In this document: positions 1 through 58,227 of the stretch, in pieces
Layout of the letters: each line of letters opens with the position of its first letter
How positions within the stretch are numbered: the stretch's first letter is position 1
Source of the DNA: an uncultured Lachnospiraceae bacterium
GTDB taxonomy: Bacteria; Bacillota; Clostridia; Oscillospirales; CAG-272
Direction of reading: 5' to 3'
DNA: 58,227 bases
Assembly (NCBI GenBank): GCA_964472845.1
Contig: CAYYND010000001.1
Span: 5,427-63,653 of the forward strand
Position numbers and translations under genes: made by a program
The notes under the pieces: model-generated
Seen by the model: the letters and a program-made list of their open reading frames with translations, nothing else
Database searches by the model: none
Told to the model about the DNA's origin: nothing

Positions 1-45
1 GTAGAGCGAATCCGCGCCGCTTATATCGGCGCGGATTCGCTCTAC
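1..45. repeat. Perfect 19-bp inverted repeat (arms 1-19 and 27-45, 7-nt loop) at the window edge. Probably a terminator or REP-like hairpin of an unseen upstream gene.
   Basis: gtagagcgaatccgcgccg and cggcgcggattcgctctac are exact reverse complements. No T-run follows on the + strand. Confidence 0.6.
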
Positions 46-95
46 CACGAGTTTGTAGGATGACAGATAATATACGAGCATAAGGAAATATAAAA

Positions 96-1385
96 ATGGC
101 TGAAAAAATATTATTTAAAAACGCACGGCTTGCAGACAATACCGTAACCGATGTGTGTGTCAACGGAGCGTATATAGATAAAGTGGGAGCTATGTCGCCC
201 GACGCGGCGACGGATTGCGGGCGTGTGATAGATTGTAAGCAAAATCTGCTCATCCCGGGCTTCTATAACGCACACGGGCATATCGCTATGACACTTTTCA
301 GGGGCTACGGCGAGGGGCTTCCGCTTGACAGATGGCTGAGCGAAAAGATCTGGCCCGCAGAGGACAGAATGGATGCTCGCGTGGCTGAATGCGCCGCATA
401 CCTTTCCGCCGCGGAAATGATAAGAAACGGCACGGTGTCGGCTTCGGATATGTATATGTTCAGCTTCGAGATGGCACGTATTATGGGCGAGAGCGGTATG
501 AAGGCGAATATCTCGCGAGGCGTCGTCTCATTTGATCCGAACGAAGATCCCACAAAGTCCGTGCGTGTCAGAGATTCGATAGAGCTTTTTGAAAAATATA
601 ACGGTTTATATGACGGCAGGATAAAGATAGATCTCAGTATTCACGGGGAATATACCAACTGCGAGCCTATGTGCCGATACATTGCAGAGCTTGCAAGTAA
701 GTATCACACGGGAATTCAAGTGCATCTTTCGGAGACCGAGAAAGAGCACATCGAAGGCATCGGAAGGCGCGGTGTAACGCCCACCAAATTCTTCGAGGCG
801 TGCGGAGTGTTTGAAAATCGGACTGCCGCCTCCCACTGCGTTTGGGTGAGCGACTCGGATATAGATATACTTGCAAGGAATGGCGTTTTTGTCGTCCATA
901 ACCCGGTCAGCAATTTGAAGCTCGGAAGCGGTATTATGCCGCTCGATAAGATGCTTAAAAGCGGAATATGTGTCTGTCTCGGAACGGACGGTGCATCATC
1001 CAATAATTCGTTGAGCGTTCTTAAGGAGCTTCAATTTGCGGCAATTCTCCATAACGGTGTAAACAGACGCACGGATACGGTAAATGCTGCAGATATGCTT
1101 GCGCTTGCCACAAGAAACGGTGCTCTCTGCCAAGGGCGAGAGGATTGCGGGCTTATCGCGCCAGGGTATCGTGCCGATCTTGTTTTGATAGATCTTGATA
1201 CGCCTCATAATATTCCTTGTCACGATCCCATGTCGGCATTGTGCTATAATGCCGAAAACAGCGATGTGCTTATGACGGTTTCGGACGGCAGGGTGCTTTA
1301 CGAAAACGGCGAATACAAGACGCTTGACGTTGAAAAAATAAGATACGACGCGAGATCTGTTTTCGGAGAATTTTTTGCAAACTGA
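96..1385 (+). CDS. mtaD: 5-methylthioadenosine/S-adenosylhomocysteine deaminase (amidohydrolase superfamily)
   Basis: 429-aa ORF. PGFYNAHGHIAMTLFRGYGEGLPLDRWL (HxH metal motif region) and the overall layout are typical of MtaD. SD aaggaa lies upstream of the ATG. Confidence 0.85.
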   Translation: MAEKILFKNARLADNTVTDVCVNGAYIDKVGAMSPDAATDCGRVIDCKQNLLIPGFYNAHGHIAMTLFRGYGEGLPLDRWLSEKIWPAEDRMDARVAECAAYLSAAEMIRNGTVSASDMYMFSFEMARIMGESGMKANISRGVVSFDPNEDPTKSVRVRDSIELFEKYNGLYDGRIKIDLSIHGEYTNCEPMCRYIAELASKYHTGIQVHLSETEKEHIEGIGRRGVTPTKFFEACGVFENRTAASHCVWVSDSDIDILARNGVFVVHNPVSNLKLGSGIMPLDKMLKSGICVCLGTDGASSNNSLSVLKELQFAAILHNGVNRRTDTVNAADMLALATRNGALCQGREDCGLIAPGYRADLVLIDLDTPHNIPCHDPMSALCYNAENSDVLMTVSDGRVLYENGEYKTLDVEKIRYDARSVFGEFFAN

Positions 1386-1451
1386 CATACCGTCATTTAT
1401 CACCTCTCTGTCTGCATATACTGTATCAGTATTTTGTGGTACGGAGGTGGA

Positions 1452-3200
1452 ATGGTGTCGAATTTAAACAATAAGGAAGCGCACAAGACGAGCCTTATGG
1501 GCGGAGCGGCAACGATAGGTATGTCCGTTATAGTTGTAAAGATCATAGGATTACTTTATAAGATCCCGCTTATGAAGTATCTTGGCGCGGAGGGAATGGG
1601 GTATTTTAATTCTGCATACGAGGTATACCTGCTGTTTTGCGTTATAGCCACTGCGGGACTTCCGACCGCATTGTCCATACTTATCTCGCGTGCAAGAGTT
1701 GACGGCGATACGCAAGCCTCTCGGCTGACGGTATCGGCTATATATAAAAGATCCCTTATCTCATTTGCGTTTATAGGTGCGTTCGGAGCTGTGCTGCTTA
1801 CCGTGGCTTCGGGAGTATTTGCAGAGATCATAGGAAATTCCGGGGCGTCAAGATCGATATCGGCTATCGCACCTTCGATACTGTTTATTTGTGTTATAAG
1901 TGCGCTGAGGGGCTATTTTCAAGGGCACGGAGATATGAAGAGAACCGCTATCTCTCAAGTTATAGAGGCGGCGGCAAAACTTTTGCTCGGGCTTTCCTTT
2001 GCACTCGGAGCACTCAAACGTGGCAAGAGTCTTGAGGAGACGTCGGCTTTTGCCGTGCTCGGTATCACGGTGGGAACCGTGCTCTCGTGTGTATATCTGA
2101 TCATCTCGAAGATAGCGTTTGATCGCAAAGACCGCGCCTATGTGTCCGATACGATCCGAGAGCGGTCGGTAGCTTGTGCCGACGGGATCAGCTCCGACGG
2201 GATCGGAGTCGATGGTATCGGAGCCGAAAAGATCGGGCACGAGCTTTTGAGGATCGCTGTTCCGATAACGCTCGGCGCGGCGGTAACAAGCATAACAAGA
2301 CTGTTCGATACGGGGCTCATTATGCGCAGACTTCAGTCGATAGGATATCCCGAAAGCGTTGCAAACGCTATGTACGGAAGCTTTTCGACCTTAGCGTTGC
2401 CGTTTTCAAATCTGGCGCCCTCACTGATATCCGGAGTTGCATTGACGCTCGTGCCTTTACTTTCTTCTTCGGTAAAGCGAGGCGCTCTCAAAGAGCAAAA
2501 AAACATTCTCGAGGGTGCTTTCAGACTTACATTCATCTTCGCCGTGCCTGCCTCGTTCGGCATTTCGGCATTTTCAAAGCAGATACTGTCGATCATTTAC
2601 GGTGCTGAAACCGATGCTGTCGAAATATCCGCACCGCTTTTGTCGGTGCTTGGGATATCCGTGCTGTTTGCGTGCCTCATAACGACTTCAAACGCCGTAT
2701 TGCAAGCCTACGGGAAGGCATCAAAACCGATAATATCAACTCTTATCGGCGCGGCGGTCAAACTTGTCAGCGGATATATACTTATCGGAATACCGAGCAT
2801 TAATATTATGGGCGCACCGATAAGTACGCTTCTGTGCAATTTAGCCGTGCTGATGACGAATTATTACTACATATGCAGATACGCCAACGTATGTGAGTGT
2901 GTTGTACCGTCCGAGCGAATACTTGATTCGGCAATCAGAACTGCGGTCTCGGGGGCGGCAGCGGTCGGACTCTCTCTGCTTGTTTATACCGTGCTCAACG
3001 GCGTAACGCACAGCGTTACACTTTCAACGCTTGCGGCGATATTGGCGGCGGTGGCGGCGTACTTTTTCCTGATATTTGCGGTTTCGGCGGTCGCAAGAGA
3101 GGATATTCTTATGCTTCCGCTCGGAAATAAGCTTGCAAGGCTTTTACCCGACAAAAAGCGAAAAGCTAAGGCTTTGCCACGCGAAAAAGCCAAAATATAA
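1452..3200 (+). CDS. MOP-superfamily flippase (SpoVB/YabM/MurJ-like polysaccharide or lipid II exporter)
   Basis: Polytopic membrane ORF. The N-terminus GAATIGMSVIVVKIIGLLYKIPLMKYLGAEGMGYFNSAYEVY is typical of SpoVB/MurJ-type proteins. It occupies the yabM position of the Bacillus yabM..divIC cluster. I chose the ATG at 1452, behind ggaggtgg, over the TTG at 1434. Confidence 0.8.
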   Translation: MVSNLNNKEAHKTSLMGGAATIGMSVIVVKIIGLLYKIPLMKYLGAEGMGYFNSAYEVYLLFCVIATAGLPTALSILISRARVDGDTQASRLTVSAIYKRSLISFAFIGAFGAVLLTVASGVFAEIIGNSGASRSISAIAPSILFICVISALRGYFQGHGDMKRTAISQVIEAAAKLLLGLSFALGALKRGKSLEETSAFAVLGITVGTVLSCVYLIISKIAFDRKDRAYVSDTIRERSVACADGISSDGIGVDGIGAEKIGHELLRIAVPITLGAAVTSITRLFDTGLIMRRLQSIGYPESVANAMYGSFSTLALPFSNLAPSLISGVALTLVPLLSSSVKRGALKEQKNILEGAFRLTFIFAVPASFGISAFSKQILSIIYGAETDAVEISAPLLSVLGISVLFACLITTSNAVLQAYGKASKPIISTLIGAAVKLVSGYILIGIPSINIMGAPISTLLCNLAVLMTNYYYICRYANVCECVVPSERILDSAIRTAVSGAAAVGLSLLVYTVLNGVTHSVTLSTLAAILAAVAAYFFLIFAVSAVAREDILMLPLGNKLARLLPDKKRKAKALPREKAKI

Positions 3201-3269
3201 AATCAATAACGATCTTAAGGTGCCGAGTCGAAAAAATCGAGCTCGTTACGGAAAGGAACGGTCATAAAA

Positions 3270-3512
3270 ATGAGGATAGATAAATTTTTAAAGGTATCAA
3301 GAGTTATAAAGCGCCGTACCGTTGCAAACGACGCGTGCGACGCCGAGCATGTCTCCGTAAACGGCAGGCAGGTCAAAGCCTCTTATAACGTAAAAGAGGG
3401 CGACATCGTAGAGATAACCTTCGGTCAGAGAACGCTCAAGCTTCGGGTGCTTTGCGTAAAGGACAGCGTGGCAAAAAACGACGCCTCGTCTCTTTATGAG
3501 ATAATTCAGTGA
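3270..3512 (+). CDS. yabO: S4-domain RNA-binding protein (YabO/Hsp15-like)
   Basis: 80 aa. MRIDKFLKVSRVIKRRTVA...V.VNGR..K.S..VK.GD is the classic S4 motif. Synteny with yabP/yabQ/divIC supports the call. Confidence 0.85.
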   Translation: MRIDKFLKVSRVIKRRTVANDACDAEHVSVNGRQVKASYNVKEGDIVEITFGQRTLKLRVLCVKDSVAKNDASSLYEIIQ

Positions 3513-3895
3513 TCTTTTTCGCGGAAGGTTCTTTTCGCAGAACCCTTTTTGAAAAAAGGGTTCCGCACCTCCCAAAAACTTTAAAAGAACTTTTTGCTTT
3601 TTTTCTGTAAAGTTTTTTGGCTCCGCCTTTTTTTAAAAAGCGGAAAGATCTTTTCGCAGAACCCTTTTTGAAAAAAGGGTTCCGCACCTTCCAAAAACTT
3701 TAAAAGAACTTTTTGCTTTTTTTCTGTAAAGTTTTTTGGCTCCACCTTTTTTTAAAAAAGCGGAAAGATCTTTTCGCAGAACCCTTTCTGAAAAAAGGGT
3801 TCCGCACCTCCCAAAAACTTCAAAAGAACTTCTTGCTTTTTTTCTGTAAAGTTTTTTGGCTCCACCTTTTTTTCAAAAAAGGTGGAAAAATCTCC
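3513..3895. repeat. Tandem array of three ~120-bp units, each carrying two GC-clamped A/T palindromes. It starts directly at the yabO stop codon.
   Basis: The string cttttcgcagaaccc recurs at about 3531, 3650 and 3770. Units contain gaaccctttttgaaaaaagggttc and ggctcc(a/g)cctttttt..aaaaa(ag)gcgg/ggtgg hairpins. The last unit ends in ggctccacctttttttcaaaaaaggtggaaaaa. Confidence 0.9.
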
Positions 3896-4001
3896 AACAC
3901 AACCTATCTCCCTTTACACCATATTATGTAATATTTTATTTTCCAACGGCATATATTTTATAATGACAAAGTATAGTCAGTAAAAAGGAGGATATCTTGC
4001 C

Positions 4002-4322
4002 GTGTCGGAAAGTAATGCGTACAGAGATGCGAGGCAAAATAATATGTCGGAGGAGAAGCATCATTCATTTTCAATAACGGACAGAGCGCATATGGAAATA
4101 TCGGGAGTCATAGATGTGCTGAGCTTTGACGAGAATTCGGTGTCTCTTGTGACCGAACTCGGATCGCTTGAGATCGACGGCGACGGACTGCATATCTCCG
4201 TGCTTGATGTGGAAAAAAAGAAGGTAGTGCTTGATGGGAAAGTAGATTCGGTGTATTATGGTAATGACGCAGTCAAGAAGGACGGCTCGGATAAGGGCTT
4301 TTTCTCAAGGCTTTTACACTGA
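4002..4322 (+). CDS. yabP: sporulation protein YabP
   Basis: HSFSITDRAHMEISGVIDVLSFDENSVSLVTELGSLEIDGDGLHISVLDVEKKKVVLDGKVDSVYY matches the YabP family. GTG start behind aggagg. An ATG at 4044 is an alternative start. Confidence 0.85.
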   Translation: MSESNAYRDARQNNMSEEKHHSFSITDRAHMEISGVIDVLSFDENSVSLVTELGSLEIDGDGLHISVLDVEKKKVVLDGKVDSVYYGNDAVKKDGSDKGFFSRLLH

Positions 4323-4348
4323 GCTTGCGGATAGGACGGTAGACCGAA

Positions 4349-5086
4349 GTGGAGATATCACCTTATCTGCTTGCGAAGATGCTCGCATATTCCTTTCTGC
4401 TCGGGGCGGGGCTTGGCGTGCTGTACGATGCTTTCAGAATTTTCCGTATCCTCAGCGCGACGGGCAGTGTATCTGAATGTGACGGCAAAGGATACGATGG
4501 AGTTATGCTGAGCTTGCCGCCGCCCATGAGCGGCGTGTTCGGAAAAAAGCTAAAGCCGTTTTTTGTGCCCGCTTCGGGGTCAAGGAGTCGGGCGGGAAGC
4601 GTTATTTGCGGAATTCTTTTGTTTTTTGAGGACATACTGTTCTTTGCGGTTTGCGGTTGTGCGGTATCCGTTCTTATATACTATACCAATGACGGAAGAT
4701 TTCGCTTGATGGCGGTCGTCGGAGTATTCGTCGGATTTTTGCTTTACTACCTTACGGTGGGGCGACTCGTTTTGTCGGCGGCTCGTTTTATCTGCTTTGC
4801 GATACGCGCGGTGCTCACCTATTTAACGCTTGCGTTTGTGACCCCATTTGCGTATCTGTTAAAAGCCGTGCGGTACGCCGTGACTCGAACGGTAGGTAGG
4901 ATACGAGCCGTATACGTCAGAAAAAAGAATAAAAAATATGACAGATCGGTCAGAGATGCACTGAGGCTTGAAGCCGAGCGCGGCTTTTTGTATTTTGGTA
5001 TTACCGATAATTATGAGAATAAGAAAGTTAAGATCAAGGAGAAAAGAAAATGCGTAACCAAGAAAAAACAACATCAAAAAACGTAA
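4349..5086 (+). CDS. yabQ: spore cortex biosynthesis protein YabQ, with a long basic C-terminal extension
   Basis: The N-terminus YLLAKMLAYSFLLGAGLGVLYDAFRIFR is YabQ-like and the protein has several TM segments. Position after yabP supports the call. The start (GTG 4349) is uncertain. Confidence 0.7.
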   Translation: MEISPYLLAKMLAYSFLLGAGLGVLYDAFRIFRILSATGSVSECDGKGYDGVMLSLPPPMSGVFGKKLKPFFVPASGSRSRAGSVICGILLFFEDILFFAVCGCAVSVLIYYTNDGRFRLMAVVGVFVGFLLYYLTVGRLVLSAARFICFAIRAVLTYLTLAFVTPFAYLLKAVRYAVTRTVGRIRAVYVRKKNKKYDRSVRDALRLEAERGFLYFGITDNYENKKVKIKEKRKCVTKKKQHQKT

Positions 5087-5370
5087 GCTTATTGCTCATA
5101 GTACTCGCCACGGTCACCGTGGCAGTGGCAATTATTCTGCTCGTCTCGACTATGATGAAATATCAGGATCGTATGGAGCAGATAGATCAGCTCAGGGCTC
5201 AGAAGGACGCGCTTGAGAATAGGGTAGAGCAGCTTGAGGATGAGCTTGATGCTGCGGTAGATGACGATTACATAGCCTCGGTGGCGCACGACAAGCTCGG
5301 TATGTATTATCCCGACGAGGTCATCTACTACGATGGAGAGTCAAAGGAGACCGAAACAACATCCAAATAA
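5050..5370 (+). CDS. divIC: septum formation initiator family protein (DivIC/FtsB)
   Basis: One N-terminal TM helix, then the coiled coil QIDQLRAQKDALENRVEQLEDEL and the DYIASVAHDKLGMYYPDEVIYY tail. SD aaggag. It overlaps yabQ by 37 nt. Confidence 0.8.
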   Translation: MRNQEKTTSKNVSLLLIVLATVTVAVAIILLVSTMMKYQDRMEQIDQLRAQKDALENRVEQLEDELDAAVDDDYIASVAHDKLGMYYPDEVIYYDGESKETETTSK

Positions 5371-5376
5371 AAAACA

Positions 5377-5410
5377 ACGGATATCCTTGTGCGGGGTATC
5401 CGTTATTTTT
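5377..5410 (+). terminator. rho-independent terminator after divIC
   Basis: acggatatcc ... ggtatccgt stem followed by attttt. Confidence 0.7.
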
Positions 5411-5427
5411 GGCTGAGATATATTTTC

Positions 5428-5632
5428 TTGAGGCTCTGCCTCAAGCTCCGCAAATTGAAACCTCAAAAAGCTTCAAGCAATTTATTGGAGCTACTTTCGG
5501 CAAAGTTTTTGGAAGTCCCGGAAACACTTTTTCAAAAATAAGCGATGAATTTCTTGTTTGAAGTTTTTTGGCTCCACCTTTTTTCAAAAAAGGTGGAAAA
5601 TTTTCTTTCTGATGTGCCAAGCTGAGCCTCGC
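5428..5632. mobile_element. MITE-like member (about 205 bp) of the palindromic repeat family, between convergent divIC and the M18 peptidase gene
   Basis: It begins ttgaggctctgcctcaa and ends ctgagcctc (imperfect TIR). The interior is colinear with the element at 25312-25480 and includes ggctccaccttttttcaaaaaaggtggaaaa. Confidence 0.7.
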
Positions 5633-5638
5633 ATAGCG

Positions 5639-6940
5639 TCAAGCATCAAGACTGTATCCGTGACCGTCAAACACTATCTTTGTTTCGTAGAACTTTTTTG
5701 ATGCGTTTATAAGGTGCAGGGCGTCCTTTGTGCCCGCGGTCTCGTATGCGGAGTGCATAGAGAGCTGAGCGAGACCGATATCGACCGTGTTGAGCGAGAC
5801 CTTTGTGTTTGATATGCTTCCGAGCGTCGACCCACCGGGCATATCGGAACGGTTGTTGTAGGTCTGACAGGGAACATTGGCGGAACGGCATATTTCACCG
5901 AAGATAGCCGCCGAAAGCGCATCTGTCGTATATCTCTGGCTTGCGTTGTACTTTATAACTATGCCGCCGTTGAGCGCGGGGGCGTTCATACCGTCCGAAA
6001 GCTCGGGATGATTTGGGTGCTTTGCGTGTCCGTTATCGGCAGATACCATAAACGACGAGGGAAGCATACGGCAAAGCTTAGTATCGTAATGCGCCGCTAT
6101 CCTTGTAAGCACATCGAAAAGGAAGGTGGACGCCGCGCCCTGTTTGGACTCGCTTCCCGTTTCCTCGTTGTCAAACGAGCACCATACAGGAACACATCTC
6201 GCACTTTCCGCTCCGACAAATCCCATAAGAGTCGAATACGCGCACATAAGGTTGTCTATTCTCGGAGATCCGAAAAATTCACCTTCGGCTCCCATAACGG
6301 CACCGGGAGTGCGGCAGTAAAGATAAAGGTCTGCGCTGATGAGATCTTTGCGTTCAACGCCTGCGGATTCGGCAACCAGATCATAGATGCTCCTCTCGCC
6401 CTCACATTTGAAGAGCGGCAGTGTATCCGTTGCGGGATTGTATTTGTAGCCGTCATTCATCGCACGGTTCATATGAATGGCGACATTCGGGATTACGAGA
6501 AGATCTCTGTCAACATTTACGGTAACGGGAATGATCCTTCCGTCCTTGCGCACCACGGCTCTCCCGGCAACCGACAGGGGTCTGTCAAACCAAGAGGAGA
6601 TTATCATACCGCCGTATTTTTCTGTGTTGAGCCTTGTGTATGCTCCGCTTTCCGCCTCGCATTGACTTTTGAGCTTGAAGCTCGGTGAATCGGTATGGCT
6701 CGCGGTTATCATAAACGACTGCGCCTCTTCCGGGATCCTGAAGGCTATGATGCTCGACATATTTCTCGTAACGTAGTATTTTCCTCCGGATACGAGCTGC
6801 CACTCATCGCCCTCATTTAATTTTTTATAACCCTTACCCTTGAGCATCCTTGAGACACTTTCAACTGCGTGAAATGCCGTCGGCGATGACTCAATGAATG
6901 AAATAAGATCCTTTGTTGTATTTACGTAAATTGTATCCAT
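5639..6940 (-). CDS. M18 family aminopeptidase
   Basis: 433 aa. The N-terminal SPTAFHAV motif, the SHTDSP active-site region and overall length are typical of M18 aspartyl aminopeptidase-like enzymes. Confidence 0.8.
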   Translation of the reverse strand: MDTIYVNTTKDLISFIESSPTAFHAVESVSRMLKGKGYKKLNEGDEWQLVSGGKYYVTRNMSSIIAFRIPEEAQSFMITASHTDSPSFKLKSQCEAESGAYTRLNTEKYGGMIISSWFDRPLSVAGRAVVRKDGRIIPVTVNVDRDLLVIPNVAIHMNRAMNDGYKYNPATDTLPLFKCEGERSIYDLVAESAGVERKDLISADLYLYCRTPGAVMGAEGEFFGSPRIDNLMCAYSTLMGFVGAESARCVPVWCSFDNEETGSESKQGAASTFLFDVLTRIAAHYDTKLCRMLPSSFMVSADNGHAKHPNHPELSDGMNAPALNGGIVIKYNASQRYTTDALSAAIFGEICRSANVPCQTYNNRSDMPGGSTLGSISNTKVSLNTVDIGLAQLSMHSAYETAGTKDALHLINASKKFYETKIVFDGHGYSLDA

Positions 6941-6972
6941 TGTATATTCCTCGTTTTAATTTGCTTTAAGCT

Positions 6973-7671
6973 TTAATCTATGTAGGGATTTTCCTTCATC
7001 AGCGTCTTCATAGTCTTGATCGTGTGATTGATCTTTTTTGAATGGAATATCGACGACCCCGCAACGACTATGTTTGCCCCCGATGAGGAAACGAGCGCGA
7101 TATTATCGAGCCCTATACCGCCGTCGACTTCGATATCAAGCTCAATGCCACGCTCCCTTACGTACCTGCGCAAGGAATGAACCTTGTCAAGCGTCGCAAG
7201 TATAAGCTTCTGACCACCGAACCCCGGCTCGACCGTCATTACAAGTACCATATCTACCTCATCAAGGATCGGAAGCACGACATTCCAAGGCGTGTTAGGT
7301 GATATTGCAAGTCCTGCCTTGACATCTGCCTCCTTGATCTTCCTTATTACGGAATACGGATCGTCACAGCTCTCGTAATGCACGGTTATGATATCCGCTC
7401 CTGCTTTAATGAAATCGTCAATGTATCTTTCAGGATCCTTTATCATAAGGTGAACGTCAAATATCAGCGAGCTGTGCTTGCGAAGCGCGGAAATGATCGG
7501 CGCACCGAAGCTTATGTTCGGTACGAACATTCCGTCCATAACGTCAAGATGAAGATAGCCGGCGCCACCTTCCTCGACCTTGGCAACGTCCTCGGCAAGC
7601 CTTGAAAAATCCGCGGAGTATCGACGGTGATATATAATTCTGTAACATACTGAACATCTCCTCTGTATCAA
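6973..7671 (-). CDS. rpe: ribulose-phosphate 3-epimerase. The 5' end appears frameshifted (see findings).
   Basis: SADFSRLAEDV...GAGYLHLDVMDGMFVPNISFG...VHLMI...MTVEPGFGGQ...EVDGG are Rpe hallmarks. The first 17 aa of the TTG-initiated ORF look like an out-of-frame read through the real SD and ATG (7648). Confidence 0.8.
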   Translation of the reverse strand: MIQRRCSVCYRIIYHRRYSADFSRLAEDVAKVEEGGAGYLHLDVMDGMFVPNISFGAPIISALRKHSSLIFDVHLMIKDPERYIDDFIKAGADIITVHYESCDDPYSVIRKIKEADVKAGLAISPNTPWNVVLPILDEVDMVLVMTVEPGFGGQKLILATLDKVHSLRRYVRERGIELDIEVDGGIGLDNIALVSSSGANIVVAGSSIFHSKKINHTIKTMKTLMKENPYID

Positions 7672-7892
7672 TATTCAAAAATATTTTTTGACTTTTTTCT
7701 TCAATATATGATAAAAAATGCTAATCCCTGCATATAATGATATCGTAGTGATATTTTGTTTATCAAGGTTCGCATAAGCGCCTCGGGAAGGGAATTTGAT
7801 AATATCCGATAAATGTGCGGGGAAGTGGGAGAGTGTAGTCCCGAGGGCTTGTGCTTTATATATATATCGGCGTAAGAGATCTTATGCCGATC

Positions 7893-8372
7893 TTATTTTG
7901 ACTCAATAATGCACACCGCCTGTGCCGCGATTCCGAGTCGCTCGCCCGTAAATCCGAGCCCTTCTTCGGTCGTTGCTTTTACATTTACGCAGTCTACATC
8001 AACCGAAAGCGCTTCCGCTACGTTGCGGCGCATAGCCTCAATATATGGTGCAAGCTTGGGTGCTTGCGCGATCACGGTTATGTCGATATTCGATACACGA
8101 AATCCCTTTTCGGCTATTATCTCATCTACACGGCGCATAAGCATAAGGCTGTCGGCACCTTTGTAGTTCGGATCGCTGTCGGGAAACTGCCGTCCTATGT
8201 CGGGACACGCGGCGGCGCCGAGTATGGCATCCATAGCGGCGTGTGCGGCAACGTCGGCATCCGAATGACCGAGAAGCCCGTGCGAATGAGGTATCTCCAC
8301 GCCGCAAAGAATAAGCTTTCTTCCCGTAACAAGACGGTGTACGTCATATCCTGTTCCGATCCTTATTGCCAT
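7893..8372 (-). CDS. ispF: 2-C-methyl-D-erythritol 2,4-cyclodiphosphate synthase
   Basis: [41 protein letters not shown] is the canonical IspF N-terminus. The start overlaps the ispD stop (TAATG). The longer ORF to 8603 is an artefactual extension. Confidence 0.9.
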
Positions 8373-9133
8373 TACGGTTCCTCCCTTGATGCGCGAGACT
8401 TGAGTATTGCCTGTGCATATATGATATCTTCGGGTGTTGTGATCTTGATGTTTTCTTTTCCGCATTCGACCGTGAAGACGCTTCTGCCGATGGCTTCGAC
8501 AAGAGAATTGTCGTCGGTTGCTTGCCGTCCCACCTCGAGCGCGTTGTACGCCGCCGCACGATATAGATTTATTTTGAATATCTGCGGGGTCTGCGCAAGC
8601 CATACCTCATCGCGAGGTACCGTCTCGGTGATAAATCCCTTTGACACGCGCTTGACGGTATCCGATGCGCGCGTTGCCGCAGTTGCCGCATCATATCTGT
8701 AAGCTTCTCGCGCGACCTCGTTTATCATTTCAGGGGTGGTAAGACAGCGTGCGCCGTCCGCGATTGCGACAAAATCCGCTTTGTCGCTGATCGCCTCAAG
8801 TCCTTTTATTACGGAAAGCTGACGGGTCTTGTCGCCCGTGACTATTTTTGAAAGCTTTGATATTGAGTATTTTTCTTTGAATTCCTCGTATATTGCTCTA
8901 TCTCCGTCCCGACAAACGACTATTATCTCGTGTATCGATCGGCTCTGCTCATACGCGAGCAGAGAGCGCACTACAACGGGCGCGCCGCACAGGTCAATAA
9001 ACTGCTTGGGAACATCTCCACCCATTCTCGATGAATTGCCCGCGGCTACGACTATGGCACTTGTGAAATATCGCGGATCATCCTTTCCGAATACAGTGCG
9101 GATAAGGCTCGCGAGCTTGCCGGCTTGACTCAT
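8372..9133 (-). CDS. ispD: 2-C-methyl-D-erythritol 4-phosphate cytidylyltransferase
   Basis: [20 protein letters not shown] (IspD P-loop-like motif). Translationally coupled to ispF. Confidence 0.9.
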
Positions 9134-9198
9134 GGCCGTTTATCTCCTTTCGATAAGTTCGATATACATTTTATATCCGAATTGCCCGATATCGGTGC

Positions 9199-9651
9199 TT
9201 ATTCGTTCTCGTATTTCATGAGCATATCGATCCTTGTCTGATGCTTTCCGCCTTCAAATTCGGTATCAAGATAGGCGTCAACGATATCAAGTGCCAGACC
9301 TTTGCCGATAACGCGCTCGCCGAAGCACAGCACGTTTGCGTTGTTATGAAGTTTAGTGAGTCTTGCACTGTAAGTATCCGAGCAAACGGCGGCGCGTATG
9401 CCCTTGTGCTTGTTGGCAGCCATAGACATACCGATGCCTGTTCCGCAAATCAGAATACCGCATTCACATTCGCCGCTCTGTATCTTTTGGCAAACGGCGT
9501 GTGCATATTCGGGATAGTTGCAGCTTGCGGTCGAATGTGTGCCGACGTCGATGCAGTTGTAGCCTTTGCTTTTGAGATGCTCGATGACGGCAAGTTTCAG
9601 ATCGTACGCCGCGTGATCGCAGCCGATAGCTATGGGTCTTGATGTTTTCAT
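9199..9651 (-). CDS. rpiB: ribose-5-phosphate isomerase B
   Basis: 150 aa. IAIGCDHAAYDLK...GILICGTGIGMSMAANK... is typical of RpiB/LacAB. Confidence 0.9.
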   Translation of the reverse strand: MKTSRPIAIGCDHAAYDLKLAVIEHLKSKGYNCIDVGTHSTASCNYPEYAHAVCQKIQSGECECGILICGTGIGMSMAANKHKGIRAAVCSDTYSARLTKLHNNANVLCFGERVIGKGLALDIVDAYLDTEFEGGKHQTRIDMLMKYENE

Positions 9652-9693
9652 TATATTTTTTCCTTTCGGTGTTTTGTTTTCAGAACTTGGTCT

Positions 9694-10422
9694 TTACTGT
9701 TGCGATTGCTCTGCTTGACGCGCGAGTTGTTCGGCTCTCGTGCGTTCGGCTTGCGACGGTCGCAGATATACGGGAGAGAGTCCCTTATCATCGGTGCGAT
9801 CTCCGCATCTGTATTGCTTAAGACCGCACATAGCTACCGAATATCCGCTCTGATATATCAGCGGCTCAGGAGTTTTTTGGGGCTTTACGGTCTTTAAAAG
9901 CTTGCGTGTGATGTCATATCCGTCACCGCAAAGATATATGGGGAGAGCGGAATATTTTTCGAGAAGCTCGACCTCAAGCTCGTCGACGGTGATCAGCCTG
10001 TCCTCGGTGAGGCGTTCAAGCACGCCGCTCTTGACGGAGAACAGCGCGTTGTAGACCTGACCTCGACGTGCGTTCATCACGGGGCAGATCAGGGCTTCTC
10101 CCGAAATAAGTTCGAGATTGTGAGCAAGCGCTTCAAGCGTAGATACGCCGATGCAAGGCTTTTGTCTGCCGAATGCAAGCCCCTTTATTGTTGCCGTGCC
10201 TATCCTTACCCCGGTAAATGAGCCGGGACCTGCCGAGCAGACGAACAAATCGATCTCCGAAACGGTCAGGTGCGCTTGCTTCAGCACGGATTCTATCATA
10301 GGCAGCAGAGTCTCACTGTGCGTGTTACCGTTGTTTACCGTGTATGATGATATAAGCCGTTCGTCTTCGCATAACGCTACGGCGGCAGTTACTGCGGTAC
10401 TGTCAAGTGCAAGTATGTACAT
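9694..10422 (-). CDS. tsaB: tRNA t6A37 biosynthesis protein TsaB
   Basis: MYILALDSTAVTAAVAL...GPGSFTGVRIG motif. Adjacent to tsaE. Confidence 0.85.
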   Translation of the reverse strand: MYILALDSTAVTAAVALCEDERLISSYTVNNGNTHSETLLPMIESVLKQAHLTVSEIDLFVCSAGPGSFTGVRIGTATIKGLAFGRQKPCIGVSTLEALAHNLELISGEALICPVMNARRGQVYNALFSVKSGVLERLTEDRLITVDELEVELLEKYSALPIYLCGDGYDITRKLLKTVKPQKTPEPLIYQSGYSVAMCGLKQYRCGDRTDDKGLSPVYLRPSQAERTRAEQLARQAEQSQQ

Positions 10423-10448
10423 CTTGTGTTTCCTTTCACGAGCATATT

Positions 10449-10919
10449 TTATTCGGATACGAGCTCGACGGTTATGCGCCTTTGATCCGCATCGCCTTGA
10501 AGCTTTTCTATCATTATTTTGATATAGCGTTCGGGCAAAGCGTAAGGAATGTTTTCACTCCATTCTACAACGCAGAGCGCCCTGTCCGCTTCGCAGGCGG
10601 AAAGGTAGTCGTAAAATCCGATGGAATAAAGATCGTCGTCATCCGCGATACGATACATATCAAAGTGATAGAATGGTATCTTGTCGCTTTTATATTGATT
10701 TACCAGCGCAAAGGTAGGGGAGCGTACAGAGGACGTTGGCGAGATCACGGATGCGATGCCGCGCGTAAATGCCGTCTTTCCGACTCCGAGGTCGCCGTAT
10801 AGAGCTAAAAACAATGGCAAGCGGCTTTTTTCTTTCAACAAAAGCTCCGCGAGCTCAGCGCCGATTGCCTCGGTCTCCTCTGTGCTGTGAGTATTCGTGT
10901 TTATCAGTATCTTGTTCAT
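10449..10919 (-). CDS. tsaE: tRNA t6A37 biosynthesis ATPase TsaE
   Basis: LYGDLGVGKTAFTRG Walker A and SPTFALVNQY, typical of the YjeE/TsaE family. Confidence 0.9.
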   Translation of the reverse strand: MNKILINTNTHSTEETEAIGAELAELLLKEKSRLPLFLALYGDLGVGKTAFTRGIASVISPTSSVRSPTFALVNQYKSDKIPFYHFDMYRIADDDDLYSIGFYDYLSACEADRALCVVEWSENIPYALPERYIKIMIEKLQGDADQRRITVELVSE

Positions 10920-11039
10920 ATGCTACCTGTCTTGATGCTTTTGAAAATAATTATACATCGTAATTATATCACACAAAAGTTGTTTTGTAAATAGCAATCG
11001 ATGCTTTTTAGATGGTTTATAGCGAATGTTTTCGCACAC

Positions 11040-11084
11040 AAAAAGCCTTCAGACTGCTCCGATCTCGCAGATCAGTCCGAAGGC
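11040..11084 (-). terminator. rho-independent terminator after the DUF896 gene
   Basis: On the minus strand, gccttcggactg...cagtctgaaggc stem (one G-U pair) followed by ttttt. Confidence 0.6.
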
Positions 11085-11093
11085 TCGATAAAT

Positions 11094-11303
11094 TCAACTC
11101 TTTTTTCTGTCCTTAACGCTCTCGCGGCTTCCGTCGGGACGCTCTATCACGGTGTTGTCAAGTATCCCTCGGAGCGATGCGCGAAATGCAAGTACATATT
11201 CCTCGCGAAGCGTTGCTTGCTCCTGCTTTTCTGCCGGAGTCAGCCCCTCAGCCTTTGCCTTTCGCGCGAGCTCGTTTATCCTGTCAATTTTGCTTTGTTC
11301 CAT
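11094..11303 (-). CDS. DUF896 (UPF0291, YnzC-like) small protein
   Basis: 69 aa. KIDRINELARKAKAEGLTPAEKQEQATLREEY is the characteristic DUF896 helix-hairpin sequence. Confidence 0.8.
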   Translation of the reverse strand: MEQSKIDRINELARKAKAEGLTPAEKQEQATLREEYVLAFRASLRGILDNTVIERPDGSRESVKDRKKS

Positions 11304-11357
11304 CTTTTTAAATATCCTTTTCGGTATCGTTCTGCACCGCTCCGTATCAATCGACCC

Positions 11358-11648
11358 TCATCTGCATAGAAAGTACCACACTGCGGCAAACAGAGCCGCT
11401 TGAAGTACTATGATCGCGGGTATGCCTATCATAAAGCTTTTGTGCCTGGTCTTGTGCCGTATTAAAAGCATCGTCAGAAGCATAGCGACCGAGCCTCCGA
11501 GTGCGGAAAGCATAAAAAGCGTTGCCTCGGGTGTGCGGTGCTCGGGGAGCTTCTTAGCCGCTATTTTGTCATAGCAGGTGACGGTGAATGAGATAAACGA
11601 TATGACGGCAAGGTAAATGTACGGCGCATATTTAATGATCTGTTCCAT
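11358..11648 (-). CDS. DUF1294 membrane protein
   Basis: 96 aa. YDKIAAKK...HRTPEATLFMLSALGGSVAMLLTMLLIRHKTRHKSF matches DUF1294. Confidence 0.75.
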   Translation of the reverse strand: MEQIIKYAPYIYLAVISFISFTVTCYDKIAAKKLPEHRTPEATLFMLSALGGSVAMLLTMLLIRHKTRHKSFMIGIPAIIVLQAALFAAVWYFLCR

Positions 11649-11683
11649 ATTTTTCGTGCGTTTCTCGGTGCTCGGCGCCGCGT

Positions 11684-13333
11684 TTATTTTTTGAAGCTGT
11701 CGCGCAGACCGACTATGCGGTTAAATGTGCTTTCGTGCTTTGTGTCCTTGCAGAAATATCCCACACGGACGAATTGGAAACGCTCTCCGTCAGCGGCATC
11801 CGCCAACGCAGGCTCTATCTTGCAGCCTTCAAGCTTTATTGCAGAATTGGGATTGAGGTGGTCGTTGTATTCACTGCTCGGAACCGTACGCATATCTCTT
11901 TCGGAGAACAGAGGCTCATAGAGCATAACTGTCGCTTCCTTGGCGTATTTTGCACTTAACCAATGGATAGTGCCCTTGACCTTGCGGTCGGTCGGGTTCC
12001 CGTTACGTACCTCAAGATCGGCAGTACAACGGATCTCGGTCACATTGCCCTCGGCATCCTGTATGACCTCTTCGCATTTTATGATATATGCGCCCATAAG
12101 ACGAACCTCGGCACCCGGCTTGAGCCTGAAGAACTTCGGAGGCGGAACGAGCGCGAAGTCCTCGCGGTCGATATAGATCTCGCGCGTGAAGGGAAGTGCC
12201 CTCGTACCCGATCCTTCCTTGGAAGGATTGTTGGGGAGATCAAAGTACTCTTCTTTGTCTTCGGGATAGTTGGTTACTACCACTTTGACGGGATCAAGTA
12301 TTGCTATCCTTCTGTCTGCGTCTGAGTTGAGCTCCTCGCGGATGCAGGATTCAAGCATTTCTATATCAACAAGGCTGTCTGCCTTTGAAACACCCGCACG
12401 TTTGACAAACTCAAATATCGACGTGGGGGTATATCCGCGTCTGCGAAGCGCGCAGAGCGTCGGAAGTCTGGGGTCGTCCCAACCGTCAACAAGCTCGTTT
12501 TCTACGAGATAGCGCAGATATCTCTTGCTCATTACCGTGTTGGTAACATTCAGACGCGCAAACTCTCTTTGCTTCGGGCGAGGATCAAATCCGATGTTCT
12601 CGATGACCCAATCATAAAGCGGACGGTGATTTTCAAACTCAAGCGAGCAGAGCGAGTGCGTTATGCCTTCGAGAGCGTCCTGTATGGGATGTGCAAAGTC
12701 ATAGAGCGGGTAGATGCACCATTTGTCGCCCTGACGGTGATGCGAAACGTGAACGATTCTGTAAATTGCGGGGTCTCGCATATTCATATTGGGAGATGCC
12801 ATATCGATCTTGGCACGGAGCGTTTTGCTTCCGTCCGGAAATTCTCCGTTCTTCATTCTCTCGAAAAGCTCAAGGTTCTCTTCAACGGAGCGATCACGAT
12901 ACGGGCTGTTCTTGCCGGGCTCGGTAAGCGTCCCTCTGTACTCACGAAGCTCGTCCGCGGTAAGATCGCAAACGTACGCCTTGCCCTCTTTTATAAGCTT
13001 TATTGCGTATTCATAGCATTTGTCAAAATAGTCCGATCCGTAGAAGATGCCGCCGCTCGGAACGGCACCGAGCCAACAAAGATCCTTGTAGATGGACTCA
13101 ACGTATTCGTTGTCCTCTTTGGACGGGTTGGTATCGTCATAGCGGAGATTGAAGAGCCCTCCGTACTTTTTGGCTGTTTCAAAGTTTATCCATATAGCTT
13201 TTGCGGAGCCTATATGAAGGTAACCGTTGGGCTCCGGGGGGAAGCGCGTGTGTATCTTCAGCTCGGGATTTTCCGCGAGATCCGCGTCGATTATATCGTG
13301 TATAAAGTTGCTGTTGCTTTCTTCGTATGCCAT
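11684..13333 (-). CDS. glnS: glutamine--tRNA ligase
   Basis: FIHDIIDADL...HTRFPPEPNGYLHIGSAKA (HIGH motif) and VMSKR (KMSKS motif) in GlnRS-specific context. I chose the ATG at 13333, behind aaagga, over the TTG at 13351. Confidence 0.9.
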   Translation of the reverse strand: MAYEESNSNFIHDIIDADLAENPELKIHTRFPPEPNGYLHIGSAKAIWINFETAKKYGGLFNLRYDDTNPSKEDNEYVESIYKDLCWLGAVPSGGIFYGSDYFDKCYEYAIKLIKEGKAYVCDLTADELREYRGTLTEPGKNSPYRDRSVEENLELFERMKNGEFPDGSKTLRAKIDMASPNMNMRDPAIYRIVHVSHHRQGDKWCIYPLYDFAHPIQDALEGITHSLCSLEFENHRPLYDWVIENIGFDPRPKQREFARLNVTNTVMSKRYLRYLVENELVDGWDDPRLPTLCALRRRGYTPTSIFEFVKRAGVSKADSLVDIEMLESCIREELNSDADRRIAILDPVKVVVTNYPEDKEEYFDLPNNPSKEGSGTRALPFTREIYIDREDFALVPPPKFFRLKPGAEVRLMGAYIIKCEEVIQDAEGNVTEIRCTADLEVRNGNPTDRKVKGTIHWLSAKYAKEATVMLYEPLFSERDMRTVPSSEYNDHLNPNSAIKLEGCKIEPALADAADGERFQFVRVGYFCKDTKHESTFNRIVGLRDSFKK

Positions 13334-13381
13334 AGCATTGATTCCTTTCAATTTTCGGTCGTCCGATAATTTTTCTTCAGC

Positions 13382-15076
13382 TCAGAGTGTATTCAGCATA
13401 TCGTCCATTCTCTGAACTACCTTGTCTTTACCTATGATCTGCATTACGGTGTAAAGATCGGGAGCGTTGAGCTTGCCCGTGACCGCAACACGAAGGAACA
13501 TACTGATATCCGCTATACTGCCTTTGAAGGCACTCGGATCGTTTTTGTATGCCTTCATATCCAATGCAAAGCCGAGCGACTCGGCTACCGTTTTGATCTT
13601 TTCAAACCAGGTATTCATATCATCGGCGGGATCATATGTGCTTAAAAATCCTTCGATCGCGGATCTTATATCAGAGGCGTCAAAGCGTGCAAGCTCAGCA
13701 TTTGCCGACTCCTCGATCTGATAAAATCTGTCAAAGAAAAATCCCATATAAGGCTTTGCGTCTGTCCACACGGCAAGATCCTTGCGAGGCTTTTTGCCGC
13801 CTCTGCCGATGGCGAAGACCTTTTTGGCAAGCGTTTCGTTGTTTATCAACTCGTTTGCAAATTCCGCATCAAATTCCTTCGCAAAAGCCGTTACCTTCTC
13901 GTAAACCTCATCGGCAGTCATACGAGAGATGACGTTCTTTGAAACGTCGTTGAGCTTGTTGAAGTCAAAGAGACATCCTGATGCCGACATTTTTTTGATG
14001 CTGAACGGGAAATCGGTGTACGCCTTGGTCGGATTTTGCATATGCCACTCCTCATAGTTTGAGTTGAGAAGTGTCATAATATATTCGCAAACACATTCGG
14101 GTGCGTATCCCATACGCTTGTAATCATCCATATTGGCACCCATATCGCGCTTGGAAAGCTTCTTCTTGTTTCCGTTTTCGTCAAGTCGCATTATCTGCGC
14201 GATGTGCATATATTTCGGGAGCTTGAATCCGAGATATTGGAAAAGCTGAATGTGCTTTGCAAGACTTGGCAACCATTCCTCGCCTCTTATTACGTGCGTC
14301 GTTCCCATAAGGTGATCGTCTACCGCGTGTGCAAAGTGGTAGGTAGGGATCCCGTCGCTCTTGAGAAGCACAAAATCCTCGTCATTCTCGGGGATCTCAA
14401 GCTTGCCTTTGACAAGATCCGTAAACGGGATCTTCTTCTCGGGATCTCCGTTTGAGAGTATGCGAAGTACGAAGGGATTGCCCGCTTTGAGGTTTTCCTC
14501 GACCTTTTCGAGGGTGAACTGCCTCTGCTTTTGCAGCTCCTCTTTCTGCTTTGATGCGTCCTCGTGCCAATCCTTGGCTTTTATCTCGGCTTTTTTGTCT
14601 ACCGCCGCAAGCGCCTCAAGCTCTTCCTTGGTCGTAAAGCAGGGATAAGCAAGCCCCCTCGCTACGAGATCCTTTGCATAAACGTGATATATCGAGCCGC
14701 GAAGGCTCTGCTTGTACGGACCGTAGATACCGTGATCGCTTATCTTTCCGTCCTCGCCGAGGATTGCTCCCTCATCGAAACATATGCCGTAATTTGCAAG
14801 CGTTTTGATGAGCCCTTCAGCCGCTCCCGGAACCTCGCGCTTGGCGTCGGTATCCTCAATACGGAGATAAAATACGCCTCCGCTTTGATGCGCGAGTCGC
14901 TCTCCTACGGTGGTGGGGAAGAGTCCGCCGAAATGCACGAATCCCGTAGGGCTCGGCGCAAATCTCGTTACCTTAGCTCCCTCGGGAAGCGAACGCGGCG
15001 GAAATCTCAGTTCAAGCTCTGACGGTGTCTCCGTTACGTTCGGAAACAGCAAGTCCGCAAGATATTTGTAGTCCAT
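13382..15076 (-). CDS. gltX: glutamate--tRNA ligase (long form)
   Basis: VTRFAPSPTGFVHFGG (HIGH variant), LRIEDTD and KLSKR motifs. I chose the ATG at 15076 (MDYKYLADLL), behind aaagga. Confidence 0.85.
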   Translation of the reverse strand: MDYKYLADLLFPNVTETPSELELRFPPRSLPEGAKVTRFAPSPTGFVHFGGLFPTTVGERLAHQSGGVFYLRIEDTDAKREVPGAAEGLIKTLANYGICFDEGAILGEDGKISDHGIYGPYKQSLRGSIYHVYAKDLVARGLAYPCFTTKEELEALAAVDKKAEIKAKDWHEDASKQKEELQKQRQFTLEKVEENLKAGNPFVLRILSNGDPEKKIPFTDLVKGKLEIPENDEDFVLLKSDGIPTYHFAHAVDDHLMGTTHVIRGEEWLPSLAKHIQLFQYLGFKLPKYMHIAQIMRLDENGNKKKLSKRDMGANMDDYKRMGYAPECVCEYIMTLLNSNYEEWHMQNPTKAYTDFPFSIKKMSASGCLFDFNKLNDVSKNVISRMTADEVYEKVTAFAKEFDAEFANELINNETLAKKVFAIGRGGKKPRKDLAVWTDAKPYMGFFFDRFYQIEESANAELARFDASDIRSAIEGFLSTYDPADDMNTWFEKIKTVAESLGFALDMKAYKNDPSAFKGSIADISMFLRVAVTGKLNAPDLYTVMQIIGKDKVVQRMDDMLNTL

Positions 15077-15206
15077 ATCTGTATATCCTTTCTGTCTGTG
15101 TGTAATGTGCGTTATCCTTTTAATGTATTTTAGCGATCGATTTACATATATAATCAATTATATCACAAAGAAGACATATTGTCCATAGATTTTTTGAAAA
15201 AACAGC

Positions 15207-15235
15207 AAAAAAGGGGCTGACACGCGGTCAGCCCC
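15207..15235 (-). terminator. rho-independent terminator after the solute-binding lipoprotein gene
   Basis: ggggctgac/gtcagcccc stem with a T6 run on the minus strand. Confidence 0.8.
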
Positions 15236-15294
15236 GAATAAATTGTTTAAGATCATCGTACTATCGGCAGATGATCCGTCATCGCTTGTGACTA

Positions 15295-16890
15295 TCAGTT
15301 AAAGTTACCCTCGAGCTTAGGCTGGAGTTTTTTGATAGCGCTTGTGATCGTGCTTGCGCTCAGTTTTGCGTCTCTGGTCCAGGAAGATGACTGATTGTTC
15401 TTAACGGCATTTCTGAAGGTTACCTGCTTGGATCCGAGATCCTTGTCGAATATACGACCGATATCGAACGAGAGGTTACCTCTGATGATGTCGAACATAT
15501 GAGCGGATACATCATCCTTGGAGTATCTGAGCTTATAGAGGGTCTCGAAGATAACGGGAGTGAGTGTTCTGTAAGAAGCGGAAGCGAGTGCTTCAAGAAC
15601 CGCGGCGCCCATCTCGATCGTTCCCTCAACCTTTGCGTAAACGGGAAGTCCGTAAAGTGTTATGGGGTTACCCATAATGGTTACGTAAGGTGTATTTTCA
15701 TCGTATGTTGGGCAAGGAAGGATGGAGTAAGATCCGGCAAGATCTTTGTTTGATTCAAAAACCTTGAAGGATACTCTTGCACGGTCTATGCAGAAGAGGA
15801 GCTTCTCATCTCTGAAGTTAGCCTGATGCCATACGTCGGATGTGTATATACCGTAATCTGTTTCGTGGAGAAGTGTATTGAGCTTTTCAAGTGTGTTCTT
15901 GATCTGCTCACTTGCAAATTTATCCGAAACCTTAAGATTTCCGCTTGAATCCTTTTCAACAAGGAGTGCGCCTGTTCCGTAGAACCAGGGGTCGGTGTGG
16001 ATTCCGCTCGTCATATAGCCGAATATATCGCTTTCGCCTTCCTTAGCGGCAGACTTTTCTCCGTTACCGTCTACATCTCTGTAAACGCTCTGGCAGTATT
16101 CTATAAATTTGTCGTATGTCCACTGACGGGATTCAACGAGTGTCTGGGGATGAGGCATATCTTTGTGGAATTCATCAAGCAGTTTGTCGTTGACAAAGCA
16201 TGTATACATCATATACAGCGCATTGGGGGAGATATCACCCGATGCAAAGTAGAGCTTTCCTTTTACGGTCGTCTCTTGAATAAGGCTGGAAGGCCACCAA
16301 GGTTTATCAAAATTTATGTGGCTGCAATCCTCGGAGTTGAGGTTGTAGAGATAGCCCCTTGTTGCACATACGGCGGTCGTACGGGAATAGCTTGCGATAG
16401 CATCATATGATCTTTCGCCGTTTACCGCTGCTTTTACCTTATCGGCAAATTCATCGACATAATCCGCATCACCGTTCTGGTATTGGAATTCGATCTTTAC
16501 GCCGAGACGTTCTTCAACTGTCTTTATACGGTTGTAAAGTGCTTTGAGCGTGATGTTGGAACTGTCATAATCTTCTTCAACGCCGAATTCGGGGTGTTCA
16601 ACATCTTTCCAAGCGAGGAAAGTGAATGTCTTGTCACCAAAGTCGAGGTTGTCGGGAAGATCGTCCAGAAGGTAACCGTCTTTATCGTGGTCTTCATCGG
16701 GCGTACTACTCGAATCGTCTCCACCGACTGAGCCGATGTCTGCGGGATCGTTCGTAGCTTCGGGACCTTTGGTCTGATTATCGGATTCATCGGGAGTCTC
16801 GGGATCCTTGACGCAGGCAACAAAGCACGAAAGCATCATGAGGGCTACGAGAGCCAAGCATAAAATTTTGGTAAATGTTTTCTTTGCCAT
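15295..16890 (-). CDS. extracellular solute-binding lipoprotein (ABC transporter family 1 SBP, large LipO-like type). No cognate permease genes are adjacent.
   Basis: Signal peptide with lipobox LSCFVAC, a Ser/Asp/Thr-rich linker, then about 470 aa with SBP-like composition. Confidence 0.65.
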   Translation of the reverse strand: MAKKTFTKILCLALVALMMLSCFVACVKDPETPDESDNQTKGPEATNDPADIGSVGGDDSSSTPDEDHDKDGYLLDDLPDNLDFGDKTFTFLAWKDVEHPEFGVEEDYDSSNITLKALYNRIKTVEERLGVKIEFQYQNGDADYVDEFADKVKAAVNGERSYDAIASYSRTTAVCATRGYLYNLNSEDCSHINFDKPWWPSSLIQETTVKGKLYFASGDISPNALYMMYTCFVNDKLLDEFHKDMPHPQTLVESRQWTYDKFIEYCQSVYRDVDGNGEKSAAKEGESDIFGYMTSGIHTDPWFYGTGALLVEKDSSGNLKVSDKFASEQIKNTLEKLNTLLHETDYGIYTSDVWHQANFRDEKLLFCIDRARVSFKVFESNKDLAGSYSILPCPTYDENTPYVTIMGNPITLYGLPVYAKVEGTIEMGAAVLEALASASYRTLTPVIFETLYKLRYSKDDVSAHMFDIIRGNLSFDIGRIFDKDLGSKQVTFRNAVKNNQSSSWTRDAKLSASTITSAIKKLQPKLEGNFN

Positions 16891-16949
16891 TTCATTTTCT
16901 CCTTATTAGTATTTTGGCACTGTTAAGTATAGAATAATAGCCATAGCTT

Positions 16950-16978
16950 AGTTTATCATATTTTATGCAATTTGTCAA
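16950..16978 (-). promoter_or_regulatory. candidate sigma-A promoter for the SBP gene
   Basis: Minus strand reads ttgaca-N17-taaact. Confidence 0.45.
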
Positions 16979-17278
16979 TACTTACAAAAAGTTTTTTCTT
17001 GTTTTTGAAAAATTATAGCAAGTGGCAACAAGCAGAGCGCACATTAGATAGGCGTGCTTTTTTGCTTAAAAGCCGCGGGATCAGCGGAGCTTCGATAAAA
17101 ACTTTAATTCCGTCGGCAATAAAGTGAATATAAGCCCGTCTTTGAATACAAAATTATAGTATATGAAAACGGCGGAGCTTGAAGTACGTCGGAAAACAAT
17201 GTGTTTTTGATATATCTTTGATATGTTTCTTCGATCGCCGCCGAACTGCGCTACCGTATGAAAGGAATGGTAATAAAT

Positions 17279-17593
17279 ATGAAAACCTTCGTATACACCG
17301 TGAAGGACGAGCACGGCATACACGCACGCCCGGCGGGAGTTCTTATAAGCTGTGCCAAAAAGTTTGCTTCCGATATAAGAATATGCAAAATATCTGACGT
17401 GGGTCATGAAAACCGAGAGGAAGACGATGAGGGCAAAATGTGCGGCAAGGAAGCTGACGGAAAGAGACTTCTTTCGGTTATGTCGCTCGGAGCTCGCTTC
17501 GGAGACAAGCTTCGCTTTACCGTATCGGGTATAGACGAGAGCGAGGCGGCGGCAGAGCTTCAAAAATGCTGTTACGAAAATATCGGACGGTAG
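17279..17593 (+). CDS. ptsH: HPr-like phosphocarrier protein with an internal acidic insertion
   Basis: GIHARPAG (His15 motif) and the later LSVMSLGA...TVSGIDESEA motif. Lies immediately upstream of ptsI. ATGs at 17258 or 17267 are possible starts. Confidence 0.75.
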   Translation: MKTFVYTVKDEHGIHARPAGVLISCAKKFASDIRICKISDVGHENREEDDEGKMCGKEADGKRLLSVMSLGARFGDKLRFTVSGIDESEAAAELQKCCYENIGR

Positions 17594-17620
17594 ACCGTTT
17601 GGAAAGGAACAGAAATTCAT

Positions 17621-19327
17621 ATGACGTTATTAAATAAAAACGCCGAGACGAGCTACACTGCCTCAGAGCTGTCCGCCGAGGCAGAGGTGTGCGGCGCTTC
17701 GGTGAATGACAGGGTAGCCATCGGAAGACTTCGCTTTCTTAAGGAGCACTTCCACACCGATGCGCCTTCGGATAATAGGGTATACCTTGGCAAGGATGCG
17801 GAGATCGAAAGATACGAGGCGGCTTGCAGACTGGCGTCAGCGGAGCTTGACGAGATCAGTGCCATAGCATCCGAGCGCGTCGGTGCCGGCGAGGCAGAGA
17901 TATTTAAGATACACAAGCTTCTGCTTGAGGATGAGGAGCTCCGCGAGGGGGTATATTCGCATATACAAGAGGGCAAGACTGCCGAGGCCGCGATAGCGCT
18001 TGCGGTATCGGAGCTTAGTGAAATGTTTCGCGGGCTTGATGATCCCTATCTTTCGGCTCGGATCGCCGATCTGCGGGACGTCGGAGACCGTGTCGTGCGC
18101 ATTCTCGGCGGCACTTCCGAGCACACGGAGGAGCGTGACGCTGCGCGCTCGGGTGAAGGATCGGATAAAAAGTATATTCTTGTTGCCGACGACCTTTCTC
18201 CCAGCGAGACGGTAACGCTTGATATGTCAGAGATCGCGGGATTCGTTACTTTTAAAGGAAGTATAAACTCTCATACCGCGATACTTGCGCGATCTATCGG
18301 AATTCCCGCCGTTATAGGCACGGGAAACATAGACGACGCCTATGACGGGAGTCTTGCTCTGATCGACGGAAGGATGGGAAAGCTGTACATCGATCCCGAT
18401 AAAGAGCTGCTTGAACACTTCCGTAACGAGCTTGCCGGCGAGGATGCACGGGCTTTACGGCTCGATTCTTACAGGGGCAAGGAAAGCGTGACCAAGAGCG
18501 GACGAAAGCTAAGACTCTACGCCAACATCGGCGGCGAATCGGACGCGCGTTCGGCTCTCGCCGCGGACGCCGAGGGAATAGGGCTTTTGCGCAGCGAATT
18601 TCTGTATATCGGTAAGCGTCAGCTTCCCGACGAGGAGGAGCAGTACGGAGCTTACAGGAGAATAGCCGAGATTATGGGTGACAAGCCCGTTATTATAAGA
18701 TCGCTTGACATAGGAGCCGACAAGCAAGCGGAGAGTATAAGCGTGGGACGGGAGGACAACCCCGCACTCGGATTGAGGGGGATTCGACTGTGTTTGTCGG
18801 AGACCGAGCTTTTTAAAACACAGCTGAGGGCGGTGTGCCGCGCGTCGGCTCACGGAAATATTTCTCTTATGCTCCCAATGATAGTGTCTGTCGGCGAGGT
18901 CATCGCAACGCGAAAGCTGATCTCCGAGATACACCGCGAGTTGAGTGTTGAGGGCAAGGAATACGATAAAAATATGCAGGTGGGTATAATGATAGAGACC
19001 CCCGCGGCGGCGATAATGGCAGACGAGCTTGCGCAGGTTTCTGACTTCTTTTCGGTGGGAAGCAACGATCTTTGCCAATACACGCTTGCCGCAGACAGAC
19101 AAAACCGTTCGGTGGAGTATATTTGCCATGATGTTGAGCCGGCGTTGAGGCTTATTGAATATGCGGCGATGTCTGCGCATAAGCACGGAATATGGATAGG
19201 CGTTTGCGGAGAACTTGCCTCGGATATTGCGCTGACCGAAAGATTTATCGCTATGGGTATAGATGAGCTCTCGGTATCGGCTCCGTATATTCTTGCGGTA
19301 CGGGAGAAAATAAGGAACATCGATTAA
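17621..19327 (+). CDS. ptsI: phosphoenolpyruvate-protein phosphotransferase (PTS enzyme I)
   Basis: GSINSHTAILARSIGIPAV (active-site His) and GSNDLCQYTLA. 568 aa. Confidence 0.92.
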   Translation: MTLLNKNAETSYTASELSAEAEVCGASVNDRVAIGRLRFLKEHFHTDAPSDNRVYLGKDAEIERYEAACRLASAELDEISAIASERVGAGEAEIFKIHKLLLEDEELREGVYSHIQEGKTAEAAIALAVSELSEMFRGLDDPYLSARIADLRDVGDRVVRILGGTSEHTEERDAARSGEGSDKKYILVADDLSPSETVTLDMSEIAGFVTFKGSINSHTAILARSIGIPAVIGTGNIDDAYDGSLALIDGRMGKLYIDPDKELLEHFRNELAGEDARALRLDSYRGKESVTKSGRKLRLYANIGGESDARSALAADAEGIGLLRSEFLYIGKRQLPDEEEQYGAYRRIAEIMGDKPVIIRSLDIGADKQAESISVGREDNPALGLRGIRLCLSETELFKTQLRAVCRASAHGNISLMLPMIVSVGEVIATRKLISEIHRELSVEGKEYDKNMQVGIMIETPAAAIMADELAQVSDFFSVGSNDLCQYTLAADRQNRSVEYICHDVEPALRLIEYAAMSAHKHGIWIGVCGELASDIALTERFIAMGIDELSVSAPYILAVREKIRNID

Positions 19328-19343
19328 AAAGGAGATCAGAGCT

Positions 19344-19826
19344 ATGTTCGGAACAAAGCAAAAAAAGATCTGCGCAGTAGCCGACGGCGAAGCTATTGCC
19401 ATAGATAAAGTGCCTGACGAGGTATTTGCCTCGCGTATGCTCGGAGACGGCTTTGCCGTTGAGCCCGAGCGAGGGGAGATCGTAAGTCCCGTGGACGGAG
19501 AAATCACGAGCATAACGGAAACTAAGCACGCTTACACCATAACGAGTAACGACGGGCTTGAAATTCTTGTTCACATAGGAATAGATACGGTTGCACTTGG
19601 CGGAAGCGGATTTGAGCCCCTTGTTCGCGAGGGCTCGCGAGTAAAGGCGGGGGATCCCGTAGCGAGGGTCGATCTTTCGTTTGTGAAAGACAGCGGTTAT
19701 CAGACCGTTATCCCCGTTGTTGTTACCAATGCAGATGAGATTGGAATACGCGACCTTTCCTTTATCTTCGGAAACGTGAAGGGCGGCAAGAGTACAGTGG
19801 CACTGTATTCCGTGCCGAGAGGGTAA
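19344..19826 (+). CDS. PTS glucose-family EIIA component
   Basis: VPDEVFASRMLGDGFAVEP...HAYTI...ILVHIGIDTV (two conserved His residues of EIIA-Glc). Confidence 0.9.
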   Translation: MFGTKQKKICAVADGEAIAIDKVPDEVFASRMLGDGFAVEPERGEIVSPVDGEITSITETKHAYTITSNDGLEILVHIGIDTVALGGSGFEPLVREGSRVKAGDPVARVDLSFVKDSGYQTVIPVVVTNADEIGIRDLSFIFGNVKGGKSTVALYSVPRG

Positions 19827-20180
19827 GAAAAATTTCCACCTTTTTTGAAAAAAAGGTGGAGCCCAAAAACTTCATAGAAAATCAATCGTTTTCTTTTTGT
19901 CGTTTTGCGCCTCTCGCGCCAAGAGAAAAAGTGACTAAGGAGTTTGGCTTTTGCGGTAAATTTTCCACCTTTTTTGAAAAAAAGGTGGAGCCAAAAAACT
20001 TCATAGAAAATCAATCGTTTTCTTTTTGTCGTTTTGTGCCTCTCGTGCCAAGGGAAAAAGTGACTAAGGAGTTTGGCTTTTGCGATAAATTTTCCACGTT
20101 GTTAAAGAGAGGCGGAGCCAAAAAGCTTTGCATAAAAGAAAACAGAAAGGGTCTTTTTAAGTTTTTGGTGGGTGCGGGGG
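19827..20180. repeat. Tandem array of two ~129-bp units plus a degenerate third, belonging to the palindromic repeat family. It lies between the EIIA and EIICB genes.
   Basis: tttccaccttttttgaaaaaaaggtggagcc recurs at about 19833 and 19962, with a decayed copy at 20091. The two full units differ at about five positions by eye. The orientation is opposite to the 3513 array. Confidence 0.9.
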
Positions 20181-20283
20181 ATGTTTTAATGCGACAGCTT
20201 GCGCGAAAAAATCTGCGAAAAGCTCTCTGCCAATTTTAAAAATTTTGTTTATGCCGCCGCACGGCGGCGGAATGGAGATCAAT

Positions 20284-21942
20284 ATGGACGCAACGGTAAA
20301 TACCAACGCTCCGAAAAAAAGAGGTTCTCGGACGTTTGGTACACTTCAGCGCATAGGACGGGCGTTTATGCTCCCGATAGCCCTGCTTCCGATCGCGGGG
20401 CTCTTGCTCGGAATAGGAGCCTCTCTTACCAACCAAACGATGCTTGAGGCATACGGGCTTACCTCCATCCTCGGAGAGGGAACGGTCGCGTATGCGGTTT
20501 TGTCGGTATTCAGCGAGGTTGGATCGATCATATTCAACAACCTTCCCATTATATTCGCGATGGGAGTAGCACTTGGTATGGCGGAAAGCGAAAAGGGAAC
20601 GGCGACACTTTCTGCCGCTATTGCTTTCTTTGTAATGCACCAGACGATCAATACACTGCTTTTCCTCAGCGGTCAGCTTGATCCCGATGCGGAGCTGCTC
20701 GAGGGATCGGTGGCAAACGTAGTGGGCATCGAATCTCTTCAGATGGGCGTTTTCGGCGGCATCATTGTAGGACTCGGAGTCGCTTGGCTTCACAATCGGT
20801 TCTACAAGATCAAGCTTCCGAACGTCATCTCCTTTTTCGGCGGAACGAGATTTATACCTATCATCTCAACGCTGGCATACGTCGGGGTCGGTGTTATTAT
20901 GTTCTTCATCTGGCCTTACGTTCAGTCTGCCATATATGCGCTCGGCGAGCTCGTTCTGAATTCGGGTTATGTCGGCACTCTCATCTACGGCTTTATTGAA
21001 AGGATACTCATTCCGTTTGGACTTCATCACGTGTTCTATCTGCCGTTCTGGCAAACGGGACTCGGCGGATCTGCCGTGATAGATGGAACACTCGTATACG
21101 GAGCGCAAAATATCTTCTTTGCCGAGCTTGCCTCGCCTTCTACGGAGGTCTTTTCGGTGGCGGCAACGAGATTTATGAGCGGAAAGTTTCCTTTGATGAT
21201 ATTCGGATTACCCGGTGCGGCGCTTGCTATGTACGTTTGCGCGAAGAGCAGTAAGAAAAAGGTCGCGGGAGGACTTTTGCTTTCAGCCGCGCTTACTTCG
21301 ATGCTCACGGGAATAACCGAGCCGCTGGAATTTACATTCCTTTTTGTGGCTCCCGTGCTTTATTTCATCCATTCGATACTTGCGGGCGTGGCTTATATGC
21401 TTATGCACATTTTAAAGGTCGGCGTCGGTATGACCTTTTCGGGCGGTGTTATAGACCTGTTTTTGTTCGGTATACTGCAAGGCAACCAAAAGACCAATTG
21501 GATCATGATCATTCCCGTAGGCTTAGCATATTTCGCCGTGTACTTCTTCCTTTTTCGCTTTATGATACGTAAATTTAATTACGTTACACCCGGACGAGAA
21601 GAGGACGATACGGAGACAAAGCTTTACCGACGCGCCGATTATGATGCCAAAAAAGCCGAGGAGCACGGTGCAAATGCAGAGGTTAGTGCCGAGTCGGGCA
21701 AGGATCATACGTCCGCGCTCATACTTGAAGGGCTCGGGGGCAAGGAAAATATCGTAAATCTGGATTGCTGTGCTACACGTCTCAGGGTCACCGTAGCAGA
21801 TGCCGATAAGGTCTCTCACGGTATGCTGAAGCAGTCGGGAGCGGCGGGAGTGATAAAACGCGGAGACGGCGTGCAGGTCGTCTACGGACCATCGGTGTCG
21901 GTAATTAAAAGTGAGCTTGAGGACTATATGAATAAGCATTGA
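20284..21942 (+). CDS. PTS glucose/N-acetylglucosamine-family EIICB component
   Basis: LQRIGRAFMLPIALLPIAGLLLGIG (EIIC N-terminus) and a C-terminal EIIB with NLDCCATRLRV (phospho-Cys). I chose the ATG at 20284, behind ggaga. Confidence 0.88.
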   Translation: MDATVNTNAPKKRGSRTFGTLQRIGRAFMLPIALLPIAGLLLGIGASLTNQTMLEAYGLTSILGEGTVAYAVLSVFSEVGSIIFNNLPIIFAMGVALGMAESEKGTATLSAAIAFFVMHQTINTLLFLSGQLDPDAELLEGSVANVVGIESLQMGVFGGIIVGLGVAWLHNRFYKIKLPNVISFFGGTRFIPIISTLAYVGVGVIMFFIWPYVQSAIYALGELVLNSGYVGTLIYGFIERILIPFGLHHVFYLPFWQTGLGGSAVIDGTLVYGAQNIFFAELASPSTEVFSVAATRFMSGKFPLMIFGLPGAALAMYVCAKSSKKKVAGGLLLSAALTSMLTGITEPLEFTFLFVAPVLYFIHSILAGVAYMLMHILKVGVGMTFSGGVIDLFLFGILQGNQKTNWIMIIPVGLAYFAVYFFLFRFMIRKFNYVTPGREEDDTETKLYRRADYDAKKAEEHGANAEVSAESGKDHTSALILEGLGGKENIVNLDCCATRLRVTVADADKVSHGMLKQSGAAGVIKRGDGVQVVYGPSVSVIKSELEDYMNKH

Positions 21943-21999
21943 AACACCGAGCCTTTGAAAATTATTTTTCAAAAAACCGAAAAAGTTTGGCAAAAGGTA

Positions 22000-22028
22000 T
22001 TGACAAAAGCTCTCCCTTGATGTATAAT
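22000..22028 (+). promoter_or_regulatory. consensus sigma-A promoter of the tRNA-Arg gene
   Basis: ttgaca-N17-tataat exactly, about 25 nt upstream of the tRNA 5' end. Confidence 0.75.
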
Positions 22029-22052
22029 AGCCAAGTACGATGAATTGAGTAT

Positions 22053-22126
22053 GTGGCATTAGCTCAGTTGGATAGAGTGCTTGGCTACGAACCAATAGGT
22101 CGGGGGTTCGAGTCCCTCATGCCACG
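22053..22126 (+). tRNA. tRNA-Arg (anticodon ACG). CCA is not encoded.
   Basis: Hand-folded cloverleaf: acceptor gtggcat/atgccac, D arm gctc-agttggata-gagt, anticodon arm cttgg-ctACGaa-ccaat, variable loop aggtc, T arm ggggg-ttcgagt-ccctc, discriminator g. 74 nt. Confidence 0.9.
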
Positions 22127-22135
22127 GAAAGAAAA

Positions 22136-22166
22136 AGCACATTTGCGAAAGCAAATGTGCTTTTTT
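22136..22166 (+). terminator. rho-independent terminator after tRNA-Arg
   Basis: agcacatttgc-gaaa-gcaaatgtgct stem-loop followed by ttttt. Confidence 0.85.
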
Positions 22167-22193
22167 GGTGAAACAAAAGGAACGGTTACAAAT

Positions 22194-22745
22194 ATGAGAC
22201 ATAAAATTTTGATCGCCTCGGATATACACGGCTCGGCGACCTATTGCAAGCAATTGCTTGCGCGATTTGAAGATTCGGGCGCGGAAAAGCTCGTTCTGCT
22301 CGGCGACATACTTTACCACGGCCCGAGAAATGATCTTCCGGACGGGTATGCGCCCAAGCAGGTCATAGCTATGCTTTCGGAGTATAAGGATAAGATAATC
22401 GCGGTGCGCGGAAATTGCGAGGCGGAGGTCGACGCTATGGTACTTCCTTTTCCCGTGATGGCGGATTACGCCGTACTTTTCTTCGGAAATAAGGTGCTCT
22501 ACCTTACACACGGACACCTTTTTTCACCCGAGGCGCCCATAAATATGCGTAAAGGCGAGATAATGATATCGGGTCACACGCATATACCGCTGAGGCGCGA
22601 ATGTGGCGGCAGGATATATCTTAATCCGGGGTCGGTATCGATACCCAAAAACGGTTCGCCTCATTCCTATATGCTTGCCGAGTCGGATGGTGAGGACGTC
22701 ACGTTCGGCTGGTATAGCCTTGATGGTGAAGAGTATCGTGTCTGA
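22194..22745 (+). CDS. yfcE: YfcE-type metallophosphoesterase (phosphodiesterase)
   Basis: MRHKILIASDIHGS...LVLLGDILYHGPRNDLPDGYAPKQV...IAVRGNCEAEVD closely parallels E. coli YfcE as I recall it. The upstream part of the ORF (22053-22193) is the tRNA and its terminator. Confidence 0.85.
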   Translation: MRHKILIASDIHGSATYCKQLLARFEDSGAEKLVLLGDILYHGPRNDLPDGYAPKQVIAMLSEYKDKIIAVRGNCEAEVDAMVLPFPVMADYAVLFFGNKVLYLTHGHLFSPEAPINMRKGEIMISGHTHIPLRRECGGRIYLNPGSVSIPKNGSPHSYMLAESDGEDVTFGWYSLDGEEYRV

Positions 22746-22788
22746 TGTCGCGAGGTGAAGCAGTGTATAACGCTTAAAAAACAGTAAA

Positions 22789-22824
22789 AGTGCTTATGAT
22801 ATGAGATGTCATAGGCACTTTTTG
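22789..22824 (+). terminator. rho-independent terminator after yfcE
   Basis: agtgcttatgat...gtcataggcact stem followed by ttttg. Confidence 0.65.
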
Positions 22825-22856
22825 CTTGCAAAAGATAAAAAAATATATATAAACTG

Positions 22857-22897
22857 TTGACAAACTTATTCAAAGAATATATAATAACAAGTGTTAT
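22857..22897 (+). promoter_or_regulatory. consensus sigma-A promoter with an overlapping palindrome, a candidate TetR operator
   Basis: ttgaca (22857) -N17- tataat (22880). The inverted repeat ataaca-ag-tgttat at 22884-22897 overlaps the -10 and +1 region. Confidence 0.6.
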
Positions 22898-22925
22898 ATA
22901 ATTGATGCTTAGAAAAGGAGTCGCT

Positions 22926-23498
22926 ATGCCGCCAAGGGTGAAGATCACAAGATCCGAAATAAAGAACGCCGCGATAGAGCTCATAAGACTCAAGGGCACC
23001 GATGCGCTTAACGCACGCGAGCTTGCTCGTGCGCTCGGTTGCTCAACTCAGCCGATATTTTCAAATTATGAAAATATGGACGAGCTTAAAGCGGATGTAA
23101 TGATGGGAGCGGAGGATATATACCGCTCTTATACCGAGCGAGAGATCGCGTCGGGAAAATATGTGACGTACAAGGCTATCGGAATGAGCTATATAAAGTT
23201 TGCGGTAAGCGAACAGGAGCTCTTCAAGCTCCTGTTTATGAGAGACAGACGGGGAGAGGAGTCCGGATCCGACTACGGATATGCCGAGGCGGTCGATGTC
23301 ATTCGCAAGAACACGGGACTCTCGTATGAAGAGGCGACTCTGTTTCATCTCGAAATGTGGATATGCGTTCACGGTATCGCAACTATGCTCGCGACCTCAT
23401 ATTTTACCCTCGACGAGGAACTCGTCAGCAAGATACTGACGGACACCTACGAGGGACTGAAAAATAGATTTGCGCAAAGGAGAAAAGACAATGAATAA
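22926..23498 (+). CDS. TetR/AcrR family transcriptional regulator
   Basis: N-terminal HTH: ITRSEIKNAAIELIRLKGTDALNARELARALGCSTQPIFSNY. The ATG lies behind aaaggag. Confidence 0.85.
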   Translation: MPPRVKITRSEIKNAAIELIRLKGTDALNARELARALGCSTQPIFSNYENMDELKADVMMGAEDIYRSYTEREIASGKYVTYKAIGMSYIKFAVSEQELFKLLFMRDRRGEESGSDYGYAEAVDVIRKNTGLSYEEATLFHLEMWICVHGIATMLATSYFTLDEELVSKILTDTYEGLKNRFAQRRKDNE

Positions 23499-24411
23499 TA
23501 ACAGTATCATCGAAATAGAACATCTCCATAAAAGTTTTGGAGAGGTCAAGGCGGTACAGGATCTCAGCTTTGAGGTCAGAAAAGGTGAGCTGTTCGCGTT
23601 CCTCGGAGTAAACGGCGCGGGAAAATCGACTACCATTTCAATTATGTGCTGTCAAAATCAAAAGGACTCGGGCGAGATCTTCATAAACGGTAAGAATATC
23701 GACAAGTACGCCGACGACGTCAAGTGCGATATCGGTTGCGTGTTCCAAAATTCCGTGCTTGATAAGTCGCTGACGGTCAGAGATAATCTTGAAAATCGCG
23801 CTGCACTTTACGGAATCAACGGTGCCGACTTTAAAAAACGGCTTGCCGAGCTTTCCGAGATACTTGAGCTCGGTGATCTGCTCAAACGCACGGTCGGCAA
23901 GCTCTCGGGCGGACAACGCCGCAGGATAGATATCGCTCGCGCACTGCTTCACAAGCCCAAGATACTTATACTTGACGAGCCGACGACGGGACTCGATCCG
24001 CAGACTCGTAAGATCATCTGGCAGACTATATCAGATCTGCGCCAAAACGAGAATATGACCGTATTTCTTACCACTCACTATATGGAAGAGGCGGCAGAGG
24101 CGGACTACGTTGTAATATTGGACAGCGGAAAGATATCCGCCAAAGGTACGCCGCTCGAGCTGAAAAACAAATATACGGGTGATTTTATTACGGTCTACGG
24201 TATGAGCGAGGAGGACGTGGCAAAGCTCGGGCAACCGTACGAGCCGATACGCGATGCGTTCCGCATATCCGTGCCGAACACTGCCGCAGCGACCGAGCTG
24301 ATAATAAACCATCCGGAGCTTTTTGTGGATTATGAGATCACAAAGGGCAAAATGGACGATGTATTTCTTGCCGTGACAGGCAAAAAGCTTACGGGAGGTA
24401 ATGAAAAATGA
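23491..24411 (+). CDS. ABC transporter ATP-binding protein (ABC-2/DrrA-like exporter)
   Basis: Walker A GVNGAGKST, signature LSGGQRRR and Walker B ILILDEP. It overlaps the TetR gene by 8 nt. Confidence 0.88.
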   Translation: MNNNSIIEIEHLHKSFGEVKAVQDLSFEVRKGELFAFLGVNGAGKSTTISIMCCQNQKDSGEIFINGKNIDKYADDVKCDIGCVFQNSVLDKSLTVRDNLENRAALYGINGADFKKRLAELSEILELGDLLKRTVGKLSGGQRRRIDIARALLHKPKILILDEPTTGLDPQTRKIIWQTISDLRQNENMTVFLTTHYMEEAAEADYVVILDSGKISAKGTPLELKNKYTGDFITVYGMSEEDVAKLGQPYEPIRDAFRISVPNTAAATELIINHPELFVDYEITKGKMDDVFLAVTGKKLTGGNEK

Positions 24412-25307
24412 CGGGCTTTTACAGTTTGATAAAACGCAATACGAAATTGTTTTTCAAGGATAAGGGAATGTTTTTTACATCCCTTATAACACCGCTTATA
24501 CTTTTAGTGCTCTACGCTACCTTCCTTTTTAACGTATATCACGATTCGTTTACGTCGGCGGTTCCCGAGGGCTTTTATGTGGATAAGAAGCTCGTGAACG
24601 GTATTGTGGGCGGTCAGCTTGTCTCTTCTTTGCTTGCCGTATCTTGCGTTACGGTCTCCTTCTGCGCCAATATGCTTATGGTTCAGGATAAGGTCACGGG
24701 GGTCATACACGATATCACGATAACGCCCGTAAAAAGATCGACTATGGCACTCGGATACTACGTAGCTACACTGATCTCCACTCTTATGATAGGGTATATC
24801 GCGTTGGCAGGCGGCTTGGTATACCTTGCCGCGATCGGCTGGTATCTCAGCGTTGCCGATGTCGCGCTTGCCATTCTCGATGTATTCTTGCTTGTAATGT
24901 TCGGCACGGTGCTCTCATCTATCATAAATTGCTCGCTTTCCTCTCAAGGGCAGATCTCCGCAGTCGGCACGGTCGTGAGTTCGTGCTACGGCTTTGTTTG
25001 CGGAGCGTATATGCCGATCTCTCAATTCGACGATACGCTTCAGAAGATACTTATGTTCCTTCCCGGTACTTACGGCACGTCGCTCGTGCGCAATCACATG
25101 ATGCAGGGCACATTTAAAGAGATGCTCGCTCAGAATTATCCCGCCGAGGTCGTCGAGGCGATAAAGGACAGCGTCGACTGCAATCTTTATTTCTTCGGTG
25201 ATAAGGTGTCAAGCGGAGCTATGTACGCCGTGTTGGGCGTAAGCATTGCTGTGCTGATGGCAATATATATCCTTATCAATGTATTTTCAAAGAAAAAATT
25301 GAAATAA
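24408..25307 (+). CDS. ABC-2 type transporter permease
   Basis: Six predicted TM segments. The ATGA overlap with the ATPase stop indicates coupling. Confidence 0.8.
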   Translation: MTGFYSLIKRNTKLFFKDKGMFFTSLITPLILLVLYATFLFNVYHDSFTSAVPEGFYVDKKLVNGIVGGQLVSSLLAVSCVTVSFCANMLMVQDKVTGVIHDITITPVKRSTMALGYYVATLISTLMIGYIALAGGLVYLAAIGWYLSVADVALAILDVFLLVMFGTVLSSIINCSLSSQGQISAVGTVVSSCYGFVCGAYMPISQFDDTLQKILMFLPGTYGTSLVRNHMMQGTFKEMLAQNYPAEVVEAIKDSVDCNLYFFGDKVSSGAMYAVLGVSIAVLMAIYILINVFSKKKLK

Positions 25308-25311
25308 AATA

Positions 25312-25480
25312 TTGAGGCTCTGCCTCAAACTCCGCCAAGGAACTTTTTTGAGAAAAAGTTCCTTGGATCTTCAAAAAGCTGAAAAGCAACTTATTGAGAA
25401 CTTCTTTTTGAAGTTTTTGGGAGTTCCAAGAACACTTTTAAAAAAGAATTCTTGGTTAAAACCTTGAGACAGAGCCTAAA
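25312..25480. mobile_element. Compact MITE-like element (about 169 bp) with terminal inverted repeats, belonging to the palindromic repeat family
   Basis: Ends are ttgaggctctg ... cagagcctaaa. Internal hairpins are ccaaggaacttttttgagaaaaagttccttgg and ccaagaacacttttaaaaaagaattcttgg. It begins 4 nt after the permease stop. Confidence 0.75.
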
Positions 25481-25509
25481 TTTAAATTTATCACACCTCC
25501 GCCGCGGCT

Positions 25510-28281
25510 TCAATAGCCGCGGCTTCTGTATCTCAGCTTCCAGATTATCTTTCTTGCCCATTCTATTGGGAAAACGCTCAGCGCGAGCATCATAGTGTAT
25601 TTTAGCTCATACAGTGTAAGCGGTGCCGTTCGCAGTACCGAGCCGCCAAGATAGACGAAAAGTATCTGGATCGTACATACCGCAAGCATAATGGTGATGA
25701 AGGTGGGATTTTTCGTAAGCCCGTTCAATGTATTCAGTCTGTCGGTCCTTGCATTGAAGCAGTTGAACACACCCGAGAAGATAAACAGAGCAAAAAATGC
25801 GGTAAGCACGTATATGCTGTCTTTATCGGTGCGGAAATGCACAAGGATATCGGGCGATATCAGAAAGGCAATAAGAAGTGCCAACGTGCCGCCACCGAGC
25901 AGAAGTATCTCATTTATCATATAGCGGTTTAAGATCGGCTCGTCACGACGCTTCGGGGGTTCCTTCATATAAATGTCAAGCGCGGGCTCTCCCGCAAAGG
26001 CGAGACCGCCGAGCGTATCCATAATTATGTTTATCCATAGCATCTGCACGACCGTGACGGGCTGATCTATTCCGATGAAAGGACCTATCATACACACGCC
26101 CACGGCGCAGAGATTCATAGTCAACTGTAAGACTATAAATTTGCGTATGCTTTTGAATATCGTTCTTCCGTATAGCACCGCCTTTACTATCGATGAAAGA
26201 TCGTTATCCAGAATGATGACATCTCCCGCGTCCTTGGCTACCTGAGTTCCGTCCCCCATTGCAAAGCCGACGTCGGCGTGGCGAAGTGCCGGCGCGTCAT
26301 TTATACCATCTCCCGTCATTCCAACCACAAGCCCGAGACCCTCGGCTATCTTAACGAGTCGGCTCTTGTCCGAGGGAAGGGCACGTGCAATAAGAGCTAA
26401 GCGAGGGAGCAATTCGGAGAGCTTTTCGTCGGATAACTTTGACATTTCTTCACTTGTGAGGCAAATGTTGCGTTCGCCTCGGATGATCCCGCATTTTGAT
26501 GCTATCTCGGAAGCCGTGTTCTTGCTGTCGCCCGTTATCATAACGACCTGTATACCCGCGTCTTGAAGCTTTCTTACGGCTTCGGGGGATTGCTTTCTCA
26601 GCGGATCGCGCAAAACTAACGCCGATGTAAGACGAAGCCGTCCCATCTTGCCTTGACGTATATCGTCGGTATCGTAATACGGATCCACCATTACCGCCAT
26701 AAGTATCACACGCGCGCCGTTTTCCGTCAGCTCGGAGAGCTTTGAGACAAAAGCTTTTTTGAAAAGACTGAACGGCGCGCTTTTTCCGTTCGCACATTCA
26801 CATTCCGTAATGTACGGGAGTATCATTTCGGGCGCACCTTTTACATAGGTGGCTTTGACCGAATTTGACGTGATCAGTACCGTGGCAGCTGAAAATTTGC
26901 GTTTGCTGTCAAACGGAAGCTTTTTCAGTATCTTGTATGAAGGCGCCTTGTACTTCGAGGATATCGCAGAATCGAGCACGGCTCGGTCGGTCGCATTTCC
27001 ACCAACGGCATGCCCGTCCGAGATCACAGCCGAATTGTTGCAGCGTGCGTTTGCTATGTAATCCGTTAAAGCGCGCCCGTCCGAAGGTAACGAAAACGCC
27101 GACGGAATACGCGAGAGATCTCCGAGTATGAGCTCATCTACGCGCATTTTGCCGCAGGTCAGGGTTCCCGTTTTGTCGGTGAAAAGTATATTCATACTTC
27201 CCGCCGCCTCAATTCCCACGGGCTTGCGTACGAGGACTTGGTCTTTTACCATCCTCTTGATATTTGAAGAGAGGACTACCGCTATCATCATTGGCAGACC
27301 TTCGGGTACTGCCATAACCACGACGGTAAGTCCGAGAGTGAAGGCACTGAGCAGTGTTGAAAAGAGATATCTGCGGTCGCAAAGCTTCAGAAGTATCACA
27401 TCTCTTGAAAATCCGCTGTCGAATATGAACGCATTGATGAGATACACCGCGGCAACGGATACCGCGGCGATATATCCGAGCGTACTTATCTGCTTGGCAA
27501 GTACGGTAAGTCGGATCTTGAGCGGACTCTGTCGTTTATTCTCCTGTATTTCAAGTGAGATCTTGCCGAGCGAGGTGTTATCTCCGACGCCCGTGACCGT
27601 CATCTCGCCCTCTCCGGAAACGACGACGCAACCTCCGCACATAGACGACGGTGCGCTCGGAGACTGCGAAGCGGAGCCTGATACGTATTTGCTTACCTCT
27701 CGTGTCTCGCCCGTGAGCGCCGATTGATCGACCGCCAATGAGCCGTATGTAAGTATACCGTCGGCGGGGATCTTTTCGCCTGCACTTAGTAAGACGATAT
27801 CTCCGCAGACGAGCTCCGAGGATGGCAAAACGGATATTTTGCCGTTTCTCCTTACGCGGCAATTTGAGGACGCGCACTGCTCGCTCAGCTTGTCAAATGC
27901 CGTCTCGCTTCCGTATTCGGATAAAGTAGAGATAAATGTCGCAAGAAATATCGATACCGCGATGCCTACGCTCTCTATCCAATCCGAGCCTTGAAACATA
28001 AATATGAGATTGACCGCAAGTGCACATATAAGTATCTTTATTATCGGATCGCCGAGATTTGATATGAAACGCCGAATAAAACTCGGCTTTTTTGCCTTTG
28101 CAAGTATATTACTGCCGTACAAGCGTCGGTTGCGCTCGACCTCTTCGTCGGTAAGTCCGTGCTCGCGCGGAGTACGAAGGAGCTTTTTATCTGCATGGAG
28201 TTTTTCATCTGCTTTTTCACTTGTATTTCTTTGAGCGGCAAAGCGGTCTTCGTTCTGCCGTGCTTTTTGCGCTTTCGTCAA
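25510..28281 (-). CDS. P-type ATPase, calcium-translocating (P2 type)
   Basis: DKTGTLT phosphorylation motif, TGDGINDAPAL hinge, and the N-terminal HGLTDEEVERNRRLYGSN cation-ATPase N domain. 923 aa. TTG start. Confidence 0.88.
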   Translation of the reverse strand: MTKAQKARQNEDRFAAQRNTSEKADEKLHADKKLLRTPREHGLTDEEVERNRRLYGSNILAKAKKPSFIRRFISNLGDPIIKILICALAVNLIFMFQGSDWIESVGIAVSIFLATFISTLSEYGSETAFDKLSEQCASSNCRVRRNGKISVLPSSELVCGDIVLLSAGEKIPADGILTYGSLAVDQSALTGETREVSKYVSGSASQSPSAPSSMCGGCVVVSGEGEMTVTGVGDNTSLGKISLEIQENKRQSPLKIRLTVLAKQISTLGYIAAVSVAAVYLINAFIFDSGFSRDVILLKLCDRRYLFSTLLSAFTLGLTVVVMAVPEGLPMMIAVVLSSNIKRMVKDQVLVRKPVGIEAAGSMNILFTDKTGTLTCGKMRVDELILGDLSRIPSAFSLPSDGRALTDYIANARCNNSAVISDGHAVGGNATDRAVLDSAISSKYKAPSYKILKKLPFDSKRKFSAATVLITSNSVKATYVKGAPEMILPYITECECANGKSAPFSLFKKAFVSKLSELTENGARVILMAVMVDPYYDTDDIRQGKMGRLRLTSALVLRDPLRKQSPEAVRKLQDAGIQVVMITGDSKNTASEIASKCGIIRGERNICLTSEEMSKLSDEKLSELLPRLALIARALPSDKSRLVKIAEGLGLVVGMTGDGINDAPALRHADVGFAMGDGTQVAKDAGDVIILDNDLSSIVKAVLYGRTIFKSIRKFIVLQLTMNLCAVGVCMIGPFIGIDQPVTVVQMLWINIIMDTLGGLAFAGEPALDIYMKEPPKRRDEPILNRYMINEILLLGGGTLALLIAFLISPDILVHFRTDKDSIYVLTAFFALFIFSGVFNCFNARTDRLNTLNGLTKNPTFITIMLAVCTIQILFVYLGGSVLRTAPLTLYELKYTMMLALSVFPIEWARKIIWKLRYRSRGY

Positions 28282-28492
28282 TTATACATCACCCCTTTTG
28301 ATATTTACGGTAGCGGTAATATATTATATTTTGAAAACGCCCGATATATTCAAAAGCTTTGCATCGGCTTTTTGAGTAAAGCAAAAAGCTCTTACTCAGG
28401 TCAACACAATTGACCGAATAAAAGCTTTTGTCTTAAATGGTTCGGCGGCTCAGCCGCTCTTTGATAGGAGGTGGCTGAGAAAAACCGCGGTT

Positions 28493-29590
28493 TTATTTTT
28501 CAAAATATCCGAGTCTGTAAAGCAGCTCCGCACTGAGAAGCGCACCGCCTGCCGCACCCCTGAGAGTGTTGTGCGAGAGTCCGACAAATTTGTAATCGAA
28601 GAGTGTGTCCTCGCGAAGTCTGCCTGCGCATACGCCCATACCACCGTAAATATCGCGGTCAAGAGCCGCCTGCGGACGGTTGTCTTCCTCAAAATATGTT
28701 ACGAACTGTAGGGGAGCGTGGGGAAGCTCAAGCTCCTGCGGCTTGCCCTTGAATTCCGCCCAGGCATTGAGTATCTGCTCTTTTGTGGGCTTACGCTTGA
28801 AGCTTATGAACACTGCCGCCGTGTGACCGTTTGTTACGGGCACGCGAATGCATTGCGTGGTAATGAGAGGGGACTTGGCATTTACGATCTTGCCGCTTTC
28901 GACCTTTCCCCAGACCTTGAGCGGCTCAAGCTCGCTCTTTTCTTCCTCTCCGCCTATGTAGGGAATGATATTGTCCGTCATTTCGGGCCATTCTCTGAAT
29001 GTTTTGCCCGCGCCCGAGATGGCTTGATATGTAGTAACCACGATCTTGGTCGGTTCAAACTGCATAAGGGGCGTGATCATTGGAACATACGACTGAATTG
29101 AGCAGTTCGGCTTTACCACGATAAAACCGTGCTTTGTGCCGAGACGTTTTCTTTGTGCTTCAATGACTTCAAAGTGACTGTCGTTTATCTCGGGAATTAC
29201 CATAGGCACGTCCTCTTTGCCTCTGTTTGCCGAGTTGTTTGAAACGACGGGTATCTCGTGCTTCGCATAGCTCTCTTCAAGTGCTACAATGTCCGGCTTC
29301 TTCATATCGACCGCGCAGAATACGAGATCGACGAGCGGAGCCACCTCATCTACCTTTGAGGCATCGTATACCGTCATATTTCTGAATTCTTCGGGCATGG
29401 GGGTCTCGAGCTTCCATCTTCCGCCGAGCGCTTCCTCGTAGGTTTTGCCTGCCGAGCGCGGGGATGCCGCGAGTACCGTTACTTCAAAGTAAGGATGTCC
29501 TGAAAGAAGTGATAGAAATCTCTGTCCTACCATTCCCGTAGCGCCTATAACGCCGACTCTTTTTTTGTTTGTGATCTTGCAATCGTTCAT
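28493..29590 (-). CDS. asd: aspartate-semialdehyde dehydrogenase (archaeal/fungal-type branch)
   Basis: KRVGVIGATGMVGQRF Rossmann motif, NCSIQ active-site Cys region, and the AAGGALL tail. I chose the ATG at 29590, behind ggaagga. The longer ORF to 29800 overlaps rsmI. Confidence 0.88.
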   Translation of the reverse strand: MNDCKITNKKRVGVIGATGMVGQRFLSLLSGHPYFEVTVLAASPRSAGKTYEEALGGRWKLETPMPEEFRNMTVYDASKVDEVAPLVDLVFCAVDMKKPDIVALEESYAKHEIPVVSNNSANRGKEDVPMVIPEINDSHFEVIEAQRKRLGTKHGFIVVKPNCSIQSYVPMITPLMQFEPTKIVVTTYQAISGAGKTFREWPEMTDNIIPYIGGEEEKSELEPLKVWGKVESGKIVNAKSPLITTQCIRVPVTNGHTAAVFISFKRKPTKEQILNAWAEFKGKPQELELPHAPLQFVTYFEEDNRPQAALDRDIYGGMGVCAGRLREDTLFDYKFVGLSHNTLRGAAGGALLSAELLYRLGYFEK

Positions 29591-29637
29591 AGTTGTGTTC
29601 CTTCCGTATATTTGTTGCATAGAATTGTAAAGTGTGT

Positions 29638-30561
29638 TTATCTGTCGTTGCGTGTTACGGTTGCTTTTTTGCGCTTTTTTTGACAGTCGGCAACCTCTTT
29701 GTACACGACATTTTTTGCCAATCCGCGTTCCTTGGCAACGGTCTTTATAGCCTCCATCTTTTCCATACCGGCGTCTATATACGCATTGACCTGCTCGCAT
29801 ACGGAAAGCTCGGTCTCACCGCTTGACTCCGACCTCGGAACGTATCCTTCTGTCACAAGAACGTATTCTCCGCGCGGCTCGTTGTTCTCATAATATGCAA
29901 CGGCGTCGCCGAATGTGGTATGTATGATCTCCTCGTTGAGCTTTGTTAGCTCGCGGCAGAGAGTCACACGTCGATCTGTACCGAATACGCGGCAAAGATC
30001 CTCGAGGGTTCGCCGAAGCTTGTGCGGAGCTTCGTAAAATATCATAGTCCTTTCCTCGTGAATGAGCGAAGCGAGTCTGCTTCTGCGTTCGTTTTTGTTG
30101 TACGAGAGAAATCCCTCAAAACAAAATCTTCCCGTGGGCAGAGCCGAAAGCGTAAGTGCTGTTATTGCGGCACACGCACCCGGTATCGATGTCACCGTTA
30201 TGCCTTTTTCAGCGCAAAGCTTGACTATATCGGCACCCGGATCGGATATCGCGGGAGTGCCTGCATCGGTTATGAGCGCACAGCTCTCGCCGCTTTGAAG
30301 TCTTTCGGCTATCTCCTCGCCGCGCTCGCGCTTGTTGTATTCGTGATAAGAGACGAGCGGCTTTTGTATTCCGAGATGCGTAAGCATATGAACCGAGTTC
30401 CTTGTATCCTCCGCGGCTATAAAGCTGACCTCGGAAAGCACTTTTATTGCGCGTTCGGAAATGTCGGAGAGGTTTCCGATCGGAGTTGCTACGAGGTAAA
30501 GAACACCGTCCTCGACCTTGTTCTTTTCACTTTTTGTGTTTGTCAGCTTGTAACTGCTCAT
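29638..30561 (-). CDS. rsmI: 16S rRNA (cytidine1402-2'-O)-methyltransferase
   Basis: LYLVATPIGNLSDISERAIKVLSEVSFIAAEDTR is the RsmI N-terminal signature. It has a basic C-terminal extension. Confidence 0.88.
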   Translation of the reverse strand: MSSYKLTNTKSEKNKVEDGVLYLVATPIGNLSDISERAIKVLSEVSFIAAEDTRNSVHMLTHLGIQKPLVSYHEYNKRERGEEIAERLQSGESCALITDAGTPAISDPGADIVKLCAEKGITVTSIPGACAAITALTLSALPTGRFCFEGFLSYNKNERRSRLASLIHEERTMIFYEAPHKLRRTLEDLCRVFGTDRRVTLCRELTKLNEEIIHTTFGDAVAYYENNEPRGEYVLVTEGYVPRSESSGETELSVCEQVNAYIDAGMEKMEAIKTVAKERGLAKNVVYKEVADCQKKRKKATVTRNDR

Positions 30562-30698
30562 CTTTTTGTTCCTTTCTTTTCAGCCGATCGTACGGCTGCG
30601 GTGTCTGTCTCCATTCTCTGCCTTATTCTCTGTCAAAATGTGTGTGTTCAGCATAAACTGATTTTGACACGAGACAATATAAGAAAGGGAATTTCGGT

Positions 30699-31268
30699 AT
30701 GGCATATAAAATTTACATAGATCAAGGACATAATCCCGTCAACCCGAACGCAGGTGCTGAGGGGAATGGACTGCGCGAGCAGGATCTTGTACAGAGGATC
30801 GGTGTCGAGCTCGCGGAGCTCCTTGAAAGCAACGAAAATTTTGAGGTCCGACTTTCAAGACCTACTGCGGATACTCAGCTCGGCACTTCAACGGGAACGA
30901 GCCTCGCCGCTCGCGTCAATGAAGCGAACAGTTGGGGAGCGGACTATTTCATAAGCTTGCACACCAACGCCTCGTCAAATGCACAGGCATCCGGAAGCGA
31001 GGGCTTTGCATTTTCGCAGAGCAGCGCGGGATTTGCGCTCGGAGAGGATATCCTCTATTGGTTGAACCGAGAGACGGGACTGCGAAACCGCGGAATGGCG
31101 AGCCGCCCCGGATTGTATATCCTTCGCCGCACGCAGATGCCTGCGGTTCTGATCGAGCTCGGATTTATTACCAACAGAGGCGATGCGTCCCTTATGCAAG
31201 GCTCTCCCGAGCTGTTTGCGGAAGGAGTATACAACGGTATACTTGATTATCTCGGATTTATTTCTTGA
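30699..31268 (+). CDS. N-acetylmuramoyl-L-alanine amidase (Amidase_3 domain only, no signal peptide)
   Basis: IYIDQGHNP...ADYFISLHTNAS...PAVLIELGFITN (Zn ligand pattern of the CwlD/AmiC type). Confidence 0.8.
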   Translation: MAYKIYIDQGHNPVNPNAGAEGNGLREQDLVQRIGVELAELLESNENFEVRLSRPTADTQLGTSTGTSLAARVNEANSWGADYFISLHTNASSNAQASGSEGFAFSQSSAGFALGEDILYWLNRETGLRNRGMASRPGLYILRRTQMPAVLIELGFITNRGDASLMQGSPELFAEGVYNGILDYLGFIS

Positions 31269-31277
31269 GGTATACGT

Positions 31278-33323
<2,046 letters not shown>

Positions 33324-33436
33324 TTATCTCTCATTTTGGGATAATAATATATATGATATCACAAAAAGGTCTCCGTGTCAATAATAATAACTGCGAAAAT
33401 TGATATCCTCTGTGTCAAAATGATGTTTAAAATATA

Positions 33437-33465
33437 TTGACAAAATTGTGTTTGAATGGTATAAT
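33437..33465 (+). promoter_or_regulatory. consensus extended -10 sigma-A promoter of the CaCA genes
   Basis: ttgaca-N17-tataat with TGg immediately upstream of the -10. About 100-nt leader before the ATG at 33569. Confidence 0.7.
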
Positions 33466-33568
33466 TACAAGCAAATATGATCTATTTGTATATCTAACAG
33501 CTTTGCGTGGGGCTGTCTATTTGTTTTTGCCTTTCGCGCGGCTTTATTTTTTATCGGAGGTGTTTTTG

Positions 33569-34561
33569 ATGGAATATGTATTGCTTATCGTGGGCTTTGC
33601 ACTTTTGATCAAAGGAGCCGATCTGTTTGTCGACGGAAGCTCGGCTATTGCCAAGCTTTTAAAGGTGCCGTCGATCATTATAGGTCTTACCGTTGTTGCG
33701 CTCGGGACGAGCCTTCCCGAGGCTTCTATAAGCATCAATGCCGCGATCCTGGGGCAGAACAGCTTGGCACTCAGCAATGTTCTCGGCTCAAATATCCTTA
33801 ATCTTCTCGTCGTTCTGGGCGCAAGTGCGTTGCTTTGCCCCGTTCGTGCCGGCGACGGTGTCATAAAGAAGGAGATACCATACAATATTCTGATAACCGC
33901 GGTGCTGTTTGTGTGCCTTATTTGCGGTATGACGACAGACAGCGAAAACGTGTGGGCGGCTGTCGTAGGTCAAGAGTCTGCCTTTACGCTCGGACGCATC
34001 TGCGGAATTATTCTGCTTCTGCTTTTTGCTTTCTATCTCTTTATGCAGATAAAAGGCGCGCTCAAGGCAAGAGAGGCGAATCGTGATCTCGATGGTGCGG
34101 ACGACGGCAAGAAGATCTCGCTTTGGAAGTCATTGATATTTATCGTTATCGGTGCCGTTGCCATAATTTTCGGCGGCGATATCGTTGTTGACAGCGCATC
34201 AAAGATAGCCGAGACCCTGGGAATGAGCGAAACTCTGATCGGACTTACCATAGTTTCTATGGGAACATCTCTGCCCGAGCTCGTTACCTCGGTGGTTGCC
34301 GCAAGGAAGGGCGAGAGCGATCTCGCGCTCGGAAACGCTATCGGCTCATCAATATTCAATATCCTGTTTATTCTCGGTGCAAGCGCGGCAATATCTCCGA
34401 TCACGGTCGGAGTCTCGGCAATATACGATACGCTTATTCTGATAGTCTTTAGCCTGCTTACGTGGGTATTTGCCGCAACGAAAAAGAAGATCTCACGTAC
34501 CGAGGGTGGTATTATGCTTCTTGCATACGCCGCATATCTTGCGTATATCATTATAAGATAA
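33569..34561 (+). CDS. calcium/cation antiporter (CaCA family, YrbG-like), copy 1
   Basis: The two alpha-repeats GLTVVALGTSLPEA and GLTIVSMGTSLPELV are diagnostic. ATG behind ggaggtg. Confidence 0.88.
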   Translation: MEYVLLIVGFALLIKGADLFVDGSSAIAKLLKVPSIIIGLTVVALGTSLPEASISINAAILGQNSLALSNVLGSNILNLLVVLGASALLCPVRAGDGVIKKEIPYNILITAVLFVCLICGMTTDSENVWAAVVGQESAFTLGRICGIILLLLFAFYLFMQIKGALKAREANRDLDGADDGKKISLWKSLIFIVIGAVAIIFGGDIVVDSASKIAETLGMSETLIGLTIVSMGTSLPELVTSVVAARKGESDLALGNAIGSSIFNILFILGASAAISPITVGVSAIYDTLILIVFSLLTWVFAATKKKISRTEGGIMLLAYAAYLAYIIIR

Positions 34562-34621
34562 ATATATTTTAATGTTAAAACGAAAGGAAGCCTTTTGTAA
34601 TTAAGGCTTAAGGTGACAGCT

Positions 34622-35617
34622 ATGGAATATGTATGGTTGATCGTCGGCTTCGTGCTTCTGATCAAGGGAGCGGATTTCTTTGTTGACGGAAGCTCGGATA
34701 TAGCAAAATTTTTCAAGGTACCGTCGATAATCATAGGGCTGACGATAGTTGCCTTCGGCACGAGTATGCCCGAGGCGTCGGTCAGTATCAATGCCGCTAT
34801 CGCGGGCGCTAACGACATTGCCGTCAGCAATGTTCTCGGTTCAAATATTTTCAATCTTCTCGTCGTGCTCGGCGCGAGCGCTTTGCTTTGTCCCGTAAAG
34901 GTACATAGCGGCTCGGTAAAAAAAGAATTTCCTTTCTCGATACTTATCACCGTCGTGCTCGCAGTGCTTTTGGCTGTCGGATATACCGCGGTAACTCCCG
35001 TCGGTTCTGAGACGAGTATATTTGACAACATCGCAAGCGGCAATGCGGCATTCGTGCTTGGACGTATCGGCGGAATAGTGCTTTTGGCACTGTTTGCATT
35101 CTATATGTTCTGGCAGATCAGAGATGCGCTTAAGGCAAGACAAGAGGATAACGCCACGGAGCAAGAGCATATATCTATCGTCAAGGCGATAATAATGATA
35201 GTGGGCGGCGCGGTCGCTATCATATTCGGCGGAAATCTCGTCGTAGACAGCGCAAAAACCATCGCTTCAAATTTCGGTATGAGTGACACCTTGATCGGAC
35301 TTACGATAGTTGCTATCGGAACCTCGCTTCCCGAGCTCGTTACCTCAATGGTAGCCGCTCGCAAGGGAGAGAGCGACATCGCACTCGGCAACGTAATAGG
35401 CTCGAACATATTCAACATCATATTCATTTTGGGTATAAGCTCAGCTATTTTGCCCATCACGGTGGATATCCTCGCCTTATACGATACGCTCATACTTATT
35501 GCCGTAAGCATCGTGTGCCTCATCTTTGCAAGAACTAAGCATAAGGTGTCGCGCATCGAGGGACTTATAATGGTTCTTATGTACGTTGCTTATTCCGCAT
35601 ACATAATCATAAGATGA
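34622..35617 (+). CDS. calcium/cation antiporter (CaCA family), copy 2 (tandem paralog)
   Basis: GLTIVAFGTSMPEA and GLTIVAIGTSLPELV. The N-terminal ~120 aa are highly similar by eye to copy 1. Confidence 0.88.
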   Translation: MEYVWLIVGFVLLIKGADFFVDGSSDIAKFFKVPSIIIGLTIVAFGTSMPEASVSINAAIAGANDIAVSNVLGSNIFNLLVVLGASALLCPVKVHSGSVKKEFPFSILITVVLAVLLAVGYTAVTPVGSETSIFDNIASGNAAFVLGRIGGIVLLALFAFYMFWQIRDALKARQEDNATEQEHISIVKAIIMIVGGAVAIIFGGNLVVDSAKTIASNFGMSDTLIGLTIVAIGTSLPELVTSMVAARKGESDIALGNVIGSNIFNIIFILGISSAILPITVDILALYDTLILIAVSIVCLIFARTKHKVSRIEGLIMVLMYVAYSAYIIIR

Positions 35618-35645
35618 TCCGCTTACTTTAACAGATGAAATATTA

Positions 35646-35683
35646 ACGCCGCACGGTCAGTTTAAGATCCGTGCGGCGTTTTT
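35646..35683 (+). terminator. rho-independent terminator between the convergent CaCA-2 and ECF S-component genes
   Basis: acgccgcacgg ... ccgtgcggcgt stem followed by tttt. Confidence 0.8.
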
Positions 35684-35703
35684 GTATGAAAGCTTTGAAT
35701 ATC

Positions 35704-36399
35704 TCATACCCCGTATTTTATTTTGATCCTTTGAAGTTTATCTCCAAACGGCTTTGAAAGGCAGAGCAAAAACAGGAAATTTGAGACCGTATAAAGTGCC
35801 GTATGAGGCAGTGCGGTTATTATTGCCGAAAGATACAGAGCCGTGTCAAACCCGTCGTTATACCACAGTACCGTCCATACATCCATTATTAACGAGAAGG
35901 CGATCCCCGAAAGGACACCGAATATCAACAAAAACAGCTTGCTTTTTTTCAGCGGTTTTGCGAGCGCTCCGGCGGCAAGCCCGATAAGCCCCCAGGAAAG
36001 CATCTGAAACGGAGTCCAAGGTCCTTGCCTGAAATAAAAATTCGATATAAGCGCCGAAAAAGCTCCCACGGCAAATCCCGCTTCGCCACCGAGATATATG
36101 GCGGTTATCACGGTCAGCGCCGTTACGGGCTTGAAAAACGGTATGAAGCGTCCCGCGACGGATAATGCGGTCATAATCGAAACTATAACTGTCCTTCGTG
36201 TTCCGATCTCTTTCTTTTCAAATCCGATCACAAACAGGATGATCGTAAGAATGGCTATAAAGAGCGACACAAAAAGATGCTTTTTTTCGTCGAAAACGAG
36301 AGTGCCCATAACTGCCGCAGAGGGGATCATTATAAGCGGTACAAGTATTTTAAGGGCTTTTCGGACACCGTGGCTCTTAATTACCGTCATTGCCGTCAT
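35704..36399 (-). CDS. ECF transporter S component (substrate-binding integral membrane protein). I cannot assign the family by eye.
   Basis: 231 aa with about 6 TM segments. It is the last gene of the ECF module and overlaps the ATPase gene by 23 nt. Confidence 0.6.
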   Translation of the reverse strand: MTAMTVIKSHGVRKALKILVPLIMIPSAAVMGTLVFDEKKHLFVSLFIAILTIILFVIGFEKKEIGTRRTVIVSIMTALSVAGRFIPFFKPVTALTVITAIYLGGEAGFAVGAFSALISNFYFRQGPWTPFQMLSWGLIGLAAGALAKPLKKSKLFLLIFGVLSGIAFSLIMDVWTVLWYNDGFDTALYLSAIITALPHTALYTVSNFLFLLCLSKPFGDKLQRIKIKYGV

Positions 36400-38020
36400 C
36401 GCCTCGCTTTCTCGGACCGTTTTCTCTGCAAAGCTTTGCTATATCCTCCACCGTTACCGCATTTTCAAAATGTCCTTTTGCAATACGTGCCGCGGATGTA
36501 GTATAGAAGCAGTTTGCCGAGAAGAACTCGCGCGGAGTACCGCAGGAAACGGTATTGCCGCGGAAGAAGAGGGCACATCTGTCAGCGCAAGACGCGGCAA
36601 ATTCCACATCGTGAGTTACCGCGAGTACCGTCACACCGTCAGCCTTAAGCTTTCGGAGTATGTCTGTAAGAGCTCTCTTCTTTTCCGAATCAAGCCCCTT
36701 TGTCGGCTCGTCCAAGAGCAACAGCCGGGGGCTCGTTGCAAGCACTTTGGCGAGAGCCAGAAGCTGTTGCTCTCCGCCCGAAAGATCGTATGGATGCTTT
36801 TCGAGTAGATGTGAGAGCTCGAAGGGAAGTGAGCTTGCGTCCGCGTGCGCGTCTTCAAGCTCCTCTCGGACGGAGTTGCAAAGAAACACATTCTGCACAT
36901 CCTGCGGAAGCAGTGCAAGACAATTTCGGTACAGCGACTGTCCCGTGTATTCCTTGAGTCGCTTTCCCAATACGCGAATCTGACCGCTGTATATTTTTCG
37001 TATACCCGATGCACAGGAAAGTGCCGTCGTTTTGCCTGAGCCGTTTCCGCCGAGGATGCAGAATATCTCACCCTCGTATATAGTGAGATCCAATCCCTTC
37101 AGCACGTCGGGCGCGTTTTTTTCGTAACGAAAATATACATTTTTGAATTCGAGTGCCGTGCTTTCACTGTGCACATAGGGGGGGCACGGTAGGCTTGCGA
37201 TATGGTTTGAATATTCTGTCTCGATAAATCTTCTGCCCTCGCCTACCGTCAGCGGACATTCAGCTCTTGATCCGAGCAAGCGATACAGCCTTGCCGCCGT
37301 CGGCATAGCAGCAAGGAGCGGACTGCTATCCGATAAGCTTGATATAACATTGCGAGGCTTGCCGTCACCGATGAGGGCTCCGCCGTCCATTACGAGCAGT
37401 CGGTCGCACATGGGGATAAGCTCCTCGAGACGGTGCTCTGCAATGATAACGGTCAGCGAAAGATCACGGTTGAGCTTTTTTACCGTGCTTAAAAAATCCG
37501 AGGTCGCGATAGGGTCGAGCTGAGAGGTCGGCTCGTCAAGAATAAGGATATCCGGATCCATCACCATAACGGCGGCGAGATTTAAAAGCTGTTTTTGACC
37601 GCCCGATAGCGTTGAAACGTCGCGCTCGAACCAATCTTCAATGCCGAAGTATGATGCCATCTCGGCAACTCTGCGAGCTATCACGGCTTGAGGCAGCCCG
37701 AGATTTTCGAGTCCGAAGGCAAGCTCAGAATATACTCTGTCGGTCACTATCTGTTCATCGGGTCGCTGTGCGACGAATCCTATACGCTCGGCGGGTATCT
37801 CATTTATTGGTCTTCCGCCGAAAAGTATCTCGCCTTTTTCGCTTCCGCTCGGCGCGATCTCTCGCTTCAAAAGTCTTAGGAGCGTGGATTTTCCGCTTCC
37901 CGTTGCACCGCATAAAACGGTAAATTCTCCCGACGCGACGGAAAAGGAAACATCGTGAACGGCGGCTCGCTCGCACATAGGATATGTGAAACTCAGATCC
38001 TTGACTGTAAGTATTTCCAT
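36377..38020 (-). CDS. ECF transporter fused ATPase (EcfA-EcfA', CbiO-like duplicated ABC domains)
   Basis: Walker A GATGSGKST and GGNGSGKTT. Signatures LSGGQKQ and LSGGEQQ. I chose the ATG at 38020, behind ggagga. Confidence 0.88.
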   Translation of the reverse strand: MEILTVKDLSFTYPMCERAAVHDVSFSVASGEFTVLCGATGSGKSTLLRLLKREIAPSGSEKGEILFGGRPINEIPAERIGFVAQRPDEQIVTDRVYSELAFGLENLGLPQAVIARRVAEMASYFGIEDWFERDVSTLSGGQKQLLNLAAVMVMDPDILILDEPTSQLDPIATSDFLSTVKKLNRDLSLTVIIAEHRLEELIPMCDRLLVMDGGALIGDGKPRNVISSLSDSSPLLAAMPTAARLYRLLGSRAECPLTVGEGRRFIETEYSNHIASLPCPPYVHSESTALEFKNVYFRYEKNAPDVLKGLDLTIYEGEIFCILGGNGSGKTTALSCASGIRKIYSGQIRVLGKRLKEYTGQSLYRNCLALLPQDVQNVFLCNSVREELEDAHADASSLPFELSHLLEKHPYDLSGGEQQLLALAKVLATSPRLLLLDEPTKGLDSEKKRALTDILRKLKADGVTVLAVTHDVEFAASCADRCALFFRGNTVSCGTPREFFSANCFYTTSAARIAKGHFENAVTVEDIAKLCRENGPRKRGDDGNDGN

Positions 38021-38871
38021 TTTAGTCTTTCCTCCGTTTCTGTTATGGTTGGGAGTATTGCGAGAATTCCGTACGCCGCGTATGCTGTTATAGAGAGCGG
38101 CGTCGGATCGGCAGATCTGATGCTCGGATAAAATGTGAAATCGAGCGCACCGAGTGCCATTCCGAGAACTGTCAACGCTGTGCACGAAATGATAATGCCG
38201 AGCATCAGTCCGTCGCAAAGATGAAATCCGAATATCGAATAATATGTCCTTTTGTGTTTTCCGTATGCACGTGCCGCCATACTGTCAGCGGTCGTGATAC
38301 CGTTTTCGAGTGCCCACGTGATAAGAATGGAAAACACGCGAAGGTCGCTTTTTATTTTATCGATCACATTTTCGTCCTTATAGAGCCCGATGGCTCTCTG
38401 GCTTTCGGATATTCGGCGCGCTCTTTCTCCAAAGAGCGGCACATACCTGAGTGCCATTGAAAGGACGAGGGAGAGCCTCGGCGAGAGCTTGCCGAAAACA
38501 TAAAGAAGTTTGTCCCTTGTCATAAGGCTGCTGAATGACCGGAATAGATACAACACCGTTACGATGATGCCTGCATTGACGGCGCCGTAAACGGTCGCCT
38601 CAAGCGTTACGGGGGAATCGTTTATAACAAACAGTACTGTTTTACCGTTGTGAGAGGTTAGCGGATTTATTACTGTCAGAGCCGCGAACAGGGCAAGGTA
38701 AAACATATGGGACGAGAGCGTGTTTCCTTTGTCTCGCAGTAAGAAATACGCAAGCGCTCCTATGCCTCCGATAAGGAGAAGTATGGGATTCTGCGAGAAC
38801 ATCAGAACCAACGTCATCGCAAGAAAATATACAGTTATAACAATTGGATTGCAGTCCTCGAGCCGTCGCAT
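37993..38871 (-). CDS. ecfT: ECF transporter transmembrane (T) component, CbiQ/EcfT family
   Basis: Polytopic. C-terminal coupling-helix motifs ALRYVP...SQRAIG...SMAARAYG. It overlaps the ATPase gene by 28 nt. Confidence 0.8.
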   Translation of the reverse strand: MRRLEDCNPIVITVYFLAMTLVLMFSQNPILLLIGGIGALAYFLLRDKGNTLSSHMFYLALFAALTVINPLTSHNGKTVLFVINDSPVTLEATVYGAVNAGIIVTVLYLFRSFSSLMTRDKLLYVFGKLSPRLSLVLSMALRYVPLFGERARRISESQRAIGLYKDENVIDKIKSDLRVFSILITWALENGITTADSMAARAYGKHKRTYYSIFGFHLCDGLMLGIIISCTALTVLGMALGALDFTFYPSIRSADPTPLSITAYAAYGILAILPTITETEERLKWKYLQSRI

Positions 38872-38909
38872 ATTCTTCTCCTTTCTCTTTTCTGTCGTAA
38901 TTCAGCCGA

Positions 38910-40652
38910 TCATTTCAGATCTTCACCGAGCGCGCAGGTGTACAGCCACTCGATCCTGTCGCCGTCCTTGAGGATATATTCTCCTGCGCCGACGGACGGA
39001 CATTCTCCGTTTACGTAGTACATCCATCCCGAAAGATCTCCGTATTCCGTCTCATAAATGTAAGCGATCCCGGAAATGTACACATAGGTCGCATCTCCGT
39101 CATTTTCAAGCTGTATCTTGTGCTTGCGCGCGGCTTCTGTCAGGACGGTGTATACCGTGTCGCCGTCAGCGATCTCAAATTCGGTGGTATCAAGTATTGT
39201 TCCGTCCTCTGGAATGTGATCGGCACGTCCCGCGACGGTGTCGCATCTGATGGTCAGCGTCACCGTGCCCACAGCGTTTTCCTTTGACGCGCTGTCGCCG
39301 TTGTAATATTCATCAGCCGAGCGTATCTCTATCGAGCAGACGATCAAAAGCGCGATCGCTGTGACGATCAGAACGGCAATGAAATTCTTTATATTACGCT
39401 TTTTTAATGCAAACAGAAGGACAGATACAGCACCGCCAATACAAACGATGATAAGACAGGCTAATGGTTTGTACCCGTGCTCCGAATTGTCGTTTCCGCT
39501 GTCGGTGTCGGTCGGAACGCTCTCGGAACCTTGCGAGGGGGAAATGGGCGTTGTGTCAAGCGATGGATCCTTTTCGGTATCCGAGGGCGAGCGTGTGTCG
39601 GTGATGAGATCATCGTTCGATTCGGTCTTATTCGTGCTCTCGGGGTCAAAGTCCGTATCGATATCGGTGTCGAGTCCCGTGTCGATGCCGTCTGAGAATC
39701 TCGAATCAAGCAGATATAGGGAAGGTCTGCCGCCCGTCATACGCAGATATGATACCGCGGCGCAGAGGACTTGGACCGTTGCCGTTGCGTTGGAAGCACC
39801 GCCCACCTTGTGGCAAAAGCTTCCGTCGGGAAGTCTGTATTTGGCTATTCCGTCGAAAAGCGTGTCGCCGTTTTTGATAAATCTGTCATCCTTTGATGCG
39901 TCGATGCCGAGTGATGACAACGCTATTATTACCTGCGCAGTGCTTTCGGGATTTGCCGAGCCGTAGCCGGCAAAGTCGCCGTCGTCAAGCTGACATTCCG
40001 ACAAAAGGCTCAGCGCATTGTCTATCGCAGATCTGACGTCACTGTCGGAGGAATAAAAGGGCGCGAGTGCCTGTACCGCCATGGCGGTAGCATCAACGTC
40101 ACTGTACTGACCCATAACAGCCCAGCCGCCATCATTTAATCGGAGATCAAGAAGCTTTGCCTTGACCTGCTCCGCCGTATATTTTCCGCCGCTGTAACCG
40201 TTGTTTAAAAGGTGCAGGCCGAATATCCAGCTCATAAGCCCTTGTTCTCCGACGGAATTTTCGAGCGTTGCCGAAATATAGCCGTCGTCGTCGCCCGATG
40301 CCGCAAGGCAGAGCGCATATTTCAGCCTTGATGACGCAGAGTACACCTTGTTGCTTTTTATGTAGGAAAGAAGCGCCGATCTGTATGATGAGAGATCGTA
40401 TTTTTTGTACTGCGCGAGGGAAATAATATACCACTCTGCGGATGTGCCCGCGTTTTTTGTCAGGTATCCGTCTATCCAGGCTTGAACCCCGTCAGCGCTC
40501 GATACGCCTTGATAAGCCAAGATACCGTCGATAAGGTCCTGTGCCTCAACGACGGTATTTTCGGTTGGCTTTTCTGCGTAGCACGGTATCGCTCCGAGCA
40601 ACAGTACGGCAGTAACTAACAGTATTGCCGCCGCAGAAAATTTAGATCTCAT
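38910..40652 (-). CDS. Membrane-tethered surface protein. From N to C: signal peptide, alpha/alpha-toroid (prenyltransferase/terpene-cyclase-like repeats), acidic linker, two TM helices, and a C-terminal DUF4430 (transcobalamin-like beta) domain.
   Basis: Signal peptide ...GAIPCYA. Repeats LNDGGWAV, QLDDGDFAG and RLPDGSFCH. D/T/S-rich linker at aa ~315-392. TM helices at aa ~396-416 and ~423-442, separated by KKRNIKN. The C-terminal GWMYYVNGECPSVGAGEYILKDGDRIEWLY is the DUF4430 signature. Confidence 0.7.
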   Translation of the reverse strand: MRSKFSAAAILLVTAVLLLGAIPCYAEKPTENTVVEAQDLIDGILAYQGVSSADGVQAWIDGYLTKNAGTSAEWYIISLAQYKKYDLSSYRSALLSYIKSNKVYSASSRLKYALCLAASGDDDGYISATLENSVGEQGLMSWIFGLHLLNNGYSGGKYTAEQVKAKLLDLRLNDGGWAVMGQYSDVDATAMAVQALAPFYSSDSDVRSAIDNALSLLSECQLDDGDFAGYGSANPESTAQVIIALSSLGIDASKDDRFIKNGDTLFDGIAKYRLPDGSFCHKVGGASNATATVQVLCAAVSYLRMTGGRPSLYLLDSRFSDGIDTGLDTDIDTDFDPESTNKTESNDDLITDTRSPSDTEKDPSLDTTPISPSQGSESVPTDTDSGNDNSEHGYKPLACLIIVCIGGAVSVLLFALKKRNIKNFIAVLIVTAIALLIVCSIEIRSADEYYNGDSASKENAVGTVTLTIRCDTVAGRADHIPEDGTILDTTEFEIADGDTVYTVLTEAARKHKIQLENDGDATYVYISGIAYIYETEYGDLSGWMYYVNGECPSVGAGEYILKDGDRIEWLYTCALGEDLK

Positions 40653-41454
40653 AACGCTTTTTTGCCGTTAAAGCCAGAGCAAGCGCTCCGCAGAGAGATA
40701 CTGCAAAGAGAACGATGTAAACGAGCGAGTCGTCACCTGTTAAGGGATTTTCAACAACTTTTACTGTAACTGCGGGGGGGACCAGTGTTTGAGTTGCGCT
40801 TGTGGCACTGATAATGAAAGAACCTACGTTATCAATTTTTACCGTGACCTTTCCGTCCTTGTCGGTCTTGAATTCCGTTGCAACACCGTTGACGGTGATG
40901 ACGGCATCCTTTACGGGATCACTAAACTGATTATAGTTTTCATCGAACTTTGCCGCATTGAGCGTCAGAGTGAGCTCGCCGTTCTTTTCGACTTGTGCCG
41001 TGTTGACGTCAAAATAGCAATATGTATCGCTCCAGCTCGAAAGGTCTGTATATATGAAGGCGTTGATAAAGTCGCCGCCCTTTACCTCGTCGTCAAGTCC
41101 CATAGCCATAAGGTTATTGACATAGTAGCCGTATGAACCGCCGTTTGCGACACCCCAGAGCTTTGCAAGAGACATTCCCCACGACCCGGCTGAGGCTTCA
41201 TATCCTGCCGATGCGCCGCCCTCAAACTTTGCTTCGTGAGCACAGTACAGAGCATCGTTTATCGTCAGCTTGGAATCGCCGTCGATATCTGTTATGTTGA
41301 TCTTTTCCTGTGAGAGCACGAGCTTGCCTTTATCGTCGGAGATAGTTACGTAAACATCTGCGGACGAAGAAGTACTGCTCTCTGCGAATACGCCGAGTGT
41401 AAGCGTACTCAAAAGGACTAAGACTGCCAATGTTATAGATAAGATCTTTTTCAT
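40642..41454 (-). CDS. Cell-wall-anchored DUF4430-like protein with an NPLTG sorting signal
   Basis: Signal peptide MKKILSITLAVLVLLSTLTLGVFA. SYGYYVNN...VKGGDFINAFIY is DUF4430-like. A beta-rich second domain follows. The C-terminal NPLTG, hydrophobic stretch and KKRYEI tail form a sortase signal. I chose the ATG at 41454. Confidence 0.65.
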   Translation of the reverse strand: MKKILSITLAVLVLLSTLTLGVFAESSTSSSADVYVTISDDKGKLVLSQEKINITDIDGDSKLTINDALYCAHEAKFEGGASAGYEASAGSWGMSLAKLWGVANGGSYGYYVNNLMAMGLDDEVKGGDFINAFIYTDLSSWSDTYCYFDVNTAQVEKNGELTLTLNAAKFDENYNQFSDPVKDAVITVNGVATEFKTDKDGKVTVKIDNVGSFIISATSATQTLVPPAVTVKVVENPLTGDDSLVYIVLFAVSLCGALALALTAKKRYEI

Positions 41455-41504
41455 TTTTATACCTCTTTTTGTTATGATTATATTTTTTGATCTGCTTTCG
41501 CCGA

Positions 41505-41834
41505 TCAAATATTCGGCTTTAATGATGAGTATGCTTGAGAAGAGCCGTTCGCCTCTTTCTTTGCTTGAACTTCGGCGTTTTTGCGTGCGGCAAGACGGGC
41601 ACGTTTGGCTCTTGCTCTCTTTTCTCTGTTTCTTTGGCGGCGGTCATCGTTTCTCGGCGGTTTTATGCCGGCGGCTTCAAGCGCGCGAGGCCATGGACCG
41701 AGAAAAGCTTTTATTGCTACGACTTCAGCCTCATCGAAATCGGCTCTTTGCGGATAACGGCTCTCCACAAGCTCGGTGTATTTGATACGCAGAAGGCGAA
41801 TACACTCCTCTTTGCTGTATTTTTTTTGATCCAT
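41505..41834 (-). CDS. Small protein with a very basic C-terminal tail. Function unknown. It is the first ORF after the riboswitch.
   Basis: 109 aa. SD ggagg lies 7 nt upstream. The tail is RNDDRRQRNREKRARAKRARLAARK. Confidence 0.55.
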   Translation of the reverse strand: MDQKKYSKEECIRLLRIKYTELVESRYPQRADFDEAEVVAIKAFLGPWPRALEAAGIKPPRNDDRRQRNREKRARAKRARLAARKNAEVQAKKEANGSSQAYSSLKPNI

Positions 41835-41852
41835 ACGATACCTCCGAAATAC

Positions 41853-41888
41853 AAAAAACGCTTTCCTACCTCAAACGGTAAAAAAGCG
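41853..41888 (-). terminator. Candidate intrinsic terminator (riboswitch expression platform) just upstream of the SD of the 109-aa ORF
   Basis: Minus strand reads cgcttt-ttt-tacc-gtttga-ggta-gg-aaagcg followed by tttttt. The stem is weak and interrupted. Confidence 0.35.
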
Positions 41889-41999
41889 CAGCTATCCTAT
41901 CGGTCGAAAAATGGGCATACTTCACCCATATACCAACGAAAACGGCTACGCTCTTCAAGTCCAAAAACGATCGTGCAAATGCACATTACCTATCGCTGT

Positions 42000-42105
42000 C
42001 TTGGCGAGTATTCCGACTTATGAGACCTGCGTCTCAATTACGGTAATGACGGTTGCGACGGATTTTCACCGAACTTCCCTCTGATCTGCACAAAGCAGAG
42101 CCAAG
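42000..42105 (-). promoter_or_regulatory. Cobalamin riboswitch aptamer (short type without a large peripheral extension)
   Basis: Minus strand reads cttggc...agagggaagttcggtgaaaatccgtcgcaaccgtcattaccgtaa-ttgagacgcaggtctca-taagtcggaatactcgccaag. The AGGGAA..GGTGAAAATCC core, the ACCGTAA element, a short hairpin, a B12-box-like AAGTCGGAATACTCGCC, and a closing cttggc/gccaag P1 are all present. Confidence 0.75.
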
Positions 42106-42170
42106 CTGCGAAAAATATTTAATTTTCATACGTGCTGAGCAAAACGCAAAGCAAGCTTCATCAAGACAGT

Positions 42171-42199
42171 ATTATATCACCTTTTCATACGATTGTCAA
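42171..42199 (-). promoter_or_regulatory. Consensus extended -10 sigma-A promoter driving the riboswitch and operon
   Basis: Minus strand reads ttgaca-N17-tataat, preceded by TGa. Confidence 0.7.
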
Positions 42200-42309
42200 G
42201 CCGTTGATCCAACAGATTTTGATCCTGAAATTGATATTGAAAGTCTTAACTAAAGCGAGGTGCACGGCATATACTCTTAACAGAAATACGCCAAAAGGAG
42301 GCAAAAACG

Positions 42310-42531
42310 ATGCAATTCGACCGCGAAGCGATAGATAAGCTTCTTTCACTTAACGATTTTCAACTTAAAATAGTGGTAACAAGACTTCTCAAGGAAAACG
42401 GCATAGACCCGTCAATGCTAAACATCGACACTAAAAATATGGCGGCACTCAGAAGAACACTTCAAAATGCAACAGAGGCGGACATCGAAAGAGCCGCACA
42501 ACTGCTCTCGAAGCTCAAAGGAGGACAGTGA
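42310..42531 (+). CDS. hypothetical protein (73 aa, helical)
   Basis: Strong SD aaaggagg upstream. No recognisable motif. Confidence 0.5.
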   Translation: MQFDREAIDKLLSLNDFQLKIVVTRLLKENGIDPSMLNIDTKNMAALRRTLQNATEADIERAAQLLSKLKGGQ

Positions 42532-42576
42532 AAACTTAAATATACTTAAATATAAACGGAAAGGGGAGGGTATACC

Positions 42577-43176
42577 GTGGCACAGGGAGAAAACAGAGTC
42601 GGATCGGACGATGCCAACTCTGCATTGAGCAAGCTTTTAAGCGATCCCGAAGCACTCAGATCGATCGCTACGCTCGCGGGGGCTTTCGGCAAGAGCACGG
42701 GCGGTGAGAGCTACGCATCAAAAACGCAAAGTGCGTCGCAGAGCGGCGGCGAGGTCAAAGGATTTAAAATTCCCGACGGATTGTTTGACGATCTGCCCGA
42801 GGGTCCGCAGGACAATGAAAGCCCAGATAACGATCATAATGATCATAATACCGAGAACGGAGACGACATTCGCGCCGAGGCCGGCTCGGCATCGGTCGGA
42901 GGCGGCGGAGATATTCTCGGATCTCTGATATCTCCCGAAATGCTTCTGAAGCTTCCCGAGGTGATCGCGGCGGCAGGACCTTTGATGCAGTCCTTCGGAC
43001 GTCTGAGGGAGGACAGCGCAAAAGGCGGAAAAGCATTTCACCGCGGACGTGTTCCGACAGAAAAAAGATGCGCCTTGCTCGCGGCGATGAAGCCATATCT
43101 CAGCGAGCACAGATGTAATACTGTGGATATGATGATAAGCCTTAGCAAATTCTCATCGATCTTTGAACGCAAATAA
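42577..43176 (+). CDS. hypothetical protein (199 aa, with an acidic low-complexity centre)
   Basis: GTG start behind ggggagg. Co-directional and closely spaced with its neighbours. Confidence 0.5.
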   Translation: MAQGENRVGSDDANSALSKLLSDPEALRSIATLAGAFGKSTGGESYASKTQSASQSGGEVKGFKIPDGLFDDLPEGPQDNESPDNDHNDHNTENGDDIRAEAGSASVGGGGDILGSLISPEMLLKLPEVIAAAGPLMQSFGRLREDSAKGGKAFHRGRVPTEKRCALLAAMKPYLSEHRCNTVDMMISLSKFSSIFERK

Positions 43177-43194
43177 GCTGAGAAAGGAGAATAT

Positions 43195-43611
43195 ATGTAT
43201 TCACGAATAGGACGCAGAGAGATACCATCAACAGATCGCAACATAAACATTCCCGAAAATTACAGCGGCTCTGCATTTAACGGCGGACTTATCGGAGATC
43301 TTTCCGAAAAGCTCCCCGAGGATGTATCTGCAACGTCAAACGCAGATGCGTCAGCGGATATAACGGAACGGATTAAATCGGACGCGCGAGGGGAGGGCAC
43401 CGAGCAGAGCGGAGCGGTATGCGAATGTGACCCGTACACGCGCGCCGCCGTGTCTTGCTCCTTGCCCGGGCATATGGCTGTCGGTACAAAGGAGTCGCGC
43501 ATACTGCCGTTTGATAACGACCAACTGCTGATACTCGGTCTGATACTTTTACTTAACAACGGAACGCTTGACGAGGACATACTCGTCCTCCTTATATTAC
43601 TGCTTCTGTGA
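43195..43611 (+). CDS. hypothetical protein (138 aa) with a Leu-rich hydrophobic C-terminus
   Basis: SD aaaggag. The C-terminal LLILGLILLLNNGTLDEDILVLLILLLL may be a membrane anchor. Confidence 0.5.
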   Translation: MYSRIGRREIPSTDRNINIPENYSGSAFNGGLIGDLSEKLPEDVSATSNADASADITERIKSDARGEGTEQSGAVCECDPYTRAAVSCSLPGHMAVGTKESRILPFDNDQLLILGLILLLNNGTLDEDILVLLILLLL

Positions 43612-43634
43612 TAAATAAAAAAGCAAAAAATATT

Positions 43635-43665
43635 ATGTCGCTGACACGGAGCGACATTTTTTTTT
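43635..43665 (+). terminator. rho-independent terminator separating the three unknown ORFs from spoIIA
   Basis: atgtcgct-gacacgg-agcgacat stem-loop followed by a T8-9 run. Confidence 0.85.
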
Positions 43666-43736
43666 GAACCTTTATGATAAAATCATATCTGAAAAAATAC
43701 ATAACATCAAAGTTAAAAAGAAAGGAACTGAAAAGT

Positions 43737-44069
43737 ATGATAAAAAAGACGGGTGGCTTTGAAAAAAGCCTTGAAAATGAAAGCCTTGTGATAAAAATAC
43801 GGGGCGAGATAGACCATCACAGCGCGGTGGACATACGTGGAGACATAGATCGGCTGATATATGAGCTCTCTCCGCGAAGGCTCGTGATGGATCTTTCCGT
43901 AGTGGATTTTATGGACAGCTCCGGGCTGGGGCTCATTATGGGAAGGTATTCGGTTATGTCGGTGCTCGGTGGCGAAACGGTGCTGCGCGATCCCGCACCG
44001 TCAATACTTAAGATCATCAAGCTTGCGGGGCTTGAGAGAATGATAAAGATCGAAAAAAGCAAGAAATAA
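43737..44069 (+). CDS. spoIIAA: anti-sigma F factor antagonist SpoIIAA (STAS domain)
   Basis: LVIKIRGEIDHHSA...VDFMDSSGLGLI (phosphorylatable Ser in DSSG). It precedes spoIIAB-sigF. Confidence 0.88.
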   Translation: MIKKTGGFEKSLENESLVIKIRGEIDHHSAVDIRGDIDRLIYELSPRRLVMDLSVVDFMDSSGLGLIMGRYSVMSVLGGETVLRDPAPSILKIIKLAGLERMIKIEKSKK

Positions 44070-44096
44070 GCCGTGCAACAGAAAGGAAGGCAAAAT

Positions 44097-44573
44097 ATGA
44101 AAAAAAACACTGTAAAAAGAGATATGACCGTGCTTAACAGAGTAAAGCTCGTTATTCCATCGCTGTCCGTAAATGAAGGCTTTGCCCGTGCGGCAGTGGC
44201 GGCATTCTGCGCTCAGATAAATCCTTGCGCCGCTGAGCTTGCGGACATAAAATGTGCGGTCTCCGAGGCGGTCACGAACTGTATCGTTCACGCATATAAA
44301 AATACCCCGGAGGGAATGGGAAACATTACACTGACCGTAAAGCTTTGCGCCGACAGAGTGGTTATTGTCGAGATAAAGGACAGCGGTTGCGGAATCCCCG
44401 ATGTAAAAATGGCAAGGACGCCGCTTTTTACCACAGATGCAGCGGACGAGCGTAGCGGAATGGGATTTACGGTCATGGAAAGCTTTATGGACAGGCTTAG
44501 GGTAAGCTCCAAGGTCGGACGCGGAACCAAGGTCACAATGTACAAGTACCTGAAGGATCAGGAGAGCCTCTGA
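44097..44573 (+). CDS. spoIIAB: anti-sigma F factor SpoIIAB (serine kinase)
   Basis: VSEAVTNCIVHAY (N box) and DSGCGI...ERSGMGFTVM (G boxes). Confidence 0.9.
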   Translation: MKKNTVKRDMTVLNRVKLVIPSLSVNEGFARAAVAAFCAQINPCAAELADIKCAVSEAVTNCIVHAYKNTPEGMGNITLTVKLCADRVVIVEIKDSGCGIPDVKMARTPLFTTDAADERSGMGFTVMESFMDRLRVSSKVGRGTKVTMYKYLKDQESL

Positions 44574-44608
44574 ATACATAACAAGATCCTTATCAGGGAG
44601 GGGAAAAC

Positions 44609-45466
44609 GTGAGCTATTGTGAAAATGAAGTGCACGATCTCGGAGAATATCAAAACAGTGATGCTTGCTTGGAAGCGGAAGAGAGCGGCGTGGCAAAAGA
44701 GACTTCTGCCAAGGATATCGGCAGAGTACGGGATGCAAGTCCGCTTTATGCTAAGAATACCGAGCTCGTAAGACGTGCCGCTGAGGGGGATGAAAAAGCA
44801 CTTGAGGAGCTGGTAATTTCAAATATGGGGCTTGTGCGAAGTATCGCGCGTAAGTTTATTGATCGCGGCACGGACTATGAAGATCTTGTTCAGATAGGTA
44901 TTATGGGGATGCTTAAGGCGGCTGAAAGCTTTGACATTACCAGAGGGACGGTATTTTCAACCTATGCCGTACCTTTGATCGTGGGTGAGATACGCAGGCA
45001 TCTGCGCGATGACGGAATGATAAAGGTCAGCAGACAGTACAAGCGGCTCGGTATGGCGCTCAGCCGTGAGCGGAACCGTATATTAACCGAGGAGGGGCGA
45101 GAACCGCGCATAGAGGAGCTTGCGGCACTCTGCGGCTCGACTCCCGAGGAATGTGCTATGGCGCTTGAGGCGATATCTCCCGTTTCTTCTTTTTCGGACA
45201 CGGTGGGGGGAGACGAGAGTATGACGCTTGAAAGCACACTTGCCGACGCTGACAGCGAGGCGGAGATCGAGCGTATAAACGACCGCCTTGCGCTTAATCA
45301 GGCTATATCCAAAATGCAACCGACATGGAGAAAGATCGTGCTCTTGCGGTATTACAGAGGAAAGACTCAGCAGGAGACGGCGGATCTGCTCGGACTTTCA
45401 CAGGTCAAAGTATCGAGAGAGGAAAAGAAAATTATGGAGTTTTTGCGAGGGGAGCTCGTTGTATAG
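44609..45466 (+). CDS. sigF: RNA polymerase sporulation sigma factor SigF
   Basis: Region 2 is DLVQIGIMGMLKAAESFD...FSTYAVPLIVGEIRRHLRDDGMIKVSR. Region 4 is QQETADLLGLSQVKVSREEKKI. GTG start behind ggagggg. Confidence 0.88.
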   Translation: MSYCENEVHDLGEYQNSDACLEAEESGVAKETSAKDIGRVRDASPLYAKNTELVRRAAEGDEKALEELVISNMGLVRSIARKFIDRGTDYEDLVQIGIMGMLKAAESFDITRGTVFSTYAVPLIVGEIRRHLRDDGMIKVSRQYKRLGMALSRERNRILTEEGREPRIEELAALCGSTPEECAMALEAISPVSSFSDTVGGDESMTLESTLADADSEAEIERINDRLALNQAISKMQPTWRKIVLLRYYRGKTQQETADLLGLSQVKVSREEKKIMEFLRGELVV

Positions 45467-45576
45467 TGTGACCTTTGACTCTCGGCAAAATATTTAAAAA
45501 GCGCAGCGTCTCCGACACTTTAAAGAATATCATTGAAAAACGTTTGATTGAAACTTGCGACATTGCAAAAAAATAA

Positions 45577-45609
45577 CCGTTGTACCTACAAAGTGTACAA
45601 CGGCTTTTT
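45577..45609. terminator. bidirectional terminator between convergent sigF and aroQ
   Basis: ccgttgtac/gtacaacgg stem flanked by an A-run upstream and ttttt downstream. Confidence 0.8.
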
Positions 45610-45636
45610 GCTATATGGGAAGAAAGGTCGGCTCTT

Positions 45637-46080
45637 TCAGCCTTTGTTACGTGAGTCGAGGGCAACGATCACGTCGATCGCCTCAATGTAACTGTCAAAT
45701 CCGTGTCCCGCACAGAGTGCGACGCAGTTTTTTCTCATATAAGATATCTGTCTGAACTCCTCGCGCTCTGAGATGTCGGATATGTGAACCTCGACCGTCG
45801 GAATCCCCACTGCCGCTATTGCGTCTGCGATAGCTACCGAGGTGTGCGTGTAAGCCGCCGCATTCATAACTATCCCATCGAAGTTTCCGTAAGCTTGCTG
45901 TATTCTGTCTACAAGCGCACCTTCGTGATTGGATTGATAAAATTCGGCGACGATGCCGAGCTTATCGCAGTGATCTTGAATATAATTTACAAGATCCGAA
46001 TAGGTCTTGCTTCCGTATATCTTTGGCTGACGTATGCCGAGCATATTCATATTCGGACCGTTAATGATAAGGATCTTCAT
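45637..46080 (-). CDS. aroQ: type II 3-dehydroquinate dehydratase
   Basis: MKILIINGPNMNMLGIRQPKIYG...QSNHEG...NAAAYTHTS. Confidence 0.92.
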   Translation of the reverse strand: MKILIINGPNMNMLGIRQPKIYGSKTYSDLVNYIQDHCDKLGIVAEFYQSNHEGALVDRIQQAYGNFDGIVMNAAAYTHTSVAIADAIAAVGIPTVEVHISDISEREEFRQISYMRKNCVALCAGHGFDSYIEAIDVIVALDSRNKG

Positions 46081-46106
46081 AAGGTCGTGGTTCCTTTCTG
46101 TTCGTA

Positions 46107-47327
46107 TTATGAGCGCTTGCGAGCCTTTTTTCCTTTGTTAAGAACGGAAATAAAGATAATGAGTGCAACGGGAAATATCAGTGCAAAGATAAAAGATGCT
46201 GCGATATTTCCGCCGAACGCATCGGCGACGGCTCCGGTAGCGGCAGGGCCTATGAGGCATCCGAGATCTCCGCCGACCGCGAGCAGAGCAAACAGGGTGA
46301 CGCTGCCGTTTATTCTTTCAGCGGCGAGCGACAGCGCGCAGGGCCAAAGTATTCCGACCGAAAATCCGCAGAGAGAGCATCCGAGTAAGGAAATGAGACG
46401 TATCGGCGAGAGTGCCGCGACCAAATATGAAAGCGCGCAAAGCACCGAGCTTACAAGCATACATACCGTCGGATTCAAATGATCACTGAATTTTGAGTAC
46501 AGGATCCTTGCCATTCCCATAAGAATTCCGAAAAGGCAGGGTCCGAATATATCTCCGAGTGCTTTTGATATACCGAGACCGCTCTCCGCAAAACTCGACG
46601 ACCATTGAGACATAGCGAGCTCGGAAGCTCCGGAGCATACCATAATTCCAAAGAAAAGCAGAAAAACGGGATTTTTCAGAAGGCTTCCGATGGAAGTCCG
46701 CTGAGCCTTTTCCTTTCTTGCCTCGGGCGGTAACTTTGAAGGATCACCGTATATGGGAACGAAAATAAACATAACGAGGGCTATGAGAGGGGCGACAGTC
46801 CAAAGAAGCGCAATAATTCTCCAATTTTCAATGCCGGCAAAAAGGATAAAAAGCGTCGTTATGATGATAACGGAAGCTTGCCCCCAGCAGTAAAACGAGT
46901 GCAAAAGGCTCATATTTCCCGATTTGTTTTCGGCAGGACAAGCCTCTATGATGGGGCTTATCAGTACTTCCATAAGTCCGCCGCCGATGCCGCAGAACAC
47001 GTTGGATATTACAAGCCCCCAATAGGGATTTTTGAACCAAAAAGGGAATATCGCAAATCCGCCGATGCCTAACATAGCAATTATCAGCGCGGATATGATC
47101 AGTGATCTTTGCGAAAATTTATCCGAATATTTTGCCGTGAGAAGGTCGACCGCAAGTTCCACTCCGAAGCAAATGGTTATAAGAAGAGATATTTCCGAAA
47201 GAGATATATCGAACTGCTTTCCGAACTGTACGAACAAAAGCGGAGCAAAATTTACGACGACTGCCTGCGTGATGTAACTTGTACAACAGGCGATTATGGT
47301 GTGCTTTTGGTTTAGTTTCATTTTCAT
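46107..47327 (-). CDS. MFS transporter
   Basis: About 12 TM segments in an MFS-like arrangement. The start is uncertain (ATG at 47327, 47321 or 47360). Confidence 0.7.
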   Translation of the reverse strand: MKMKLNQKHTIIACCTSYITQAVVVNFAPLLFVQFGKQFDISLSEISLLITICFGVELAVDLLTAKYSDKFSQRSLIISALIIAMLGIGGFAIFPFWFKNPYWGLVISNVFCGIGGGLMEVLISPIIEACPAENKSGNMSLLHSFYCWGQASVIIITTLFILFAGIENWRIIALLWTVAPLIALVMFIFVPIYGDPSKLPPEARKEKAQRTSIGSLLKNPVFLLFFGIMVCSGASELAMSQWSSSFAESGLGISKALGDIFGPCLFGILMGMARILYSKFSDHLNPTVCMLVSSVLCALSYLVAALSPIRLISLLGCSLCGFSVGILWPCALSLAAERINGSVTLFALLAVGGDLGCLIGPAATGAVADAFGGNIAASFIFALIFPVALIIFISVLNKGKKARKRS

Positions 47328-47506
47328 TTTCAAAAGTGTCCTTTCAAAGCGGCGGAACATAAGACGCTTCCGTCGGTGTGGCTGAATTTGATATCATCCT
47401 TGCGGAAAATAAGTACCGTTGCTGAAACTATGAGAGAGAGCAATACAAGCAGATATCTTTTGTATGATGTTTTTTCTCTATAATCTTCGTATCTTTGCAG
47501 ATTGAG

Positions 47507-48313
47507 TTAATCGCACCACGATGCTATCATTTTTGCCCGTTCGGCTGCGTTGAAGATGAACTCTTCGGGCCACATAGCCTCATATTCGGGCTTTGAATGA
47601 ATGTTGAGCTCGAGAGTTATCGGAACATCCTTGCCGTATTTTTTCATATCACTGCCCACCTTTTTGAAATCCACCGAGCCATCGAAGGGCAGATAATGGA
47701 GATCGTCGTGCCAGGTAACGACAGAGGGATCCTTCATACCGAAATTGTCGTGCATATGTGTACATACAAGACGATCGCCGTACAGCTCCATCATATCGAT
47801 GTTAGGCGTATAGCAATGATTATGACCGCAGTCGTGGCAGAAGCCGAGATTTGCGGCGTCGCCGTAGCGTTTGAAAAGAAAAGCAAGATGCTCTGGGATC
47901 TCGAGATTCTCAAGGGCTATCGTAACGCCTCTTTTTGCGGCGTGTTCTATGATTTTTCCGAAGCGGTATGCGCCTATCTCGGACGGCGGAGGAGCGACTG
48001 CCGCTACGGTAACATGAGTTATCATAATGCCTATGCCGTTATCGCCGCAGGAATCGACGCAATCGCAAAACATTTTTTGATAGTCGTCTCCGGCGGTACC
48101 CTCTTCCCAGATGCAGTTCATCTTAGAGAAGGGGGCGTGAAGTGTTTGATAGACCAATCCCACTTTCGACGCTGTATCGGCGATGGAAGCAATATTGCGT
48201 TCTCTTGTCCAACCCGTGAAGAAGGACGAGAATCCTGCCGATTTTATCATAGGCAACTGTGCTTCTATTGAAATATCCATTCCCATTCCTGCGCTTATTC
48301 CTAACTTTTTCAT
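47507..48313 (-). CDS. sugar phosphate isomerase/epimerase (xylose isomerase-like TIM barrel)
   Basis: 268 aa. ALENLE...CHDCGHNH...HMHDN metal-ligand pattern of the AP_endonuc_2 fold. Confidence 0.65.
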   Translation of the reverse strand: MKKLGISAGMGMDISIEAQLPMIKSAGFSSFFTGWTRERNIASIADTASKVGLVYQTLHAPFSKMNCIWEEGTAGDDYQKMFCDCVDSCGDNGIGIMITHVTVAAVAPPPSEIGAYRFGKIIEHAAKRGVTIALENLEIPEHLAFLFKRYGDAANLGFCHDCGHNHCYTPNIDMMELYGDRLVCTHMHDNFGMKDPSVVTWHDDLHYLPFDGSVDFKKVGSDMKKYGKDVPITLELNIHSKPEYEAMWPEEFIFNAAERAKMIASWCD

Positions 48314-48334
48314 ATGTACCTCTCCTTTTTGTTT

Positions 48335-49045
48335 TTATTTTCTTTTTAGTGATCTTAGATATTCTTTAGTTGTATTATCGATGCGGAAGCTCTCGCAAGC
48401 TTTGGATATCGTTTTGTTGTGTACCCATACATCCGGTATCCGGGATTCGAGACAACCGATCGTGCTGTCGTATTGCTTTGCAAGCGCTGTCGCCAGATAC
48501 CAAGCACACATCATATTGACGTAGTATTTATCCGAGCGTACGCTTGCTACGATCTTCGGCATATGAGGCTCAAATCTTTCATCAAGAAAATATCTCATAA
48601 GTATCGCTATGCCGAATCTTACGGTGTATTCGTGCGTACTGCCAATCCACTCAAGTGCTTTTCCGTACAAAATATCGGCTTCCGCGTCGGAGAGCCTTGC
48701 GAAGGCTTTCGGAATAAAGCTGTCGCAGGTCGCCCAATTGTCTATATACGGCAGAAATCTTTCTGTTTCAGACAGCGCTTTTGAAAGATCCTTTTCTTCG
48801 GAAACGAGAAAGGCGTGAAGATGGTTTTCCTCGAAATACGTATGCGGAAGCTCTGACAGAAAGGACTCTGCCGCTTTCGTGCCGCGTATGCGCTTGGCAA
48901 GTGCGCGCAGTTGTGGGACTCTTATGCCTATCACAGAGTCTTTTTCAATGTTCGGCACGAGCTTTTGAGAGAATATTTTATAGTCCGAATCCGCAAGCTC
49001 GAGGAGCATATCAATGATGCCTTTTTGCGTTTGAATGTCGGTCAT
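48335..49045 (-). CDS. DNA alkylation repair protein (AlkD-like HEAT repeat family)
   Basis: KIFSQKLVPN...VIGIRVPQLRALAKRI and all-helical repeats typical of PF08713-type proteins, as I recall them. Confidence 0.6.
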   Translation of the reverse strand: MTDIQTQKGIIDMLLELADSDYKIFSQKLVPNIEKDSVIGIRVPQLRALAKRIRGTKAAESFLSELPHTYFEENHLHAFLVSEEKDLSKALSETERFLPYIDNWATCDSFIPKAFARLSDAEADILYGKALEWIGSTHEYTVRFGIAILMRYFLDERFEPHMPKIVASVRSDKYYVNMMCAWYLATALAKQYDSTIGCLESRIPDVWVHNKTISKACESFRIDNTTKEYLRSLKRK

Positions 49046-49267
49046 TTTATGCCTCCGATATAGGTCGTACTACTTTGAAAATTATACCATATCCTCATAA
49101 CAATTGTAGAGTCAACCTGTTAATAAATCGTAAAAGACCTGTTTTTTTCTTTTTGTTTTGAGCATTTACACAATAATTCATAACTTCATCACACAGAATT
49201 CCTAAACGGATCCTATAATTAAACCATAAGTTGTAATACCCGTGCGGTTTACAAAGGAGGTACTGAG

Positions 49268-50710
49268 ATGAAAACAGATCGAAAGATAACATCTAAGATA
49301 ATAGCGGTGATCGTATCGGTCGCCGCACTCTTGAGCACTTTGACCGCCTGCTCGTTCGGCTCGGACGGCAAGGACGGCACTAATGGACTTAACGGCTCTG
49401 ACGGAAAGAGCGCATATGAAATAGCCGTTGAGAACGGCTTTGTAGGAAGCGAGGCGGATTGGATCGCAAGTCTTAAAGGCTCGGACGGCGCAAACGGTTC
49501 GGATGGCAAGGACGGAGAGAACGGAGAGCTTTCCGATATGACTTCCGCCGCGCTCAATCTTCTTGTCGAGTCATATCAGCTGGCGGTAAAAGAGGGTTTT
49601 AGCGGCACTTTTGCGAAGTATATAGAGAGCTGCTTTTACGGGACTTCCGATACCGTGGCGCCGGCGGTAAACAAAGGACTTTTGTCCTCTGTCATCGTGT
49701 ACTGCAAGTTCAGTACGGTATCATCATTTCCATACGGAAGCTCGGGCTCGGGTTCTCAGCAGGGAAGCGGTGTAATATATAAGCTTGATAAGAGCAACGG
49801 AAACGCCTATATTATAACAAACCATCACGTCGTCTACAACTCGAGCAGCAGAACATCGAACGGTATCAGCGACGAAATAAGCGTATATCTCTACGGCAAC
49901 GTGACCGCCGAAGGAGCTGTCAAAGCGGAATACGTGGGAGGATCGCAGACATATGATATCGCGGTGCTGAAGATAACAGGAAGTGACGTAATAAAGAACA
50001 GTGTAGCGCAAGCCGTAACGGTTGCGGATTCAAACGAAATAGGCGTAGGAGACTGCGCAATTGCGATAGGAAACGCCGAGGGCCTTGGAATATCCGCAAC
50101 AACGGGTATAATAAGCGTTGATTCCGAGTACATCGAAATGACCTCGGTAACGGGGTACGGCAAGATACAGTACAGAGTTATGCGTATCGATACCGCGATA
50201 AATTCGGGCAACAGCGGCGGCGGACTTTTTAACAGCCGCGGAGAGCTGATAGGTATAGTGAACGCCAAGACCGCGGATACATCTGTGGAGGGTATAGGAT
50301 ATGCCATCCCTTCAAACATAGCGATCGGAGCGGCGCAGAACATAATAGATAACTGCGACGGGAAGGCGTATACTTGCGTAAGAAAATGTACGGTTGGGAT
50401 CACTCTGACGACGAAAGCGTCGATGGCAGTATATGATGCCGAGACGGGAAAAGTGTCTATAAAAGAAACGGTAGCCGTAAGCGAGGTCGGTGCGAACACA
50501 GCCGCCGAGGGCAAGCTCCGCGCGGGTGACGTGATCAAAAGCATAACCGTCGGCGGCAAGACCGTCTCGGCTGACCGTATGTTCTACATCATCGACGCAT
50601 TCCTCGGAATAAGAGCGGGTGAGAGCGTAACGATAGAGGTCGAGCGCAACGGTGAGAAGATAAACGTTGATATCACATTTGCCGACAGCGATATTACAAA
50701 TTATGACTAA
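49268..50710 (+). CDS. Lipoprotein S1C (HtrA/trypsin-like) serine protease with N-terminal collagen-like Gly-X-Y triplets and a C-terminal PDZ-like domain
   Basis: Lipobox LSTLTAC. GKDGTNGLNGSDGKS and GANGSDGKDGENGE triplets. Catalytic TNHHVV, DIAVLKI and GNSGGGLF. Confidence 0.8.
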   Translation: MKTDRKITSKIIAVIVSVAALLSTLTACSFGSDGKDGTNGLNGSDGKSAYEIAVENGFVGSEADWIASLKGSDGANGSDGKDGENGELSDMTSAALNLLVESYQLAVKEGFSGTFAKYIESCFYGTSDTVAPAVNKGLLSSVIVYCKFSTVSSFPYGSSGSGSQQGSGVIYKLDKSNGNAYIITNHHVVYNSSSRTSNGISDEISVYLYGNVTAEGAVKAEYVGGSQTYDIAVLKITGSDVIKNSVAQAVTVADSNEIGVGDCAIAIGNAEGLGISATTGIISVDSEYIEMTSVTGYGKIQYRVMRIDTAINSGNSGGGLFNSRGELIGIVNAKTADTSVEGIGYAIPSNIAIGAAQNIIDNCDGKAYTCVRKCTVGITLTTKASMAVYDAETGKVSIKETVAVSEVGANTAAEGKLRAGDVIKSITVGGKTVSADRMFYIIDAFLGIRAGESVTIEVERNGEKINVDITFADSDITNYD

Positions 50711-50769
50711 AAAAATTGTGCACTTTTCACAAAGATTCAAATTTTTATAATAAATATTCGTTGGAACTA

Positions 50770-50798
50770 TTTACAAGATCGACGGATTATGGTAAAAT
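50770..50798 (+). promoter_or_regulatory. candidate extended -10 promoter of hpf
   Basis: tttaca-N17-taaaat, preceded by TGg. Confidence 0.5.
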
Positions 50799-50853
50799 AA
50801 TATCGGGGCAAGATCAAGATATCATTGCTCAATAAATCAAGGAGGTAAGACTA

Positions 50854-51402
50854 ATGAAGATCACAACAGTCGGCAGACAAATGAACGTTCCCGAGGAAAC
50901 CAAGGCAGTGCTTGTAAAAAAGCTTTCAAAGCTTGATAAGTACTTTGATAAAGAGGGCGATGCCACGGTAACCTTCAGCCGTAAGCACGGCAAAAGGTAC
51001 ATCGAAGTTACGATAAGCGCGGCAAATACACTTTTCAGATGTGAGCTCGAGGGCGAATCCTTCAGAGAGTCTATTGACCGTGCCGTTGAGACCATAGAAG
51101 GTCAGATACGCAAAAACAAGACCCGCCTTGAAAAGAGGCTTCGCGATGACGCATTTGATGTTCCTTATTCGGATGACGAGGGATACAGCGAGCTTCTTGA
51201 CGATTATGATGAGGAGCCTGAATTTACCATCAGAAGAAAAAGCTTCTACTTCAAGCCTATGACGGTCGAGGAGGCTATACTTCAAATGAATCTTCTCGGA
51301 CATCAGTTCTTCGTATTCAAGGATGCGGAAACAGAGCAGACCTGTGTGGTATACGCGAGGAAGGACGGAGCATATGGGCTCATTACTCCCGATGAGGATT
51401 GA
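50854..51402 (+). CDS. hpf: ribosome hibernation promoting factor (long HPF)
   Basis: MKITTVGRQMNVPEETKAVLVKKLSKLDKYF and the C-terminal dimerisation domain KPMTVEEAILQMNLLGHQFFVF. Confidence 0.9.
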   Translation: MKITTVGRQMNVPEETKAVLVKKLSKLDKYFDKEGDATVTFSRKHGKRYIEVTISAANTLFRCELEGESFRESIDRAVETIEGQIRKNKTRLEKRLRDDAFDVPYSDDEGYSELLDDYDEEPEFTIRRKSFYFKPMTVEEAILQMNLLGHQFFVFKDAETEQTCVVYARKDGAYGLITPDED

Positions 51403-51456
51403 TTGCAAAGATCAAAGCTAAAGGCTGAAAATTAAAGTGAATATTTGATTTAAACG

Positions 51457-51492
51457 GGGCTGTCGGTGTTTTATGCCGACAGTCCCTCTTTT
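51457..51492. terminator. terminator hairpin between convergent hpf and the small ORF
   Basis: gggctgtcgg/ccgacagtccc stem followed by tctttt. Confidence 0.7.
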
Positions 51493-51499
51493 GATGACT

Positions 51500-51721
51500 T
51501 TATTCTACAAGTGTTTTTACAAGCTCGTTCATTTCCTTTCGCGAGGTAACGGAGTGCGCTTTTTCTATATACTGCTGTCTTTCACTTTCGGGAAGCGCGG
51601 CAAATACTTTCATAGCGGGAATATTGTGCGTCAGTGCCATACCGAGCCCGAGCGGAAGATCGCCCGTGTACTCATAATTTGTATTAATATCTCTTTTTTT
51701 ATCGTTTTCGTTTTTCATCAT
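51500..51721 (-). CDS. hypothetical small protein (73 aa)
   Basis: I chose the ATG at 51721, behind aggaga. No recognised motif. Confidence 0.45.
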   Translation of the reverse strand: MMKNENDKKRDINTNYEYTGDLPLGLGMALTHNIPAMKVFAALPESERQQYIEKAHSVTSRKEMNELVKTLVE

Positions 51722-51935
51722 TCGAATGTTCTCCTGAAATATTTTTTGAGGGAGGCTCTTGATGATATTTTTGACACGGCAGGGCAATATTACACTTGGA
51801 AAAATCAGGACATATACTTTTCGGACATCTTGTTATCCGTTCTCAACGTGTGCTTCGTTGAAAATAAAGCACAGCTGTCGAAATGCGATCGATCGAAATA
51901 TAATACAAGGCGGCGCTGATCTGCTTAAAATCGTC

Positions 51936-51974
51936 AAAAAAAAGACAGATCCGACGGTAAGAAGGGATCTGTCT
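51936..51974 (-). terminator. rho-independent terminator at the end of the GldAFG-like operon
   Basis: agacagatcc/ggatctgtct stem with a T8 run on the minus strand. Confidence 0.8.
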
Positions 51975-52016
51975 TTGAATTTTTATTTAGATCCTTGCGG
52001 ATCTTATGAGTGTGCG

Positions 52017-53039
52017 TTACCGCTCGACGTTTTCTGCGTCGGTCAGAATGCCGAATATAGCGGGGCTCAATGTATAAACGTAAGGGGATCCCTCCAGCTT
52101 TGCGTAAAAGAGCCCGTCATTGGATTCTTTGCCGAGGAGTATGACTTTAGACGTCTCGGTGTATTTGCCCGAGGACGTGTCCTTTTCCCGATAAGCCAAC
52201 GTGATCTTGATCGGATCGTCAAGCCCGTATTCCGCAAGCTTCGAGGAGTCGTAGGTAATAAAATCCTTGAATTCCATTTCTGTTACGGCTTGTGAGAGCC
52301 CGCCGTTTATTTCATCTCCGGGATAGCTCGCCTCTCCGCCGTTGACGGCAAGCTGCCAACGTCCCGAGACCTCATCGCCTGTTTCCGCCTCGTCTTCGTG
52401 CCATACATAAAGATAAATGTTTTCGGATCCTTCCACCTTTACGGATATGACGTTTGACAGGGAAAGGGTCGGGAGAGTGTCGTGCTGTAACATATCATCG
52501 GGAGTATATTTGAATTTGCTGAGCAGTCCTTCTTCGACCATATATACGTTGGACGGAGACGACGCCTCGTTGATGTAATACATTCCGTTATATGTGTTCT
52601 TTATTCCGATGTTGAAGCAAAGTTCTCCGTTGACGGAATCCGAAAATCTTATGACAGCGGTCGGGGTGTTGAGCCCGTATGCGGTCAGTTCTGAGTCGGT
52701 CACATTTTCAAGCATCACGCTTGAGGAAAGATTTGTAAAAGCGTTTATCATATATGTGAATTTGTCGACGCTGAGGATAAGATCGGGATCCTCCTTCCAC
52801 AGCCAAGCCGATCCGTCATCATTCATAACAAATGAATAGGTCTTTTCGAGATATGTGTAGGAGATCTTTGTAAGAGATTTGGCATCGATCGACGCGACGG
52901 GGTAGGTTACGGCATCTGTATCGTCTTGAGTGCTGTCGGAGCTGTCGTCGGACGAACCGGAAAGCACGACACCGATATATATTGCCAATAATACCACGAA
53001 CACGACGGACAGGACGATAAGCCCTTTGTGTTTTTTCAT
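52017..53039 (-). CDS. DUF4340 domain protein (N-terminal membrane anchor)
   Basis: Single TM helix (GLIVLSVVFVVLLAIYIGVVL), then a beta-rich extracytoplasmic region. It follows the GldG-like gene, as DUF4340 genes typically do. Confidence 0.6.
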   Translation of the reverse strand: MKKHKGLIVLSVVFVVLLAIYIGVVLSGSSDDSSDSTQDDTDAVTYPVASIDAKSLTKISYTYLEKTYSFVMNDDGSAWLWKEDPDLILSVDKFTYMINAFTNLSSSVMLENVTDSELTAYGLNTPTAVIRFSDSVNGELCFNIGIKNTYNGMYYINEASSPSNVYMVEEGLLSKFKYTPDDMLQHDTLPTLSLSNVISVKVEGSENIYLYVWHEDEAETGDEVSGRWQLAVNGGEASYPGDEINGGLSQAVTEMEFKDFITYDSSKLAEYGLDDPIKITLAYREKDTSSGKYTETSKVILLGKESNDGLFYAKLEGSPYVYTLSPAIFGILTDAENVER

Positions 53040-53047
53040 ATTCGCGC

Positions 53048-54538
53048 CTATCTCCTTCTTCTGCGTATCCACAGGCAAAGTCCCGGGACGAATATAGCCA
53101 GCGGTATGACCGCTATAAACATAACGCTCCAGAGTCTCGCCGCACCCTCTGATACCGTCAGTGTAGGCTCGTCGAGCGAGCTTCCGCTGATGGGGGCAAG
53201 CTCGGACTCAAAGGAGTCGAACATCCAATTCAGCGAATAGAGGTAGTAGTAATAGTTTCCGTATGAGACTGCGGATGCTACCGTATCCGTGAGCATTTCG
53301 GATGACGAGAACCATACGATCTTTGACGTTCCGCTATCGACCGTTTCGCTCAGTGCGACGCCGAGGTTGTAGGATGCTTTTTCACTGCTTTCGGAGTCAT
53401 CGACCTTGAGGTAAGAGGAATCGGATGTGCTGAAAAGTATTTCGGACTTTACATTTCTTACGCTCGAGAGTGCTATGGCGTGAGCCGACGGTATAAGTGC
53501 CTTGTAGTTGTTGCTTATGATATCCGCGGTTATCGCGTGTGTGCTGTTTACCTTCGGATAGATCTTATACGGTGTGTTTGCGGTATGATTTGAGGAATTG
53601 CCCTCATATACCATACCCTGAAGTGCGGAGGCTCCGTAATATTCGAGTACTGACAAAAGATTGGTCTTGTCGGTATCGTTGTAGTTTGTTGAAACAAACA
53701 GATGCCCGCCGTCCTTGAGGTATTCGAGCAGCTTGTCGGCTTCATTCTTAGTGATATCGTTTAGAGGATCTACGATTATCACGCACGACGCATTGTCGGG
53801 GATGGCTGCCGAGTCGTTTACGATATCAAGTGTCTCGTATTCGATATTGTAGCTTTCCATCGCGCTGAGCAGGGTTGCGGACAGCGCAGCCTCGCCGTGA
53901 CCGGAAAGGATATATGCTTTCGGAATGCTTTCCGTAGTAACATATTCGATGGCACTCGTCAGCACGTTTTCCGCATCAAAATACAGGGACGGGGAATATC
54001 CGTTGTATTGAAGCATCAGAAGCGTGTAAGAATCGGTCGGATCTATCCTGCCGTAGCCTTCGGCGTAGTAATAGTAGAGGGATGCGTTGTCTATAACTTT
54101 ATATCTTTTTTCGCTCTCGACTATGAAGCTGTGATTGGAAAGCGTGCTTTCCGTGTACTTTGAAACGAAGGTCGGATCCTTGACGGGATCGATGACCCGG
54201 ATCTGTATCTTGGATGAAAAGCCGACGTAACGTTCCGTAAGCGTCAGAAGCTCGGCGTCCGTCTCACCGTTCTCGCATATCATATACAGAGTTACGTTTT
54301 CCGAAAGCTTGTGAAGAAATTTTTCCGTGGTCTCCGAGATCGTGAATTTTCCCGATGTGCTCGTATCAAGCACGGTGTATTTTGAGGGAAGGGCGCTGAT
54401 CAGAAGATTTACTACTATCAGCACCGCAAGAAGCACGGCTGATACCGCAATTGTATAAGAGCCCGCCTTTGATCTTCGGTCGAAGAGGGGGCTTTTTGCT
54501 TTTTGGCTTGAATTAATGCTTGTGTTTTTCTGTTCCAT
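53048..54538 (-). CDS. GldG-like ABC transporter auxiliary protein (ABC-type uncharacterised transport system)
   Basis: N- and C-terminal TM anchors flank a large extracytoplasmic domain. The position after the ABC-2 permease matches the gldA-gldF-gldG order. Confidence 0.6.
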   Translation of the reverse strand: MEQKNTSINSSQKAKSPLFDRRSKAGSYTIAVSAVLLAVLIVVNLLISALPSKYTVLDTSTSGKFTISETTEKFLHKLSENVTLYMICENGETDAELLTLTERYVGFSSKIQIRVIDPVKDPTFVSKYTESTLSNHSFIVESEKRYKVIDNASLYYYYAEGYGRIDPTDSYTLLMLQYNGYSPSLYFDAENVLTSAIEYVTTESIPKAYILSGHGEAALSATLLSAMESYNIEYETLDIVNDSAAIPDNASCVIIVDPLNDITKNEADKLLEYLKDGGHLFVSTNYNDTDKTNLLSVLEYYGASALQGMVYEGNSSNHTANTPYKIYPKVNSTHAITADIISNNYKALIPSAHAIALSSVRNVKSEILFSTSDSSYLKVDDSESSEKASYNLGVALSETVDSGTSKIVWFSSSEMLTDTVASAVSYGNYYYYLYSLNWMFDSFESELAPISGSSLDEPTLTVSEGAARLWSVMFIAVIPLAIFVPGLCLWIRRRRR

Positions 54539-54552
54539 ATCTGCCGACCTCC

Positions 54553-55416
54553 TCAGCTCCAACGTTTTTTCTCAAGTGCCTGCACTGTAAGAAACACAAA
54601 GAAAACTATTATCGAAACGTAATAAACGACCGCGGTGAGATCAAATATTCCGTAAATGAAATTATAAAATCTGTCAAATACCGCAAGGGACGAAATACAA
54701 TTCGGCAAAAGTCCCTCAAAGAAAGATCTTTTGACATAGAAGAGTACCGACGTGGATATAATAAGTACGGCGGCGACCGATATGGAGACGATATGATTCT
54801 TGGTCAGAAAATAGAGCGCGACCGAAAGCAAGGCTGCGATTATCATAATTCCCAGGTATGAGGCGAGCGCCGTGGCGGGAATAACGGCAGCGATGATATT
54901 CATAAGGTAAAGTGCGAGGATTATCGCAAAGCTTACTACCGCGGAGATCACCTGACTTTCCGTCAGCGAAGAAACAAAGAATGATATCGCGAGCAATGCG
55001 GCGCCGAGCAGGAAGAATCCGAGCAACGCGGCAAAGCAGGAAGAATAGTCTATGATACCGAATGCGCTGAGAATGAAGGGATAGAATACCATAACTACTA
55101 TGGAGAGAAAATATACCGCGAGCAGAGCCATATATTTTGCTATGACTATGCTCGAGAGCTTCATCGGCAGCGAATAGAGCAGCTGATCAGTGCGGTTCTG
55201 CTTGTCCTCCGAGACCGCACGCATCGAAAGTACGGGAACGATGAGCATCAGCACAATCGAAAGGTTGCCGAGCGTATATTCAAACATTGCCGATTGGTTA
55301 TAAAGGTTTACTGCCGTTGCGAATATTCCCGCAAAGCAGAGCAGAAGGGCAATAAATATATATCCTGTCAGATTGGTAAAATAGCTTTTGAATTCTCTTT
55401 TGAAAATGGCTAACAT
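54553..55416 (-). CDS. ABC-2 family permease (GldF-like)
   Basis: 287 aa with about 6-7 TM segments, immediately downstream of the ATPase. Confidence 0.7.
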   Translation of the reverse strand: MLAIFKREFKSYFTNLTGYIFIALLLCFAGIFATAVNLYNQSAMFEYTLGNLSIVLMLIVPVLSMRAVSEDKQNRTDQLLYSLPMKLSSIVIAKYMALLAVYFLSIVVMVFYPFILSAFGIIDYSSCFAALLGFFLLGAALLAISFFVSSLTESQVISAVVSFAIILALYLMNIIAAVIPATALASYLGIMIIAALLSVALYFLTKNHIVSISVAAVLIISTSVLFYVKRSFFEGLLPNCISSLAVFDRFYNFIYGIFDLTAVVYYVSIIVFFVFLTVQALEKKRWS

Positions 55417-55431
55417 AAGACTCGCACCTCC

Positions 55432-56517
55432 TTATGAGAAAAGCGGCTTGTAGTCATCGCCGTCTTTATCCTCTTTGTCCTTGTCCGTGCCGTTGTCATC
55501 CTCGTTTCCGCCCTCTCCTTTTTCAACGAGATCCGTTACGGTCGGCTGATCCTGCTCGTTGTCCTCGGATCCCGAGTCGGGGGCATCCTGCGTCAGTGCA
55601 ACGAATATGCTTTCGAGCGTAACCTTTTCAAGCTCCAGCGCAACTATCGGAAGCTTTGCGTTGGCAAGCTTGTAGAATATCTCATCTCTCGGATCCGAGT
55701 CTTTTTCGACCGTCACGGTCAGCTTGCATACGCCCTCTTCGGTCGGGAGCACATCGGAGGAAGCCTCAAGCACTCCTTGGCATCCGCTTATGACCTCAAT
55801 AGCCTCACTTGCACTGCCTCTTACCGAAATATGAAGTGTATCTGATCTGTTTACCGTCGCATCAAGGTTTTCAATCGTGTCATTAGCCACGAGGTTGCCG
55901 TGCGATATTATCATAACGTGGTCGCATATCTCGGCGATCTCGGCAAGTATATGACTGCTGAGGATGACCGTCTTGGTCTGACCGAGCTTTTTTATTAGTC
56001 GGCGTATTTCTATTATCTGTATTGGGTCAAGTCCTACCGTCGGCTCGTCAAGTATTATTACATCGGGGTCACCGAGCATCGCCATCGCGATACCGACACG
56101 TTGCTTATAGCCCTTGGAAAGATTGCGGATAAGGCGATTCTTTACGTCGATTATCTGTGTGAGTTCCATTACTTCTTTTACCCGTCTCGATATCCTGTCG
56201 TAGTCCACGCCTTTGGCTTCGGCGACGAATGTAAGGTATTCAAGCGGAGTCATATCTGTATAAAGCGGAGGTATCTCGGGCAGATATCCTATACTTTTCT
56301 TTGCCTCGACGGGATCCTCGTATATATCGTGCCCGTTGACGAGGACCGTGCCTGAAGTGGCGGCGAGCGTACCCGTGATTATATTCATCGTGGTGGATTT
56401 TCCTGCGCCGTTCGGACCGAGAAATCCGTAGATCTTACCCGGTTCGATAGAGAAGCTAAGATCGTTTACGGCTGTGTGCGTGCCGTATTTTTTAACTATA
56501 CTTTTGACTTCTATCAA
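55432..56517 (-). CDS. ABC transporter ATP-binding protein (GldA-like) with an acidic C-terminal tail
   Basis: Walker A GPNGAGKST, signature LSKGYKQR and Walker B VIILDEP. About 50 aa of D/E-rich tail. Confidence 0.85.
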   Translation of the reverse strand: MIEVKSIVKKYGTHTAVNDLSFSIEPGKIYGFLGPNGAGKSTTMNIITGTLAATSGTVLVNGHDIYEDPVEAKKSIGYLPEIPPLYTDMTPLEYLTFVAEAKGVDYDRISRRVKEVMELTQIIDVKNRLIRNLSKGYKQRVGIAMAMLGDPDVIILDEPTVGLDPIQIIEIRRLIKKLGQTKTVILSSHILAEIAEICDHVMIISHGNLVANDTIENLDATVNRSDTLHISVRGSASEAIEVISGCQGVLEASSDVLPTEEGVCKLTVTVEKDSDPRDEIFYKLANAKLPIVALELEKVTLESIFVALTQDAPDSGSEDNEQDQPTVTDLVEKGEGGNEDDNGTDKDKEDKDGDDYKPLFS

Positions 56518-56722
56518 AATGCTTACCTCCGAATTTTTATTTGTTGCTTACGCGCGTTTGGCTTGTGATCATACATCATATACGATATCAAAACACTGTG
56601 TCATTCCTATGAAGATATATTGACGCTTTTATGATATTTTTTGCTTTCATTTGTTTATTTTGGCACGGAGACTTATGTCGTAAACAAACGACTTCTGAGC
56701 ATAATAAATTTTCATCTTATCG

Positions 56723-56751
56723 TTGACAATAATACTTGAATATGGTATAAT
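56723..56751 (+). promoter_or_regulatory. consensus extended -10 sigma-A promoter of glgB
   Basis: ttgaca-N17-tataat, preceded by TGg. Confidence 0.7.
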
Positions 56752-56878
56752 CTACACATATAATGAACGAATCGCTGATAATTTTTGCACAAATTATACA
56801 AAAATCGACACTTTGTTATATAAAAAGGCAAAGACCGCAAAAAACGCCGATCAGTACGAAAGGAGATGCCGATAAAAA

Positions 56879-58227
56879 ATGACGGACGGGAAAAATAATA
56901 TGAATCGGGAGCTTGCGCCGTACTATTTTCATCAAGGCACAAATTATTTTGCGTGGGAATATCTCGGGGTTCATTTTAGACCCGAGGGCTATACTTTCAG
57001 GGTATGGGCACCGGATGCCGACGGCGTTTTTTTGGTCGGCGATTTTAACGGGTGGAAGAGAGATCTGCCTATGAAGCGCGTAACGGAGCAGGGAGTTTTT
57101 GAGATATTCTGCGACAAGGAAAGTGTTAGCGCGGGGCAAAATTATAAATATTTGATACTTAACGGTGAAAAAGAGTTCTATAAAGCCGATCCGTATGCTT
57201 TTTTTGCGGAGCGTCCGCCGAATACGGCTTCCGTCGTTTACGATATAAATGCGGTAGAGAAGTACGGCTGGCACGATGCGGGTTGGCTTGAGTACCGAAA
57301 AAAGACCTTCGGAAACGGAACGACGGCTTATCCTCTGAATATCTACGAGATCCATACGCTTTCGTGGAAGCGTGACGAAAACGGTTCTCCGCTTCAGTGG
57401 CGACGGCTTGCCGAGGAACTTGCCGCTTATGTAAAGCAGATGGGATATACGCATATCGAGCTTATGCCGATAGCAGAATTCCCGTACGAGGGTTCATGGG
57501 GATATCAAGTGACGGGCTACTATGCACCTACCTCAAGGCTTGGCTCGCCGGAGGATCTGTGCGCCTTTGTGGATACGCTTCACGGTGCGGGCGTGGGAAT
57601 AATCCTTGATTGGGTCCCTGCGCATTTTCCGAAGGATGAGTACGGGCTCTTCGAATTCGACGGAAGCCCTCTCTATGAGTATCAAGGCTTCGACAGAATG
57701 GAGCACGAGGGATGGGGAACGAGACGTTTTGACGTCGGGCGCGAAGAGGTACAGAGCTTTCTTATCTCGAACGCTACCTTTTGGATAAAAAACTATCATA
57801 TCGACGGTATACGGGTAGATGCCGTCGCATCTATGCTCTACCTTGACTACGATAAGCGTCCCGGCGAGTGGATCCCGAATGTTTACGGGGACAACAGATG
57901 CCTTGAGGCTATCGCGTTCTTTAAGAAGCTGAATGCTCATATAAACGGAATGTATCCCGATGTTATAATGATAGCCGAGGAATCCACCGCCTTTGCACAT
58001 ATTACCGGGTCGGAGCACGGCGGGCTCGGATTTACCTACAAATGGAATATGGGCTGGATGAATGATATGCTTTTTTATGCGGAGAAGGATCATATATTCA
58101 GAAAATATCATCACGAAAAACTTACGTTTGCATTGACATACGCTTTTGAGGAAAATTATATATTGCCTATATCTCACGATGAGGTCGTGCACGGCAAAAA
58201 ATCTCTTATAGACAGGATGCCGGGGGA
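56879..58227 (+). CDS. glgB: 1,4-alpha-glucan branching enzyme, 5' partial (runs off the window)
   Basis: My own translation reads ...YFHQGTNYFAWEYLGVHF...FRVWAPDADGVFLVGDFNGW...HIELMPIAEFPYEGSWGYQ...DWVPAHFPKD...GIRVDAVASMLY...IAEESTAF...ISHDEVVHGK, which are GH13 branching-enzyme motifs. The start is ATG 56879 (behind aaggag, long spacing) or the in-frame ATG 56900. This ORF is absent from the supplied track because it has no stop in the window. Confidence 0.9.
   Translation, partial: MTDGKNNMNRELAPYYFHQGTNYFAWEYLGVHFRPEGYTFRVWAPDADGVFLVGDFNGWKRDLPMKRVTEQGVFEIFCDKESVSAGQNYKYLILNGEKEFYKADPYAFFAERPPNTASVVYDINAVEKYGWHDAGWLEYRKKTFGNGTTAYPLNIYEIHTLSWKRDENGSPLQWRRLAEELAAYVKQMGYTHIELMPIAEFPYEGSWGYQVTGYYAPTSRLGSPEDLCAFVDTLHGAGVGIILDWVPAHFPKDEYGLFEFDGSPLYEYQGFDRMEHEGWGTRRFDVGREEVQSFLISNATFWIKNYHIDGIRVDAVASMLYLDYDKRPGEWIPNVYGDNRCLEAIAFFKKLNAHINGMYPDVIMIAEESTAFAHITGSEHGGLGFTYKWNMGWMNDMLFYAEKDHIFRKYHHEKLTFALTYAFEENYILPISHDEVVHGKKSLIDRMPG

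Follow-up and report, generated by a model that had tools for sequence, protein, structure and literature searches.

A predicted vitamin B12-sensing RNA switch and six genes under its control occupy positions 35,704 to 42,199 (minus strand) of the window, the whole 58,227-nt stretch of uncultured Lachnospiraceae DNA that was analyzed. Through these six genes, a Gram-positive bacterium of the gut or rumen most likely captures B12-type cofactors at its surface with transcobalamin-like proteins and imports them. We put the probability that the locus is a B12-repressed corrinoid-scavenging operon of a spore-forming Clostridia-class bacterium, combining surface capture with ECF import, at roughly three in four. 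How Gram-positive anaerobes of the gut and rumen acquire corrinoids still counts as an open problem (PMC6593275), and BtuG and BtuH, the surface capture proteins known so far, belong to Bacteroidetes. The operon family described here couples a CbrT-type importer to exposed transcobalamin-like proteins under B12 control. No B12-dependent or B12-biosynthesis genes, which serve as indicators of an organism's B12 need, were found in the window.

The operon is headed by a sigma-70 promoter (42171 to 42199, minus strand), the sole perfect site within 35000-43000. It matches the consensus TTGACA-17-TATAAT at 12 of 12 positions, exactly as the first-pass annotation had read it, and carries a TG extension in addition. 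The same annotation had placed a cobalamin-riboswitch core in the leader and proposed a search with RF00174, and this held up: a compact aptamer at 41986 to 42119 (minus strand), in which a 6-bp hairpin stands in place of the usual P6 extension, scored 33.7 bits where the gathering score is 31.5 (E = 7e-5), a marginal match. The riboswitch was accepted despite this marginal Rfam score because its helices are backed by covariation. Across 17 orthologous leaders (27 pairs in 6 helices, evaluated against slid controls and 500 shuffles), 84% of cells in the riboswitch helices were paired, compared with 35-54% in the slid controls. Compensatory (double) changes were present in 15 of the 27 pairs, and the observed values were reached by 0 of the 500 shuffles. 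Covarying pairs fell in helices P1 and P2 and in the P6 hairpin, all of which are also recovered by the minimum-free-energy fold of the leader. An intrinsic terminator (41848 to 41889, minus strand), formed by a 13-pair stem (hairpin 41889-41858) and a U-run, ends 14 nt 5' of the g1 start, just ahead of the g1 ribosome-binding site. Together, these features identify the leader as a predicted cobalamin riboswitch (Rfam clan CL00101; RF00174 / RF01689) with its expression platform. Under B12-replete conditions, ligand bound to the aptamer would favor the terminator and the operon would be switched off.

Relatives of g3, the third gene of the operon, were found in at least 484 species-level genomes, cultured Ruminococcus flavefaciens strains among them. 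In a synteny sample of 80 loci with g3 relatives, two main gene orders covered 66 loci: (g1)-g2-g3-g4-g5-g6 in 55, and (g1)-g4-(g5)-g6-g2-g3 in 11 (g5 was undetected in one). The riboswitch survey comprised the 77 loci with enough upstream sequence. In 67 of these, a same-strand cobalamin riboswitch preceded the first operon gene at a distance of ≤900 nt; none was detectable upstream in the other 10, and only one extra match occurred elsewhere in the ∼1 Mb of surveyed loci. On rescanning with Rfam, the gathering score was reached in 23 of 29 nhmmer-positive loci and in none of 10 nhmmer-negative loci. Orthologous leaders scored 32-93 bits on RF00174 or 38-44 bits on RF01689, and some close relatives (L009, L021) fell below the Rfam threshold. 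The operon design is widespread, and surface genes, ECF genes and B12 riboswitches co-occur strongly across genomes, in the kind of survey that the first-pass annotation had suggested. Corrinoid uptake as the role of the operon is well supported by the findings taken together; corrinoid binding by g2 and g3, hand-off to the transporter, and repression by B12 are inferred.

Downstream of the promoter, riboswitch and terminator, independent gene calls agree on six co-directional genes on the minus strand and bear out the previously noted overlaps of 11 nt (g2/g3), 28 nt (g4/g5) and 23 nt (g5/g6), the last shrinking to 14 nt if g6 starts at 36390 (the 228-aa database form). Between the 3' end of the operon and a convergent CaCA gene lies a GC-rich hairpin (35646 to 35683; 12-bp stem, 11-12-nt loop), which had been described as a strong terminator shared by the two. 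The hairpin itself is present, and its strength on the operon strand was overstated: a clean T-run is found on the + strand side, while the operon-strand tail reads AAUAUUU with no clean T-run, so that it qualifies as a clear + strand terminator and, on the operon side, as a weaker one. The first gene, g1 (41505 to 41834, minus strand), encodes a 109-aa cytoplasmic protein with a K/R-rich tail. Its earlier description as a basic protein was correct and incomplete, as it also carries a single HNH_repeat motif (PF18780, 28.2 bits against a cut-off of 26). In 28 related loci, g1 relatives are in every case the first gene after the riboswitch, with IKAFLGPWPRALEAAG invariant across them; the g1 family numbers 400 cluster representatives.

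The last three genes, g4 (37993 to 38871), g5 (36377 to 38020) and g6 (35704 to 36399; all minus strand), are predicted to encode a dedicated (group I) ECF transporter module with its S component, in agreement with their initial reading as EcfT, a fused EcfA-A' and an S component. g4 is a CbiQ-family T component of 292 aa (PF02361, 40.8 bits). g5, which starts with MEILTV at position 38020, is a fused EcfA-EcfA' ATPase of 547 aa with two ABC domains (PF00005 [ABC_tran] in two stretches; TIGR04520 at 323 bits against a cut-off of 315). g6 matches PF07155 and PF12822 and has ∼60 extra N-terminal residues. The Pfam name of g4 (CbiQ) and several NCBIfam cobalt-ATPase models that score below their cut-offs on g5 would fit an ECF transporter for cobalt or another metal, with functionally unrelated surface proteins alongside. 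This reading is already disfavored, and its likelihood is close to negligible: there is no CbiM or CbiN, the CbiQ equivalog model TIGR02454 scored 22 bits against a cut-off of 112, and the S component belongs to vitamin-type families and is CbrT-like.

CbrT is the B12/cobinamide transporter subunit of Lactobacillus delbrueckii (PDB 6FNP; Santos et al. 2018, PMC5997447). The g6 family profile matched CbrT (6FNP_A) at E = 1.8e-13, with residues 7-177 of 182 aligned, and the next solved S component, 4HZU_S, at E = 3.6e-3; a single-sequence search with g6 still reached CbrT at E = 1.7e-4. By these matches g6 is homologous to CbrT, its only strong solved relative, and transport of cobalamin or cobinamide is predicted. 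The substrate could instead be heme or another tetrapyrrole, as reported for Lactobacillus sakei lsa1836-1840. According to the published description of that work (bioRxiv 10.1101/864751), deletion of the five-gene cluster cut heme accumulation and complementation restored it, and the operon has the same parts list as ours when compared through that description. We nonetheless regard a heme substrate as very unlikely here, given that a cobalamin riboswitch lies upstream both in the window and in 67 of the 77 surveyed loci, that CbrT is the closest relative of the S component, and that gating of heme import by B12 would not be expected.

One of the two candidates for corrinoid capture is g3 (38910 to 40652, minus strand), initially described as a toroid, a TM hairpin and a DUF4430 domain in one protein, a description that both Pfam and the AlphaFold2 model uphold. 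Behind a signal peptide, the model places an alpha/alpha toroid at residues 33-306, a disordered linker at 320-391, TM hairpin helices at 394-415 and 421-440, and a DUF4430 beta domain at 462-575, where PF14478 matched residues 497-572 (70.4 bits against a gathering score of 23.8). The proposed fold check returned intrinsic factor, transcobalamin and haptocorrin as best matches: the top 12 PDB hits of a whole-chain Foldseek search all belonged to these three proteins, with alignments that spanned both domains over 570-600 columns (E = 2e-6 to 4e-5). Target TM-scores were low (0.35-0.49) because the domains are placed differently in the model. As modeled, g3 presents the domain order of transcobalamin (an alpha/alpha toroid followed by a DUF4430 beta domain) in one chain, and since the TM hairpin lies between the two domains, both would face outward. 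PF01122 (transcobalamin alpha domain) had no match in g3 at E ≤ 0.01, and the g3 family profile recovered squalene-hopene and terpene cyclases from the PDB (E = 2e-6 to 7e-5); chains of transcobalamin or intrinsic factor were absent among its matches at E ≤ 10. In sequence, the toroid is nearer to these cyclases than to the transcobalamin alpha domain. A class II terpene cyclase was considered for the toroid and rejected: the catalytic DxDD is missing, the aligned motif being D185-V-D187-A-T-A (DxD[A/V]TA in the family) with the third Asp lost, and the domain is extracellular.

The second exported protein, g2 (40642 to 41454, minus strand), most likely starts at 41454, giving a product of 270 aa identical to P0121. 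It consists of a signal peptide, a beta-grasp N-domain, an Ig/prealbumin-like domain, NPLTGD, a hydrophobic helix and a KKRYEI tail (model pLDDT of 90). The first-pass annotation had called it DUF4430-like, which applies to its predicted fold and not to its sequence; the PF14478 search proposed for both surface proteins was positive in g3 and negative in g2. Neither window g2 nor any of 36 family members matched PF14478 even at E ≤ 1, and an hhalign comparison of the g2 N-domain with the g3 C-domain gave a probability of 1%. By fold, the N-domain model matched the human transcobalamin beta domain 5no0 in Foldseek (E = 3e-4, target TM-score of 0.63, 23% identity, rmsd of 3.9 over 109 columns), at rank 7 amid Ig-domain matches to the second domain. 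The N-domain thus seems to resemble the transcobalamin beta domain in predicted structure, with no sequence link to DUF4430. At the C-terminus, NPLTGD (family consensus SPxTGD) is followed by 23 hydrophobic residues and KKRYEI. Of 36 relatives, 8 showed weak PF00746 matches (best E = 6e-4), and this family was absent among the matches of window g2 at E ≤ 1, so this end is a candidate sortase signal or a plain C-terminal membrane anchor.

When B12 is scarce, corrinoid would be captured in the cell wall by g2, clamped at the membrane surface between the toroid and beta domain of g3, and passed from g3 to the S component, with import powered by ATP hydrolysis in the ECF module. The full wall-to-membrane relay, in which a membrane-tethered counterpart of transcobalamin docks a CbrT-type S component and g1 is a riboswitch-controlled small nucleic-acid-binding protein, is a tentative proposal to which we give something like one chance in three of being right. 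If true, it would constitute a Gram-positive equivalent of BtuG/BtuH-BtuB and an extant model of the bacterial ancestry that was suggested in 2007 for the B12 carriers of animals; if g1 binds nucleic acid under riboswitch control, B12 regulation would extend beyond the operon. The ECF-CbrT-like transporter might also import corrinoids alone, with g2 and g3 hoarding or sequestering surface corrinoids for competition or storage, stripping B12 from host or microbial carriers, or filling a wall-associated role that is merely co-regulated. ECF-CbrT of L. delbrueckii does move B12 and cobinamide without an accessory protein (PMC5997447). Moreover, g2-g3 occurs without transporter genes nearby in five loci, three of them behind a riboswitch, and the pair is therefore separately deployable. 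However, in 66 of 80 loci, and in two gene orders, g2-g3 shares an operon with ECF and S genes, three loci pair g3 directly with an S gene in the absence of an ECF module, and the modeled TM hairpin would put g3 in the membrane of the transporter, all of which makes import by the transporter alone unlikely as a full account of the operon.

As a large family with a CbrT-type importer under predicted B12 control, these operons are a candidate, ready for testing, for the capture system that is still missing in Gram-positive bacteria, and a candidate for a role in host-microbe B12 competition and in the origin of transcobalamin and intrinsic factor. The concept of capture and import is not new, having been predicted 19 years ago: in Burroughs, Balaji, Iyer and Aravind (2007; PMC1796856), bacterial toroid+SLBB proteins of transcobalamin type, fitted with Gram-positive anchors and accompanied by paralogous partners, are placed in operons that also hold CbiO/CbiQ-like genes, and scavenging of B12 or its precursors is predicted from comparative genomics. 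The first-pass annotation had been unaware of an experimentally characterized system of this architecture; the architecture had in fact been recognized, and experiments on an L. sakei operon with matching parts have been reported. The value of the present locus lies in well-defined parts and cultured hosts for a first biochemical test. Shared with the 2007 operons, as described there, are a toroid and a transcobalamin-type beta-grasp, signal peptides, anchors, a second extracellular partner and CbiO/CbiQ-like neighbors; the TM hairpin, riboswitch control, the CbrT-like S component, the cryptic g2 beta domain and g1 appear to go beyond that description.

Among characterized systems, the importer most resembles ECF-CbrT, both having an S component, EcfT and two ABC ATPase domains. 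In the window the module is dedicated, lies within the operon and has fused ATPases, whereas the group II module of L. delbrueckii serves several S components. The window S component is longer by its ∼60 N-terminal residues. Its gene is predicted to be co-transcribed with those for two exported transcobalamin-like proteins and a small HNH_repeat protein, and the riboswitch governs the entire operon. L. sakei Lsa1836-1840, from its published description the only same-parts system studied experimentally, with heme and not B12 uptake reported (bioRxiv 10.1101/864751), likewise combines an S component, fused A-A' ATPases, a T component and exported proteins modeled on transcobalamin alpha and beta domains. 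By that same description, on which the likeness rests, the alpha-like and beta-like portions occur as separate proteins and the substrate is heme. Mammalian transcobalamin, intrinsic factor and haptocorrin share with g3 an alpha/alpha toroid followed by a DUF4430 beta domain, but are soluble, have a short linker and lack the membrane hairpin, and the g3 toroid is nearer terpene cyclases in sequence, with PF01122 unmatched. Also compared were BtuG, which has a beta-propeller fold, and the Isd system of Staphylococcus, a surface heme relay. BtuH is a surface B12-binding lipoprotein of Bacteroides (PMC8941943). These systems differ from the operon in fold (beta-propeller, Ig-like and NEAT, all unrelated), in cell envelope and in transporter (TonB-dependent BtuB or a binding-protein-dependent ABC transporter), but they follow the same logic, in which high-affinity capture proteins at the surface hand a tetrapyrrole-type cofactor that is in short supply to a transporter in the membrane.

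The ORF search on the minus strand recovered six co-directional genes between 42199 and 35704, as the first-pass annotation had reported, and the overlaps it listed (11 nt for g2/g3, 28 nt for g4/g5 and 23 nt for g5/g6) were all correct, the last shrinking to 14 nt if g6 is taken from its 228-aa start. Identical metagenomic contigs, whose genes had been called independently, gave the same lengths for g3 to g6 (580, 292, 547 and 228 aa). A promoter scan returned one perfect TTGACA-17-TATAAT site with a TG extension (42199-42171, minus strand), as had been proposed. Behind it, the cobalamin riboswitch aptamer (42119-41986, minus strand) matched Rfam RF00174 above the gathering score, though marginally (33.7 versus 31.5 bits; E = 7e-5), and a 13-pair hairpin followed by a T-run (41889-41858, minus strand) lies 14 nt before a GGAGG ribosome-binding site and the start codon (ATG) at 41834. 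Both the aptamer helices and this terminator hairpin reappear in the leader's minimum-free-energy fold (z = -3.0). The strong 3' terminator said to be shared with the convergent gene held in part: the hairpin exists (35646-35683, with a 12-bp GC-rich stem), but the clean T-run is that of the convergent Na/Ca-exchanger gene, the tail on the operon strand being AAUAUUU.

Because the Rfam score of the window was marginal and the near-identical orthologous leaders of two comparison loci (L009 and L021) fell under the gathering score, the riboswitch structure was tested directly. Seventeen leaders of the window's subtype were aligned, and the helices of the Rfam alignment, plus a local 6-bp hairpin that stands in place of the long P6 extension, were mapped onto them. 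Standard pairs occupied 84% of cells, against 35-54% when partners were slid by 1-3 columns; both sides had changed in 15 of 27 pairs, and 0 of 500 shuffles attained any observed measure. Most of the covariation sits in P1, P2 and the P6 hairpin, while the riboswitch core (GGGAAG..CGGUGAAAAUCC) and the B12 box AAGUCGGAAUAC are almost invariant. The leader genuinely belongs to the cobalamin riboswitch clan, as a compact form intermediate between classic RF00174 and short RF01689. Applied to 40 leaders aligned together, RNAalifold returned five pairs, uninformative because two riboswitch subtypes were mixed; the subtype-specific alignment with the Rfam-derived structure took its place.

Relatives of the operon proteins are numerous (>1,180 family members for g3, >1,070 for g2 and ~4,270 for the S component) and come almost wholly from Clostridia metagenome bins (Oscillospiraceae, Ruminococcus and Lachnospiraceae). 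In a scan with one genome per species, a g3 relative was present in at least 484 genomes, including the cultured Ruminococcus flavefaciens FD-1, SAb67, MA2007, Y1, YL228 and YAD2003. Among 80 loci fetched for comparison, 55 had the order (g1)-g2-g3-g4-g5-g6 and 11 the order (g1)-g4-(g5)-g6-g2-g3 (no g5 was detected in one of these, L068); g2-g3 stood alone in five, g3 was directly followed by an S gene with nothing else of the operon in three, and the remainder were truncated contigs or loci without g2. Leaders were searched with nhmmer, using profiles from Rfam-validated seeds, in the 77 loci with at least 250 nt of upstream sequence. In 67 of them the first operon gene had a same-strand cobalamin riboswitch no more than 900 nt upstream, against one additional match elsewhere in ~1 Mb, and 23 of 29 rescanned positives attained the Rfam gathering score (RF00174 up to 93 bits). 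The 10 negative loci have short leaders downstream of ordinary promoters; Rfam found a riboswitch in none of the 10, and fuzzy motif searches gave nothing convincing. From these riboswitch counts and gene orders, the link between surface proteins, ECF genes and B12 sensing, for which the first-pass annotation had proposed a survey, is therefore strong, and it persists through operon rearrangement. The five g2-g3-only loci have no transporter genes nearby, and three of them (L012, L044 and L073, as opposed to L075 and L041) are preceded by a cobalamin riboswitch, so B12 regulation of the surface pair alone is possible.

Several leaders and flanks differ from those of the window. Seven loci of the R. 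flavefaciens clade (L019, L023, L030, L038, L046, L052 and L070; ~5790-5970) carry a still shorter aptamer, RF01689 (AdoCbl-II; 38-44 bits), with a conserved ACGUUUUUGGACAAUGAAAAACGU hairpin after it, and g1 is absent from them. Locus L022 has a second RF00174 riboswitch downstream of the operon (13105-13304; 57.7 bits), which presumably controls another B12-related gene, and in L026 a Clostridiales-1 sRNA (RF01699; 11929-12095; 137.7 bits) lies directly downstream of the operon's S gene.

Domain matches bore out the proposed transporter: g4 (37993-38871, minus strand) matches CbiQ/EcfT (PF02361), g5 (36377-38020, minus strand), the fused EcfA-A', has two ABC domains and reaches 323 bits for TIGR04520 against a cut-off of 315, and the S component g6 (35704-36399, minus strand) matches PF07155 and PF12822. 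The sole match of g6 in a sequence search of the PDB was 6FNP chain A, the S component CbrT in the crystal structure of the Lactobacillus delbrueckii ECF-CbrT complex by Santos et al. (PMC5997447). A profile of 25 g6 orthologues aligned with residues 7-177 of CbrT (182 residues; E = 1.8e-13), whereas the runner-up solved S component reached only E = 3.6e-3; compared with L. delbrueckii CbrT, g6 has ~60 additional N-terminal residues. ECF-CbrT transports cobalamin and cobinamide (PMC5997447); according to Santos et al. 2018, CbrT was originally predicted by Rodionov et al. 2009. A cobalt transporter was rejected and is very improbable, since neither CbiM nor CbiN is present and the score for the CbiQ equivalog falls far under its cut-off. 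Heme as the substrate has a precedent in the only wet-lab study found of such parts, on L. sakei (bioRxiv 10.1101/864751), where lsa1836-1840 combines the same kinds of parts and heme is reported; for the window operon, the riboswitch and an S component akin to CbrT count against heme, and we regard it as improbable here. The precedent of L. delbrueckii ECF-CbrT would also allow the transporter to act alone, with g2 and g3 engaged in sequestration or piracy rather than hand-off, which we consider unlikely, if less so than heme. The three loci of g3 and an S gene alone suggest instead a direct partnership between g3 and the S component. These two-gene units (L049, 3958-6515; L056, 1313-3801; L067, 6938-9515) lack the ECF module, g2 and a riboswitch, and L049 and L056 share a highly conserved, divergently oriented stretch upstream.

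The composition claimed for g3 (38910-40652, minus strand), a toroid, a membrane hairpin and a DUF4430 domain, was borne out by a PF14478/DUF4430 match at residues 497-572 (70.4 bits), by weak squalene-cyclase and prenyltransferase matches within residues 140-290, and by an AlphaFold2 model (36 homologues; mean pLDDT 76, most of the toroid >85). The model has five parts: a signal peptide, an alpha/alpha toroid (33-306), a disordered linker (320-391), transmembrane helices (394-415 and 421-440, connected by KKRNIKN) and a beta-rich domain (462-575). Toroid and beta domain would both lie outside the cell if the basic loop is intracellular. The top 12 Foldseek matches in the PDB were intrinsic factor, transcobalamin or haptocorrin (E = 2e-6 to 4e-5, both domains aligned), in line with the fold predicted at first pass, and terpene cyclases and prenyltransferases ranked next; TM-scores were modest (0.35-0.49 on target), as expected because the two domains are differently placed. 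The g3 family profile found squalene-hopene cyclase in the PDB (E = 2e-6) and no transcobalamin chain, and g3 did not match PF01122. Judged by sequence, the toroid is nearer squalene-hopene cyclase than transcobalamin; g3 therefore shares its architecture and its beta domain with transcobalamin, without sequence-level membership of the eukaryotic family. Residues 185-190 (40085-40102, minus strand) align with the catalytic DxDDTA motif of squalene-hopene cyclase, and the family conserves D185-x-D187-(A/V)-T189-A190 (D187, T189 and A190 invariant); D185 and D187 being kept, two of the three catalytic aspartates survive. An enzymatic toroid was nonetheless rejected as the main reading: the cyclase similarity is real, yet DxDD is incomplete and the domain extracellular, and the toroid is presumably non-catalytic.

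For g2 (40642-41454, minus strand; 270 aa from the likely start at 41454), the description as DUF4430-like and sortase-anchored is plausible but only partly shown. Sequence-level DUF4430 identity was rejected: PF14478 matched neither g2 nor 36 relatives even at E<=1, hhalign of g2 against the g3 beta domain gave a probability of 1%, and a PDB sequence search had no matches. A fold match is left. The g2 model (pLDDT 90) comprises a beta-beta-alpha-beta... domain at the N-terminus, one of Ig/prealbumin-like type (CarboxypepD_reg is matched by 30 of the 36 relatives) and, at the C-terminus, a helix. Most of its Foldseek matches were Ig domains, with 5no0, the beta domain of human transcobalamin, also among them (E = 3e-4, target TM-score 0.63, 23% identity). 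The C-terminus (NPLTGD, 23 hydrophobic residues, KKRYEI; family consensus SPxTGD) would fit a clostridial-type sorting signal, or it may be a plain membrane anchor. An invariant D-x-D-x-D-(G/S) loop in the N-domain (DIDGDS in g2 itself; residues ~56-60 of the 270-aa form; 41272-41286, minus strand) resembles an EF-hand or dockerin-type calcium site, and EF-hand_1 was weakly matched by 4 of 36 relatives.

The product of g1 (41505-41834, minus strand; 109 aa) had been described simply as basic; it does have a K/R-rich tail, but this follows a single PF18780 HNH_repeat (28.2 bits). It has no signal peptide and is predicted to be cytoplasmic. Counterparts occur in L001 (5807-6109), L003 (2694-2987), L013 (1081-1329) and 25 more loci, and g1 is the first gene after the riboswitch in every locus having it, in both operon orders. 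The motif IKAFLGPWPRALEAAG(I/L)K is invariant and the basic tail variable. Most of the family (400 cluster representatives) are 70-130 aa long with a single repeat, and large proteins with 5-18 repeats also occur; a PHROGs search with g1 had no match. The g1 protein may bind nucleic acid.

Among the larger ORFs elsewhere in the window, no B12-dependent or cob/cbi genes were found. Two tandem paralogous Na/Ca-exchanger (PF01699) genes (33437-35617, plus strand) converge with the operon 3' end, and ORFs of 73, 199 and 138 aa without Pfam matches (42310-43611, plus strand; the 199-aa ORF acidic and of low complexity) separate the operon promoter from spoIIAA-spoIIAB-sigF (43674-45466). A 531-aa ORF (15295-16890, minus strand) and two ~215-aa ORFs (56816-58192, minus strand) had no Pfam match at E<=1e-5.

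Ligand-bound cobalamin riboswitches turn genes off, and the toroid and beta domain of transcobalamin clamp B12 between them. In the operon, low B12 would permit read-through; g2, in or on the wall, would be first to contact corrinoids, and g3, hairpin-tethered beside the transporter, would clamp the ligand and then deliver it to the CbrT-like S component, with EcfT and EcfA-A' powering import. The promoter-riboswitch-terminator arrangement, the parts list and the conserved co-transcription of the operon genes are shown, as is, in the model, the two-domain layout of g3 with both domains outward. Corrinoid uptake involving the surface proteins g2 and g3 we put at about three in four; the specific relay from g2 to g3 to the S component is tentative, at about half that probability. 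The first-pass observation was confirmed and its interpretation borne out in part: annotation and regulation are solid, the mechanism is inferred, and the novelty was overstated.

In the literature searched, no paper was found to report that these accessory proteins bind or transport B12; as a well-defined, widespread system present in cultured hosts, the locus would render an open question directly testable. The inference drawn at first pass is in essence a re-derivation: Burroughs et al. 2007 (PMC1796856) had set out bacterial SLBB proteins of the transcobalamin clade that carry signal peptides and Gram-positive anchors, the fusion of such domains with alpha/alpha toroids, paralogous partners encoded within one operon, neighbours resembling CbiO/CbiQ and hosts without B12 synthesis. 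The locus belongs to a kind already predicted and will not surprise specialists. What is added here is the family scale and the riboswitch linkage, with three riboswitch subtypes; the predicted membrane hairpin between the two transcobalamin-like domains of g3; the sequence-cryptic beta-like domain of g2; the conserved g1; and the affinity of the S component to CbrT.

Follow-up and report, generated by a model that had tools for sequence, protein, structure and literature searches.

The locus described here raises the question of what a bacterial protein with the two folds of the animal vitamin B12 carriers, set on either side of a membrane hairpin, might do next to a transporter. The window (the whole stretch of DNA analysed, 58,227 nucleotides from an uncultured Lachnospiraceae bacterium) contains the open reading frame at the coordinates given by the initial annotation, and translation from its ATG agrees with the 580-residue product reported there. 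The ORF lies on the minus strand, the plus-strand frame at this position being riddled with stop codons. Its parts are:

38910..40652 (including the stop codon), minus strand: whole ORF, transcobalamin-like, membrane-hairpin-split protein of 580 aa (translation, Pfam, AlphaFold2, Foldseek)
40575..40652, minus strand: predicted signal peptide, aa 1-26, cleavage between CYA and EK (hydropathy; family consensus P[VC]xAE)
39708..40574, minus strand: alpha/alpha toroid domain, aa 27-315, with three LxDG[GDS][WF] repeats (AlphaFold2, Foldseek, motifs)
39477..39707, minus strand: disordered Asp/Ser/Thr-rich stalk, aa 316-392, pLDDT about 30 (AlphaFold2, composition)
39324..39476, minus strand: two-helix membrane hairpin, aa 393-443, made of TM1, the cytoplasmic loop KKRNIKN (aa 417-423) and TM2 (hydropathy, AlphaFold2, family alignment)
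38913..39323, minus strand: juxtamembrane spacer with a conserved YY, then SLBB/DUF4430 beta-grasp domain, aa 444-580 (Pfam, AlphaFold2)

The order of parts first proposed from the letters of the sequence is borne out by this analysis. The N-terminus (MRSK-FSAAAILLVTAVLLLGAI-PCYA, followed by EK) has a Kyte-Doolittle peak of 2.35, as expected of the signal peptide placed at about aa 1-26. Three (L/Q)xDG(G/D/S)(W/F) motifs are present, at aa 172, 222 and 274. The Asp/Thr/Ser-rich linker, estimated at about 80 residues, spans aa 316-392 and has 17 D, 13 S and 12 T in its 77 residues. The two hydrophobic helices predicted around KKRNIKN reach Kyte-Doolittle peaks of 2.78 and 2.84 and are modeled by AlphaFold2 as helices 394-415 and 421-440. 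Finally, the C-terminal part matches DUF4430 (PF14478) at aa 497-572, with an E-value of 1.8e-19 and 70 bits against a cut-off of 23.8 bits.

The suggestion that the N-terminal domain is an alpha/alpha toroid was confirmed by the AlphaFold2 model, in which aa 33-306 are nearly all helical with pLDDT values mostly between 85 and 98. Foldseek matched this domain to toroids of the transcobalamin family and of terpene cyclases and prenyltransferases. When the complete model was compared with the PDB, the top 13 matches were all intrinsic factor, transcobalamin or haptocorrin, in keeping with the claim that the two folds are those of transcobalamin. Rank 1 is intrinsic factor (3kq4_A, E 2.2e-7), with transcobalamins and haptocorrin after it, and the alignments of ranks 1-13 extend over approximately 570-610 columns and cover both domains. 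Toroid-only enzymes rank below the B12 carriers, with glycoside hydrolases at ranks 26-47. Identity to the eukaryotic cobalamin carriers is only 11-14%, and the link to transcobalamin came from structure comparison only: neither single-sequence nor profile searches of the PDB retrieved a transcobalamin, their matches being cyclases and prenyltransferases. The toroid also lacks a significant match to Pfam Cobalamin_bind, PF01122 (E 0.25), so its membership among alpha6/alpha6 toroids holds at the level of the fold only. By sequence it resembles squalene-hopene cyclase repeats (E 1.4e-6), which counts against a B12 carrier; the sequence matches to squalene cyclases and prenyltransferases are weak, and homologues carry precomputed PF13243/PF00432 assignments.

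In the beta domain, the AlphaFold2 model has strands at 460-470 and 485-495, a helix at 500-510, strands at 514-517 and 524-527, and strands at 542-547 and 566-572. This is an SLBB domain with a beta-hairpin inserted after the helix, and the resulting order (strand-strand-helix-hairpin-strand-strand) is given as the signature of the transcobalamin SLBB clade in PMC1796856. Model confidence falls below 50 in part of this domain. The rmsd to transcobalamin is 14-17 A (Foldseek, AlphaFold2 model), and the model is therefore without the closed, holo arrangement of the sandwich.

Like transcobalamin, intrinsic factor and haptocorrin, the protein thus combines an N-terminal toroid with a C-terminal SLBB/DUF4430 domain bearing a hairpin insert, and like the eukaryotic carriers (PF01122 plus PF14478; 2BB5/2BB6, 2PMV/3KQ4, 4KKI) it is predicted to be extracellular. 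It differs from them in the way the halves are joined. A short soluble linker connects the domains of the secreted eukaryotic proteins, whereas here the 77-aa stalk and two TM helices intervene, so that the soluble-secreted, short-linker layout of the transcobalamin family is absent; the protein is membrane-anchored and encoded alongside a transporter.

This architecture is widespread. More than 1180 homologues were found, and among the 120 matches listed nearly all cover 93-100% of the query. At E<=1e-30 the family comprises 3763 representatives, and it occurs in at least 528 species genomes, the hosts being gut and rumen Clostridia, cultured Ruminococcus flavefaciens among them. The initial annotation had called the arrangement unusual; this is true of the design and untrue of the frequency. 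Two hydrophobic segments lie between toroid and SLBB domain in each of the 267 family proteins examined: in 234 the pair was counted immediately before the SLBB motif, in 6 the threshold had broken it into three segments, and the remaining 27 have the same two segments yet do not show the SLBB motif pattern. Such conservation, together with the number of homologues, indicates that the architecture does not result from chance. The hairpin loop is about 6 aa long, with a mean of 3.1 K+R and 0.02 D+E in the members where this was measured. Hydropathy and the positive-inside rule place, family-wide, the loop inside and both globular domains outside, as was originally surmised. The extracellular position of the toroid receives independent support from two natural fusion proteins (P0243 and P0324) that link the neighboring surface protein's ectodomain straight to it.

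The target lies in a set of minus-strand genes and regulatory elements that read, in order, promoter, cobalamin riboswitch, terminator, small basic protein, sortase-anchored surface protein, target, ECF-T, fused ECF ATPases and S component:

42171..42199, minus strand: promoter-like site TTGACA-17-TATAAT with extended TG, matching the consensus at 12/12 positions and preceding the riboswitch by about 50 nt
41986..42119, minus strand: cobalamin riboswitch aptamer (RF00174), 33.7 bits against a gathering score of 31.5
41848..41889, minus strand: terminator-like hairpin (13 pairs) with a T tract behind it, in the interval that separates the aptamer from the first ORF
41505..41834, minus strand: first ORF, whose 109-aa cytoplasmic product carries one HNH_repeat (PF18780) and ends in a very basic tail (Pfam)
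40642..41454, minus strand: partner protein up270, 270 aa, with signal peptide, N-terminal domain, Ig-like beta-sandwich, sorting signal, TM helix and basic tail
37993..38871, minus strand: ECF T component, CbiQ family (CbiQ, E 2.4e-10)
36377..38020, minus strand: fused double ECF ATPase A-A', 547 aa, start ATG at 38020
35704..36399, minus strand: ECF S component with two extra N-terminal hydrophobic helices (PDB sequence match to CbrT)

Co-transcription is indicated by the promoter, the B12 riboswitch followed by a terminator, and genes that overlap or are closely spaced. The terminator-like hairpin is likely the expression platform of the riboswitch. At homologous loci, riboswitch matches in the same position score 80-94 bits, much higher than the 33.7 bits obtained in the window. 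In all, 21 of the 27 related loci scanned carry a B12-class riboswitch (RF00174 or RF01689) upstream and in the same orientation; the other six have none at the gathering threshold. The N-terminal 60 aa of the first ORF are kept at the head of the operon in 42/80 related loci, and the target, T, A-A' and S genes occur together in 72/80.

The fused ATPase scores 323 bits for ECF_ATPase_1 against a cut-off of 315 bits. The only PDB relative of the S component by sequence is 6FNP_A, to which aa 67-210 show a weak similarity (E 1.7e-4); this 182-residue chain was taken as CbrT by its length. 6FNP is the ECF-CbrT vitamin B12 transporter of Lactobacillus delbrueckii (Santos et al. 2018, PMC5997447). 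The two systems share an ECF T component and ATPase modules, and CbrT is the nearest of the solved structures to the S component found here. The ECF module of ECF-CbrT, however, also serves other S components, and that system operates without an extracellular capture protein, whereas the module in the window is dedicated, has fused ATPases and an S component with two additional N-terminal helices, and is encoded with two surface proteins. The proximity to a transporter noted at the outset thus extends to a B12 riboswitch and a CbrT-like ECF system in the same operon, making the link stronger than was first apparent.

Taken together, these findings make it likely that bacteria have here a counterpart of transcobalamin, intrinsic factor and haptocorrin, built as a single chain and anchored in the membrane. 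Its predicted role is that of a subunit which captures cobamides at the cell surface for a dedicated CbrT-type ECF importer. We infer that it works as a clamp, both domains closing on one B12. In the scheme we propose, low intracellular cobamide would allow the riboswitch to permit transcription of the operon. The signal peptide would export the toroid, TM1 would stop transfer, the KKRNxKN loop would stay in the cytoplasm and TM2 would re-export the SLBB domain, which would thus be held about 15 residues from the membrane, beside the S component. The toroid would hang on the flexible, acidic, Ser/Thr-rich stalk of 14-178 residues. Corrinoid may be bound by the SLBB domain with the toroid as a cap, as in transcobalamin, and then passed on to the CbrT-like S component, to be imported at the expense of ATP.

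A different use of the same parts would be a relay, in which the toroid on a wall-spanning stalk, the sortase-anchored neighbor and the membrane-proximal SLBB domain are separate binding stations that pass corrinoid inward across the thick wall of a Gram-positive cell in the manner of the Isd heme relay, no sandwich being formed. Across the family the stalk varies between 14 and 178 aa and is rich in Thr/Ser/Glu/Ala/Pro/Asp, whereas the spacer on the SLBB side measures only 6-18 aa, an asymmetry that the relay would account for. The partner is encoded beside the target in 77/80 loci, the two coding sequences overlapping (in the window, the up270 stop codon overlaps the target ATG by 11 nt). 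It has a sortase-type sorting signal, NPLTGD here and SPKTG or SPETG in homologues, and 8 of 32 members match Gram_pos_anchor. Also compatible with a relay is the failure of the AlphaFold2 model, treated as a rigid body, to superimpose on holo-transcobalamin. On the other hand, the shortest stalks, of 14 aa, are too short for the cell wall yet would permit domain closure, and both folds and their order match the transcobalamin sandwich. Fedosov and co-workers reportedly observed that separated alpha and beta fragments of intrinsic factor reassemble around cobalamin, which favors co-binding of the ligand over a relay. Overall, we consider the relay possible, though on the unlikely side.

The clamp reading also has to be weighed against a different ligand, heme. 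The sole experimentally studied relative, the L. sakei operon Lsa1836-1840, is linked to heme uptake and not to B12: deletion of lsa1836-1840 impaired heme uptake and complementation restored it. This operon encodes two exported proteins, one transcobalamin alpha-like (Lsa1840) and one beta-like (Lsa1839), together with ECF S, A-A' and T components, and thus shares with the operon in the window an S component, a fused A-A' ATPase, a T component and alpha-like and beta-like parts. In L. sakei, however, the alpha and beta parts are two genes and not one polypeptide joined by a TM hairpin, and the L. sakei paper describes no sortase-anchored partner such as that found here. While the L. sakei deletion phenotype concerns heme, regulation in the present case points to cobamides: the cobalamin riboswitch heads this operon and most of the related loci scanned, CbrT is the S component's only PDB relative, and Pfam and sequence matches of the operon's ORFs include no heme-related gene. 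Heme is therefore a very unlikely ligand. It is extremely improbable that the toroid is instead an extracellular enzyme or a glycan or isoprenoid binder of the terpene-cyclase/prenyltransferase type, with no connection to B12 and a different role for DUF4430, since, despite sequence matches to squalene-hopene cyclase, drimenyl and copalyl diphosphate synthases and prenyltransferase beta subunits, and the presence of glycoside hydrolases among the alpha/alpha toroids retrieved by Foldseek, the protein lacks the catalytic DxDD motif of class II terpene cyclases, its GDDDG is unconserved (the family consensus there is GSTD, and no acidic cluster is conserved in the family alignment), the domain is exported after a signal peptide, away from prenyl-diphosphate substrates, the top structural matches are B12 carriers, and the operon is B12-regulated.

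Returning to the proposed capture subunit, its hairpin probably survives from a gene fusion and serves to anchor both domains. A fusion origin is suggested by the split genes of L. sakei, by a family member (P0074) in which the anchor of the neighboring protein is fused to the target signal peptide, producing a second hairpin with loop KKKRR, and by the variability of the TM helices, which in the family alignment is about that of the signal peptide (2.3-2.5 versus 2.7 bits of entropy). The joint would combine the C-terminal anchor of a toroid protein with the N-terminal signal-anchor of an SLBB protein, and would stop either half from being lost by a Gram-positive cell, which lacks a periplasm. 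In the family alignment the cytoplasmic loop equals the globular domains in conservation (1.94 bits), which exceeds the strict need of a passive anchor; the sequence KKRNxKN[FY] is strongly conserved and flanked by YK and YY motifs. Conceivably, though we think it unlikely, loop and motifs dock on the ECF module or on the extra helices of the S component, making the protein a stable subunit whose open or closed state is coupled to S-component toppling or ATP hydrolysis.

Bacterial B12 scavengers combining a toroid and an SLBB domain were predicted in CbiO/CbiQ operons by Burroughs, Balaji, Iyer and Aravind in 2007 (PMC1796856). Those proteins resemble the one described here in that a single polypeptide has a signal peptide, then a toroid, then an SLBB domain of the transcobalamin clade; a CbiO-like ATPase and a CbiQ-like membrane protein in the operon, a second surface protein with a Gram-positive anchor, and low-GC Gram-positive hosts are likewise common to both. 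No TM hairpin between toroid and SLBB domain is mentioned in the text of that article. A further difference from the 2007 systems is that paralogy with SLBB proteins could not be demonstrated for the second surface protein in the window. BLASTP gives an E-value of 0.32, hhalign against the SLBB domain a probability of 3.4%, PF14478 matches no member of its family, and its top 50 Foldseek matches are all Ig-like folds; its secondary structure elements, in the order strand-strand-helix-hairpin-strand-strand, would fit a beta-grasp. To the 2007 picture the present analysis adds control by a B12 riboswitch and an S component resembling CbrT. A search of the full-text literature, with most subscription journals outside its scope, returned no description of the hairpin-split single-chain form. 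As far as we have found, therefore, this form has been undescribed so far, the general kind having been known since 2007.

An analogous role, that of accessory surface cobamide capture in the B12 loci of gut bacteria, is played by BtuG and BtuH of Bacteroides (PMC8941943). Their folds are unrelated to those seen here, BtuG being a beta-propeller and the globular domain of BtuH having "no known structural homologs", and both are outer-membrane lipoproteins that feed a TonB-dependent transporter (PMC8941943). The idea that BtuH might be a DUF4430 protein was rejected, as that paper names neither DUF4430 nor transcobalamin for it.

Much less is known about how Gram-positive bacteria of gut and rumen compete for B12, which is scarce, than about how Bacteroides does so with its BtuG and BtuH. 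To our knowledge, the textbook definition of ECF importers includes no substrate-binding protein. If cobamides are bound, the family would be the Firmicute equivalent of the BtuG/BtuH surface capture proteins and an exception to the rule that ECF systems have no extracellular binding protein, and it would open a way to study by experiment whether transcobalamin and intrinsic factor of animals came from bacteria, as has been proposed. Should the hairpin dock on the ECF module, this would be the first ECF importer with an integral extracytoplasmic capture subunit, and a living model of the bacterial ancestor of the animal carriers transcobalamin and intrinsic factor. The hairpin design itself provides a natural example of a putative two-domain ligand clamp whose halves are tethered via the membrane.

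The gene for the 580-aa transcobalamin-like protein lies on the minus strand (38910..40652, ATG start, from ORF calling and translation). The interval in the initial annotation is correct, and the strand is the one point to amend, the plus-strand reading being full of stop codons; its description of the protein and its structural interpretation hold up well. The N-terminus (MRSK-FSAAAILLVTAVLLLGAI-PCYA/EK) is patterned like a Sec signal peptide, as proposed, with basic, hydrophobic and small residues in turn. A motif scan confirmed the repeated DG(G/D/S)(W/F) motifs, locating three matches to LxDG[GDS][WF] at aa 172, 222 and 274. The linker is indeed rich in Asp, Thr and Ser (17 D, 13 S and 12 T in the 77 residues of aa 316-392), and the predicted pair of hydrophobic helices was recovered as two segments with Kyte-Doolittle peaks of 2.78 and 2.84, separated by nothing but KKRNIKN. 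Assignment of the C-terminal domain to DUF4430 was borne out by a PF14478 match at aa 497-572 (E 1.8e-19).

AlphaFold2, run on the family alignment, produced a model with a mean pLDDT of 74. The N-terminal domain (aa 33-306) is almost wholly helical (pLDDT mostly 85-98); values are about 30 in the stalk (aa 320-392) and 66-81 in the transmembrane helices (394-415 and 421-440). The beta domain is ordered strand, strand, helix, two-strand hairpin, strand, strand, and shares the "hairpin after the helix" described in the available text of PMC1796856 as the defining trait of transcobalamin-clade SLBB domains. In a Foldseek comparison with the PDB, ranks 1-13 were all B12 carriers, including intrinsic factor (3kq4_A, E 2.2e-7), transcobalamins (2v3n, 2bb6, 4zrp, 7qbe/f/g, 8ixt) and haptocorrin (4kki), in agreement with the transcobalamin-type folds proposed initially. 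These alignments extend over approximately 570-610 columns; therefore, both domains are matched, and in order. The rmsd of 14-17 A indicates that the model is outside the closed holo arrangement. Below rank 13, class II terpene cyclases, prenyltransferase beta subunits and toroid glycosidases match the toroid only. By sequence, the toroid resembles squalene-hopene cyclase repeats (profile E 1.4e-6) and gives no significant match to Pfam Cobalamin_bind (E 0.25). An enzymatic cyclase role is unlikely, as no DxDD motif was found in the protein and its GDDDG is not conserved in the family alignment.

A search of 5.8 billion proteins yielded more than 1180 homologues. Among the 120 matches listed, nearly all span 93-100% of the protein (length 502-661 aa); those that are named carry no other name than "DUF4430 domain-containing protein" and come from MAGs of Clostridia, Eubacteriales or Tyzzerella. 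When 1.84 billion cluster representatives were searched with a profile, 3763 matched at E<=1e-30, the best 150 being essentially all full-length. GTDB contigs (one genome per species) contain 528 stretches encoding a relative, in Lachnospiraceae, Oscillospiraceae, Acutalibacteraceae and many Ruminococcus; cultured hosts include R. flavefaciens FD-1, MA2007, Y1, YL228 and SAb67. The architecture had been thought unusual, which holds for its design but not for its frequency: among Clostridia of gut and rumen, this family is very widespread.

The gene is part of an apparent operon with the following organization, in order of transcription:

42199-42171, minus strand: perfect promoter, TTGACA-17-TATAAT
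42119-41986, minus strand: cobalamin riboswitch aptamer (33.7 bits, barely over threshold)
41889-41848, minus strand: 13-pair hairpin and T tract
41834-41505, minus strand: gene for an HNH_repeat protein of 109 aa, its tail very basic
41454-40642, minus strand: gene for a 270-aa surface protein bearing a sortase-type sorting signal, the partner
40652..38910, minus strand: transcobalamin-like protein gene, its ATG overlapping the last codons of the partner gene by 11 nt
38871-37993, minus strand: ECF-T, CbiQ family
38020-36377, minus strand: ECF ATPase, fused A-A'
36399-35704, minus strand: ECF S component, CbrT-like

The marginal riboswitch score is backed by the finding of a B12 riboswitch upstream, on the same strand, in 21 of 27 related loci, either RF00174, scoring as high as 94 bits, or RF01689, the AdoCbl-II variant. 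The latter, a short class, replaces classical RF00174 in Ruminococcus (flavefaciens-type) versions of the operon (L049 5853-5928; L030 5896-5971; L024 5793-5868; L058 5876-5951; L038 5847-5922). No riboswitch reached the gathering score in R. flavefaciens loci L059, L071 and L037, nor in L027, L036 and L042. In locus L029, a second cobalamin riboswitch (13105-13304, plus strand, 57.7 bits) just 3' of the ECF S gene suggests a further B12-regulated gene beside the operon. Other RNA elements in related loci are a SAM riboswitch just 3' of the transcobalamin-like gene (L005 9738-9834), a Clostridiales-1 sRNA (L033 11929-12095) and 6S RNA (L009 3920-4101), all on the plus strand.

Synteny with the T, AA' and S genes is found in 72 of 80 loci. 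Sequence comparison with the PDB gave the S component a single relative, 6FNP chain A (E 1.7e-4), from the ECF-CbrT vitamin B12 transporter (PMC5997447); this 182-residue chain was assigned to CbrT by length. The canonical core (aa 67-210) follows an extension (aa 1-66) with two extra hydrophobic helices centred near aa 25 and 52, which is conserved, as homologues align from residue 2-4 onward. The 109-aa cytoplasmic protein, first gene after the riboswitch (41505-41834, minus strand), carries a single PF18780 "homing endonuclease associated repeat" (E 2.4e-6) and ends in a highly basic stretch, RRQRNREKRARAKRARLAARK; 42 of 80 related loci have its conserved N-terminal 60 aa at the operon head. 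The presence of a B12-controlled, nucleic-acid-binding-type module inside a transporter operon is puzzling.

Elsewhere in the window, tandem paralogous Na+/Ca2+ exchanger genes (33437-34561 and 34613-35617, plus strand; PF01699, about 220 bits each) run convergent to the operon end. Divergent from the riboswitch promoter, 43674-45466 (plus strand) encodes a STAS-domain protein (anti-anti-sigma, SpoIIAA-like) and then a sigma-70-family factor, an arrangement resembling a spoIIA-type sporulation operon, which suggests an endospore-forming Firmicute host. Two adjacent minus-strand genes encode class I Glu/Gln-type aminoacyl-tRNA synthetases (PF00749), one (11684-13351) with GlnRS/GluRS-type C-terminal domains and the other (13382-15157) with a different anticodon-binding domain. 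A 531-aa ORF (15295-16890, minus strand) has no Pfam match at E<=1e-5.

In 77 of 80 loci the partner gene is the immediate upstream neighbour of the gene for the transcobalamin-like protein, and the 11-nt coding overlap often recurs. Some genomes have the order riboswitch, small protein, T, AA', S, partner, transcobalamin-like protein, indicating that the last two genes travel as one unit. The partner family (about 1095 members, mostly "hypothetical protein") is without Pfam domain. An AlphaFold2 model (pLDDT 86) comprises an N-terminal alpha/beta domain with beta-grasp-like secondary-structure order, an Ig-like sandwich and a C-terminal transmembrane helix. The C-termini of homologues consist of SPKTG, SPETG or NPxTG, then a hydrophobic stretch, then basic residues, and 8 of 32 members match the LPXTG anchor model. 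Searches for an SLBB fold in the partner gave an hhalign probability of 3.4% for its N-domain, no PF14478 match and, with Foldseek, Ig-like folds only. Natural fusions of the two proteins form three clusters (P0243, P0324, P0074).

Two hydrophobic segments separate toroid and SLBB domain in all 267 family proteins examined: in 234 the pair was counted immediately before the SLBB motif, in 6 the threshold produced three segments, and 27 lack the motif pattern used, yet the same two segments are visible. The hairpin and the motif YK-(TM1)-KKRNxKNF-(TM2)-...YY are present in 33 of 33 aligned sequences. Mean loop length is about 6 residues and mean content 3.1 K+R and 0.02 D+E, a near-purely basic composition that fits a cytoplasmic location under the positive-inside rule. 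A signal sequence, cleavable or uncleaved, would export the toroid; with an even number of membrane helices, the SLBB domain would land on the same side. P0243 (736 aa) and P0324 (731 aa), in which the partner ectodomain is joined straight to the toroid with no intervening membrane segment, independently support a predicted extracellular toroid. Together, the two helices, the basic loop and these fusions argue, at the sequence level, for the earlier proposal that both globular domains are outside. Among 148 representatives at 50% identity, the spacer between TM2 and the SLBB domain measures 6-18 aa (median 15) and the toroid stalk, rich in Thr, Ser, Glu, Ala, Pro and Asp, 14-178 aa (median 50). 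This suggests an SLBB domain pinned to the membrane surface, close to the S component, and a leashed toroid; the shortest stalk would still permit transcobalamin-like closure, and the longest could extend as far as the cell wall.

In the same set, entropy is 2.3-2.5 bits for the transmembrane helices, against 2.7 for the signal peptide and 1.7-1.9 for the globular domains. Helices no more conserved than the signal peptide fit a generic anchoring role, and the simplest reading is that an anchored alpha protein and a signal-anchored beta protein fused long ago, the hairpin being the joint that was kept. In P0074 (845 aa), the partner's C-terminal anchor, a KKKRR basic tail and the signal peptide of the transcobalamin-like protein make a second two-helix hairpin; it shows fusion giving rise to a hairpin. 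An artefact of assembly or of a frameshift could also explain this protein. The loop itself has an entropy of 1.94 bits, distant representatives keeping K418, K422 and N423 at 73-78%, and the YK and YY motifs on either side are conspicuously conserved. The loop is more conserved than a passive joint requires, leaving room for a specific transporter contact; the S-component extension could be a docking site for the hairpin.

Burroughs, Balaji, Iyer and Aravind defined the SLBB superfamily in 2007 (PMC1796856). In the available text, bacterial transcobalamin-clade SLBB domains are commonly fused with alpha/alpha toroids, on either side, in proteins with signal peptides and sometimes Gram-positive anchors; their operons hold CbiO-like and CbiQ-like genes and often a second surface protein, and B12 scavenging is deemed probable. 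A membrane hairpin between the two domains is unmentioned there. Our search for experimental work on related systems found only a Lactobacillus sakei study, in which alpha-like Lsa1840 and beta-like Lsa1839 are separate exported proteins, unlike the single chain described here, and share an operon with ECF T, AA' and S; the phenotype reported is heme uptake. ECF-CbrT has no extracellular partner (PMC5997447), and BtuG and BtuH of Bacteroides are analogous in function but unrelated in fold (PMC8941943).

Most likely, the protein captures cobamides at the cell surface and feeds a dedicated CbrT-type ECF importer. Scarce B12 would switch the operon on; the SLBB domain would bind a cobamide, the toroid would cap it and, after closure, the ligand would be handed to the S component. 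Alternatively, wall-anchored partner, toroid and SLBB domain may act one after another as a relay. We favour the clamp, as an inference. The central idea was preceded 18 years ago by bioinformatic prediction, and the toroid-SLBB scavenger category is known from prediction only; what is new is no category but the hairpin-split single chain, the obligatory sortase-anchored partner and the riboswitch/CbrT context. Large, coherent and B12-regulated, the family bears on B12 competition among Firmicutes, on the "no binding protein" rule of ECF transporters and on how animal B12 carriers arose.
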